DNA from: Basidiobolus meristosporus CBS 931.73
Lineage: Eukaryota; Fungi; Basidiobolomycota
Length of the DNA: 64,000 nucleotides
Reading direction: 5' to 3'
NCBI GenBank assembly: GCA_002104905.1
Contig: MCFE01000023.1
Span: forward strand, 1-64,000
This document shows, piece after piece, positions 1 through 64,000 of the stretch. Within the stretch, counting starts at the first letter, position 1. Every line of letters starts with the position of its first letter. Position numbers and translations under genes: made by a program. Under the pieces are notes generated by a model. That model made no database searches. It was not told the origin of the DNA and was given only the letters and a program-made list of their open reading frames with translations.

Positions 1-121
1 TAAGAATTCATAATCAGTCCAATTACTGCTGGATTTGGTATATTGAAAACATTGTCCGACTTTGTTGGGAAACCAGTCCCAGCTAGCTTTTCAACCCAGC
101 TTCCCTTTTGCTTTTCGTATA

Positions 122-1558
122 ATGGCCAACTTTCCCCCACAGTGTATTAGCCAAATTCTCTCCTGGATATCCAACGACTACGAAACACTGCACACTGCAC
201 TAAACGTCAATAAGCTTTGGTGTCAACAAGCGGCATACGTATTGTATAGGTATCCATGGAGACATTTCCCCGAGAAGACAACCGGCGTAAACCCACCGCT
301 CACTCGCTGTCGTATTTCAAAACTTTTCCTAACCCTTATGAGCTGCGTACCCACGGAGCTGCTCAAAAACCTTTGTTTTCAGGAAAAGCTTGGGAAAACC
401 TACCTGCACAAGCCCAAGCCTCTCACGAATTATCTGCAGTATATGCGAGAGTTGGACCTGGTGTGGTTAACGACGTTTCCCTGGAATGTGAACGTAGAGT
501 TGATGAGCGACAGTTTGGAGGCCTTCATGAATATGGAATTGCTCGAGGCTTTGGCGAAATTTTTGTGGACCGAGTACGGTCACAGGATCCGTAAGGTCAT
601 CCTAACCCGCTCGATTCCTCTAGAGCAATTTTTTCCGCTGACCTCCGCAACACTGCTGACTACGCTAGACATTGAACTGGTGAGCTTCAAGCTGGTCCAT
701 TCGGAACTCATCAACAGAACATGTCACAGACTACAGACGCTCAAGATTGCTGCCACGGTCGTTGATGATTTGGCGGTTGCAACGGTGATCTCACATCAGG
801 CTTCAGGGGTCATGAGAAAACTGGTTGTCAGCTCGATGGAATCCTACTGTATTCACCGCACAATAGATGCACTCGTTAGATACCACGGCCATAGCATTAC
901 ACACCTAAAACTTTCTATGAACATTCTTACCTTGATCGATGCACAGGATAGGCAACTCTTCAATACTGCGCTTTCCAAAATCCGCTACCTGAAAAATATC
1001 ACTTCCCTCAGGCTGGCCGGATGGAAGCATGCTAGCAACGAGGTGATGCATCAGGTGGTACCTCACCTCACCCAACTCCAAAAGATACGGTTCGAAAATG
1101 TCCCCTTTGATCCGAACACCTGCGAGGCTGCAGTACGAGCCGCCGGTAGGAACTTACTTCAGGTCCATCTCACGACGGAAAACCAGGAGCTGGGGAACAC
1201 TTTGGCGTTGCTGGCCCGGCATTGTCCAAACATCACCCACATAGATATTCAAAAAATGCGCTTTCTGCCGGCGCATCTTCTGGAGGGCTTCGGCTTATGG
1301 CACCAGCTCAAATCGGTGAAGTTGGGCAACGTGGAGAGTGTGGAAACCCACATCGGTGACCAGATTGTCAACGGCGTGGTGACTCTTCTGCCACGGCTGC
1401 GAACCCTCTGTATGGGTTCGACTAGGATTTCCGAACTGTCTCTAGCCCGACTGGCTTCACATCCAGGCTTGAGATACATACAGCTGAATTCGCTCACTGA
1501 CGCATTCACCTCCCAGCAAGCATACGCACTGCTCGGCAGTAGACTTGAAATAGTGTAG
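122..1558 (+). CDS. F-box-like / RNI-like leucine-rich repeat protein
   Basis: Intronless ORF; first ATG at 122. N-terminal F-box-like segment (FPPQCISQILSWI..LHTALNVNKLWCQQAAYVLYRYPW) followed by LxxLxL repeats. Confidence 0.75.
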   Translation: MANFPPQCISQILSWISNDYETLHTALNVNKLWCQQAAYVLYRYPWRHFPEKTTGVNPPLTRCRISKLFLTLMSCVPTELLKNLCFQEKLGKTYLHKPKPLTNYLQYMRELDLVWLTTFPWNVNVELMSDSLEAFMNMELLEALAKFLWTEYGHRIRKVILTRSIPLEQFFPLTSATLLTTLDIELVSFKLVHSELINRTCHRLQTLKIAATVVDDLAVATVISHQASGVMRKLVVSSMESYCIHRTIDALVRYHGHSITHLKLSMNILTLIDAQDRQLFNTALSKIRYLKNITSLRLAGWKHASNEVMHQVVPHLTQLQKIRFENVPFDPNTCEAAVRAAGRNLLQVHLTTENQELGNTLALLARHCPNITHIDIQKMRFLPAHLLEGFGLWHQLKSVKLGNVESVETHIGDQIVNGVVTLLPRLRTLCMGSTRISELSLARLASHPGLRYIQLNSLTDAFTSQQAYALLGSRLEIV

Positions 1559-1715
1559 ATGTTCCAAATTAGAGTTTACGTACAATCCCCACTTTTGACT
1601 AATCATTTGATCAGTAATACCATAGAGACCATAGACCTGGATGTTGTATGATTACGTGTTGAAGTTGGAATCAGTCCATTAAAATAACGAACCTATTAAT
1701 TTAGCGTTGAATCAG

Positions 1716-1838
1716 GTCTTACCATGGGTACCGGCGAGGATGTCTTACCATATGTACTGGCGAGGATGTCTTACCATATGTACTGGCGAGGATGTCTTAC
1801 CTTTTGACCACTGTCTTACCACATGCACTGGCGAAGAT
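1716..1838. repeat. 26-bp tandem minisatellite (GTCTTACCATATGTACTGGCGAGGAT), about 4 copies
   Basis: Units at 1716-1741 (variant), 1742-1767 and 1768-1793 (identical), a partial unit at 1794-1800, and a diverged unit at 1813-1838. Confidence 0.9.
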
Positions 1839-2097
1839 ATGTTCAGCCCGATGAGTATCGAACCACCAACTTGAGGTGACATGAAAGGCGATTCAGGGAT
1901 TGAGTCAACCACGATGACACTATGATTAAGATGCTACGGCCGAGCCACGAAACGATTGGGCTTTCGTGGTGAGCTAGGTTTAGGAAAGTCCAGGGGCTTT
2001 GTGGTAGATCTTGGGCGTATCCATATCGCCATATAAATACTCTACCCGAGGTTCACCTAGGCAACCAAAATCCCCCTCCCCGCCTCCACCAGTTAGT

Positions 2098-3111
2098 ATG
2101 GTTCTTGAGTGGAATCTATTGAATGGAATTCGACTGGTGACAAACATCACTTCCCTAACTGTCTCCTGCATCGTGCTCCTATGCATCATTGGGATACGGG
2201 TCTACCGTAAAGATATGGCCGACCGAGTCTCCTTGCGCCTCACTGCCTTAGTAACAGCGAGTGACCTTTTGTATCATGCATGCCTGATCTTGGTCGGTGT
2301 CTTGGAGAACAGGGATGTTTGGAAGGTTTTCCGATGCCTCAGTTACGCATTTTTGACCACAAGCATCCTTTACACGGCATTGATCACGCTTAATCTCCAG
2401 TTGGTGATGATACACCATTGGCGCGGGACGGATCGCTTTCAGCTTGCTTACTATCTACTGCCGCCCATTCCCGCCTTCACCCTGGCCATTGTATGCTACT
2501 TCCTCCCATGGACTTCGCTGGCCTTTGGTGTTACCAGGGTTGATATCGTTACACTGGCCTTGACCATAGTGTTTGTGGCGGTCATGTTGTATTCCATTAC
2601 TGTCTGCACCATAATAATCATACGACTTCGCTCCGCCAGGAGATCCTCCATGAGCTTCGAGAGCGCACCTAGCTCTGGAGTCAAGGATCCAAAGGTCCTC
2701 ACCCGAGCAGTCATTCGCATCTCGTTGTACCCGCTGATTCTGTGTATCGTAGGGATCCCTTTCGTTTTTATCATGATCATACAGCTATCGACCCAGTCAG
2801 GCTACTACATCAGCTCCTACTATACCTGCGAATACAGCATTGCTCTGCTCGGAGTGCTCAATGGAATCGCCTTTGTGTTCGACCCAGTGCTGTACCACTG
2901 CTGCTCCCAGATACGCAGGGATCTGGTCACCCGCTATCGTGTCGAGGAGCAGTATGTCGTGGGCGGGGGCTTCAATTTCAGAAGATGGTTCACCCGAGTG
3001 TTCCTGCTCCCGAAGGATGCCGACTCAGAATCCACCTTGTTCTCCACCCGTGACGACAGCATGCACTGGAAGAGCGTCGAGAAGGATGAGGAAACACTAC
3101 GTTTAATTTAA
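2098..3111 (+). CDS. Multi-pass membrane protein, GPCR-like (Git3/cAMP-receptor-like)
   Basis: First ATG at 2098. About 7 hydrophobic segments, DRVSLRL after TM1, LYPLI in TM6, LNGIAFVFDP in TM7. Confidence 0.65.
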   Translation: MVLEWNLLNGIRLVTNITSLTVSCIVLLCIIGIRVYRKDMADRVSLRLTALVTASDLLYHACLILVGVLENRDVWKVFRCLSYAFLTTSILYTALITLNLQLVMIHHWRGTDRFQLAYYLLPPIPAFTLAIVCYFLPWTSLAFGVTRVDIVTLALTIVFVAVMLYSITVCTIIIIRLRSARRSSMSFESAPSSGVKDPKVLTRAVIRISLYPLILCIVGIPFVFIMIIQLSTQSGYYISSYYTCEYSIALLGVLNGIAFVFDPVLYHCCSQIRRDLVTRYRVEEQYVVGGGFNFRRWFTRVFLLPKDADSESTLFSTRDDSMHWKSVEKDEETLRLI

Positions 3112-3494
3112 GCCTGTTACTGAGCGAAATCCCTATGATTTGTAGTATCCCAATCGTTGTAAATAAACCTAATTGATTCTGTGATGCAAAGCCAATCCAT
3201 GCAAGCGCTTGGCTAATATGGACAGAGTATTGTCAAATAAGGAATGCGCGTAACTGCGCAGCTACTCCCATATTTGGTAATCTTGACACAAAGTGGTCGC
3301 TCTCCACCCTATTTGATGAGCTACTAGGAAGCCAGAGGGAGAGGGGGGAGAAATGATATTGCGATATTTAGATTGCAACAGGTACTCAACAGCCACCAAA
3401 GCCATACCACTCTTTCTACTAAACCAACATCTATATAACCAGCTTGAGACTCTCGAGTGCCACAGCCCATATACTCACAGATAGATAGACCGCA

Positions 3495-4067
3495 ATGATT
3501 TCTATAGTACACCGTGCACCACACAAATTTTTGATATTAGATTGTCCTTCCGACAAAACTTTACCAAACTATATACCCAAGTTGCTGGAACACGGGGTAA
3601 AGGATCTGGTGCGGATTAGCGATGCAGACAACAATTACAACATTCGACCACTGGAAGAGGTCGGCATCAACGTGCACGACGAGATGAAGTTCGACGATGG
3701 CTCGGTACCCTCCAAAACGGTTGTCGACAATTGGTTAAACCTGATCTACGACAATTTTGCCAACGAGGAAGCCATCGCTGTGCACTGCGTATCGGGGATA
3801 GGTAGAGCGCCGGTAAGTGTGTGTGTGTGTGTGGTGGGTGGGTCTCCCATGCGTTAGTACCGCTTATTAAGCTTGGAATTCTAGGTCTTGGTTACGATTG
3901 CTCTGATCGAACTTGGTATGGATTCACTGGATGCTATTGAGTATGTGAGGAAGCAGCGACGCGGGGCACTCAATCGCAAACAGATTGCATTCTTAGATAG
4001 TTACAAGCCCAGAGGGGGTAGACGGAAATCCAAAGGGTTCTTTAAAAAACTGTTTGGCAAGTCCTAG
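3495..4067 (+). CDS. PRL/PTP4A-like protein tyrosine phosphatase (2 exons; intron 3813-3884)
   Basis: Catalytic motif HCVSGIGRAP and an FDDG acid loop. Exon 2 reads VLVTIALIELGMDSLDAIEYVRKQRRGALNRKQ...KKLFGKS*. Confidence 0.85.
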
Positions 4068-4641
4068 AGTCAGATGTACCACCTGCGGAAACTACTCAAG
4101 GTGAATGTGTGTCAAACCGCAGTACTCAAGGTATTATAGGTGAATGTATGATAAAGGAACAAATTAGCAGATAACAAAAAATAACCACGGGACAGATACA
4201 CTAACAAGTTAATAAAAAATCAAAGTTCTTTAATCAAATTAAGCTACCTCATGCTAGCACTGGGTGTATCACCTCTGGCTCCATCAAATGGGCATATCGC
4301 AGCTGAATCGAAACCGTTGGTTAGTGTTCTGGACTGTTAGATTCGCGTGTTCTTCCTGTCTAGACCAGGCCAAATACGGTCATTATGAAACTGCTGGTCA
4401 GTAGGAACAATCATCAGAAATACGACCATGTAAATAAATACTGGATCTCCTTCTCATTGGGTTTGGAATGTCTTTTTTGCTTCGAGAACTTGCCTTTTTT
4501 AAATTGATTTGTTCGCTTTATATCGTCGTGTCTAGCCACTCAGTGATATTTTTAACAAACCCAATAAACCATTATCCACTGTCACTACCTCTTCTTTCCA
4601 ACTCTTGCCTTCTTTCAGTTTCATAATTTGGAGTTCAAGCG

Positions 4642-7097
4642 ATGGGCTTGACAAACTCGAAATCTGTGCCTCAATTCGAAGCAGACAAAGAATTAATATA
4701 CGATGAGCGAGATAAAGATACCGCTGACGATTGGATTCCTCGTCACCCCTCCCTAATACGTCTCACAGGGAAATACCCGTTTAACGCCGAGCCCCCATTG
4801 CGACGACTCTACCAAGACGGATACATCACCTCAACTGCTTTGCATCACGTCAGAAACCATGGATACGTGCCAAGGCTTAATTGGGAAACGCATACCCTTG
4901 AGGTGTCAGGGTAAGTAATGTTTCAAAGATAGCTCGCCTTCTGATTACCTTACTCATTTTTCCCACTAGGTTTTCAAATACAACCAAAGTTCTGACCATG
5001 GACGACATAGCTTCCATAAAAAAAGTCGAGATCCCGGTGACCCTCGCTTGTTCTGGCAACAGACGCAAGGAGATAGCCACACAGAATCAACAAGGTCGCG
5101 TGTGGAAAAAGGTTGCGGCCAGCACTGCTATGTGGGGTGGGGTTTATTTGCGAGATATACTAGATTTATGCGGATTAGAGGATGTACCTGAAAACGAAAC
5201 GTGGCATGTTCACTTCGAAGGTTGTGATCAATTACCAAACGGTACTTACGCTACCAGCATCCCCCTCGCGCATTGTCTTGATCCAGAACAAGAAGCCCTG
5301 TTGGCATACGAAATGAATGGCGAACGATTGACGCCCGACCACGGGTTCCCCATTCGCCTAATTGTTCCAGGGTATATAGGCGGACGAATGGTCAAGTGGC
5401 TTAAGCGAATCTACATTTCTAACAAGGAAAGCGACAACTGGTATTATAAAAACGAAAACAGGGATCTCGCAACACCCCCGCATAACGAAGAGGCTAGTAG
5501 CAATGATCTTCCTATCAGCGAATTGACCCCGAACGTCACATTATGCATCCCTGGACACAAAGAGTTGGCACATATGACACAAGGCGCTTGTATCCTTCGA
5601 GGGTACGCGTTTACTGGAGATGGAAGCAAGGTGGAAGGTGTAGAGGTATCCTTCGATCAAGGGGAAAGCTGGCATCCATGCAACCTTTGTCCGCAACAAG
5701 GCTCGCCAGATAGAGATAAATGGTGGGCCTGGGTGTTCTGGTCGTTCACGGTCTTGACGTCGGATCTTGCCCACGCAGAGGATATTTACATCCGGATCGC
5801 CCCTTCAGAGTCGACCACAAAAGCCACAAAAGATACCTATCAAATAATCAAACTTGCAGTAGAGATGGACAGACATCAGGATCAAATGATTCGATTCTTG
5901 CACCCCATTTCACAAGTCGATTCCTCCGGATGGTTGGAGCAAACCATGAGCCAGAAAAGAAAACGCAAAGCAGACGGCTTTGTGGAGGAAACATTAGTCA
6001 AGCGCAAGTGCATCATTCCTAGACCGCGAGTGTTCACTGCTGAAGAGGTTGCCTGCCACCACAAACCAGATGACGCATGGGTCTCCATTTACGGGCGAGT
6101 GTATGACTGCACCGACTTCATGAAGGTGCACCCTGGTGGAATGGAGACCATTGCCGCCAATGCAGGAACAGACTGCACCAGGGAATTTGGAGATATTCAT
6201 TCATCTGGTGCTATTGAGATGTTGGAGCCTTATTGCATTGGGCGATTGGCGGATTCGATCCGTCAGGAGCCAATCTTAGAAGTCATAAAGCCTCATGATT
6301 TAGTCGCACTATCGCCGCTGAAATATACCGCCTTTCCTCTAATCAAGAAAGTCATTCTTAGTAAAGATACCCGCCTTTTCCGCCTTGGATTACCTTCACC
6401 CAAGCATCGTATGGGCCTTCCTCTGGGAAAGCACATTCTACTCCGTGCCAAAATCAACGGCAGAACCATCGTTCGTCCTTACACTCCGGTCTCCACCGAA
6501 GCCGACCTGGGCTACCTAGATCTGGCGATTAAAGTCTACTTCAAAGGAACCCATCCAAAGTACCCCAACGGCGGCAAATTCTCGCAATACTTGGACTCCC
6601 TCGAGATTGGAGACACTGTAGAGGTTAAAGGGCCGATGGGTGAGTTCAACTACGATGGCCACGGGGCCTATCGTGTTGAGCGCAAACACATCAAAGGAGC
6701 CGCTCGTAACTTCGCTATGATTGCTGGTGGAACAGGACTGACACCAATGCTTCAGCTAATTCGAGCCATCCTGAAAGATCCCACTGATAATACAAAGATT
6801 TCCCTTTTGTTCGCTAACAAAAGCGAAGAGGATATACTCCTACGTGACGAGTTGGAAAATTTGTCCGTTCAATACCCCGATCAACTAAAGGTATGGTATA
6901 CCATCGACGAAACGTACCTGTCGGAGTGGCCTTATAGCACTGGATTCATTACGTATGAAATGATCCGAAACCACCTTCCCAAACCAATTGAAGATACTGT
7001 GGTCCTGATGAGTGGCCCCCCGCCAATGTTAAAGTTCACATGTATCCCGAACTTAGAGAAACTCGGGTACGACCTTCAAAAATGCTTCACTTTCTGA
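4642..7097 (+). CDS. Eukaryotic nitrate-reductase-like enzyme (Moco + cytochrome b5 + FAD/NAD(P)H domains), 798 aa, intron 4911-4969
   Basis: Moco motifs RLTGKYPFNAEPP, VRNHG, LACSGNRRKE, PDHGFPIR and GGRMVKWL. Heme motifs HPGG and DIHS. Reductase motifs RPYTP, GGTGLTP and SGPPPM. Splicing gtaagt...cactag restores the frame. Confidence 0.88.
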
Positions 7098-7496
7098 TTT
7101 TTGCAACATACCATACCTGGCATATTTCTCCGGAGAAACCTTTAAAGACAGGTTCAGTACATACTTGCATTTTCCCTTGCATTTACCACCCTTGGTGTAC
7201 ATAAGTATTTGATATCACACCATCCTCTCTCACTCCTTGATAGTTTAGAAAGCTATCATCCGCTCTTTCTCTTCCGTTTAGCTTTCAATGATTTGGTTAT
7301 TTTTGTACAAACGCCTAGCCTTCGCTTTTCTCATCCTATATACCTTCCCCTGCTGTACCATCTTGAGGAGTTTTCTTCCTGTGTACTCCTTTACGCACAA
7401 ATAATTCTTGGGAAACAATAAAAAGATCGATCACTATGGAATTCTAATAGTTTACACGAGTTAGTAGAGATATGGTACAATCTATATTCGCAGTCC

Positions 7497-8631
7497 TTAT
7501 TGATTTGATAACTCCGAGTATTGATCAAGCAGCAATGCGGATACATCTATGAATATGGTGGAGTTGTCAGTGATTGATCAACTGGAAATATAGATAGATC
7601 TGGACCTTGCATATCATTGAATTCTACTCCAATTAACTCCCACCATCCATGAGTTCCAGTGGTGGTCAGAGTCTCTTCCAGAAATCTCGATGCTACATAT
7701 AGAGCTGATGCTGCAACTACTTGCGGTGGATATGTGATACACAATATACTTCGTAAACTGTCCAGGTAGAGATGATATGTAAGACTACGAATGTTGGATC
7801 CGAGGCAAGATGCTTCCATACCTATCGTTGATAAAGGCCCAGGCGGTTTGGGCAAGTTTTTTTGAACCTAGGTAACGAGATGTAAATCAATTTCCGAATG
7901 GAACGGGCATATATGCTGGACTCTACCTCGTAACTCTTTCACCAAGCTTAACAATATTTTGTAAGGATGCTCGACGGCCAAGTCAAAGCACAATGTCTCA
8001 AGAAGTACCTCTTCGTTGTATAGGATTGTATCTTTCCACCTCTGAAATTCCTGTGAGGAGATTATTCTTTGTATGCTCGATACTTTATAGCTGAAGGTCA
8101 ACCTGCCTTGGAATTTTCCTCGAGAAAAAGTTTATCGTTTTTCTGGGCTTTCTGTGCGCACACGTTGATGATATCTCGGAGCTTTCTGCCGGTTTCCTCG
8201 ACTTTGGAAGCCAAAAGAATGCAAGTAGCGCCCATGTCCTGTTCCGACCATCGTTAGACACAAAGAAATCGCAACCACCAGCAGCAAGTGTTAAATGGAT
8301 TTGCTGGCTTCACAAGAGTTAGCCGTAACTTACATAATAGTGAAACTCCTTTAAAGATCGGCGAAGGTAAAACCGGTGGAAATATACGGTAGCAGTGGCC
8401 AAAGTAAGCTGAGGCCTTTTAAAATATAGAAACCATCGGTATCTGATAAACACTAGTCGGTCAAGCTGAAGAGCGCACTTACAGCTTCAAGCCCATCCCG
8501 ACGCTTACGATAAAGGTACACCCCTTAGCACGGTCAGCTACCTCTTTTTCATAGGGAATGCCATCGTTTGCAGACGGTGTCTTCCGAAAATCGACATTTT
8601 TGATGTACCAACGAAGCGAACCTGAGGTCAT
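7497..8631 (-). CDS. Transcriptional cyclin (cyclin K/T-like, CDK9/CTK-type partner), multi-exon
   Basis: Spliced translation: MTSGSLRWY..TPS..DGI..RAKGCTFIVSVGMGLKLPQLTLATATVYFHRFY..GATCILLASKVEE..EEVLLETLCFDLAVEHPY..DQYSELSNQ*. Confidence 0.88.
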
Positions 8632-8966
8632 AACGGTTGGGAATAGCAATACCTACTTTGACAGTCCATTTTGAGACCACTTTTTCTACACAGCCGAAAA
8701 ATGTTTGTATGCTCATTGGATTTTATCATCCCAGTTAAACAGAGAATTAACTCGGAGCCTTGACATAAACCAGAAATATTCAAGCTATGGGCCATTTTAT
8801 TACTGCAATACTGTATAGGTAGTGTATTGTGGTTGGTTGTTTCTTCCAACAATTGTAATCACGCTTTGAACTACAGAATGATTCAATAAAACATGAGCAG
8901 CAATTCCCGCTCTGATGCATTCTAAATACATGATCAAAGCACCAATAGTTGTCAGCATGTTCCGAA

Positions 8967-9546
8967 TCACTGAGACTTGTTGATGTCGTTGATAGCGGCA
9001 TTAGCCTTGGCTGTAACCTTGCCAAACAGGCCATCCAGGCGGCTCTCATGTTGAAGGAGCAGAGGACGGAGGAAGGCCTTGTAAACATACTCAGCCCCCT
9101 TGAATTGAGGGAGAAGCAACCAGAGGAGGGCACCCAACTTGAAAAGATAGTAGAAGGGAATCCAGTACAAAAGGGCATCACTGAAGTATTCAACGACGTT
9201 CACAAAGCCGTAAACGGTCCAGTAGGTAAGCCACTGGGTGTCGTCTTCCTTGGTGTGAGATTCAATGGCCTTGAAAGATGCATAGGCTAACAAAGTAAGA
9301 GTGTTGGTGAGAGTGCTTAATGCGGCAAGGAAGCAGCTCAATAGCCTTACCAGGATAAACCCAACCTACCAAGTTGGTGAGGAGAGAGCCAGCGATATTG
9401 AAGAAAATGAAGAGCACGAAAAGTCCACCAAAGCCAGCAACGGCATAGGTCTTGGGAACGCCAGTCTTCTGCTCAACCTGGTGGAAGATGGGGTATTTGG
9501 AGAGCTCTTTTTCAAGCTGGTCTTGGTAATAACGGACTTTATCCAT
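8967..9546 (-). CDS. YOP1: ER-shaping protein YOP1/DP1/REEP (TB2/DP1/HVA22 family)
   Basis: VGWVYP|AYASFKAIES..DDTQWLTYW..FYYLFK..LWLLLPQFKGA; one intron. Confidence 0.92.
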
Positions 9547-10109
9547 TGGAGAAGGGAATTAACGGAGGATTGGTGAGGTTAAGAGTAGATTCTGATCAGG
9601 GGAGCCAATATTTATATTTGCACCATTGTAGGGAGTTTAAAACTGCTTACGACTACTGGATCAAACAAGTTCCAATCACACAAACAACAATGACGATGGC
9701 GGTATTTCTTATGGTAATGCACTCTCCCTTTCTACCTAATTTTAGGCCAGTCCGACCATCACTGCCTCTGTGTGGTAGCACCATTTTCAATGCAGGAGAT
9801 ATTTAGCTTTCTTGGCAGGGCAAGTGTATCTTATGGTGTATATCAGGAACAAGTATTTTCATTTCCAGCATATGGAAGGTAGCCTCAATCATAGACAACC
9901 ATTCCGGGTGTTTTCACGTGAAAACCATCGCGATGGTCGGTTGGTGAATATTAATCGGGAATCGAATTATTAGCTGCGTTATTGGCGGAATCATCTCAAC
10001 CATCAATATGCCGGTTTGACGTTTATATATATATTAGAATTACATCTATAAAGGAGAACAAAAATGGGTTGTAACTATTTCTACACAAGGTTGAAAAGTG
10101 GGCGCCGAG

Positions 10110-13012
10110 CTAGAAGTACGCGTCTTGGTTGCCATGCTGCGAGTAATCCATCGCTTGAATGTCCGCAACCCCCATCTTCTCCGCAAGTGAGTTGATTGAC
10201 AGTTTGACATTGAGTCGATCGTTCTCAAGGACGGATCGTTGTTTTTCCAGATCGCTGAGTTCCGTATGCATGCTCTTTTCTAGATCTTCCAAGTGCTGTA
10301 GCTTCAGGTCTATTTTCTTCAGCTGTGCGTCAAGTACCGTGTTGACCAACCTATGCACTTCTCTTTCTTCGTATTGGGCGAGAGCATAAGCTTTGGAGGA
10401 TGCTGCTACAATGGCCGAAGCACTAGCCTTCAAAAGATCCGGGCGCTTGAAAAACGATTCCGTTACACTGGCGCCATTCTCCAAGATATATTCCGGATTC
10501 GCCGCCTCTATTTTGACGTCATCAACTGATTTCTCCAGGGGTGCATCCAGATGGTGGGAATTGCCTGTAGACTGAGATTCAGGAAGGGAATCCTCACCTG
10601 ATTGCTTCATTTCGATGGCGCTTCGAGCTAATGATTTCAATGCTGCTTTGGCGGCTGCTGCACCAATTCCGGGATTTACAACTGACCCTAAGAAAATGAC
10701 TGTGTTCATCACAGGGTTCGCCGTATCGCCAAAGGCCAGAGAGTCCAGATTTTCCACATCGATCTCCGACTTCTGTGTATGCAAAAAAGGCTCTTCAATG
10801 GGAATTTGCAGGAAGTGAAGTATACATTGCTCTCGGCTGCGAGTTCCCACGTGCTCTGCGATCCTGTTCCAGTCGTCTTTAAATTCCTCCACTCCTTCCA
10901 ACAACAACAGCGTCTCACTATCCGACCAAGGCTCGTCTTCGACTTGTCGAAGTAACGCCTCTTCGACCTTGACGAAATCCCCACTGTAGAGGTTCATCGG
11001 GAATTTCCCTTCTAGGAAGCATTCTTGGCATAGCTCTAATTTCTTACCCCTGGAGCAACTGTAGCGTAATTTGGAGCAATCTATTTCACAGACACCACAC
11101 TGGTATTTGATATCGCCGTCAACCGGCCCATCCTCAAAGATGTCAGCGCACGGGTCGAGGCAGTTTATATCCGGGGAGCCAGCGGATCTGGAAGATTCTG
11201 AGGGTCGCATATCTCCTGATGATTGATATACATGTCTTCTTAGTTGGAAAGTTCGGTCTGTGAAGCCTTCGGAAGGGCTTTCAGGAATGGGACCTGGAGG
11301 AACTGAGCGTCCGGTAGTTACGATAGCATTGAGCTCTGGAGAAAGATCGGGAGTACACTAGGTCACAAATGAGTTAATAACTAGTGGAGTGAGCATTCTA
11401 CTACCTTGATCAGCTTACCAAATAGTTGATGATCCCCCACTGCTCCATAAATGCGTGTATACGAACGATGGCACGAACATCTCCGCCTAGCTCTTTTCGG
11501 CATTCAGTGATACTCAAGTATTCTGAAGGGTTTCGGCGGTAAAGCTCAATCATACGGTTCCGATAATCTTGATAAGCAGAATTGTCGCCCTCCTCCGCGT
11601 CGAAAAATTCAGGTAGCGCTTTGATTTCAATGTCGTGTACTTCAGCCTCAGAGAACCATGATGCAAAAACTGGAATTCCCGCAGAACGAATTGGCTGGGT
11701 GAGCTCCTGGTGTAACATTGTGCTGGAGATTTCATTTGGTGATGCTTTCGCCTGCGAAGTAGAATTTTCAGTGGAGCCCTCCGCTTCGTTGTCATCTCCA
11801 GCGTGCTCTTGGTTTTCGGGAGTACGATGTGCTGCATGTGAAAAACGTGTGCCCTTGTGTAGATTCGAGGCAATCAGTCTGGAGATGTTGGATATTTCAC
11901 CAGAAGGGAGTGGCTCGTATTCATTTCTCTTGGATCTAACACCAGGCCGAGGTCCGTTTTGCTCGAGATCCACTACGCTGACATTTGGATGGTCAGGAAT
12001 AGGATCAGGAAGTTCAACACCTTCGTCCTCTCCCCGCATGCGTTTAAACTCGGCCTCATAAAGAGGAGTGTCCTCGGAATTGAATGCCACTGATACACTA
12101 CGCTTTGGACCGCTTAGAGCTGAGCGGGAATCTGATGAATCAGAGCGCATCGCTTCGTAGTCCTCTTCATTCATCCATTCATTAAACTTAAAGCTATCTC
12201 GGAGCCAACGCGTAGTAACAGTCCATGCACCATCATGATCTGGTGCTGGCTCAGGCTCTGCGGCGAATACTGGCGTTTCAGGAACCCACGTGTCATATGA
12301 ATCCGGGTAGTACCACCAATGAACAAGAACACGGCCGTCTTTTTTGTCGAGGGTTCGGAACCATTCCTCATCCATCTCATCATTCGTTTCTTCACTGGCG
12401 TCCAATATATGGGTGGCTTGTGTGGATCGGGTCACTACCGAGGCTGTCGGGGAATGAAATGAGTACTTTCAGTTTAAGAGAATTGAAATAAGAATAAATA
12501 CCTTTCAATGCCAAAGCGAGTTCAAATAGTTCCTCGCGTTTATTGGAATCGATCGAGTCGGAAAACAGAATCCTAGGACTTCGTAATAATCCCAAGCGAG
12601 TTAGGACATCGCGTAGATAAACTATCAAGCCGATCAACTTTTCTCGCTTTGGTTGGTTTTCGAAACCCCAATCTTTCCAGCCGTGTACTAATCGATACTG
12701 GTAGGCGGCCTTCAGAATGTGAAATAAGGCCGATTTGGGCGTCAAGTTAACGCACTTGAACAGTTTTGCTGGGATTCTCATGGGATAGGAGGGTTGGCGT
12801 GTAGCCTTTTCTCCTAGCGCGTCTTCTTGGAACTGTTGAATCTTGGCAGTCAAATGTGCCAACTCATCAGCGGACAGATCAAGCTCTAAACCAGGGTTGG
12901 TGGTTCGTAATTCATTCAAGAGGGGCACCACTATTGGCTCAAAGTAAGCTAGAGTGTTCTCGTCTTCATAATATGTAAAGTCAATTCCACCTGACTTTTG
13001 ACTAAGTGTCAT
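10110..13012 (-). CDS. SWI3: SWI/SNF-RSC core subunit SWI3/RSC8/SMARCC-like, multi-exon
   Basis: SMARCC-type N-terminus (QQFQEDALG, HWWYYPDSYDTW), SWIRM (RIHAFMEQWGIINY), ZZ finger (CGVC..CQECF), SANT (WSDSETLLLLEG..W..IAEHVG..CILHFLQIP) and a C-terminal coiled coil. Confidence 0.9.
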
Positions 13013-13382
13013 GTTTATTAGACAAGGGAAATTACTGTACAAAGATGAAGCTGATTGAAATTCATCATCTTGACTAGAATCGATGTAATAACACCCAATC
13101 TCCACGGGCACGTGATCTGGATAAGTGGAATAACGAATGCCAAGTTATGCCAGCAACGTGAATTAAGCAGCGCTAATAAAACTAGTTCAACATCTATCCC
13201 GAAAATTGTTTGATCCATTGGTCAAACAGTCATCTGGTTGGGGCTCCCCCCGTAATGAAAGATGACCCCCATTACCCCGCAGCTTTGCGTTGATGAAAGA
13301 ATAATGGGAAAAGGCAGCCTAGGGTCTTCTGAAAGGTCGAGTCTCTCGAATATTCGTATTTTGAAACTACCTCTCAGCAACT

Positions 13383-13873
13383 ATGTCTTTAGTTCGTGCT
13401 GTAAAAAACTTCGTTAAACTTGCTTCCACCCCCAAGGATCTTTGGCGCTCCTGCCTGTACATTGGTGACTTCAAAGTTGGTACTTTGGTCGGCACCGATA
13501 AATATGGCAACAGATACTACGAGAACAACGACGAAAACTTCGGTAAATTAGCATTTTCTTAGTGACTGGCTGCATGATGGTTGCCTTGATTCCTGAACCA
13601 GGTTTTAATACTGTTGTATATTGAATAGGCCGTGAAAGATGGATAGATTATGCTAAGGGCGATTACGATGCCTCCCAAATCCCACCCGAGTGGCACGGTT
13701 GGATTCACAAGAGCTCCGAAAGAGCTCCAAACAACTACGAATTTACCGTACACAAGTGGAATGCTCAAGACTACTATCCCAACTACACCGGTACTGACAA
13801 AGCGTACAAATCATACAGCACCACCAAGCCCAAAATATCTGCTTGGGAGCCTGAGGTTAAGCCTAGGGTTTAA
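13383..13873 (+). CDS. NDUFA12: NADH:ubiquinone oxidoreductase subunit NDUFA12 (B17.2), one intron
   Basis: Spliced translation: [16 protein letters not shown]...[20 protein letters not shown]. Confidence 0.92.
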
Positions 13874-14148
13874 ATTTAATTCCTCTATCCCCACCTGCAC
13901 ATCTCACAATGATACTTCCACGAATAAGTTAGTCATGTATTAAGGCTCAACCAGACCCATGTGCTCGTAATGTATCTTTCCTCATAAATGAATTCATTAT
14001 AAACAAGTGAGCAAACAAAGAGATTCCAATGGTGATTTCTGGATAGTGATGATGAAAATCTCAATCACAGGGAACGCCCATATATGCTTGATTTTTCGAG
14101 GGGATTTCGAGACCAACTCCTTCTTTGTTAGTAGAGTTTGCGCTGATA

Positions 14149-16662
14149 ATGTCGCACACCACCCATCTTGAAACATGCCTCGGCGGCACCTTGTTCGAGA
14201 AAATATCGAGCTCCAAAATCTTGGTGGTGGGCGCAGGTGGCATTGGCTGTGAATTGCTAAAAAATCTAGTAATGTCCGGCTTCAAAAACATCGAGATAGT
14301 AAGCCACACTTGCCAGGGTTTCCCCAACACCACGCGAAACTCCTTTCTTACAGTGGCTGCTTTTCACCATGCTTTAGGTTGATTTGGATACCATCGATCT
14401 ATCGAACCTGAATCGTCAATTCCTATTCCAAAAACAGCACATCAAAAAATCCAAGGCACATGTAAGGTTCCCCGACTTTCTCTTTTCCGCCGAAAATTGG
14501 TTTAATCGTTGTTGGAATAGGTTGCTAGAGAATCTGTGCTGAAATTCAACCCCAACGTGAACATCCTCTCCCACCACGCGAATATCAACGACCCGCAATT
14601 TAGTGTGGAATGGTTCAAGCGGTTTGACCTGGTTATGAATGCGTTAGATAATTTAGGTTGGTGCTGGTTAATACCCGCTTTTGGTGGCTTCCTTTATTGA
14701 TGTGCAATTCCAAGATGCCCGTCGTCGCGTGAATCTTATGTGTTTGGCAAGTGATGTGCCGTTGATAGAATCAGGTACCGCCGGGTACTTGGGCCAAGTA
14801 ACTGTTATTCGGAAAGTACGTATGTGTAGCCAAGCGCAACGGTATTGCGAGTTGCTTAATCGACGTTTCTTGTGATTCTAGGGTGTAACCGAGTGCTTTG
14901 ATTGTCAACCTAAACCAACCCCCAAGACCTTTCCCATATGTACCATTAGAAGCACCCCTAGCGCACCGATCCACTGTATCGTTTGGGCCAAGAACTATCT
15001 TTTCAGGTGATTCCAAAAAAGCCACAGCTTACAACAAAGAAGGCCTTTTGACCTGTTCTTTTAGTCAACTGTTTGGAAAGAGCGACGATGACGACCAAGT
15101 AGTAGAAGGGAGCGACAACACAGAGAATGGTAAAAGCCACATCCAACCATTTCTGTACAATCACCCTATTGATCCCTCAAAAGCCCAGGAAATAGAGAGC
15201 TTAAGGAAAGAGGCCGAGTCTCTCAAACGGCTAAGAGAATCCATCGGCACCCCGGAATATGCACGCCAAGTCTTTGAGAAAGTATGTGATCGATTGTATT
15301 GTAGTGATATGGGGCAATGGATCTAAATGACCACCTTGTTGTAGGTATTCACCGATGATATCAATCGATTAGCATCGATGCCAGATATGTGGAAGTCGCG
15401 ACAACCACCATCTCCACTGTCGTTTGAGGAGCTTAGCCAGTTGCCCCAGGATTCAAGTCAACCCAATACCGCCCAACTCAAAGATCAAGTTGTTTGGTCA
15501 ATAAGAGAGAACTTCCAACACTTCCTCTCCAGGTTCGACCCATTTTCCCTGGTTGCTGTTACTTGTGGCTCACCACTTTGAAAACCAGCACCCAAAGTCT
15601 TAGCGAGAGATACTTGGCGACTGTGGAGAAAGACCCTGAGGGTTGCCTGTGCTTTGATAAGGATGATGACGATAGCTTGGATTTTGTCACCGCCACATCC
15701 AACATGAGAGCCAAGATATTCGGAATAGAGGAGAAGAGTCGATTCCAAGTGAAAGGTATGGATGCGCTCTAGTCGGAGATCGAGTCGAGCCCCGCAACTA
15801 ACTTATCCCATCATCTAGCTATGGCTGGAAATATCATTCCAGCAATTGCGACGACGAATGCCATCATTGCAGGTCTCGTCGTAATGGAGGCCTACAAAAT
15901 TCTGAACAACAAGATCAGCGATTGCTCAACGGTGAGTTCAGCTTACTCTCTCCTCCCTCTTCGATGTGGGTCTAATGTTTGTCTCCAGACTTATTTAGTA
16001 TACGGCTCTCGCAGGCCAAAGCTTCTGTACTCCGAGAAGCTAGCCCCTCCCAACCCGTCATGCTATGTGTGTCGTAACTCACACGCCACATTCAAGGCCA
16101 ATCTTGAGACTTTTACACTCCAGCAATTCATCGATATCGTACGTGACCCCTCAGGGAGCATCAACATGGGAGAGGAAATCACTATTTTGGAGGGAGAGAG
16201 GTACGGACATTCATTTCGCTCTGATAGACTTGTGGGCTAAAAAGAAGCCAGGCTTTTATACGACATCGAGTTCGAAGACAACGTGGAGAGCACCTTCGAG
16301 TCCCTCGGACTTACCAACGGCAAAATGGTCACCGTGTCATCGGATGAAGACTCGACCAAGTCGATTGTTTTCATGATTCGTCAATGGTAAGAGGCAAGTT
16401 CCAGATATTTCCAGACCATCGACCTCACCTTCCTCGGAACCCCTGTAGCGACTCGTTTGAGCAGGACCTCGCCTTCGACATCGAGGGCTTAGCCATATCG
16501 AATGAGACTGACGTGACACGTCAAGCTAAACGTAAAGTTGAAGAAGTTGCCTCCATATCTCAGCCGGAATCCAATAAACGCCAGGCTACCGAGACCAACG
16601 GCGTTTCTCAGCCTGAGATCACCGTCATCGAAGAGAACGACGGGGTGATATTGTTAGATTGA
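14149..16662 (+). CDS. UBA2: SUMO-activating enzyme E1 subunit 2, multi-exon
   Basis: [43 protein letters not shown], catalytic region [35 protein letters not shown] and the CYVC zinc site. Confidence 0.93.
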
Positions 16663-16837
16663 AGTAGGTAGAGCTGTAGGTAGAGTTGTCATAATAAACA
16701 AGACTGTCACCATTTGGAGAAATCATGAATTGGGTGGAGAATCTGAATGGGTGGACTATTTCATAGGGGGATGAAGAAAATGGGGATTGCCCGTATAATT
16801 GGGTCATCTATTTATTTTGTTTCTTTCAACCGGTGAT

Positions 16838-17746
16838 ATGTCTGCCACAAACGTACGTAAGTTGCTAAGCAAGGCGAAGCAGAATCGTTCCACTACTTCC
16901 AAAATCGACCACCCCCTGGCCAAGTATGACTCCCTGGGTCGCTTGACTTGCATCGTTTGCAACAGCACAGTAAAGAGCGAGAGGGGATGGCCTGTACACT
17001 TGTCAAGCAAACTGCATAAAGAGAGCCTTGAGCGCGTCAAGGCCCTGCCGAAAAGCCAAGCCGCGGGTATATCCTCTTCTAAGAGGGGTCTTGATGTTGG
17101 TACACGGATTCCTTCCTCTGCAGCCCCCCTCCAAACTAGTTTAGAGGAATACGACCAACCTTCAGAAGAAGAATCGACCGAGGACTTGGCTGAACCGAAA
17201 CAGAAGAAGCTTAAATCTGATCCGACTCCAGATCAAGAGTCTACCCCAGAGGAGCAGGCGCCAAACGGGGAGGAATCCTCCCTTCCAGCAGACTTTTTCG
17301 ATGCGCCTCCGGAAAACCCTGAAGAACAATCGGCCGCTGTGGAGGAAGAGGTACCAAAGCCTGAGAGCGGTCTTCCAGCCGGCTTCTTCGACAACGCGGA
17401 GGAGGAGGTAAAAGTCCTAGGCTCCACGGCCCCCAAGGTAAAAGAGGCCACCCTGGAAAAAGAATGGGAGATCTTCCAAAGAGAGATTCACCAGGAAGCA
17501 CAACTCGCGGAGAAGATAGTCGAGCAGGAGGAAGTCGAGACTGCATTGGATAGAGAGGAAGAGGAGCGACGCACTCAGGCAAGCCTGCTTAGCCGCGTAA
17601 ACCTTCTGAAGATGAAAGCAGCCGAGAACCGACGCATCATTGGCGAGCCAGTCGTTGTTACGCATCAGAGTGAAGAGTCGGAGGAGCTGACTGACGACGA
17701 AGTGTATGAAGATCTACTAGACTGGCGTACTAGACGGGCCATTTGA
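16838..17746 (+). CDS. ZNF830/CCDC16-like spliceosome-associated zinc finger protein
   Basis: KIDHPLAKYDSLGRLTCIVC...WPVHLSSKLH, LPADFFD/LPAGFFD repeats, acidic coiled coil and C-terminal DWRTRRAI. Confidence 0.8.
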   Translation: MSATNVRKLLSKAKQNRSTTSKIDHPLAKYDSLGRLTCIVCNSTVKSERGWPVHLSSKLHKESLERVKALPKSQAAGISSSKRGLDVGTRIPSSAAPLQTSLEEYDQPSEEESTEDLAEPKQKKLKSDPTPDQESTPEEQAPNGEESSLPADFFDAPPENPEEQSAAVEEEVPKPESGLPAGFFDNAEEEVKVLGSTAPKVKEATLEKEWEIFQREIHQEAQLAEKIVEQEEVETALDREEEERRTQASLLSRVNLLKMKAAENRRIIGEPVVVTHQSEESEELTDDEVYEDLLDWRTRRAI

Positions 17747-17855
17747 TTTGTGCATATAGACGGTGTGGATGTGTGAATAACAAAAAAAAAGGATTCTCTA
17801 CCACCAAAGCGCTTTGTGAGTTCTATGGATTTTATTGTAAACTGGGTTGCGGGGG

Positions 17856-20800
17856 TTAAGGAAGTGAGATCAGGAACAGTTTTTTGAAATCGTCGTCGAA
17901 GAATCCTTCCGAGTCGTTGGAAGAGGGGCAGATCCCCGAGCTGACTGACTCGGTCGGAACGAAATAAAGGTTGCGCAGCAGAGGATGCAGCACGAATTGG
18001 TCCAGCTTGGCAAGCGCCCCCTTTAATTCTAGATGACGATGTGTTAGGAAGCGTGGGTCGTGATGGATGGTTGAGTGGCATACCTGAAGTTAGCGACTCC
18101 CCGGGCTCAACCTTCTTGGCTAGCATGATGATTGTGGCAATTCTAAATGCTTGTGTGAATATGGTGGCATGTCCGGTGAAGCCGAAAGGTCCAAAGTTCT
18201 TGGGCTGTAGATTGGATTAGAAATCCGTTGAGATCAATCGGAATTGCTGCACATTACCTGTCTCTGTGCTATCTCCAAACCATCGATCAGCCTGACCAAC
18301 TGAGAGATCGCCAAGCGCCCTTCACTTAAAAGAAGCTCTCTTACAGCGTTGGGCAATAGATGGCGCTTGTTCACCTTGGTCAAGGTATCCTCAACCACTC
18401 GGAACACCAATTGGATCTCAATCAAATCTTCTTTGTATATATTGGGTCTCTCGTTGATGAAGAGTGCTCGGGTTGGGTTGAGCTCGTCCTCTAATATGGT
18501 ATCTGGAACGGCAAACAGTTTAGTCGGGGAGGGGGAGGGATTCTCAACTACAAGTCAATCATGCTTACCGAACGGCTGTTCTCCCTTCAAAATCCCAAAT
18601 AGGCCTTCACCAGGTTTTCGGAAGTGGGCGCCAATTCGGCAGCGTTCCGGCAGCAGATTTCCGCTGCTCGCTCGGAGTTCATGGGTGTCCAATGGGCGCC
18701 GATCTTGGAGACAAGCTGAGCACTCTCTTGGCGAATATCGATATCGTCGTCTTGTAACAGACGCACCAGGATACGGTAAACCTTTATGAGCACTTCATTC
18801 TCCTCTTCATTTGTGTTCGCCGTGCCACGCGATCTGAGTGTTCCCTCGAAATGCTGGATAGACGTGAATGCCGCCTCTCTCAGGGATAGGGAAATCGCCT
18901 CTTCGCTGTATTTCTCGATGTAAGTCACCCAGGTTCTGGAGATTTGTAGGGTCTCCCGCTCGCTAAGTTCGTACTCGTTCTGATGCAGCCACATGTAATT
19001 CACCAAAGACCCCAGAAGAGGCAGCGTCAGCTCAATGACTGTCAGAGATTTGGTGCTGCTCATCATATTCATCAGGCGATCCCAGAATACACGAATACCA
19101 AACTCAATGCGCTTTTCCGCGTAAGCATCAATAATCACTGGTATGAAGTTGCCGCGCGAAAGTAGCTCGATTTCGATCTTGAGGCACTCCAGGTTTTCTT
19201 CCTGGCGATAAACCAACTGTGCTAATTTCTGCCACAATCCCGTGATGCTTATCTTGTACTCCGAATGCTCTTTCAGGAGCCGAGCCAGGGTGCGAAGCGT
19301 AGAGAGTCGAACCTCGTAATCCGGGTCTTCCAGTAGCGCACCAATGACCTCATCCGCAGTTACCTCGACAAAGTCGAGACCTTGAGTGATGGTCTGAGTG
19401 GTGATGATTTTGGCTGCATGTCTGTGCACCAAATATCTACCAACATCAACAACCTTACTCGCCGTTGGTTGCGTGAACACATCTTCAAAAGCAAATGTGA
19501 GCACGCTTCTACGAAGTTCCACAAACGCACGATCAGCTAGTTCCCTCATCTCCTCATGTATCTCCTGGGCTAGATTTGCCTTGATCCAGCTGGGTTCGAG
19601 GATGAATTCCGAAACGATGTCGTAGAACACTGCCCTGGTTACACTGCACCGGTTAATTCCAAGTAAGAGGTTGATCTTGGCTTGGAAGAGCGAAGAGATG
19701 GCAACGATAACATCCTTGCGGATCTCGTGGTTTGCCACGCTATACAAATGGCCTCTAAGCAGGGACAACAACTGTACAAGGCGACCGTGAAGTTTGTTTT
19801 GTGATACAAGATCGACATCTTTCCACAGAGTTTCGATAGTCTTTACTAGATCGTTGGAAACGATTAACGGGACCAGTGCTCGCGCTGCCATCTCGCGTGT
19901 TTTGTAGATCGATCCTCCAGCGCACTCTAGAACAGCTGGAACAAAGGCGGACATGGTCAATGCCGAGTTGGATCCATCCATAACCGAAGGTTGTAACCGA
20001 GAGAGTAATGTCAAGACAGGATACAGCCCTGGATGAACAGCCGATGAGTCAAGCTCCTTTGACTTGAATAGTTGATCAACTGCAACCTTGAGCTCTTTCA
20101 GCAGGAAAGGATGCAGCGCGGGAAAACGAGAGAAGAACTCCTTTCCAGTAAGTGTATTCATGGAGTGATGTTCATCCTTGGTTTTCTTGGTTCCAAATGT
20201 TCTCTGTAGTAACGTAGAGAAAAGCATCACTGAACAGTTTCTTACTGCCCAGCAATCCGAAGAAAAACCTGAGATAGCCAGCATGAAGGCATCCTCCACG
20301 TACGCCAACACATTGGTGCCCTGTTTAGCATCAGAGAACATGGTGCGGAGGATGTTGAAAGCGTGGACCTGAGGCAGATCGCTATTCTCATTTGCCCTCG
20401 AGGCGGGGGTTTCGTGGGCGATTTTCAGAACGCTTTTCATGGTGTAATTTAAGAGCTGAGTACTGTCCGCGGGCTCGCTACTCACAATGGCCAAAATACT
20501 CAATGGGAGCCCTGCGCTTCTACGGGTGATAGATACCGAATTCGAAAGGATGTTATCCAAATTTTCGTCCAACCACGACCTAGGTATGGCGGAGAATTGT
20601 GGCTCAGCGGCGATCAGCAATCTTGAACAGACGGATATAAAGGCTGGTTGGACAGCGGAGAAAGCACCACGATGACGAATCGTGGTCAACAAGCTTCGGA
20701 GCAAGTTTCCCCCTTGAACCACATGGTCGTATTCCATGATGGCTGGCAATTTACCACCGTCGTTAAGGGGAACTCGGGCCAAGAGTATGCCAAGCAGAGT

Positions 20801-23800
20801 GCTAGCTTCTTTAACGGCTCTCCAGCAATAGCTGAGTATAACTTGATGCTTCGGTCCGATGGATTCACCCTCACCATCGTCTTGTTGGATCATATCGTCA
20901 ATCGCCCCCTCGATTTCTTGGAACGATGCTGGCATGTTACCTTCAGGAGAAGGATTAGATAAAACATCCAGCACGGTGGAGCACACCGAATGCACCAGGT
21001 TGAATGTGCGTAGATGAAGCTGGCGCCATAGCTCGACGTTGTCTTTTATGCTCTTGGTTGAGTAATCGAGGTCCTGGAAAATATACGTCAAAGCCATAAG
21101 TGAGCCATGCATAGGGTGATTTTGAGCAGCAAATAAAAGATTGTGGCATGCAAAATCGTGCTGTGTTTCCAGTAGGTTGAGCAACTTGTTGGTGAAATCA
21201 ATCGAGGGAACTGCGGTGGTGTCATGATTCTCGGTGGATTCCTTCATCTCAACTTCCAGGCGGAAGCCCAGCTTCTCCACGTACTTGGAGAATAACAATC
21301 TAAAAACGGTGGCCCCACTCTCGCTCTCATTTGCGCGATTGCTGGTCATGGCTTCAAAACCCCACCACAACAGCTTCTGTACGTCTTCCATCGATTCGAT
21401 CCCCGGCAAAGGAGAAGGGAACAAGAACAAAATGTTTCTGGCCGTTTCTCGGTTAGCCTCGAATGGGTTCATTAGAGTCTCGACCAGGATCTTGCTGTTT
21501 CTTTCTGTAGCCAAAGGAAGGCGGAATGGGAAGCTTGGAGCGTTGCAATGCTCGCTGACAAACCCGTTAGGCAGGGGAGTGTCATCGATACCGAAATGTT
21601 TAAGCAATAGCTCGAAGAGTTTCAACGCGCTAAATACGCGCTGATATGAGGAGCCTGGATAAAGAGAGGCCATTGAGAGATCACAGAGCCAGACAAGGAA
21701 AGATTTGATATTGTTGATTTTTTCCATAATCAAGCTCAGCTCCTTCTGCAGCTCAGGCTTTGCCCCTTGCTTCTCCATCCGCTTTTGCTTCGATTGGTAT
21801 ACCCTCCACATGCTGTAGAGGTTCCCGCGAAGGCGGATAAAGAACTTGGTCAGATGGCCATAGAACTTCTGTCGAAATTCGGGGGAGGTGTGGTTCATGT
21901 TGAGAGTGAGGAAATCCTTCAGCAGGTCAATCTCGCTCACGGTCACCTCGGCGGTAACCTTGTGGGCTTGGCAAAGAAGGCCAAGAACATCGATTCGCAG
22001 ATAAAGATCACCATGGTGAATTGCTTCCCGTAATATCTCCATATTGAGCTTCTTTTCGCTTGCATTGGTGGGTCCTGAGTGAAAAGAGTGGCCATCGATC
22101 AAATCCAAGGACTTTCCAGCCTTGATGACAGAAATCATCGCATTCATACGGTATTGTGGGCAGCTCACATATTCATCATCCATTTGCTGCAGGGACTCAA
22201 TAGCAGACCAAAAGGAATCTGGGTGTGTTTTAAAAACCCTGTCCAACAGGAAATGGCTAACGTTCTTACGCACTAGCTCATTTTCGGAGGAGAGGGCTCG
22301 ACATACAGGTACAAGCCACAATTTGGTCCAAGCAGCTAGGTTTGGTTCGTTCTTCTGAAGGATCTCTTCCTTTCTCTTCTCAATAAAGGCTACGATTAGC
22401 TGGGAAGACCTTGGTGCTAGAACTTGGTTATGGAATACAAGAAGAGCCCTTGACATCAAATCAGGGCATGCTTCAAGAAAGAGAGAGGTGCCAACTCGAG
22501 GAAGCAGGCTAGAGGAGAGTGCGTACTTGACTTTACGATACCAGTCCATCTCCATCAGTCGTGTAACCAAGCTTCTTAACAACTCCATATGTGCATCATA
22601 GGAACCCTGAAGCTCACTATTCACTTCACTTATCTCCAAGACTGCCTCGAAAAGATCCTTCACTTTATATTGGACAAGATCGACAGGGTCGTCCCAGTTA
22701 TTCCAGACGTACGACAGTACATGTTGCTGGGTTTCGCTGGTAAGTAGTTCTCTTATGCGCTGAACAGCAATCGGATACTTCGAGGAGTCTTTGCAAGCCG
22801 CTTTACCTACTTCAAACCACATCGATAGAGTTTCGAAGGCCAATGCTTTGATCTGCGAATCAAAGGATTCATCGCAAAAGCCTACAAGCTTGGGGAACAT
22901 AGCACCATGCAGGCATTGGTCATGGAGCATGGGGACTCTAGTATTAACAATGGTTAATATGGGTCGCTGAAGCTAGATTAGCGTACGTGGATTCAACGTA
23001 CTCAGGCGAATGGATTGGAATCACTAGAGTTGAGGTGCGTAAATTCGCCAGAAAACCTCTATAAATTGCCAACTCCGAGCAATTCTTGGGCCCGGCGTTT
23101 GTCAGTAGGTTAGGGAAATCACTAAATACCACGTTCTTTAAATGAGATTCTTGGGTTGTGTTGCTGAAGAAAAGATTTACTATCAAAGAGATAGCTTTCT
23201 CGGGTGGTCCAACCAAATCCAACAAAGAAGCTAGCATCATTCCGGCCAATTGACCATAATCTCTGGTGTATCCACCGCCAGAAGTCATCTTGAGGCAGGA
23301 GTTGATCATCTCCTCATAAACCATCGAGATTTTCTTTTGCGACTCGTTTACCACTTCTTCGTCGAGAACTGAGAACAGATCACGGAAGAATTGCTCATGA
23401 CGAGACAAAAGCCCCAAGATCGTCTTGGTCAGGTTGCCACAGTCAGCCACTCTATCGGAAAGAGCTAGCAATTGAGTGTCGTTGTACGTGTTCTTTTCCA
23501 ATTCCTTCAAGGTAGCGCTCAGGCATTCACACAAGTAGAAAAATGTTGGCTCGACATGCTGTCGAATGATACTGGCGCCAAGAGCGAAATCTAGCGTCGA
23601 ATAAATAGTGACTGCTTTGTTTGTATAAGTATGCTGATAAAATGTGTTGCCAGCAATATACTTCTGGAACTCTTGGCTGAACAAATCGTGCACGTAGTTC
23701 TCTTTCTTAATAACAACCGCACAAGCCTCAAATATAGGAATGCAATGTCTCTGTGGGATCACTTCTATAGAAGTGAAATAAAGCTGAATGATGGTAGGAG

Positions 23801-24155
23801 CAATGAGTTGCTCGATTTGGCTTTCAATTTGTGCGTCCGTGATGTCCTTCAAGTTGTTACGAGCTAATAATCTCTCTATTAAAGCATAAAGTGGATCAGC
23901 CCAAAAGTCAAAAGAGTCATATATGCGAGTGAAAAACTATTCCAGCGAACCTATTGTTTTAAGGGATTGTAATTGTTGATCCCAAGACGCTTGGTCGTCT
24001 TCCAAGAATTTGACAAACGCCTGTGTGGCAGGCAAACAATCCTCCTTACTAATGCTCTTGAGAGCTTCCTGGGCCGAGTGTAACCATTTCGGGTTAATCG
24101 GAATAGTAAGCTTTCTTCCTTTGAGGTGAAGCCTGTTCTTATCTAGAAGACCCAT
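17856..24155 (-). CDS. THADA: THADA/Trm732-like armadillo protein (DUF2428), tRNA 2'-O-methylation cofactor; one apparent 1-nt frameshift near 18595
   Basis: 1447-aa exon with RHRGAF, ITRRSAGLP, PQVHAFNILR, WAVRNCSVMLFSTLLQRTFG and FFSRFPALH. Further exons run upstream to the ATG at 24155 and downstream to TAA at 17856. Confidence 0.88.
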
Positions 24156-24558
24156 CGAAGAAAAGCACAAGTAGCGGCCGGGCCTTCTCTGTTACTTCAG
24201 CGCTACCGCATGTGTGGATTTTACTAGCACTTTTTTTTCTTTTTAAATCCACCAACAAACATAATCAACCTGAATTAAACCAACAAGCACCCAAGGCTGA
24301 CTAAATCAATGAACGTTAGCTAAGTTGGTGCAAGCTCTGGATATTGGGCTTTATTTATATTGGCCGTAGGTTCTAGATATTGAGTGAAGTGTGCTCGAGT
24401 TGTACATTAAGCTAGGTGTAAAAAGGCAAATGATTACATCAAGTCAAGAAAAGTAGTTAGACTCCATCCAAAAAAATGTCAACTTTTCGCGTGGTGAGAA
24501 TATAATACAGTCTTATTCTCAAGATACAAGAGAACGATGGAAATAAAAAACCGATTAA

Positions 24559-24961
24559 TTATTTTCTATGGAACTGGAAAGGCTTCTTCTTCTTTTGCAA
24601 CTGGACACGCTTGATTTGACGAGGTTGCTTATCGTTGGTCTTCTTCTTTTTCTTCTCCTCCTTCTTCTTGAGGCTGATTTTGTTTCCGGTGGTGGCATCA
24701 TCCATTACCATGTCTACAATAACGCATAAGTAAATGCCGAATGCATATTAAGCGTTTGACAACCATACCTTCAGTGGAAGCCTCGACGGCCGAATTTTCA
24801 TTGTCAGCTACAGGCTCTTCGGATTCAGCTTGCATATCAGAGCCGGCTTTTTGTGCTGCAGACAAGCGGTTGACACGGGCAGTTTCCACAGGAGCGAAAA
24901 CCTGCTCACGCTTGATGGCACGGAACTTTCTCTTGGATTTGGAACGAATAGATTTAGCCAT
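24559..24961 (-). CDS. LLP homolog / DUF2423-like small basic protein, one intron
   Basis: MAKSIRSKSKRKFRAIKR N-terminus and a Lys-rich C-terminal exon ending KKPFQFHRK*. Confidence 0.75.
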
Positions 24962-25335
24962 GATAAAGAACGCTCGGGTACTTGGGAGAAGTGTCAAGAC
25001 ACGGCACAAGGTCACAATATATCTTCTTCCTATTACTACAAACTTCAAATTCCCTTTTTTTTTCTCATTTTTTTTTTTGACTAGCCATCACTGCAATAGC
25101 ACTGGGATCAGTGGAGGATTCAGGACAATATATTCGTTCGGCAACTTTTAAGTAATCTATTCTTAGATGAGAATAGTCCAATTATTGATGGGAACCATGT
25201 GATCTGTCAGATTTGGTTCGATTCACTATTATATTGTCAGTATACCGCTTGTCGATTTTTACCTGAACAACACTCGTACACTTCATCGTTGTCAACGTAA
25301 TTACCTACAAACACCAAGTATATACACCAGTAGAA

Positions 25336-27489
25336 ATGGCAGATGATCTAGACGTTGAGGCCTTGTTGGAAGCCCCCTTTATGGACAAGGTATGTTACGT
25401 GCTAATGTATACGAATCCCAACCGAAGCTTACAATACCATCTGACTTGGATTCCACACGAAAAGAGTCAATCTGTATCAAACGGAAAAGAAGAAAGTCGT
25501 AAAGAGGAAAGGTACGTTGGAAAGAGTAAATTCTCCTCCCTCCCTGCACAGTCTCGCTAATACATCTTTGTTCCGACTCTAGAGAGGACAAAAAACGTAG
25601 AGATCGGTCACGATCTGGTGAAAGAAGACGGCGCCATAGAAGTTCCTCTCGTGAACGTCATAGCAGCAGAAGGCACAGCAGACGTGAGCATCGGTCCAGG
25701 TCACGCGATTCGGACCGCGACAGAGAGAGGGAGAGAAGACGGCGCTCCCGTTCTCGGGATAGAGAGAGAAGAAAGTCTCCATCGAGATCTAGAAGAGATA
25801 GAGATAGAGCTCGGTCGGGTGACCGTAGACATCGCAGTAGGAGTCCGGGTAAAAGTCGAAGCTCCAGCAGACGTGTGAGGTAATGCAGCGATCGGTCGAT
25901 GTTCATGAAGGAGTTTTACTCACGCCATCTATTTCGCCTCGCTAGATCTCCTTCCCCACCCGTAAGTGAAGCGGACCGAGACCGCCGCACCGTATTTGTT
26001 ATGCAGCTCGCAGCTCGGCTGAGACACCGCGAATTCCTAGATTTCTTCTCTACTGCTGGCCGAGTTCGCGAGGCAAAAATCGTTGCTGACCGCAATTCCA
26101 GAAGATCAAAGGGGTAATAGTCTTAACAATCCATCAATACTATGTGTAGTTTACTTATGATACATGGATGGATCCAGTGTTGGGTATGTCGAGTATTATC
26201 ACGAAGATTCTGTGCCCCAAGCTCTGGCTTTGACAGGTCAAAAGCTTCTAGGTATTCCAGTTATTGTACAACCGAGTGAAGCTGAGAAGAATCGACTCGC
26301 TGCTCAGCAGGAGGCAGCTGCGTAAGGATAGATATTAGGGCAACCAATTGCGCATTCTTTCTAACCCGCTTGCTGTTTAGATCGGCCGATGTTGTTTACC
26401 ATAGACTCTACATTGGGTCAGTTCACTTCAACTTGACCGAGGATGACTTAAGACAAGTCTTTGAGCCATTTGGGCCACTCGACTTCGTCAACCTGCATAG
26501 AGACCCAGAGACTGGACGCTCTAAAGGCTTTGCTTTTATTCAGTAAGAGCGTTTGGTAATAAGTTGGCTCACCCAAGTGTGGTAGCTGATAGTTATGATA
26601 TATAGATACAAGAATACCGAGGACGCAAAGCACGCCTTAGAAAAGATGAACGGTTTCGAGTTGGCCGGACGCACCGTAAGAGAAGCCCGATCATCACACG
26701 ATGTGTATCATCTGCTAACCGTATTCTACCGATTTCTTGTACTAGATCAAAGTAGGATTGGTCACCGACAAAGGCAGCAATATTAATTACAATTTAGACG
26801 ATGGAGGTTAGAGTTATTGTTTTGGCATGTTTGCAATCCGCTGTCGCTAACTACTTCTACTTAGATGTTGCTGGCTTGACCTTGACCTCCCAATCACGCG
26901 TAGAGTTGATGCAAAAGCTCGCTCGTGATTCTGGGTTGCCTACTATGCGCTCCCAACACAACTCTCCTTCCTCCTCCAGTACCTCATCGTGAGTTATGCC
27001 CAGCCTTTTATTCGTGTGCCACACCTGACTGACATTCCATACAGCGCACAACCTATTGCCCCAGTTGTTATGCCGTCCCGCACCATTCTACTGAAGAATA
27101 TGTTCAACCCCGACGAGTACGTTCTTGATTGCTCGTAATCTTTTCTACTTGGTCTAAGCCATGTTTGTTTACAGGGAGACCGAGCCCAATTGGCAAGACG
27201 AGTTGAAGGAGGATATTTCCGAGGAATGCTCGAAGTACGGCAAAATCGTTCATATCGAACTTGAACCTGATTCCCTGGTTAGTCTGCTTGTAATGAAAGA
27301 TTTTGCTTCTTGCGAACTCACTCTGAAGTCATACAGGGAGAGGTGTACATGAAATTCGACTCTATAGACTCTGCTCAAAATGCCATTTCATCTTTGAACG
27401 GAAGATGGTTTGCCGCTAGACAAATTTCTGCAGTATTTGTTCCTGAAATGCTTTACAATGTTAGGTTCCCTCGCGCCGCTAACCTATAA
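25336..27489 (+). CDS. RBM39: Splicing factor RBM39/CAPER (Rsd1)-like: RS domain, two RRMs and a UHM, multi-exon
   Basis: [19 protein letters not shown]-rich exon, RRM1 ([18 protein letters not shown]), RRM2 ([19 protein letters not shown]) and C-terminal [11 protein letters not shown]. Confidence 0.9.
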
Positions 27490-28565
27490 ATTTCCGCTGA
27501 ACTCCGTACACAGTAAATTCTGAGCATCCCCCCATTTTTTCTCGCCAGAGAATCGAGAGCACACAAAACAATAAGAAAATTCAGAAAAATAACACTACAT
27601 TTTGCTTTGTGATGCACGCTGATTAGAGCCTTATTTTGTCTGCATGGATAACTAGTGCTTGCCGAGACGCAAACAAGGTCTTAATCAGTAATCCATCGAA
27701 GTAACCTTACCACTGTCTATATTTCGGGTACTACGCCTTTCAGCCCATTATTCGTTTCAAGTTTAATATTCTGACATTCTCATGGCTGTGCCCAGCAACT
27801 CAATTTCTATGGTTTTTCTGGTGATCTATATAGTGAGCCATATCAAAGTGGATGACCGAACGTCGCTTCACTTTCTGATTGTTCTTGATGGAGGTTCTTA
27901 CTTGTTTGGGTTTATTGTGTACGGCTTCTGTTCTCTTGGTCGCCAATGATGCTCAGACCTCACTCAACCTTATCCTTTTATTTCGTTTTCAGATGTTTCT
28001 TTTCTAAATAAAGCACACACTAGACCTTATTACTCGCCCTATCGATGCTTCCTCAATGCACGCGTTGCTAACACATGAAGGGTCCAGTGTCACATGATAG
28101 CGTTTCATAGATTAATCATCCATGATTGATCCAGAGCCATATTGAATTAATGTGGACTGCCATGTTCCTAGCATACAGCCACAACATATATATACATATG
28201 GCCCAGGCTAACTATTAATGAAGGGTGAGTTGGCCAATCGGTCAACGATACTAGTTGGCTAAGTATTGGATGGAGTGATGGCTCAGCAAATAGCGATGAC
28301 CGTATATCGCTGAACGCGAATAGTAGGAGCTGAGGGCATGATTCATTTACGAATTTAAATGGGAATAGCTGGGACTCCACCAACGTCAGCACATATAGTT
28401 GGCGGAGTAAATCAATCTTAATGTTCCGATTCCTCGTTATGCACATTTTCTTACAAACTCAAATAGTCGCCCGACAAACAGGCAGGCCGGGCGGATTCTT
28501 ATTTAAATCGGCTGCTTTTTCTGATGGACTGCATTTGGCAAACCACGAGATCCTTCGCGTTAGAC

Positions 28566-30330
28566 ATGGAGGAGAGTCGATATATCTCGCTCGCCGCGTT
28601 TCCTCCTGAGGTGATGAGTTGCGTTCTGTCCCATTTGAGCGCGGACCTGGTCGACCTGTGGTCTTGCTGCTTAGTCAACAAGACCTGGTCCAGCCTGACC
28701 ACCCCTTTACTATGGCAAAAGCCGTGCTTCAACAGCCAAGAGTCCTATCTAGCATTCAAACAAACCGTCCTTGAGAACCTGAGAGGTATAAAAGATATAC
28801 AGCGAGCTAGGGCTTATCTAACATTTTCAATCCAAATCATTAGTACGGAGCCTAGTGAATGATTTCTCGTTCGATATGTACATGTATCAAATCCGTTCCA
28901 TTGAAGAGATTTCGAGCCTAGTAAGTTTACTGCCGAATCTGAAGTCCATTTCCTTGCCGTTTGTGAATCTGCTTCCCGTACCTACCACATTCCTGAGATA
29001 CATCGCGTACGAGGCTCTCCCGGCCCTAAGAAGACTCCATTATAGAGACACACGAATATCCTTTCGTAGGGTCCTCCAAGATCTATGTAGCGTTTTGACA
29101 GGTTGCACAAATCTCCAAGAGCTGATGGTCGATCTGGACACAGACTACCCCCTGCTCCAAAACCTGGACATGAACGAGATTGATATGGTGCCAATCGTTG
29201 GTCTCAAGTCGCTCTCGCTGAGATGCGCACATTCTTCAAGCGAGCTGGTTGAACGGGTACTGACTCATACTCCCGAGCTTGAGCGCTTGAGCTTTACTGT
29301 GGTGAAGATTTCCGAGAGATTTACCGATTGTCTCTCAAGCCATTGCCCTAGACTAGAGAGGCTGGAGATTGAACTCACATACTCAGACAGCAATCGATTC
29401 AACTCAATCGAGATATTATGCCGTAGCTTAGCGAAGGTTTACCAAGGACAACTAAAGCATCTCAAATTATGCTTTCACAGAGAGCCGTTCGTGCCTCAAG
29501 ATGTATTAAACGAGCTCTGGAAAAATCATGGGCCGCATTTGGAGTCGTTGGAGCTGGCCCGGTTTACTATCTCGCATGGATCGCTAGCATATCTTGCTCA
29601 ACACATCTCCCCCACTTTGAAGCGGCTGTGCTTATCAAATGTCATGGAAATCCGTAAGCCTCCGCTTGAGGTTTGGGACTGTCTACTAGCCAGGTGCGGA
29701 GATAGTCTTCAGGCTCTTCATCTGGACAGCAACGCCTCTTTCAATGACCAAATTGCTCTGATTGTCGCAAAAAACTGTCGTAACCTACGGGAGCTGTCGT
29801 TGAAGAGGACGTGGACAGGTGATTTAGCAGTCAAGAGGATACTCGAAACAAATGGGAAAACTCTGCGAGACCTGAACCTATCAAAAACGTCAATCTCGGG
29901 GGATACAATCCGAGAGATCTCCAGAACATGCCATCGGGTAGTCAACCTGGACGTAGAGTGGCCACGGTGGACAGAGGCGAGCGAGGAGACTCCGCTATCA
30001 GCCGCGGAATTCGCGGAACTTCTACGAGTACATGGGAGCCACCTTGAGTCTTTAAACATCGATAGGTGGCCCATCAACAATATGACACTAGAGGCCATTG
30101 CCAAATACTGTCGCTCTCTCAAAGTTCTAACGTTCAGAGATAACAAAACGCTGTCCGACGAGTACCTGAAGAAGATAATGAAGTCTTGCAAAAAGTTACA
30201 GCGCCTATACATTCTTTTGTCATATCCATACACCGTCGAGGGGCTCACTTATGATGTGCTCACCGAAGTCCAGAATAGATATATTGATTATTACGCTGAG
30301 GTAGATAGCGTTTCGACCATTTATCGCTAA
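28566..30330 (+). CDS. F-box / RNI-like LRR protein, one intron
   Basis: F-box segment FPPEVMSCVLSHL..LWSCCLVNKTW...LWQKP. A phase-1 intron joins it to a 491-aa LRR exon. Confidence 0.8.
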
Positions 30331-30818
30331 GCCGACCGAGATAAATAATTTTGTATAATAGCAGCTGGGGAAATATAAGAATGCTTCCCGGCATTCAATA
30401 AAATATACATATAAACAGTTAGCCCATCCCCAATGTCATGATGAGCAGCATCCATTACTCGAGATAAATCATCCAATGTGTTGAGAACCTTCTTTTCTCG
30501 TCCAAAACCTGTTGGTGACACTTCTTTTAGGGTTCGTCACAGCTAATCATTTATCAGATTTTCCTCATCAATCAGATAGCAGCTTGCTCACAACCAACAG
30601 GATTTTATCAGATGGGTTTATTTGGGGGAGGGGCATATTTCAGAGAATCTTGGTTTTTCTCTCCCCATATTCCCCTATCTTTCTATCCATCAACATATTC
30701 TCCACCTTGGCAAGTTTACCAAGCAATCCTATTGTGCTTTGTTCAAGTGAAGTCACCAGCCATAAGCAGCTCCGACAGTGCGGTTTACGTAATACGGTGA
30801 AGATATCTTGAAGCGGAA

Positions 30819-33278
30819 ATGATCGAGTCGACTCCAACCGATGCGGACAAAAAAAAGCGCCTGACCCAGGCCTGTGATCGATGTAGAAAAATGAAGGTGA
30901 AATGCGACGCGGCCAAGCCTGCGTGCTCCACTTGTCATCGACTGAAGGTGGCTTGCACCTTTCTCACCGGGAACAAACGGCGCGGGCCTAGACAGAACAT
31001 CATGGAATCGTTGAGCTTTTTATCCGGCTCGGCCGGAAACTTTCGCCACGCGGTCTTGAAAATGGACGGTGGGAAGATCGTGGAGTTGGCCTCCTCCAAC
31101 AACGCACAGAAGAACCAGGCAAAGCGCAAGAAGGAAAAGTTGAAGAACGGGAAAGCTGGCCTCTCCGAACAGTCGAAGTATCGGTTTTGTCTGCAATCGG
31201 TTCAGCCAGGTGAGAGCTCCAGTAAGAGAATGAGAGTGACTTCGCTGGACACTCTATCGGACGATTCCTCCACAAGGGACTCGCCTTTGGGGAGTGAAGA
31301 GAACTCTAGTGGCGTTGGTGACGACGTCCAGCAACTGATAGCCCTGTATTTTGAGCGTATTCACCAGCACATCCCGATAGTTCACCCATCTTTCCTTGAG
31401 GATAAGATAGAGGAGAATTCTCCAGGAAAAATCCTTCTTCAGAGCATGTGCGCTATTTCCTGTCGGTACATGTCCAACGATTCATCAGATAAAAGTGGGG
31501 AAAGCTTTCGAGACGAAGTGCAGTCGAAGCTTCTGGAGTATTGTGACGAGCCGTCCATCGAGCTTATTCAAGCCTTGTTGATCATGTGCTTCTACGAAAT
31601 CTCGCGAGCGAACTTCAACAAAAGCTCACTTTACATCGGTTCGTAATCCAAGCAACCTTCTGTCCAAAGAAAAATGTGTCCTGAACCTTTTAATCGATAT
31701 TTCTAGGGATGGCCACGAGGTTGTTGACGAATTTGCATTCTATGTAACAGGGCGGCTAACTAACGTACTCTTTGCCTGCGCGCACCATTTTCACTCAGGA
31801 TCGCACAGGGAATGGGGATTCACAAAATCGACGAGCAGCAGCGAGATATCTCGCAATTGAGAGTGGAGAAATGGATCCAGTTGGAAACCAAGCGACGCGT
31901 GTGGTGGTCCTGCTTCCTTTTCGATCGAGTGGTCAGTTTGGAGTCCGGACGCCCATGGGGAATCAACGAGGACGAGTTCTGTGTGATGCTTCCATGCGAC
32001 GATTATTCGTGGGAAACCCAGACCCCGGTGGAAGGTCAGGTGCTGCGTTTGCATGACGAGTTTCCGGTGGTGGAGTCGCCCAACACCCGAGCCGCAGTAT
32101 CCCCATTTTCTCACTTTATCGCGCTAATCGTACTCTTAGGGCGGATTTCGAAGTTTAGCAGCGGGTACGAGAAGCGTCCAGACACCGATCGTGAAGAAAC
32201 GTTCGAGCTGTTGAAGACCGCGCTGACATTCTGGGAGAACAACCTCCCACCCGACATGCAATTCTCCAAGGAAACCTCGGTGGCGAACGATCCCAGCTCA
32301 TCGTTGATCACCCTGATGCATGCGTTCAAGCACACCTCCAAAATCCTACTGCATCTGCCCAGACTCAAGAAGTTGAGCGACAGGTCCAGCAAGACGATCA
32401 CCATGAGCTCGGTGGAGTCCGCCAAGTATTGCTTCAACGAGGCCAAGGCAATCATCGGAATCATCCAAGATCTGCCAAGCACCTCCGGAGACCAGATCAA
32501 GCCGTTCTTCGATTTCTGCGTGTTTGTGGCTGCTCGGTTCTTCCTCATCGGCTGCCGGTGCAAGAGCCCGGCCCAGTCTAACAAATCCCTGGTGTGTCTG
32601 AATCTCTTGATAAAAGCGTTGAAAGAAATGAGCACCTTGTGGAGGCTGTCAGATATGTACTCAAGATTCCTGGAGAACCACCTGGCTAGGCTGAACGACA
32701 TCTCAGTTCCAATGACTCAGCCAGTGATCTCTGTGGAGGACTGCAACTCCTTGACCGAAGGTAACATGGCCATCAGCAACGGGCATGGGTCGATGTCTAG
32801 CGCATCCGAGTCTCTCTCGCCCACCTCGTCGCCCATATCCGAAACTCCATCGCTACCCATAGTTCCCGACCTCACCATCTATTCCAATCTTATCAACGCC
32901 ATGGCCGAATCCAATCAATGTCCGGTTTTGCACGCGCAATCCATCCGCAACTTGAACATGCCCGTTGGTCTTGAGACATTGGTGAACTGCATGCCCGAAG
33001 AGACAAGCCAGTCTAACCCCCAAATGATGTTCTTCAACGAGACTAGCTTCGCAGAGCATCCATACGTGGATCCTGGCGCCACCTATTCTAGCGCATCTTC
33101 TATGGAAGATAGTTCCGTGTGCCCTTTCTCCACACAAAACCAGCTAGCAAGCGAAAACATCAGTCCCATCATGACTGCTGCGCCCCACACCCCGAACGTA
33201 GCTGCTTGCCCGTTCTCGCAGTTTCACGGGGCCAATGCGCAGATGCCGACAGGGCATCCCACCATCCCTGAGCACTAG
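30819..33278 (+). CDS. Zn(II)2Cys6 transcription factor with fungal-specific middle homology region
   Basis: ACDRCRKMKVKCDAAKPACSTCHRLKVACTF, LYFERIHQHIPIVH and ETKRRVWWSCFLFDR. Confidence 0.9.
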
Positions 33279-33535
33279 CGTCACCTGCATAGAATATCCA
33301 TAGAGCAATTCATTCATTAGCCTGGCACCAGATCCACACCACGGCCTTAGTACTTGCAGTGTGTGTGGAGATCCCCGTCTTTGTACATACATCATCAATC
33401 CTATTTTCGAGACAATAAACCCTTCTATTTAAGGCCCGAGTCAGTTTATTCGAGTCGGCCGCAAGGGGCATGGAGTATAAGTTATCATGGAACAAGGAGG
33501 AATTTATCTACATTGTGCGGGCGGTTCAAGCGCCC

Positions 33536-34176
33536 TCAGCGCCTGGATTTACTACGTAGACTCAGACGTCCCCAGAACTTTTTCATCCTCAGGGATTTGC
33601 CGGAGATTCGACTGAAGAGACCCGGCTTACGCGAAGAAGTGTATTTCGGCTCGGCTCTAGGCGAGGGGGGCAGGAGTCCGGGTGGCACGAATAGGTCGTT
33701 GAAGGGTTGTGCGTTAGCCCAGGGGTGGGTTCGTCCAGTGGGGCGCTTTTCACCTCGGTGCTTACTTCGAGCGAACGAGAAATCTTCGCTGGTCGGCTGG
33801 CCATCTCTCGGAGAAGTTGGCTTACTTGCAGCAGAAAGCGGCAGGCGCGGAGGAATTCCTGATAGATGAAGTGGAGGGCGAAGAGGCTCGTGAAACATAT
33901 TAGAGCTTGATGGGGTATCCAGACGAGCGTTATCAGGAAATTCACCTCCCTGCCAGTGGGTTCGGCAGGGTTGGTTAAGGAGGTAGTGACCGAGTGGCGA
34001 TGCTGCCTTCGTACTTTATGGGTGTTGTGCTTGCCAAGCAGAAAAAGATAATCCACACATTTATAAAATCGGCCGGCAGTGGATGATCCAAAGAAGGCAT
34101 GTAGTATGGAGTGGACAAAGAGGATGATGGAAATCCAACACTCGGTTAGTGTGTTAATTAATATAGTTACAGTCAT
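33536..34176 (-). CDS. Hypothetical protein (N-terminal hydrophobic segment, Pro/Ser-rich remainder); exon structure uncertain
   Basis: Overlapping ORFs 33589-34176 and 33536-33898; no recognisable domain. Confidence 0.3.
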
Positions 34177-34952
34177 GCTTACAACAATGGGGAAATGTTA
34201 AGTGGGTGGGGGTAGGGGACTGGGTAAAGGGTACAAAGAGAATAGATACAAGAAGAATTTTCTCAAAGCATGGCCAGTCTTTGAAAGAGGCGCGTACGCT
34301 TCCTATTTATGCAGCATTGGAAATGCTCCCCTTTTTCTGGTGTGGTGAAATCCGGCTCGATAACTTGCAATCTCCCGAAATGATTTGCCCCTTAATTTAG
34401 CAAGGATCTCTTCTGAACTCACTAGTGGATGGAAGGCTATCTGGTGTTTTCGATGGAATTCCTGGCGGCTGGTGTCGTACCACTGGTTGGATTCCTTGTC
34501 CTATCCGATAACGCTGAGGACATGCATAGCCCTCGGAAAAAACGGGCCTTCGTGCACCAGGATTCGCGCAACCAGAAAAGTATGCACTTGTGCTTGTGCG
34601 TACGCTGACAATGGGATGCCAATAATTTCCAGCCTTCCGCTTCCAAATCTTCTCCATGGGGACAAACGCGCGAATTGCGAATGCCGTGATTTCCAATACA
34701 CCGCTGAATCTGTGCCACATGATTACGTGAAAGGCTACCTGTTGATCGTAGGGGAATATTGATTATCAGAGATACGAAGGAGGCCTGAGGCCTGAGGCTC
34801 CTCGGAAACTTTTCCGCAACAATGGTTTCCATCACAATAGGCCCATGGTGCAGCTTCAAATCACAGTGACGACGTCCAAGTGCAAGTATTTAAGGATCGA
34901 TCCACACTCGAGAGTTGACCATCCGCCAAACATCAAGCGAGTGATATCCAAA

Positions 34953-35477
34953 ATGTACTACAACATCGCCTCATTGATTGCCGTCATCTCTTGGTCTGTT
35001 AAGTACGTGAACGCCGATGTTGCCATCACCTCTCCCATGAACAGTGTTTGGCAAGCCGGTTCCAGCCAATTCATCTCCTGGGTCGACAACGGAAATGGTA
35101 AACCCATGGCTGAAAAATTCGATATCACTCTGATGTCTGGGGCGATGACCTCCCTACAACAGGTAAACAGTATCGCTACCGGGGTAAGCTCCTCCTCCTT
35201 GCAGTACAAATGGGAGATTCCAACCAGCCTCACCACTGGCAGTCAATATGCTATTCGAATTGGGGTCGGTTCCTCCGTTTCCTACAGCCCATATTTCACA
35301 ATTCTCGCCAGTGGCCCTGCGCCTGCCAACGGTGGCAATACATCATCCAAACCCACACAATCCGCTGCTTCCAACTCCACTACCGCCACCAACAAACCAA
35401 AGAATGCCGGGGAAATGCTTGCCCCCGCATACATCTTAACCTACGCCTCGCTGTCCTGTTTACTAGCATACATCTAA
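34953..35477 (+). CDS. Secreted Ser/Thr-rich, probably GPI-anchored cell-wall protein (Kre9/Knh1-like N-terminal domain)
   Basis: Signal peptide (MYYNIASLIAVISWSVKYVNA), ITSP..W.AG...ISW, YKWEIP..L..GSQYAIRI and YSPYFTI motifs, S/T-rich linker and hydrophobic C-terminus. Confidence 0.8.
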   Translation: MYYNIASLIAVISWSVKYVNADVAITSPMNSVWQAGSSQFISWVDNGNGKPMAEKFDITLMSGAMTSLQQVNSIATGVSSSSLQYKWEIPTSLTTGSQYAIRIGVGSSVSYSPYFTILASGPAPANGGNTSSKPTQSAASNSTTATNKPKNAGEMLAPAYILTYASLSCLLAYI

Positions 35478-35605
35478 GAAGCCGATACCTAACAACCCCA
35501 TTGATATCAACTCACTGGTAGAACATGAGCACGAGCACGAGCACGAACATAAACACAAATATCAATAAAGTCATGGTTTATTTCGCATGTGTGGGTGGGG
35601 GAAAT

Positions 35606-38131
35606 TTACTCTTGGACTTGATCTCTCTCAGCTTGGATAGCCTTAAGCTCCGCCAATCTAGCCTGCAATTTTGGGATCTCTACGAGTTTTTGTTCGATCA
35701 CTTGCTTCTCCTCCTGGAGTGCCAATCTTTTCTCGGCGTCCAGCTCGGTGAAGACGTAACCACCCTGGCCGTCGTACTGCAGAATATAGTTGTGGTACTT
35801 CCAAAGACTTGGTCGATGTGAAACCGTCAACAGTGAGATGCCTAGCTCGGTGGCGTGTGTGTACATGATCTTCTCGATATCCATGCTGACCGCGCTGGTG
35901 CACTCATCTAGAATGGCGTACCGGGGACTGTGATAGAAGAGTCGGGCCATGGCAATGCGTTGCTTATCACCACCGGAGAGGGCGTCTCTCCATTCCCGCT
36001 CCTTCTCCCAGCCACCTTCCCGCTCGACGATGTTGCCAAGTTGAACCAACTCCAAGATCTTTTGCAAGTCGTTGTCGGTGACATTCTTGAGTTTCATGTC
36101 CTCCGGTGTATGCGGGTAGATGATTTGGTCGCGAAGAGTTCCAAGGGAAAGATAGGGCCTCTGTGGGATGTAGAAGACCTCTTTGGGGCTGGGCTTGTGG
36201 ACAGTGCCTCCGTAGACGGGCCATAGTCCGCCCAGGATGCGGAATAGCGAGCTCTTACCACAGCCGTTGGGTCCTACGATTAACAGGTGCATGCCTGGTT
36301 TGACGTTGAAGCTAAGGTTGCGAACCAGAATATCCCCATTGGGTGATACGATCGGGACGTCCTTGAATTCGATGATGTCGCTCTCGAACACCTCACCACG
36401 ACTCGAGAGCACATTCTCGTTGTCACCTGTGGCAGAGGAAACCAAAGTCTTCTGGAAGCGACCGTTCTTGACATCGTCGAAGACTTCTAGGAGCTCTGTA
36501 ACCTAGAGATCTTGTGGGTCAACTGTCTGCGTAATTGGGAAATAGGGAACGTGATCAAGCTTACTCTAGCGGTGTAGCCAGCAAGCTCCGTGATCTCCTT
36601 GTACGAGTACATCACTCGACCGAAAGCATCGGAGGAACTCAGTAGCAGGCGTCTGTTGGTAATGAAGCCTAATCTCATCAAATGATTAGCAATCGGGACT
36701 ATTCAATTCTCCACCATGGACTACCTTTGGCCCTAGACCCAAAGTCTCCAGTTCCCTTGCTGTCGCCAACATCGAAGAACACTGGGATCCCGCATAGCAT
36801 CAATCCCATGGCTCCCCAGAAGTATTTGATGATGAAGTCCTCCAACATGCCGTGGAAGATCCTCATTCGGAAGATGCGGTTCACATGCTTGATGAGGGAG
36901 AAATAGTTACGGTCGAGAGTGATCTTCTCAACCTCATGGCCGCCGTAGAGGGCGATCTCCTCGGCGTTTTCGATCACTCGGGAGTGGGTGAACCTAAATT
37001 CGCCCTCGAGTTTTTGCTCGTCGGCCACCATTTTGCCGAAGGGTGGGGTGAGAACACGAAGGACCCATGCGGAGAACTGAACGATCAGATTCAACCCGAA
37101 CAGCCCTTCCCCACCAACGTTCCGGGACAGTTGGTAGTTGTAGATGACCGAGTCCAACAATGGCTTCGCCATGTTGGAATAGAGCTCCGACAAAGAGTTG
37201 CAGAATTTCATGACGTCCACCGTGACGCACCTGGGTTTACGGTGGATTAGCGAGGGCCGAGGCGAGGCGAGGCGAAGCAGGGGAAGTACTTACTGATCTG
37301 CATTCTTGATCCGGTCATCGAGATTCCCGATCTTGTAGAACGTCATGTCGGAAAGGTATTTGTCGTGGATGTAGTCGGTCAGCCGTGTGCGGAATTGGAT
37401 GGCGAGTTTTCGTTGCATGTACGACAACTAAATTTGAGGTCAGGTCAGAGGCTTCTGATAAAGTGTCATAGGGGGGGGGGCTTGCCAATGCTGTACTTAC
37501 CATGCTGTTGGTGTAAGTGGCCGGGATGGCAGCAGTCATCCACCATAAAATCCCTTTGACGAACTCCTTAGCCTTGCCACGAACCAATGCGCTAACAATC
37601 TGTCCGTCTAAGGCAGCGATGTAGACTGACAACAAGGTTCTGAACACTGCATCAAAGGGGGGTCAATCGTTAGTCCCACGTACACCTCCGTTTCCGAAAT
37701 TCGCCACGTACCCAAGAAGCCCGAATGGATCAGGATCATCCAGAACTCTTTCGATCTCACGCCGGGGATGATGATCTTGAGGAGGGCATAGAGTCTGTGG
37801 AAGAACACTCTGTCGACCTAGGGGGATATGGAGGGGCAGGAAAGTGAGAGTTAGCTGTCGGTGCCGAGAAAATCCTCTCAGCTCACTCGCTTACCTCGAC
37901 CCGTCCGGCCTTACCAGACTTCTTGTCCGAGGCTTTCTCTTTCGAGGCGGAGAAGGCGCCTTTGATTCGGTAGGCCATGGCAAGCAGCAGCAGCCCCATG
38001 ACGGACCGCTTGATGGTGGTTTTGTTTTGTACATATTGTCGTATGATTAGCTGGACCACGGGACTCATACGGGCCACCGTGAGCTCCGCTCGGTTCGAAA
38101 GTAACCGTAGGGTAGACTGAACGTTCGGCAT
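35606..38131 (-). CDS. PXA2: Peroxisomal ABC half-transporter, subfamily D (PXA2-like), multi-exon
   Basis: ABC_membrane_2 region with EAA motif ([11 protein letters not shown]), Walker [10 protein letters not shown], signature [17 protein letters not shown] and Walker B AILDE. The PXA1/PXA2 assignment is by recalled similarity only. Confidence 0.85.
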
Positions 38132-39386
38132 CTACCGGTCTGAAGGACGGAAAACCTTGGTGTAAAATAGACGGCCAAGCTTTACGAGAAGTGGAAGGGG
38201 GTAAGAATGAGAATAGTGGTAAACAGAAGTATAACCGGAGAACCTCCACTGTCGTAGGAGTAGCAAAACGAAAGATAAGGAAGTAAGCAAGGAAGGAGAG
38301 GAGAGGGGAGGGGGTGAGATGTAGAATCCAATAGGGGCTCACTGTATTTCAGGTCAATTCAATTCCAATCCAATTCAACACAATTCTCCCTCTATAAGCA
38401 GCCTCAATTGATTAGGTCATTTTGCTTTATAAGAGTAGTCACTCTTGTGCCATGGGACTCTGAAATTTATTTGGTGCGAATCTGATTGGGACATCCAAGG
38501 GAAATTTTGTCAACACAAATCTTCATATGAAAATGGGTGCTCATCACATGTAAAGCCTGACGTGACCTTATCATCTGACGGAGTATCCTGGATATCACGT
38601 GGGAACGTTCGCTCCCCGTCACATGTTCGTAAGAGATGAATCTCAGTTCAGCATTGTTTTGGGATCGAGAGGGATCACCACGGATGTCACTCAGTCCTGA
38701 ATGTAATACGTTGGGTGGTGGAGCAATGCATCAGCCCACATAGATGCCAAAGTTGGAGGCGGGTGAGGGTACATCATTGGTCAACCCACGGGGACACCAA
38801 CGGCAATCCTGATCAAGTGATTTGGAAGGGGCACCGTGTTTATTTCCAGAGAATGTTTGTGGAAATTGGGTGGCCCGTTGGCCTTGATTCAAGGTTCTAT
38901 GGCTCCATGCCTACGATGGGTAATTATATATATATATTTACATATGAATGATATATGTTTGTGGTAGGTGGTAGTTGTTGCGGGTGATATTGAGTTTTAT
39001 TAGTATATCCAAGAGCCCACCCAAGACTACATTTCTTTCGACCCGGCTCATATGACATCGGTTCAAAGGTCTAAAAATTATCACACCAGTATCATGGGTC
39101 GCAACGCCATAACAAAGTTGATTAATCATCTCTTGCCGAACATCAATTTCGACATTGATCAACGGTGTGGCTACCTATAGAGGTGCCTGCAAAAACGAGT
39201 GTCCGCGCCAATAATAAATATAATATGTAGGTTCCCACTATTTTCGGCAACCTCGTTACTAGAAAAATAGGATGTTTATTTTGAAAGATGGAAAACTAGG
39301 GTTATCAACAAACAAGCTGATCGATGCATGAGACTATGTTCATATAGCGTGTATATGCAGTTTGAGAGTAGGCCTATACTGCCCGC

Positions 39387-42342
39387 TTAGATTCCCGCCT
39401 TTTTCAGCTCTGCTTTGAGGTGCTTCTGGAAGTAAGGGACATAGTGGTGGTTCATCAATGTATAATGTGCACCTGGCACATCGATATAGCTGTTGGCTTG
39501 TCGGGTGAATCCATCCCACTTCATGAGCATCCCGTTCAGCCAGTCCTCCTTCTTCCCGGCCAATGGGATAGCATAGAATACCGAGACGTGCTCGACTGTT
39601 CCACTGGGCTCGTAGTTGCGACCACACTTCAGCAGGGACTCTGCAATGTCGACCCACTTTTCGAGTTGGATGCGGTCGATCTCCAGTTCTTTGATGCGAT
39701 CGGGTGACGCCTTGGTCCAGATGTGATTGATCTGCTCCTCACGTGGTAGCGTGTGCAAGTACGGTGAGACTCGAGTGGCCTCTTCCTTGGTGATGAGATC
39801 CAGGAAGTACGACAGGTTCAGGAATCCCTCTGTCCAGTCCAGCTCGAGCATTCGTGGCTTGATGTGCGGCGGGATGTTCACCAAACCGACGAATGCTACC
39901 CTCTGCCCCTGAGCCTCGAGTCGTTTGGCTATCTCGAACGCCACCACCCCACCGTACGAGTACCCAGCCACCGCATATGGCCCTTGAGGCTGGGTCTTGC
40001 GAATGGCCGCAGTGTACATGTCAGCCATCTCCTCCATAGACTCGAAGTATGGGTTGTTGTCGAAGCCTCGAGCCCGCAGTGCATAGAATGGGCGTTCGTT
40101 TGCAAAGTACTTCGCCAGGTTGACGAATATGAGCACCTCACCGACCCCGGGGTGGACAAAGAAGATTGGCACCCCTGAACCTGTTACCTGTAATGGGACA
40201 ACTGGATCGTAACATTCTGCAGGCCCAGTGCCCGACTGGAGTGTGTCCAGATGTTCCGCTAGTTCCCGAATAGTGGGATGCTGCATGATTCGGATCACTG
40301 GCCAGTTCTTCAATACACATGGGAATCATTAGTGAACTGCTTGTGACCCAATACTGAAGTGCCTACAATATTACCTTGTCCAGACTGAAATGCTTGATAA
40401 TTCTTGCCTTGTATCTGTAAGAAAGCCATGATCAGCCAAAATCCTTGCTCAAATCTGCACCGTTGAGCACTTACTGCACCACCTCTAGAGAAGAGCCACC
40501 CATGCTGAAGAAGTTCTCCTCAACACACACCTCGGTAGCATTGAAGATATCGCACAAGAACGAGGATAGAGCACGTTCAGAGTCTGTGGAGGGGCTCTTG
40601 TGGCTTCGGGCTTTCTCAGCCTGCGTGACCTGCTCAACTATGCTCAGGTACTCCTCGAACTCGCCCATCTCATATCGCTCTCTCAACTTCCCACGTGATA
40701 GTTTCCCCAACGAGTTCTTCGCAAGCAAGCTAGCAGTCAGAGGACAAATCACGGTGGGTGCTTGTGAGCAGCTCATGATGAGCTTTTGTCGGATGCTCGA
40801 ATGAGTGCTCAGCATGGCTTTCTCATCTGACAATGGGAATGTGGGGAGATAGAATACCGCCACTTGTTCCGTTTGTGAGCCTTTCGGTCGGATGGGGCAA
40901 ACGGCGACGAATGATGGGACGATCCCAGGAACATCCTGCAACACCGCCTCCAGCTCATGGCTGTAGTAGTTCACCCCGCGAAGAATGATGGTGTCCTTAG
41001 TTCTCCCCACTAGGTGCAATCTGCCATCAGCCAAGCTTGCTGTGTCGCCTGTTCTGAACCAGCCGTCACTTGTGAAGGCCTGAGCGGTTGCCTCGGCATT
41101 ATTGTAGTATCCTCGAAAGAGTTGCGGACAAAAGATCTCCAGATCACCACTCAGCTCTGGTGGCACTTGTCGGCCCTCGCCATCTACGATCCTCAGGCGT
41201 AGCCCATGCGACGGTGAGCCGAGAGTGGCAAACTCCTTTCCGTTGTCATTGAACGGAAACTGCTTGTTGTAGACACACCCAGCACACGTCTCAGTCATTC
41301 CGAAGCCAGGGGCAATGATGCCTGTGAAGCCAGTGTTGGCCTCAGTGAGAGTACGAATCAGCTGCTGGCCCAAATCCACCAGGTTCGCCTCACCCCCAGA
41401 GTTGATGCGCTTCAGCTTAGCTAGATTGTAGAGTGGTTGGCCGGTGACTGAGTCCTCAAGCTTGCCTCTCAAGTCTTTTTCAATGTTGGCTAGCAGGAAG
41501 TTGGGTGCAAATGTGGAAGTAGCCTCGTAAACCTCTGCGACGAGCAATAATGACAATGGCTCCAGGGTGATCACCGAGGCGGCCACTTGCACTTGATTCG
41601 CCCCAGCCACCATTGGAATGATGTGGCTCTCCACCAGTCCAGCCACATGGTCACACCCGACCCAGTTCAGCACCGTGCTGTCCGATCCGAGGTTGTAGTC
41701 TTCGATCTTGAACTTTGCCGCGGCAAATATGTTCCCGTGGGTAAGCTCAACTGCCTTCGAGTTGCCAGTCGAGCCAGAGGTAAGCAACAGTACTGCTACC
41801 TCATCAAGAGTGCGCTGGCCATAGCCGTCATTGATGTATGGGATCTGAGGCCCATCCAAGCCACTTGCTCTTTGTACTCCGAGATCTTCAACGGTCTGAA
41901 TGTGAATGTCACACAATAGACTGGTCAACTCCGAATGATCCTTCTGTCGGCAAAGGAAGAGGGGCTTGCCGAGAAGAGTGTCTAGATGCGAGAGCTGCTC
42001 ACTTCTTTTATCATCATCCCCTCTCAGAGCACCAAGAACACATGGAACAAACTCAGCAGCCAAACAGCCCCAATAGTGCTCGATTGTGTCCTGATGATCG
42101 TCAAAGTAGAGAACAACCACCCTCTTAGACATTCCCTCTGCTAGTGGGCGTAGCCTCTCCCCAATAGCATAGGCCTGGGCCAAAAGGCTGGGATAGCTTG
42201 AGAAGGTCGGGTTGGCGATATCGACAGAATTGTTGATGTAGTACATCCCATGGGCAGGATACTTGGCGGATACATCGCGCAGAGTCTCCAGCAGATTCAC
42301 TGAGCCAGTGCTGATGTAGTTGCTGTGGCACGATAGAGACAT
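39387..42342 (-). CDS. NRPS-like A-T-TE enzyme copy A (intact, 942 aa), atromentin/terphenylquinone-synthetase-like
   Basis: Exons 42342-40475, 40414-40375 and 40307-39387 total 2829 nt and are open. A motifs LTSGSTGNSK, GMTET, WFRTGD, GRTKD and KNSLGKLSR. T motif FFSMGGSSL. TE motifs HPGVGEVLIF, GYSYGG, VNIPPH and GAHYTLM. Confidence 0.92.
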
Positions 42343-42860
42343 TTACGACGGAAGACTGCAAATACAATAGGTCAGACACTGACACCACAATGGGAATTAG
42401 CACGATTGAAGCATACCTGGCGTTAGATGAGTTTCCAAGGATCTGTATTTGAGACAGCACTTTATACTGTACTATACTTGAAGAAGTACTCTGTGCTGTA
42501 GTTGCTGTCGATTGCCAGGTATTTATAAGTGCGGAACTATAGCACAACCCTCATGTTATCTTAATGTAGGTTTTTTTGGCGTTAGTAAACCAGACGGTTG
42601 CATTGACAGTCTGCAACCGCTGACCATTCTCCTCTCGCCCATAGGGCACCACTCTGGTCACGGTGGGCAAATCGCTGAGCAGTGCCCGTATGAGACATCA
42701 TGCAACTAGCTGGGGTATCCTAGCTAGTAGTTGTAACTGCCTCTTTCAATACCTGGTAAAATCCTACTGCTGGAGTCTCAACGGTGTCCAATGCACGTCA
42801 AGAATGGTAGTTGGGAAATGGAAGTGAATGCCAATCAACACCTCACAATCATTTCAGCTG
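42343..42860 (-). promoter_or_regulatory. Conserved promoter and 5'UTR intron of NRPS-like copy A
   Basis: TATAAA on the minus strand at 42522-42527. About 500 bp highly similar (inverted) to 46200-46723 and 50560-51130. Confidence 0.6.
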
Positions 42861-43867
42861 CTGGATTTAGCAATAATCCAGATTCAAGCATCAAAGTTCA
42901 ACGAATCAGCCACCGATCTTGCTTAGTGATCGGACCTGGAAAAGCGTGTTGACAATGAGTAGCTTCGTTTGTAGCGACCAGCGCCAGAACCCGCCAACAA
43001 ATAATGTGTCGTTTATCTCGTCAGCACCTATATGGAACATGTTTACGGTAAGACCCTATTGCTATATGATTACTAATTCAGTAATGACATGGAAGCGAGT
43101 GAATTAGCACAGGCTAAAAAGTTATATTGATATTAATACGAAATGGTGTAAACGCAAGCAATAGGCAATTAAGGTAAAAATTGCTCCCTTGAATATCAGT
43201 TTAGAGCATCTGTGTAGATCTGAAGCCGTTATATATCATCATTCACTAACAATACAAGACTTTCCCCAGTCAGAACATGTGTCTGTAGATAACAGATAGT
43301 TCTCGGGTACTTAAGACCGTTTCATTTGTTCGATTACTGATCCTTGGCCAACGTATGGCGAGGAGTATTGGTTGCTAACAGTAATGACGAAAGAGTGATC
43401 CCCAACCCGAGAAGTTCCGTTTTGGAGTAAGGATCAACCTGAAGCTTGGAGTCTGGACTAAGCTTTCTCTCTCGATACCTGGAGTACCAGATGCCAACCC
43501 TGCGTGGAGCTCCTGCGTTAATGCAACACAGAGTGGAGCTGAACTCTAAAAGAAAACCCTTTCTTTCTGTGGCATCAATCCCAGTGTAAAAGTGAAATAG
43601 TATGTATACGAATCCACTAAACTTGACCGTAATGAGGTTGGCCACTCAGATGTACTTTCCTATTGGTTGTGGTTGTGATGCTTTACTATATGTCGTGAGC
43701 ACAATAAGGAACAATGAGAGCCCATTTTAAGTGGAATTTAAGGGCAAATGGGATATTTAATTTTCATGATTGGAGACAGTCGCTGGCTACAAGTTGGCTC
43801 AACTATGTGTGAGACTTTGTTCATATATCGTGTATATGCAGTTGGAGAGTAGGCTCGTACTGCCCGC

Positions 43868-44781
43868 TTAGATTCCCGCCTTTTTCAGCTCTGCTTTGAG
43901 GTGCTTTTGGAAGTAAGGGACATAGTGGTGGTTCATCAATGTGTAATGTGCACCTGGCACATCGGTATAGCTGTTGGCTTGTCGGGTGAATCCATCCCAC
44001 TTCATGAGCATCCCATTCAGCCAGTCCTCCTTCTTCCCGGCCAATGGGATAGCATAGAATACCGAGACGTGCTCGACTGTTCCACTGGGCTCGTAGTTGC
44101 GACCACACTTCAGCAGGGACCTGCTCAACTATGCTCAGGTACTCCTTGAACTCACCCATCTCATATCGCTCTCTCGACTTCCCACATGATAGTTTGTCAT
44201 TGAATGGAAACTGTCTGTTTTAGACACATCCAGCACACGTCTCAGTCGTTCCGAAGCCAGGGGCAATGACGCCTGTGAAGCCAATGTTGGCCTCAGTCAG
44301 AGTACGAATCAGCTGCTGGCCCAAATCCACCAGGTTCGCCTCACCCCCAGAGTTGATGCGCTTCAGCTTAGCTAGATTGTAGAGTGGTTGGCCGGTGACT
44401 GAGTCTTCAAGCTTGCCTCTCAAGTTGCGAGAGCTGCTCACTTCTTTTATCATCATCCCCTCTCAGAGCACCAAGAACACATGGAACAAACCCAGCAGCC
44501 AAGCAGCCCCAATAGTGCTCGATTGTGTCCTGATGATCGTCAAAGTAGAGAACAACCACCCTCTTGGACATTCCCTCTGCTAGTGGGCGTAGCCTCTCCC
44601 CAATAGCATAGGCCTGGGCCAAAAGGCTGGGATAGCTTGAGAAGGTCGGGTTGGCGATATCGGCAGAATTGTTGATGTAGTACATCCCATGGGCAGGATA
44701 CTTGGCGGATACATCGCGCAGAGCCTCCAGCAGGCCCAATGAGCCAGTGCTGATGTAGTTGTTGTGGCACGATAGAGACAT
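43868..44781 (-). pseudogene. Internally deleted NRPS-like copy A' (four fused fragments)
   Basis: The 5' A-domain start (44781-44426) is fused to a mid-A piece (44425-44196), an A-T linker piece (44195-44121) and the TE end (44120-43868). The frame is broken at the first junction (ORF ends SQLERQA*). Confidence 0.92.
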
Positions 44782-46199
44782 TTACGACGGAAGAGTGCAA
44801 ATACAATAGGCCAGACGCAATGAGAATTGGCATGATTGAAGAATACATGGCGTTAGATGAGTTTTCAAGAAGCAATATGTTGGAATTAACCTAAAAAAGA
44901 TCTCTGAGTTGTAGTTCCTGTTGGTGGGATTGAGTGTAACTAGCCCTTTCGGCTTCACCGAACTTGAAGATTGTATAATCAAACAGCTATTTCTGACCAA
45001 TCTTCTTTAGCTCGTACGTTGTCACTACTCCCTCTGAAAACAAATTGTCGGACAGCACTTGTATTAGTCATTATGCAACGAGCTAGGTTGTTTTGTTTGG
45101 TAATGATAACTATCTTTGCCGATACCGAGCAAAATTTCAACTCCCAGAGTCTCAACTGTGTTTGATGTAATCCATGAATGGTAGTGTGGTTATAGAAGTG
45201 GACGCCAATCAACATACTGCACTTCTTTCATTCACTTGATTAAGTAACAATCCTGGTTGATACAGCGAGTATTAGCTAATCTTGGTTGGTGATCGGATCT
45301 GGAAAACTTTATTATAGATGAGCCGGTTTCGGTTGAGTAATAAGCGCCATAGCCCAGAAGTAAACTTAGTCTCACCTTTCGGGTGCTGTCATCGATCTAG
45401 TGTTAGTGTCAATGTTTAGATGTAAGATATGCACAAATTGGTTACTCCTTTTGGCACCTTGATTTCGCCAGGTGAGACTTGCTGGACAAAAAATTTAAAT
45501 TTGCATTTCAACCTTGTTAATGACATGTGGTATTTTTTTCTGAAAAATATTCGGGATTTTACAGCTATGATTTTAACAGGTGTTTACGTAATGCAGTAGT
45601 TAGATTATAAGCTCGCCACTGCAATAGTCTAATTGGATCTCCGTAATGGTTAGCATCATTTTCGTTTGTGAAATCTCCCTATTTTTGCGGACTGAGGCAA
45701 ATGATGAAGCAACTACAGCTGTCGTATTACCCAGAATGGAGATTACTAAATGAATCTACTTCACTCTCCATTTAGCTTTGAACGTGTAGTAGATATCATT
45801 TAAAAGTAAATCAACGTGGGGCAGTAAAATTGAAGCCACAGGTTCAAATGGCAATTTAGTTTCAAAGCTGAAAGCCTGTGCTTTCGCCGGGATGCTGTAA
45901 TTCTAGATTTGGTACTCGACCTTATGGTAATAAATTAGTAGGTATCACTGAGGCTGCTTTTAAAGCAAAATCAATATCGAGCCAATCTCCATGTTCGTAG
46001 GGGGTTGGGTTGTACTAAGCATGTGTTTAAGCAAACGTGCTCACCAAGACAAATGACATAATTGTTACTAGCGGATTCTAGCGCTTGTGAATTCAGGTGA
46101 ACATGACACCGTAAAAACGTTCTCTGCATAGCCCGATCAACCGGCAAGATTGATAGCAGGATAGTGAACCCATTCTACTATAATCAGGGTTATTCCTAA

Positions 46200-46723
46200 A
46201 TTCAGCAGCTGAAATGATTGTGAGGTGTTGATTGGCATTCACTTCCATTTCCCAACTACCATTCTTGGCGTGCATTGGACACCGTTGAGACTCCAGCAGT
46301 AGGATTTTACCAGGTATTGAAAGAGGCAGTTACAACTACTAGCTAGGACATCCCAGCTAGTTGCATGATGTCTCATACGGGTACTGCTCAGCGATTTGAG
46401 CACCGTGACCAGAGTGGTGCCCTATGGGCGAGAGGAGAATGGTCAGCGGTTGCAGACTGTCAATGCAACCGTCTGGTTTACTAAAGCCAAAAAAACCTAC
46501 ATTAAGATAACATGAGGGTTGTGCTATAGTTCCGCACTTATAAATACCTGGCAACCGACAGCGGCTACAACACAGAGTACTTCGTCAAGTATAGTACAGT
46601 ATAAAGCGCTTTCTCACATACAAATCCTTGGAAACTCATCTAACGCCAGGTATGCTTCAATCATGCTAATTCCCATTGCGGTGTCAGCGTCTGATCTATT
46701 GTACTTGCAGTCTTCCGTCGCAA
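46200..46723 (+). promoter_or_regulatory. Conserved promoter of copy B with TATA box (46539-46544) and 61-nt 5'UTR intron (46650-46710)
   Basis: CTTATAAATA, and cag|GTATGC...TTGCAG| lying 13 nt before the ATG. No in-frame upstream ATG seen in the preceding exon. Confidence 0.6.
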
Positions 46724-49683
46724 ATGTCTCTATCGTGCCACAGCAACTACATCAGCACTGGCTCATTGGGCCTGCTGGAGGCTCTGCGCGATGTATCCGC
46801 CAAGTATCCTGCCCATGGGATGTACTACATCAACAATTCTGCCGATATCGCCAACCCGACCTTCTCAAGCTATCCCAGCCTTTTGGCCCAGGCCTATGCT
46901 ATTGGGGAGAGGCTACGCCCACTAGCAGAGGGAATGTCCAAGAGGGTGGTTGTTCTCTACTTTGACGATCATCAGGACACAATCGAGCACTATTGGGGCT
47001 GTTTGGCTGCTGGGTTTGTTCCATGTGTTCTTGGTGCTCTGAGAGGGGATGATGATAAAAGAAGTGAGCAGCTCTCGCATCTGAACACTCTTCTCGGCAA
47101 GCCCCTCTTCCTTTGCCGACAGAAGGATCATTCGGAGCTGACCAGTCTATTGTGTGACATTCACATTCAGACCGTTGAAGATCTCGGAGTACAAAGAGCA
47201 AGTGGCTTGGATGGGCCTCAGATCCCATGCATCAATGACAGCTATGGCCAGCGCACTCTTGATGAGGTAGCAGTACTGTTGCTTACCTCTGGCTCAACTG
47301 GCAACTCGAAGGCAGTTGAGCTTACCCACGGGAACATATTTGCCGCGGCAAAGTTCAAGATCGAAGACTACAACCTCGGATCAGACAGCACGGTGCTGAA
47401 CTGGGTCGGGTGTGACCATCGTGGCTGGACTGGTGGAGAGCCACATCATTCCAATGGTGGCTGGGGCGAATCAAGTGCAGGTGGCCGCCTCGGTGATCAC
47501 CCTGGAGCCATTGTCACTATTGCTCGTCGCAGAGGTTTACGAGGCTACTTGCACATTTGCACCCAACTTCCTGCTAGCCAACATTGAGAAAGACTTGAGA
47601 GGCAAGCTTGAAGACTCAGTCACCGGCCAACCACTTTACAATCTAGCTAAGCTGAAGCGCATCAACTCTGGGGGTGAGGCGAACCTGGTGGATTTGGGCC
47701 AGCAGCTGATTCGTACTCTCGACTGAGGCCAACACTGGCTTCACAGGCATCATTGCCCCTGGCTTCGGAATGACTGAGACGTGTGCTGGGTGTGTCTACA
47801 ACAAGCAGTTTCCGTTCAATGACAACGGAAAGGAGTTTGCCACTCTCGGCTCACCGTCGCATGGGCTACGCCTGAGGATCGTAGATGGCGAGGGCCGACA
47901 AGTGCCAGCCAGAGCTGAGTGGTGATCTGGAGATATTTTGTCCGCAACTCTTTCGAGGATACTACAATAATGCCGAGGCAACCGCTCAGGCCTTCACAAG
48001 TGACGGCTGGTTCAGAACAGGAGACACAGCAAGCTTGGCTGATGGCAAGGTTGCACCTAGTGGGGAGAACTAAGGACACCATCATTCTTCGCGGGGTGAA
48101 CTACTACAGCCATGAGCTGGAGGCGGTGTTGCAGGATGTTCATGGGATCGTCCCATCATTCGTCGCCGTTTGCCCCATCCGACCAAAAGGCTCACAAACG
48201 GAACAAGTGGCGGTATTCTATCTCCCCACATTCCCATTGTCAGATGAGAAAGCCATGCTGAGCACTCATTCGAGCATCCGACAAAAGCTCATCATGAACT
48301 GCTCACAAGCACCCACCGTGATTTGTCCTCTGACTGCTAGCTTGCTTGCGAAGAACTCGTTGGGGAAACTATCACGTGGGAAGTTGAGAGAGCGATATGA
48401 GATGGGCGAGTTCGAGGAGTACCTGAGCATAGTTGAGCAGGTCACGCAGGCTGAGAAAGCCCGAAACCACAAGAGCCCCTCCACAGACTCTGAGCGTGCT
48501 CTATCCTCGTTCTTGTGCGATATCTTCAATGTTACCGAGGTGTGTGTTGAGGAGAACTTCTTCAGCATGGGTGGCTCTTCGCTAGAGGTGGTGCAGTAAG
48601 TATCCAACGGTGCTGATTTGAGCAAGGATTTTGGCTGATCATGGCTTTCTTACAGATACAAGGCAAGAATTATCAAGCATTTCAGTCTGGACAAGGTAAT
48701 ATTGCAGGCACTTCAGTATTGGGTCACAAGCAGTTCACTAATGATTCCCATGTGTATTGAAGAACTGGCCAGTGATCCGAATTATGCAGCATCCCACTAT
48801 TCGGGAACTAGCGGAACATCTGGATACTCTCCAGTCGGGTGCCGGGCCTACAGAATGTTACGATCCAGTTGTCCCATTACAGGTAACAGGTTCAGGGGTG
48901 CCAATCTTCTTTGTCCACCCCGGGGTCGGTGAGGTGCTCATATTCGTCAACCTGGCGAAGTACTTTGCAAACGAACGCCCATTCTATGCGCTGCGGGCTC
49001 GAGGCTTCGACAACAACCCATACTTCGAGTCTATGGAGGAGATGGCTGACATGTACACTGCGGCCATTCGCAAGACCCAGCCTCAAGGGCCATATGCGGT
49101 GGCTGGGTACTCGTACGGTGGGGTGGTGGCGTTTGAGATAGCCAAACGACTCGAGGCTCAGGGGCAGAGGGTAGCATTCGTCGGTTTGGTGAACATCCCG
49201 CCGCACATCAAGCCACGAATGCTCGAGCTGGACTGGACAGAGGGATTCCTGAACCTGTCGTACTTCCTGGATCTCATCACCAAGGAAGAGGCCACTCGAG
49301 TCTCACCGTACTTGCACACGCTGCCACGTGAGGAGCAGATCAATCACATCTGGACCAAGGCGTCACCCGATCGCATCAAGGAACTGGAGATCGACCGCAT
49401 CCAACTCGAAAAGTGGGTCGACATTGCAGAGTCCCTGCTGAAGTGTGGTCGCAACTACGAGCCCAGTGGAACAGTCGAGCACGTCTCGGTATTCTATGCT
49501 ATCCCATTGGCCGGGACGAAGGAGGACTGGCTGAATGGGATGCTCATGAAGTGGGATGGATTCACCCGACAAGCCAACAGCTATATCGATGTGCCAGGTG
49601 CACATTACACATTGATGAACCATCACTATGTCCCTTACTTCCAAAAGCACCTTAAAGCAGAGCTGAAAAAGGCGGGAATCTAA
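46724..49683 (+). CDS. NRPS-like A-T-TE enzyme copy B (four single-base insertions; probable artefacts, otherwise a pseudogene)
   Basis: Near-identical to copy A. Extra bases at about 47420, 47721, 47908 and 48050. Introns 48596-48655 and 48696-48762. TE exon intact. Confidence 0.8.
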
Positions 49684-51130
49684 GCGGGCAGTACAAATCT
49701 ACTCTCACACTGCATATCCACGGTATATGAATAAAGTTTTACACACAGATAAGCCAACTTGAATCCAGAGACTGTTTGCAATTATGAAAATTAAACAACA
49801 CATATGCCCTTAAATTCCACTTAAAATGGGCTCTTTTTTGTTCTCTATTGCGCTCATGACATGCAGTGAAGCATCTCAAGCATAATCAGTATAGTCATCT
49901 GATTTACTCTGGTTTTGCACCGATTGAAGAGTACTACATGGTGATGGCGTCTAGCACTTCAGGCAACTATAGAATGCCTATCCAAGACTTTTAGCTTCAG
50001 GTTGGTCCCTACTCCAACCGGGAATTCTCGGGCGGAATCATTCCTTCGTCATTACTACTAGCAATTAATATATCTCCATAAGTTGGTCCTGGAATGGTAA
50101 GCTAACAAACGAAATGGTCTTACAAATCGGGAACTGTCTTATACCACCTAGCTGGTATTTCGATACAAGCGAACTATTATTTGTAAGTCAATTATATTCG
50201 AAGAATTGCTTTCGGATCTACACAGATGCTTTACACTACTATTTAAGGAAGCGATCATTAGCTTCATTACCTATAGCTTGCGTTTTACTTAACATGAATA
50301 TAAGTGAGTGGACGGAAGCTAATTTACTCGCTTTCATGCCATCACCGAATGAGCAATCTTATAGCAATAAGGTCTCACCGTAAACATGTTAGATATATGT
50401 GTTGACGAGATAAACGACACATTATTTATTTGCGGGTTCTGGCGCTGGTCGCTACAAACGAAGCTATTCATTGTCAACGCGCTATTCTAGGTTTGACCAC
50501 TAGGCCAAATCGGTGGCTGATTCGTTGAACTTTGATGCTTCAACCTGGATTATTGCTAAATCCAGCAGCTGAAATAAACGTGAGGTGCTGATTGGCATTC
50601 ACTTCCATTTCCCAACTACCATTCGTGGCAGGCATTGGACACCGTTGAGACTCCAGCAGTAGGATTTTACCAGGTATTGAAAGAGGCAGTTACAACTACT
50701 AGCTAGGACATCCCAGCTAGTTGCATGATGTCTCATACGAGTACTACTCAGTGATTAGCCCACCATGACCATAAGGTACCTCATACGGTACTGCTCAGCG
50801 ATTTGACCACCGTGACCAGAGTGGTGCCCTATGGGCGAAAGGAGAATGGTCAGCGGTTGCAGACTGTCAATGCAACCGTCAGGTTTACTAGAGCCAAAAT
50901 AACCTACCTTAAGATAACATGAGGGTTGTGCTGTAGTGCCGCACTTATAAATACCTGGCAACCGACAGCGACTACAACACAGAGTACGTCGTCAACTACA
51001 GTACAGTATAAAGCGCATTCTGACCTACTAATCTTTGGAAACTCAACTAACGCCAGGTATGTTTCAATCATGCTAATTCCCATTGCGGTGTCAGCGTCTG
51101 ACCTATTGTACTTGCAGTCTTCCATCATAA

Positions 51131-54087
51131 ATGTCTCTATCGTGCCACAACAATTACACCAGCACTGGCTCAGTGAATCTGCTGGAGACTCTGCGCGATG
51201 TATCTGCCAAGTATCCTGCCCATGGGATGTACTACATCAACAATTCTGCCGATATCGCCAACCCGACCTTCTCAAGCTATCCCAGCCTTTTGGCCCAGGC
51301 CTATGCTATCGGGGAGAGGCTACGCCCACTAGCAGAGGGAATGTCTAAGAGGGTGGTTGTTCTCTACTTTGACGATCATCAGGACACAATCGAGCACTAT
51401 TGGGGCTGCTTGGCTGCTGGGTTTGTTCCATGTGTTCTTGGTGCTCTGAGAGGGGATGATGATAAAAGAAGTGAGCAGCTCTCGCATCTGAACACTCTTC
51501 TCGGCAAGCCCCTCTTCCTTTGCCGACAGAAGGATCATTCGGAGTTGACCAGTCTATTGTGTGACATTCACATTCAGACCGTTGAAGATCTCGGAGTACA
51601 AAGAGCAAGTGGCTTGGATGGGCCTCAGATCCCATGCATCAATGACGGCTATGGCCAGCGCACTCTTGATGAGGTAGCAGTACTGTTGCTTACCTCTGGC
51701 TCAACTGGCAACTCGAAGGCAGTTGAGCTTACCCACGGGAACATATTTGCCGCGGCAAAGTTCAAGATCGAAGACTACAACCTCGGATCGGACAGCACGG
51801 TGCTGAACTGGGTCGGGTGTGACCATGTGGCTGGACTGGTGGAGAGCCACATCATTCCAATGGTGGCTGGGGCGAATCAAGTGCAAGTGGCCGCCTCGGT
51901 GATCACCCTGGAGCCATTGTCACTATTGCTCGTCGCAGAGGTTTACGAGGCTACTTCCACATTTGCACCCAACTTCCTGCTAGCCAACATTGAGAAAGAC
52001 TTGAGAGGCAAGCTTGAGGACTCAGTCACCGGCCAACCACTCTACAACCTAGCTAAGCTGAAGCGCATCAACTCTGGGGGTGAGGCGAACCTGGTGGATT
52101 TGGGCCAGCAGCTGATTCGTACTCTGACTGAGGCCAACACTGGCTTCACAGGCATTCATTGCCCCTGGCTTCGGAATGACTGAGACGTGTGCTGGGTGTG
52201 TCTACAACAAACAGTTTCCGTTCAATGACAACGGAAAGGAGTTTGCCACTCTCGGCTCACCGTCGCATGGGCTACGCCTGAGGATCGTAGATGGCGAGGG
52301 CCGACAAGTGCCGCCAGAGCTGAGTGGTGATCTGGAGATATTCTGTCCGCAACTCTTTCGAGGATACTACAATAATGCCGAGGCAACCGCTCAGGCCTTC
52401 ACAAGTGACGGCTGGTTCAGAACAGGAGACACAGCAAGCTTGGCTGATGGCAAGTTGCACCTAGTGGGGAGAACTAAGGACACCATCATTCTTCGCGGGG
52501 TGAACTACTACAGCCATGAGCTGGAGGCGGTGTTGCAGGATGTTCATGGTATCGTCCCATCATTCGTCGCCGTTTGCCCCATCCGACCGAAAGGCTCACA
52601 AACGGAACAAGTGGCGGTATTCTATCTCCCCACATTCCCATTGTCAGATGAGAAAGCCATGCTGAGCACTCATTCGAGCATCCGACAAAAGCTCATCATG
52701 AACTGCTCACAAGCACCCACCGTGATTTGTCCTCTGACTGCTAGCTTGCTTGCGAAGAACTCGTTGGGGAAACTATCACGTGGGAAGTTGAGAGAGCGAT
52801 ATGAGATGGGCGAGTTCGAGGAGTACCTGAGCATAGTTGAGCAGGTCACGCAGGCTGAGAAAGCCCGAAACCACAAGAGCCCCTCCACAGACTCTGAGCG
52901 TGCTCTATCCTCGTTCTTGTGCGATATCTTCAATGTTACCGAGGTGTGTGTTGAGGAGAACTTCTTCAGCATGGGTGGCTCTTCGCTAGAGGTGGTGCAG
53001 TAAGTGCTCAACGGTACAGATTTGAGCAAGGATTTTGGCTGATCATGGCTTTCTTACAGATACAAGGCAAGAATTATCAAGCATTTCAGTCTGGACAAGG
53101 TAATATTTCAGGCACTTCAGTATTGGGTCACAAGCAGTTCACTAATGATTCCCATGTGTATCGAAGAACTGGCCAGTGATCCGAATTATGCAGCATCCCA
53201 CTATTCGGGAGCTAGCGGAGCATCTGGACATTCTCCAGTCGGGCACTGGGCCTGCAGAATGTTACGATCCAGTTGTCCCATTACAGGTAACAGGTTCAGG
53301 GGTGCCAATCTTCTTTGTCCACCCCGGAGTCGGTGAGGTACTCATATTCGTCAACCTGGCGAAGTACTTTGCAAACGAACGCCCATTCTATGCACTGCGG
53401 GCTCGAGGCTTCGACAACAACCCATACTTCGAGTCTATGGAGGAGATGGCTGACATGTACACTGCGGCCATTCGCAAGACCCAGCCTCAAGGGCCATATG
53501 CGGTGGCTGGGTACTCGTACGGTGGGGTGGTGGCGTTCGAGATAGCCAAACGACTCGAGGCTCAGGGGCAGAGGGTAGCATTCGTCGGTTTGGTGAACAT
53601 CCCGCCGCACATCAAGCCACGAATGCTCGAGCTGGACTGGACAGAGGGATTCCTGAACCTGTCGTACTTCCTGGATCTCATCACCAAGGAAGAGGCCACT
53701 CGAGTCTCACCGTACCTGCACACGCTGCCACGTGAGGAGCAGATCAATCACATCTGGACCAAGGCGTCACCCGATCGCATCAAGGAACTGGAGATCGACC
53801 GCATCCAACTCGAAAAGTGGGTCGACATTGCAGAGTCCCTGCTGAAGTGTGGTCGCAACTACGAGCCCAGTGGAACAGTCGAGCACGTCTCGGTATTCTA
53901 TGCTATCCCATTGGCCGGGACGAAGGAGGACTGGCTGAATGGGATGCTCATGAAGTGGGATGGATTCACCCGACAAGCCAACAGCTATATCGATGTGCCA
54001 GGTGCACATTATACATTGATGAACCATCACTATGTCCCTTACTTCCAAAAGCACCTTAAAGCAGAGCTGAAAAAGGCGGGAATCTGA
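51131..54087 (+). CDS. NRPS-like A-T-TE enzyme copy C (one single-base insertion near 52156)
   Basis: Near-identical to A and B, with the same two T-domain introns and a TGA stop. ggcattcatt here versus ggcatcatt in A and B. Confidence 0.85.
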
Positions 54088-55378
54088 GCGGGCAGTACAA
54101 GCCTATTCTCACACTGCATATCCACCGTATATGAATATAGTGCTTTATATAGAAGAGCCCACCGGAAGCCAGAGAATGTTTCCAATTATGAAAATTAAAT
54201 ATCGCATTTGCCCTAAAATTCTTGCTTATGTTGCCTTGATTGGCACGGTATTACGCCAATGATGGCTTGAGGAGCGGTCGTGACAACCACAGTCCCAATG
54301 TATTTTATCATTGAAGGGAAGTAGGCTGGGGCATTCAAGTCAGCATAATAGGAATTTCCTTTTGTCAATTTTTGCTCCGCACACTCTCCACTCCTTTCGC
54401 TGCGCCGTAGGATAAAAGTCTTGGCTGGATTATATCTTTTTTAAGTTGATTCATTGATGGTAGCTCTGAAAACTGGATAAGGTCGGCTTAAGGTATGATG
54501 TTGATAGGTCAGTCAAGTACACCTGCGAGGTAACCCTTTTTATTGCTATATTCAGTGGATTTCGTCTCATTCAATTATGCAGATATCCCAGGGCCAATAC
54601 CTCGGACAGAGTGTGTACCTTGAGCCTTTATGTAGCGCTATGCCTTCAATATACAGTCGAGCACTACCTAGATATAGTAAACAGCACTCCGGGAAACGTG
54701 GTTTATTGCTTAGCCAAGACTGCCAACTTCATGTTGATCTGTGATCTCAAAGAGTACCTCGTTTTTCGTGAATGACGCTATTTATTTGGCAGTGTGTAAT
54801 AACCACTGAAGCGGTGTTAACGCTCATATCCATATATATAGAGTCTATTTATTTGCGCCAAGCATCACCTCTGTATCACCTTTGCCATTTCATCTGGGAT
54901 ATAAGGTGGAGTTTTAGTTTGATCTATTTTTTCTTACTAAAGGTGCTTTCGAATATGTACGAAGGGAGACACACTGTAAAACTCTTACCATCGTCGTGTT
55001 AGGTTGCCTGAAGACTAAGTTCTCTTTATTCTTTCTTGTGTGATAAAATGATGGGAAATCTCTGATGGTGCTATGTGAATACTATGCAAACACCCAATAA
55101 ATTCAGAATGAATAATGCTTTTAAAATCTATGTGAGTTCCAACTGTAGTCTGTATTGTATGCTTACGCAAATACAAGCACTCTAGATTAAGCATAATAAG
55201 AAATATCTGGAGGTTAAAGCAAGATACAAATACTGGTAAATGCTGGTTATTGTCTCACCCCTGCATTAGAACTCTATAAAGTGGCTTATTAGTATCCCAG
55301 CCTCTAAAGAGCACTTGTTTTAAGCAATTGATCACTGCTTATCCTTTGCTAGACTGGTTTGGGCTCAATAGTCCAAAG

Positions 55379-55727
55379 TGTTGCAAGAGTCTTGGAGATA
55401 ATGGAAGTGATTTTGAGAACAAGTAGACTATGCAGTTTTCACTTAATAACTTATTTAATGTAAAAGTAGTATTTATACTTTTACATGGTTCTGGCATAAC
55501 AAACATATAGAGTAGACTTAGAAAAGTTCCAAGAACAGGTATGCAAAGCTTGGGGCTATTTAGACAGCTCTTTGAATATTTTCATCAAAATATCAGGTAC
55601 CCAGAACATGAAAATTCTAAGTAAATCCCAACAAGTAAATTGGTCAGTATTCTCTAGAGTTGGTAGGTAATGATCTAACTGACTAAGTTAGGTGAATACT
55701 CTGGAGGAATTATAAACTCTTACAACA
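55379..55727 (-). repeat. 3' LTR of the copia element (349 bp, TG...CA)
   Basis: Ends TGTTGCAAGAG and CTCTTACAACA form an 11-bp terminal inverted repeat with one mismatch; adjacent to the PPT. Confidence 0.85.
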
Positions 55728-56451
55728 CTCCCACTCAATCAAATGTTTATACAGACTAGTCCTAATTATGACCTAAATATTCAAATTTGTCTCTAGCTAA
55801 CAATTTAGTAAATATATCTGCACTCATTTTGTCTTTATGACAATAGACTAAGTTTCCTATGCTATTCTCTATAGCTTCACACATGAAATGATATCTATTA
55901 GCAATGTACTAAGTTCTGGCATGAAAAGTTGGATTTCTACCTAATTGTATACATCCTTGGTTATCTTAAAATACATATTAGGCATTTTTAACATAAGCAT
56001 AAATATTCAAAAAGCTTTCTTAACCACATTGCTTCTTTTGTAGATTTACAGGCTGCCATATACAGCTTCTGTGGTAGAAAGTGCTACAGCTGGCTGCTTT
56101 CTTGAGTTCCATGAAATTACTCCTTTACAGTAGAAAAGGTGTGTCCTGTGGTGGAGCATCTATCTTCTAAATTTCATCCCCAATCAGCATCGGAGCATCC
56201 TGCTAGAACTTGTTCTAAATACTTACAGGAGTGCCCTAAGCAGATATCAGCAGTTCCTTGTAGGTATCTAAAAATCCACTTAACTGCCACAATTGATCAG
56301 ATCCATAGTAATGATTGTACTTGCTGACATCTTACACTAAATATCTGGACATGTTCCAAGCATGATGTACATCAGACTGCTGATCATAGATTGGTAAGGA
56401 AAGCCAGGGCTTTCAGATGGCACCAAGCTCTTCTGATTTGGTTGCATTTTG

Positions 56452-56800
56452 TGTTGTAAAAATTCGTATTTCCACCTAAATATTCACCTAACTTAGTCAC
56501 TTAGATCATCACCTTTAAATCCTAGAGAATACTGACCAAATTCCTTGTCGGGATTTACTTAGAATATTTTCACCAAAATGCCAGGTACCCAGAACATGAA
56601 AATTCTCAAAGTTGTCCAAACAGCCCCAAACTTTGCACACATGTTCTTGGGACCTTCCTTAGCCTATTCTACGTGTTTGTAATGCCAAGACCAGGTAAAA
56701 GTATAAATACTAGTTTTACATTCAATAAATCATTAAGTGAAAACCACATAATCTACTTGTTCTCCAAATCACTTCCAATATCTCCAAGACTCTTACAACT
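56452..56800 (+). mobile_element. Solo LTR of the same family, inserted antisense into the copia RT, with 5-bp TSD TTTTG
   Basis: 349 bp, an inverted homolog of 55379-55727. TTTTG lies at 56447-56451 and 56801-56805. Removing the insert plus one TSD restores the RT frame (..TPMKASLNLFKMQP..PYQSM). Confidence 0.88.
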
Positions 56801-57056
56801 TTTTGAACAGGTTAAGGCTTGCCTTCATTGGGGTAGCTGCCAGTTTACAGTCTTCCATTTGGTACTTCTTTAGTATATATTGAATACACTTTAAATGGCT
56901 TAGGGTGATAGCCTGGGTACTTCTGTACATGGCAAATCTTATCTCCAGGTAGTAAATGAGTTTTCCCAGACCCTGTGAAAATTATTGAGATGATCCTGTC
57001 AAAAGGCCATCACAAAGTTAAAGTCCTGTGACTAAGAGGTACTGATCTTGTTAGGA

Positions 57057-60000
57057 CACTGTCCAGAGACCGTTGAAAAATAATTGCACCCCAAATTTCA
57101 CAAAAAACTTGGTCAAAATTTTTCATCACAACAATGTATTAGTGGCTTTTAATTGGTTCCCTGCTAATTTGCTCACTCTCTGATCCCAGACACTCTATTG
57201 CCTCCTACATTTATGTGAATTGATTGGCTATTGCCTCTTTTCACACTCCTTACTTCCTGACTTGACCATTTCTCTTACTTTTCATGTGTACAAATTGATT
57301 TTTTCTGGTGAAACTCAGTTGCACTTCAATTGCCAGTTGTATTGACCTATACAAGTCTCTATACCCTACAGTAACATTAAGCCCAACCCCACACTCAACA
57401 AGCAACTCCATTAAAATCCACCACTCAATAAGTATTTCTGCAGTAATGCTCTGGTTCCACAACTTTGGCAGGAACCCAACGGCTTTATGCCATTGTTCAT
57501 TCACTAGTTCCCACATGTCCTGGTCTTCAGCTGGCACTGAAAGGTCTAGCTCCTCATCTGCTAGTCTTTGCAATAAATCCTTGAAATATTCCAGTGAGTT
57601 TTCTTGAGCACTGCTCTTGAAGAAGTGCTGCAACCTCTTGGTGCGCCTATTAATGTTCCAAAACTCCACTGAGGGCATTGTGATAGTCTTTTGAGCTTTT
57701 GACATTGTTGCCTTGTCTGTCAGTGGGATATCCACTCTGTCAACAATGGAGGCTGTGGAGGCTGTGGTAGACAAATAGCCTTTTTGGTAAACTTATCTAC
57801 CTTGCTGGAGTGTAACTCAACTGGCTGCGCTTCTTTTTCAGCAAACTCATCTACCTTGCTGGAGTGTAGCTCAACTGGCTGCGCTTCCAACTCTTGTGAA
57901 AACAGCTGTTTTCTTGTTGGTAATTCTTCTTGGCTATGATGGGATTCAGTCTGCTCCTGGCTTGTGGCATTAATTGGCAAGAAATGTATACTTTTTGGCA
58001 TGCCTCCCTGTCTCAGGTTTAGGTATACATTTTTCCATTTGCCTTTTCCTTTATCCCTGCCAGGTCTTTCACTGCTATTTTGTCTGAGTGTCTCTTGTAA
58101 AGAACTACGTTTTCTTCTGGATAAACTCTGCTCTGATGCATCTGTTTTGGCCTCCTTGTCCATTGCTGGTACTCTTCTGGCAACCTGACGTTTCTTTTCT
58201 GCTTGTTTTGAGCTCTTAACTGTAGTGGTGTCAGGCTCCTGTTAAAGCAGCTGGTTTTTATCACTGCCAGGTCCTTCACTGCTACTCTGACTGGGTGCTT
58301 CTTGAGTGGTACTACACTTTTTCCTTGATAAATGTTGTGCTGGTACATCTGCATCTGCCTGCTTATCCCTAATTGGCACTCTTGCAGCTACGTGATGTCT
58401 CTTTGACGCTTGTCTGGAGCTTTTAGCCCTGCTTGAAACAGGCTCTTGAGGAGGCTGCTGGTTTTTAGCCATGGCACCCTTGTTCTTCTGCATTTGATAG
58501 TTTCTGCTATTCTTAAGATACTTTCTTGGCATACCAATGCTGGCCCAAAAATCATTTGCATGTTTGAATCCAGGATAGTGCTCATGGAACAAGTCAAGTG
58601 CATTCTGCTTGGCCTTGAGTTCCTGATGGTCCCATAGTATGCCAGCCTTAAGGTGATAGCATGCTAGGCCTTTTTTAGATGTAGCCCTGCTTGTTGCTGG
58701 ATTCTAGTCCCCCTTATGGGTGCACTCTGACTGTTGTTTGTGCAAGTTCCATATTGAATGGTGTAGAAGTTGGCTTATGACCATGAGAAATCTGGTTTAC
58801 CTTGGTAGAGTTTTCCAAATAAAAATTAGTAGCTTGTTGCACCTAACCCAACTTTGCATTAATTAACTGATTACCCATGCATTGGGGCTGCATAGCTTCT
58901 TAATGCCATAGGCATAGGTGTCTCCATGTGCACATTTGTCCTCAGTATTTTCCAGCTCTTCCTGGCTGTCCTCCATGTGCCAACTCATCACATCCATGAC
59001 AGACTTTAAGGTAATATTCTTGATGGGATTGGGATATGGTAGCTCCTGCAACTTGACTTGCTTCCTATCTCCCTACACCACCCCTCCATAGGAAACTCCC
59101 AAAAGTTGAGTCTAGGTCCAATATTCTCAACATACCAAGCAAGATAGAGTAGAGAATGGGTACAGTAGTGGCAGAGATCAACACACTCAGCTTTATGCTT
59201 GTGGTATATCTGCTCAAATCCTGTTACAAACTCCTTGCACAAAAGCTGTAGAGGTGTAAAGTTGGCATTGGGGATCTGCTTGTGGATAAATATTCCTACA
59301 ATGTCCATGTATAACTCTCAATGCTTTCAATGCACTCTTGGAAGAAATGGTTTTGGAAGGCTACTTGAATAAATGCATATCTAATTCATCCAGTACATGC
59401 AGTTGTATTATTGCATATGCATATGAATATTAATTGGTGCCTGTGAGAAGTACTTAGGTTAGCAAATACTATGGAATATCTTGCCAATTCTTTCAAATTT
59501 CTTGTGCCCAGAAAAGCCAGCTACATTGCTGATGGCTGGGTATCATCAATGATAATAATATGCACTTTGACATGACAGCCATTTACTGTTTTCATGCTGA
59601 AAGCATACAAAATTAATCCAGCAATGGATACAGGTAGCAATCCAGGTTGAACAGAGATTTAGGCCCAGAAACTAGTGAGACTACCATCAGATACTTGCTC
59701 TGATACTCTAAGATAGGTGGCAGAATCAGGTTGATGCAAAGTGGTAGCCAGCAGGATTTGCTGGTAGATTACTTGTTTACTGAGAATCCATCAAGTGACA
59801 AGGCAAGGTATGGTCATATATACCTCAAAGTAGCCATTGCTTCTTAGCTGTTTGTATTGTTTGCCATCAAATATATTAGATATGTTTGTGCTTGATTGTT
59901 ACTGAGTGCAGTACTCTATAGCTTCACAATATTTGCTGGACTGCATGAGCTTCTTTAGATGGGGGATTATTGGAAAATATCTGGAGTGTGGACAATGTCT

Positions 60001-60800
60001 TCCCCCAATGGTGGTGGATTCCTGACAAGTTGGACAAGCTGTAATGGTGGCATCTTCTTATGTGAATGCCATGGAACTGTTAACACATGCTAGTATCAGG
60101 ACAGTCTCTAGATCATATGTAGCCAGCTCAATTATGCTTGTCCATTTATAATGTGTACATGGTAAGTTGCATCCCAAGATGATTAAGCAAGAAGTAGTAG
60201 TATATCCTCAAAGCACCCATGACTGATACTAATGGAAATGTGCCACTTCTCTAGCCACAACATCTCATCATTCACCAGTAGGTGGATTACTGGGCTCACT
60301 TGACTCCGTAGATTGTCCTTATACTTCTTTCCACAGGTGTTGTCTCATTGCATAATAGGATTTTGCCTGGCTCATGCAGGGTACTGTTGTTAGGGAAGAT
60401 AGGCTCTCAATCCATCAGTGAGCTTGCTTCTTCAGAGCTATCACTCTGCATGCATATTTAGAAGGCTTAGGTGAGCCATAAGGTGCCACTGACTCACCTG
60501 ACTCAGTTTGCACAAGGTAACAAGTACAACCAGGTGCCATTATAAAGTATCATATGGCCAGCAAGATATTGTTGAAACAGTGCTGACTGAGGAATGGTCA
60601 AATATGACTTGTGTGGGAAAACACTGGCCACAATCCTTGTAATACTTCCTATGCTGTCTGAGTGGTTCATGGCTGAGAGGCTTGCTACAATAGCCACATG
60701 GTCTTTTTTCTCTTTGTTTACAGCATTGGAGGGAAGTAGTCTTGTCCATGGGGCAAACAGTTTGGCACTCAACAGTGTAATGCTATTATATCATTTCTTT
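57057..60800 (-). mobile_element. Degenerate CACTA/EnSpm-like DNA transposon (transposase remnants plus a second, repetitive ORF region)
   Basis: Minus-strand fragments CGYC..H (about 60700), YDL..ACVNSSMAF..CPTC (60000-60120), SNIFDGKQY, LALSLDGF, SCWLPLCINLILPP (59700-59880) and HSLLYLA..GPRLNFWEFPME (59006-59308). Region 57250-58600 carries a 54-bp tandem repeat and a roughly 200-bp duplication. Termini not identified. Confidence 0.75.
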
Positions 60801-60829
60801 TGTCATTACTCCTGTGAATTTGTGACAGT

Positions 60830-62330
60830 CTTGTCTGTTGGATAGTTCCACATTGAGCCATGAGTGCCAGATGATGCCATAGTGTGCCAGAGAGGCCAAG
60901 TGAGCATATACTTGGCCACAAAGTGTGAAACATAGCTCTGCATCTTCATGCAAAGCAGCCCCTGTGTTTCACCTATGATGCAGGAGAAAGTCCATTTTTT
61001 GACATTTTTTTGTGGATCAATGTTGTGCAGAATGTGTAAGAGCACAGAAGAACTGAAGACATGCATCTGGGACTCAATTTCCATGGCACTCAGAATCTAG
61101 CTCCTGTGGCTTGTAACATGTCACAAAAAGCATGGCACTACCTTGGTCCACTGGTACTATCTGGCACTGTATTTAATTCTTTGCCCTAAAGTAAGATCAA
61201 TACAAAGCACTTATAGTGTTTTCACAAGAGTTGCAAGTGCAGCCCTTTGAGCTTCACTCCAGTGAGGTAGAGGAATTTTCAGAAAAAGACAAGTTTCTAC
61301 CACAGCCTCCATGTCCTCCATTGCTGACAGATTAGAGATACCACTGACAGACAAAGTAACAATGTCAAGAACTCAAAAGGTTACCATAATGCCTTCAGTA
61401 GAATTCTGGAACAATAATGCACACACCATGAGGTTATGGCACTTCTTCATGAGCAGTGTCCAAGAAAGCGCACTTGAATGTAGCAAGAATTGATTGAAAT
61501 GACTGGCAGATGAAGTGCTAGACCTTGCAGTGCTGGCTGAAGACCAGGACATATTGGAAACAGTGAATGAACATTAGACCTGTTCCATTGGATAGTGCCA
61601 CATTGAGCCATGAGTGTCAAATGATGACATAGTGTGCCAGAGAGGCCAAGTGAGCCTATACATGGCCACAGAGTGTAAAGCATAGCTCTGCATCTGTATG
61701 CAAAGCAGCCCCTGTGCTTCACCTATGATGCAGGAGAAAATCCATTTTTTGACAATTTTTATGGATCAATTTTGTGCAAGATGTGTAAGAACTCAGAAGA
61801 GCTGAAGACATGCATCTGGTACACAATACCCATGGCACTCTGAATCTAGCTCCTGTGGCTTGTAACATGTCACAAAAATGCGTGGCACTATCTTGGTCCA
61901 CTGGTACTATCTGGTACTATAGGTGCTTTGTATGAATCTTACTTTAGGGCTAATAATTAAATATAGTGCCAGATAGTACCAGTGGACCAAGATAGTGCCA
62001 CGCATTTTTGTGACATGTTACAAGCCACAAGAGCTAGATTCAGAGTGCCATGGGTATTGTGTACCAGATGCATGTCTTCAGTCCTTTTGTGTTCTTACAT
62101 CCTGCACAACATTGACCTAAAAAAAAAGGTCAAAAAATGGGTTTTCTCCACCACAATGGGTGAAATACAGGGGCTACATTGCAAGAAGATGCAGAGTTAT
62201 GCTTCACACTCTGTGACCAAGTATAGGTTCACTTGGCCTCCTGAGCACACTGTGGCATTATTTGGCACTCATGGCTCAGTATGGGACCCTCCAACTCAAC
62301 AAGTCTATTCTCTGCAAGACTTGACAAATT
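60830..62330. repeat. About 340-bp TE-derived repeat in three copies (two direct, one inverted) forming a long palindrome, plus an inverted paralog of 57500-57770 at about 61298-61577
   Basis: Copies at about 60830-61213 (+), 61580-61920 (+) and 61922-62330 (-). Confidence 0.85.
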
Positions 62331-62419
62331 TTTGACAGTCAGCTATGATATTTGACTAGCAATATCCATCAGAATGTAGCTTCTTTATGAGCATGTCAGC
62401 TCCAAAGTGACCAAGTAAA

Positions 62420-63600
62420 TGAGTCCTCTGTATCAATGTTTTCCTTTCATCAGCAGGTGGGAGTCTCCAAGTTGCTGAATCTAGTCAAGGAATTATTTCC
62501 AAAGATGTAGTGAGCTTGCAGATTATGTCAGTAATCACATGTCCCTCCTAAAGTAAAGTTGGAAAAACTCTTGAAAGGTGGTCAGGCAGGATGTTGAGAA
62601 TTCTTGTGTGGTGAGTAACTGTATATTCATAATCAAGTAGAGTATCAAGCCAGTTAGTAAGCATTAGAGGCAGAGTCTTTTGAGTGTGACATAAATAAGG
62701 GCTTGGTTGTCAGTATACAAGGTAAAAGTGTTACCTTATAAATACAGATGAAGCTTCTTTAAGGCAAAGACTATGGCCAGTAGCTCCTTTTTGGCAGCAG
62801 GGTAGCTTTTCTCAGCAACTTGTACAGATCTAGCCTAGAAAGAGATCCAGTGAGGCAAATTTTGGTTGTCATCAAGATAGAGGACTGCTCCTAACCCAAC
62901 AATTGATGTTTCTGTGGCAACAACCAAGGGCTTGGTAAAGTCTGGGTGGGATAAGGTGGGTGCTTGCAGAAACAGTTTGCAGAGTGACTCAAAGGCATGG
63001 TCAGGAGTCTTGTCCCAGGCTGAAGGGAGATCAGGGCTATTGTATAATGCATTCAAAGAGGCACTAAATGAGAGCATGAGTGGGATGTGCTCCATGAGAT
63101 ATTTGAATAATCCAAGATAATGTTGAAGTTGCTTAGTACTAGTGGGCTATGGCCATTCTGAAATGTTGACCAGTTTGGAAGGGTCCAGTTGGTGGAAAGC
63201 TGGTATGACTCTAAATCCAAGTAGACTGATTTTGAGGTGAACAAAACTGCACTTTTCAGCATTGAGAATCAGTCCAGCAGCTGTCAGTCAGTTGATACAT
63301 CTGTGACATAAGTTGCCTGTTCATCACATTTTATCAAAAATGGTAATAAAGCCACAAGCTTGTCAACAAAGAACTATTAAGCTACAATCCCCAACTTAGT
63401 TGGCATCTTAACAAAAGTAAGTGCTGGGCTCAGCATCCATTGAGATGACAATGTACTAAAGCTTCTAAAGTCAAAACAACTGTAAACTCCACCAGCAGGG
63501 ACTAGAAAAGAATGTAGCTATGGTCAATAGTTACAAAGGCAGAAAAGTATCTCTGCCTGTACAAGATCAAATATGGGAAAGAATCATATGTAAAAAAAGA
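62420..63600 (-). mobile_element. Degenerate Ty3/gypsy RT-RNase H remnant
   Basis: W....HAFESLCKLFLQAPTLSHPDFTKPLVVATETS..GLGAVL, then EKSYPAAKKELLAIVFALKK..YL*GNTFTLYTDNQAL, with many stops. Left-hand RH part is clear; the right boundary is approximate. Confidence 0.85.
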
Positions 63601-64000
63601 TACCTACTCTGAGTATTCCTCACAAGTAGTGCCTCTAAGGTCAGTTGGCTGTCAGGACAGTTTCCAGGGAGTGTCCTGTGGTCTGGGATTGGATGCTCAG
63701 GTAGCAGCAGGTAGCAGTGATCACACTAATCAGCAAGTTGGTACATTGATAAGAGGGATGATGATTTATTGTTGTGGGATTGCCCCCCTTATATACTTTT
63801 CTCACTGGCAAAGCTATTACTAATCATGGTCCTTCAGATGGTTCCAGTGATTAAATAGAAATCTTAATGGTATCAGAATGAGTTGAGAATGTTCTAAGTA
63901 GGTACTGGAAGGTTCTAAGAGGCACAGTATGCCCAACCAATCAGCAATCAGTATTTTGAAACCTGTGTAACATAGGGATACAATTCATGATATGGTAGGT

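Follow-up and report, generated by a model that had tools for sequence, protein, structure and literature searches.

The window, meaning the whole stretch of DNA analysed, comprised the first 64 kb of contig MCFE01000023.1 of Basidiobolus meristosporus CBS 931.73. The first-pass annotation, made from the letters of the sequence, had placed an amplified array of NRPS-like genes at 39387-54087 and had taken the host for a non-Dikarya fungus. Three units of ~4.4 kb and one relic were recovered there, the outer coordinates coincided exactly with the stop codons of copies A and C, and the host is a member of the Basidiobolomycota. Copy A lies on the minus strand, copies B and C lie in tandem on the plus strand, and the relic sits between A and B. 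The array is probably one of paralogous non-reducing NRPS-like synthetases evolving by birth and death, with one member certainly intact, two probably intact and one wreck.

Copy A (39387..42342, minus strand) is an intact NRPS-like A-T-TE gene of three exons (42342-40475, 40414-40375 and 40307-39387), the spliced frame being exactly 942 aa. The middle exon is a 40-nt micro-exon whose peptide was matched by the Basidiobolus ranarum homologue P0004. Every motif quoted earlier was found (DHVAGLVE, FAPNF, SGGE, GFGMTETCAGC, GYSYG, VNIPPH and GAHYTLM), and the key residues were located at Val233, Asn314, Lys547, Ser618 of the T domain and Ser753/Asn780/His917 of the TE. The public gene model P0001 is a mis-spliced version of this copy. 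Its upstream region (42343..43108, minus strand) holds the promoter and a 5' leader in which a candidate GT..AG intron lies.

The relic fourth copy (43797..44869, minus strand, oriented as A) retains four collinear fragments (93-96% identity) and has suffered three internal deletions; weak similarity upstream of it extends to 45306, and the region already bears a public 262-aa model. Copy B (46724..49683, plus strand; exons 46724-48595, 48656-48695 and 48763-49683) and copy C (51131..54087, plus strand; exons 51131-52999, 53060-53099 and 53167-54087) both extend over the full length of the gene and share 98% identity with A. The upstream region of B (46133..46723, plus strand) stands head to head with the relic, and that of C (50318..51130, plus strand) is distinguished from those of A and B by a 47-nt insertion. 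These regions were conserved across the three copies at about 90-96% identity. One comparison put them at only 90-92%, so that the copies may be differently regulated, and dosage, as first suggested, is one possible reason for the amplification.

Three full-length genes had been claimed at the outset. The length was borne out for A, B and C and the integrity for A, but as assembled the frames of B and C are broken by five single-base (+1) insertions, at 47420, 47720, 47907 and 48047 in B and at 52155 in C. Taken at face value these would make A the sole working copy and B and C very young pseudogenes, the amplification reflecting decay and not dosage, a matter of copy number rather than of chemistry. 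The five frameshifts stand in the only assembly available, the decayed fourth copy demonstrates that copy death does occur at the array, and the insertions at 47420 and 52155 fall outside the sites at which the copies diverge. Against this, at three of the four insertion sites in B the assembled sequence is the exact union of the alternative alleles of A and C, set side by side, so that a consensus artefact looks likely. The extra bases are missing from the sole Illumina contig that spans these sites, although that contig is a mosaic of copies and therefore not decisive. Comparable breaks were absent from long unique genes of the window such as the 1447-aa ORF. When the insertions were skipped, B and C had no in-frame stop over 942 codons, pairwise dN/dS between copies was 0.12-0.15, and the private changes were far from neutral (synonymous to nonsynonymous 12:7 in B and 13:2 in C), as under purifying selection. 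For the unlinked paralogue P0002, the TE was 95% identical as protein and ~83% as DNA. The insertions in B and C are thus probably consensus errors, and decay of both copies appears rather unlikely. Some caution is due in general, in that the PacBio assembly can here introduce false frameshifts into near-identical repeats.

The array protein was firmly assigned to the family of aryl-alpha-keto-acid-dimerising NRPS-like enzymes (quinone/furanone synthetases), as had been proposed. Pfam returned AMP-binding and Thioesterase domains only, with no condensation domain, while its full-length homologues carried PF00501, PF00550 (PP-binding) and PF00975; the T motif GGSSL with its serine and all adenylation core motifs were present in the spliced 942-aa frame. 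In a 32-sequence TE alignment Ser753 (GYSYG) and His917 (G-x-H-Y-T-L-M) occupied invariant columns. In structural searches of Swiss-Prot, the best 20 matches of the TE model (pLDDT 89) were all enzymes of this family, and the A-domain model likewise had nothing but characterised keto-acid dimerisers among its best 20 (31-36% identity), with a fall to ~20% after them. A search for a solved structure among family members found none.

Two positions of the A-domain code, whose extraction the first-pass annotation had suggested, were assigned. Val233, in the DHVAG motif, was taken as code position 1, the column being assigned by motifs and not by alignment to GrsA; every sequence of the A-domain alignment has H-V-A there. 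Asn314 is code position 5 and aligns with Asn311 of P0361, which is Asn323 of NPS3 at a constant 12-residue offset. Valine at position 1 marks keto-acid activation, and asparagine at position 5 marks 4-hydroxyphenylpyruvate (PMC10316625). Position-5 Asn occurred in 109 of 119 basidiomycete homologues, in 8 of the 9 Basidiobolus, chytrid and Calcarisporiella proteins and in none of 107 mostly bacterial homologues, which carry Val or Ile. The A domain as a whole was at best 33-36% identical to characterised enzymes, the atromentin synthetases being no closer than those of ascomycetes.

The expectation that the TE would track the basidiomycete atromentin synthetases over its whole length was confirmed at 56-60% identity to AtrA, GreA, InvA1/2/5 and NPS3. 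Six active synthetases of this type headed the TE structural list (56-57% identity, TM 0.96-0.97, rmsd ~1.5 A), with identity to the remaining family members in that Swiss-Prot search at 47% or less; by BLASTP the TE was 60% identical to AtrA (P0403). Asn780 (VNIPPH) shares its column with the INIPPH Asn of AtrA and NPS3, and the Ralstonia, Xenorhabdus, Burkholderia and MicA-like proteins have Asp in that column. The rule invoked earlier, that a Ser-Asn-His triad denotes a quinone former, proved unreliable: for MelA of A. terreus a quinone was predicted from the TE residues, and the product is a furanone (bioRxiv 10.1101/2020.03.25.008516).

From the comparisons above, the array enzyme is likely of the atromentin synthetase subtype, and it would most likely make a quinone pigment by coupling a pair of keto acids derived from tyrosine. 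The A domain would adenylate an aromatic alpha-keto acid, most likely 4-hydroxyphenylpyruvate, which would then be loaded onto the phosphopantetheine arm at Ser618 of the T domain. One unit would be handed to Ser753 of the TE, and Ser753/Asn780/His917 would fuse it with a second, forming C-C bonds in a double Claisen/Dieckmann-type condensation; what leaves the enzyme would most likely be the terphenylquinone atromentin. For the proposal as a whole, a birth-and-death A-T-TE array that turns 4-hydroxyphenylpyruvate into atromentin, in which we infer substrate, product and activity from sequence, the probability is put at roughly 0.55.

Two departures from this chemistry were weighed. The family and the substrate could hold while the TE releases another core, namely a butyrolactone, a dioxolanone or a furanone, for instance aspulvinone E or atrofuranic acid; several cores are known to arise from the same substrates in this family (PMC9047271), the product of MelA was mispredicted from just such residues, and the TE is still 44-46% identical to MelA and ApvA. 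The far closer match of the TE to six proven atromentin formers (56-57% against 47% or less), together with its Asn in a column occupied by Asp in the Ralstonia, Xenorhabdus and MicA-like proteins, makes this unlikely. A change of substrate to phenylpyruvate, giving polyporic acid, or to indole-3-pyruvate was judged more improbable still. Position 5 contributes to substrate choice without strictly setting it, mutation there merely relaxing specificity, and CorA I298N remains specific for polyporic acid (PMC10316625); moreover, A-domain identity is higher to bacterial homologues that have Val or Ile at this position (41%) than to AtrA (35%). Asn314 is nevertheless shared by every Basidiobolus and chytrid copy and by the great majority of the basidiomycete atromentin-type enzymes, and it occurs in none of the 107 bacterial homologues.

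Among known systems, AtrA (Tapinella panuoides, B7STY1), GreA, InvA1/2/5 and NPS3 (Serpula lacrymans) resemble the array in A-T-TE layout and length (~940-960 aa), in the TE motifs GYSYG, (V/I)NIPPH and HYTLM, and in Val at position 1 and Asn at position 5. Multiple copies with dead members occur in basidiomycetes (InvA3/4/6 are inactive) as they do here. The array differs in its A domain, whose identity to these enzymes is low as given above, and, unlike the canonical atromentin cluster, it is accompanied by neither an aminotransferase nor an alcohol dehydrogenase gene. The B. ranarum proteins P0003-P0005 and P0008 were 70% identical over their full length, and the nearest relatives beyond these were those of Spizellomyces (P0006), Geranomyces (P0007/P0009) and Calcarisporiella thermophila (P0010), at 48-51%; all are uncharacterised. 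They share the TE motifs, with position-5 Asn in all but the Calcarisporiella protein (Thr), and the chytrid and Calcarisporiella genes were single in the loci fetched, in contrast to the array. The Calcarisporiella gene adjoins an O-methyltransferase and an MFS transporter gene. Bacterial A-T-TE proteins of Ralstonia solanacearum, Xenorhabdus, Streptomyces and Hyalangium have the same architecture and belong to the same family, at 39-46% full-length identity; the R. solanacearum homologue is presumably RalA, the ralfuranone enzyme. The Hyalangium and Streptomyces TEs have Asn as in the array and are 58-60% identical, whereas at position 5 the bacterial homologues carry Val or Ile. The ascomycete enzymes AcyN, MelA, ApvA, AtqA, BtyA, MicA, TdiA and PngA share family and mechanism, but form a separate clade (support 100/98), with A domains 31-36% and TEs 36-47% identical, the latter clearly less similar than those of the atromentin synthetases.

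In the maximum-likelihood tree a split with support 99/95 separated fungal from bacterial and protist sequences, and the Basidiobolus and chytrid orthologues fell on the fungal side. There they were sister to the Boletales atromentin synthetases (84/75), and separate A-domain and TE trees gave the same neighbourhood (support 82-84). A tree keeping the Dikarya together was not rejected by the AU test (p-AU 0.24), and the sister relation to the Boletales enzymes is regarded as weak. Recent horizontal acquisition from bacteria has been proposed for many Basidiobolus NRPS genes, and bacterial signatures were reported in 60% of the NRPS and NRPS-like genes of this strain (Tabima et al. 2020, PMC7466969). 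The A-domain identities, slightly higher for bacteria than for AtrA, lean the same way, and moving the Basidiobolus/chytrid genes to the bacterial side was disfavoured only marginally (p-AU 0.073). Such an origin is nonetheless very improbable here: the fungal-side placement is shared with chytrid orthologues and both domain trees concur, the gene has spliceosomal introns including the 40-nt micro-exon, and its GC content resembles that of its surroundings. Orthologues occur in chytrids and Calcarisporiella, and the lineage gives the impression of an old fungal one, not of a recent arrival from bacteria.

It is possible, if doubtful, that the Basidiobolus and chytrid genes are the surviving early-fungal members of a lineage ancestral to the Boletales atromentin synthetases. 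In that case terphenylquinone synthesis from 4-hydroxyphenylpyruvate would be older than the Dikarya and not an invention of the basidiomycetes, and in Basidiobolus, which lives in gut and dung, the several copies of the array would serve to produce a redox-active quinone of the atromentin type. A clade with the atromentin-type marker residues beside the Boletales enzymes would, if true, place the beginnings of this chemistry far earlier in fungal history and would counter the usual view of Basidiobolus secondary metabolism as mostly bacterial import. To our knowledge the characterised enzymes of the family all come from Dikarya (mushrooms and moulds) or bacteria. A literature search found no paper linking a quinone synthetase with early-diverging fungi, and the 'bifurcate evolution' picture of the basidiomycete quinone synthetases was drawn without such fungi (PMC10316625).

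The earlier observation that neither an aminotransferase nor a tailoring gene accompanies the array was upheld. No Pfam family of aminotransferases, alcohol dehydrogenases or tailoring enzymes was found in the ORFs of the 64-kb window, a scan from which intron-split genes could escape, and the publicly annotated genes lying up to 10 kb from copy A included no cluster partners. For the unlinked paralogue there were none among the upstream gene calls, and no genes were called in the 10 kb downstream. With no clustered aminotransferase, 4-hydroxyphenylpyruvate would derive from general tyrosine metabolism. The gene is short (942 aa, two introns) and easy to express, and offers a route to the first natural-product assignment in the Basidiobolomycota. 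Gene models for the locus are already in the public annotation, and the unlinked paralogue P0002 has been named automatically as "atromentin synthetase".

Three copies of a unit of about 4.4 kb were found across positions 39387-54087 in Basidiobolus meristosporus CBS 931.73 (Basidiobolomycota; GCA_002104905.1, contig MCFE01000023.1), a non-Dikarya host, as the first-pass annotation had supposed; the window covers the first 64 kb of this contig. Copy A (39387-42342) lies on the minus strand; the plus strand carries B (46724-49683) and C (51131-54087) as a tandem pair. A relic fourth copy (43797-44869), in the orientation of A, consists of four collinear fragments of 93-96% identity with three internal deletions; A and the relic are placed head to head with B and C. 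The repeat arms are 95-98% identical and the coding parts 98.1-98.4%. About 600-900 nt of upstream sequence is kept per unit, the first 590 nt at 90-92% identity. The array first described, of three full-length genes and a relic, was confirmed, although that description had overlooked the frameshifts of B and C. The amplification may serve gene dosage, as had been proposed.

The predicted splicing of copy A, with exons 42342-40475, 40414-40375 and 40307-39387, places two introns either side of a 40-nt micro-exon, the peptide of which (YKARIIKHFSLDK) agrees with the homologue P0004 of B. ranarum, and the spliced frame is exactly the 942 aa originally proposed. Pfam returned AMP-binding and Thioesterase for copy A and no condensation domain. 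The A domain contains the A3 motif TSGSTGNSK, Val233 and Asn314 at code positions 1 and 5, and the A10 lysine Lys547. The T-domain serine is Ser618 in GGSSL, and the thioesterase (TE) residues are Ser753 (GYSYG), Asn780 (VNIPPH) and His917 (GAHYTLM). Gene models for the array are already in the public annotation (A, 906 aa; B, 862 aa; C, 914 aa; relic, 262 aa), which spans the breaks in B and C by spurious introns.

Using tblastn and DNA alignment, +1 insertions were located at 47420, 47720, 47907 and 48047 in copy B and at 52155 in copy C, and neither frame is open in the assembled sequence. At three of the four sites in B (47720, 47907 and 48047) both alternative paralogue alleles are written next to each other, which adds 1 nt. 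One site reads CTCTCGACTG against CTCTC-ACTG in A and CTCT-GACTG in C, another reads TGCCAGCCAG against TGCCA-CCAG in A and TGCC-GCCAG in C, and the third is doubly polymorphic (AAG/AGA). A and C differ at about 45-50 positions in about 2.9 kb, and by a rough estimate three out of four random insertions would fall on A/C allele unions with a probability near 1e-4. Logan contigs from two DNA runs of the same sample were aligned to 46650-52400 at 99% likeness, with coverage of the insertion sites other than 47420 and 52155. The sole Illumina-derived contig over 47720, ~47908 and ~48049 is without the extra bases, which is weak evidence as sequence from different copies is mixed in the contigs (one carries the alleles G-G-G-C-C over 48924-49312, a combination of no assembled copy). 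When the insertions are skipped, B and C run without a stop through 942 codons, and pairwise dN/dS among the copies is 0.12-0.15. Of the changes private to one copy, B has 12 synonymous and 7 nonsynonymous, and C has 13 and 2. Long single-copy genes elsewhere in the window are unbroken. Together, the allele unions, the Illumina contig, the open frames with their dN/dS and the unbroken single-copy genes suggest that most of the insertions are consensus errors. The same allele-union artefact may write false frameshifts into near-identical repeats elsewhere in the PacBio assembly.

The proteins nearest to copy A were P0002 (an unlinked paralogue in B. meristosporus, automatically named 'atromentin synthetase'), the B. 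ranarum fragments, and homologues from the chytrids Spizellomyces and Geranomyces and from Calcarisporiella, followed after the fungal homologues by hundreds of bacterial A-T-TE proteins. A Suillus 'atromentin synthetase' ranked fourth in an exhaustive representative search, and when used as query it led to Swiss-Prot AtrA (P0403) and Serpula NPS3 (P0361). The top PDB sequence match was McyG, with no solved structure found for any family member. AlphaFold models (pLDDT 89 for the TE, 88 for the A domain) were compared with Swiss-Prot. AtrA, GreA, InvA1, InvA5, InvA2 and NPS3 took TE ranks 1-6 (56-57% identity, TM 0.96-0.97), followed by the inactive InvA6, InvA4 and InvA3 (50-52%) and, below these, by the ascomycete enzymes (36-47%). 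The same 20 enzymes filled A-domain ranks 1-20 at 31-36% identity, after which identity fell to about 20%. Membership of the array enzymes in the keto-acid-dimerising family is given a probability of about 0.95. At this level the interpretation of the first-pass annotation was largely right.

Use of the specificity code was limited to positions 1 and 5 of ten, position 5 being anchored on the published NPS3 Asn323 and position 1 on the rule of Seibold et al. 2023 (PMC10316625), by which Val signals keto-acid activation, together with the invariant H-V-A motif; by the second rule of that paper, Asn at position 5 is the marker for 4-hydroxyphenylpyruvate. P0361 is offset by a constant 12 residues from the published NPS3 motif positions, which makes its Asn311 equivalent to Asn323, and Asn314 of copy A aligns with this residue. 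The column is Asn in 109 of the 119 basidiomycete homologues compared and in eight of the nine proteins from Basidiobolus, chytrids and Calcarisporiella; a set of 107 mostly bacterial homologues never has it and shows Val or Ile instead. A swapped position-5 residue made NPS3 and PpaA1 less specific, whereas CorA stayed specific (PMC10316625). In the TE, AtrA and NPS3 have Asn as the aligned partner of Asn780, whereas the Ralstonia, Xenorhabdus, Burkholderia and MicA-like TEs have Asp. This pattern fits the proposed rule that Asn marks quinone formers and Asp furanone formers, but the rule is fallible: MelA, predicted from its TE residues to form a quinone, made a furanone (bioRxiv 10.1101/2020.03.25.008516). 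Conversion of 4-hydroxyphenylpyruvate to atromentin would be a reasonable assignment for the array enzyme, at even odds or slightly better. In P0122, a Suillus ampliporus 'atromentin synthetase', code position 5 holds Ile, not Asn, and the catalytic His is missing (GDNRTLM); like InvA3/4/6, this paralogue is probably inactive or diverged.

A tree of 49 sequences (LG+C20 PMSF) separated the fungi from bacteria and protists with support of 99/95. Basidiobolus and the chytrids were grouped at 99/98, with the Boletales atromentin synthetases as their sister group at 84/75, and A-domain and TE trees built separately gave the Basidiobolus genes the same neighbourhood. A special kinship to the atromentin synthetases is suggested by this placement, and a tree holding the Dikarya together was not rejected by the AU test (p = 0.24). 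Recent transfer of the array genes from bacteria is disfavoured by their position on the fungal side of the 99/95 split, although a constrained tree in which the early-diverging clade falls on the bacterial side was only marginally disfavoured (p = 0.073). What can safely be said is that the array genes represent a fungal branch of the family and are compatible with vertical descent. Full-length A-T-TE proteins with the Asn-type TE motif were also seen in transcriptomes of the diatom Stephanopyxis turris (P0143, P0269) and the amoeba Dracoamoeba (P0123); these group with the bacterial part of the tree, which may reflect contamination or transfer.

P0002 (L001:10001-12962, MCFE01000545.1) is a fifth, unlinked family member in the B. 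meristosporus genome, with protein identity of 76% in the A domain and 95% in the TE. Gene conversion as the source of the latter figure was ruled out, since DNA identity there is only about 82-90%, with about 83% for the TE; the cause is strong purifying selection, and constraint on the TE is, on these comparisons, unusually strong.

The neighbouring genes are ordinary ones (nitrate reductase, a SWIRM/SWI3-type protein, Trm732/THADA, an F-box LRR protein and Kre9). Nearest to copy A are a Zn2Cys6 fungal transcription factor (30819-33278, plus strand) and, directly downstream of the copy, an ABCD-type half transporter (PF06472; 35606-38131, minus strand). ORF Pfam searches of the window found no aminotransferase, oxidoreductase or methyltransferase; none was among the genes called upstream of P0002 either, and the annotation is empty for 10 kb downstream of that gene. 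Directly past copy C, 54200-64000 is an AT-rich stretch of about 10 kb (37-43% GC) with short ORFs only, and of the 15 that reach at least 70 aa, the seven longest gave no Pfam match. Scans of the window for tRNAs and tandem repeats gave nothing relevant.

NRPS-like genes of B. meristosporus CBS 931.73 were counted by Tabima et al. 2020 (PMC7466969), in a text that nowhere names quinones or the quinone-synthetase family. In the literature searched, no paper was found joining 'quinone synthetase' with 'early diverging fungi', and the one paper naming both Basidiobolus and atromentin mentions them in unrelated places. With the array enzymes, a known kind of enzyme gains a new and as yet uncharacterised member from Basidiobolomycota, a phylum in which none has been studied.

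In B. ranarum, at least four homologous gene pieces (P0003, P0004, P0005 and P0008) lie on contigs of only 1.5-7.5 kb, which suggests that a multi-copy array also breaks that assembly. The Calcarisporiella thermophila homologue P0010 (L004:4679-12772, MU987572.1) is flanked by an MFS transporter and a divergently oriented small-molecule O-methyltransferase (PF08100 + PF00891), and the locus resembles a small gene cluster that would make a methylated phenolic compound.
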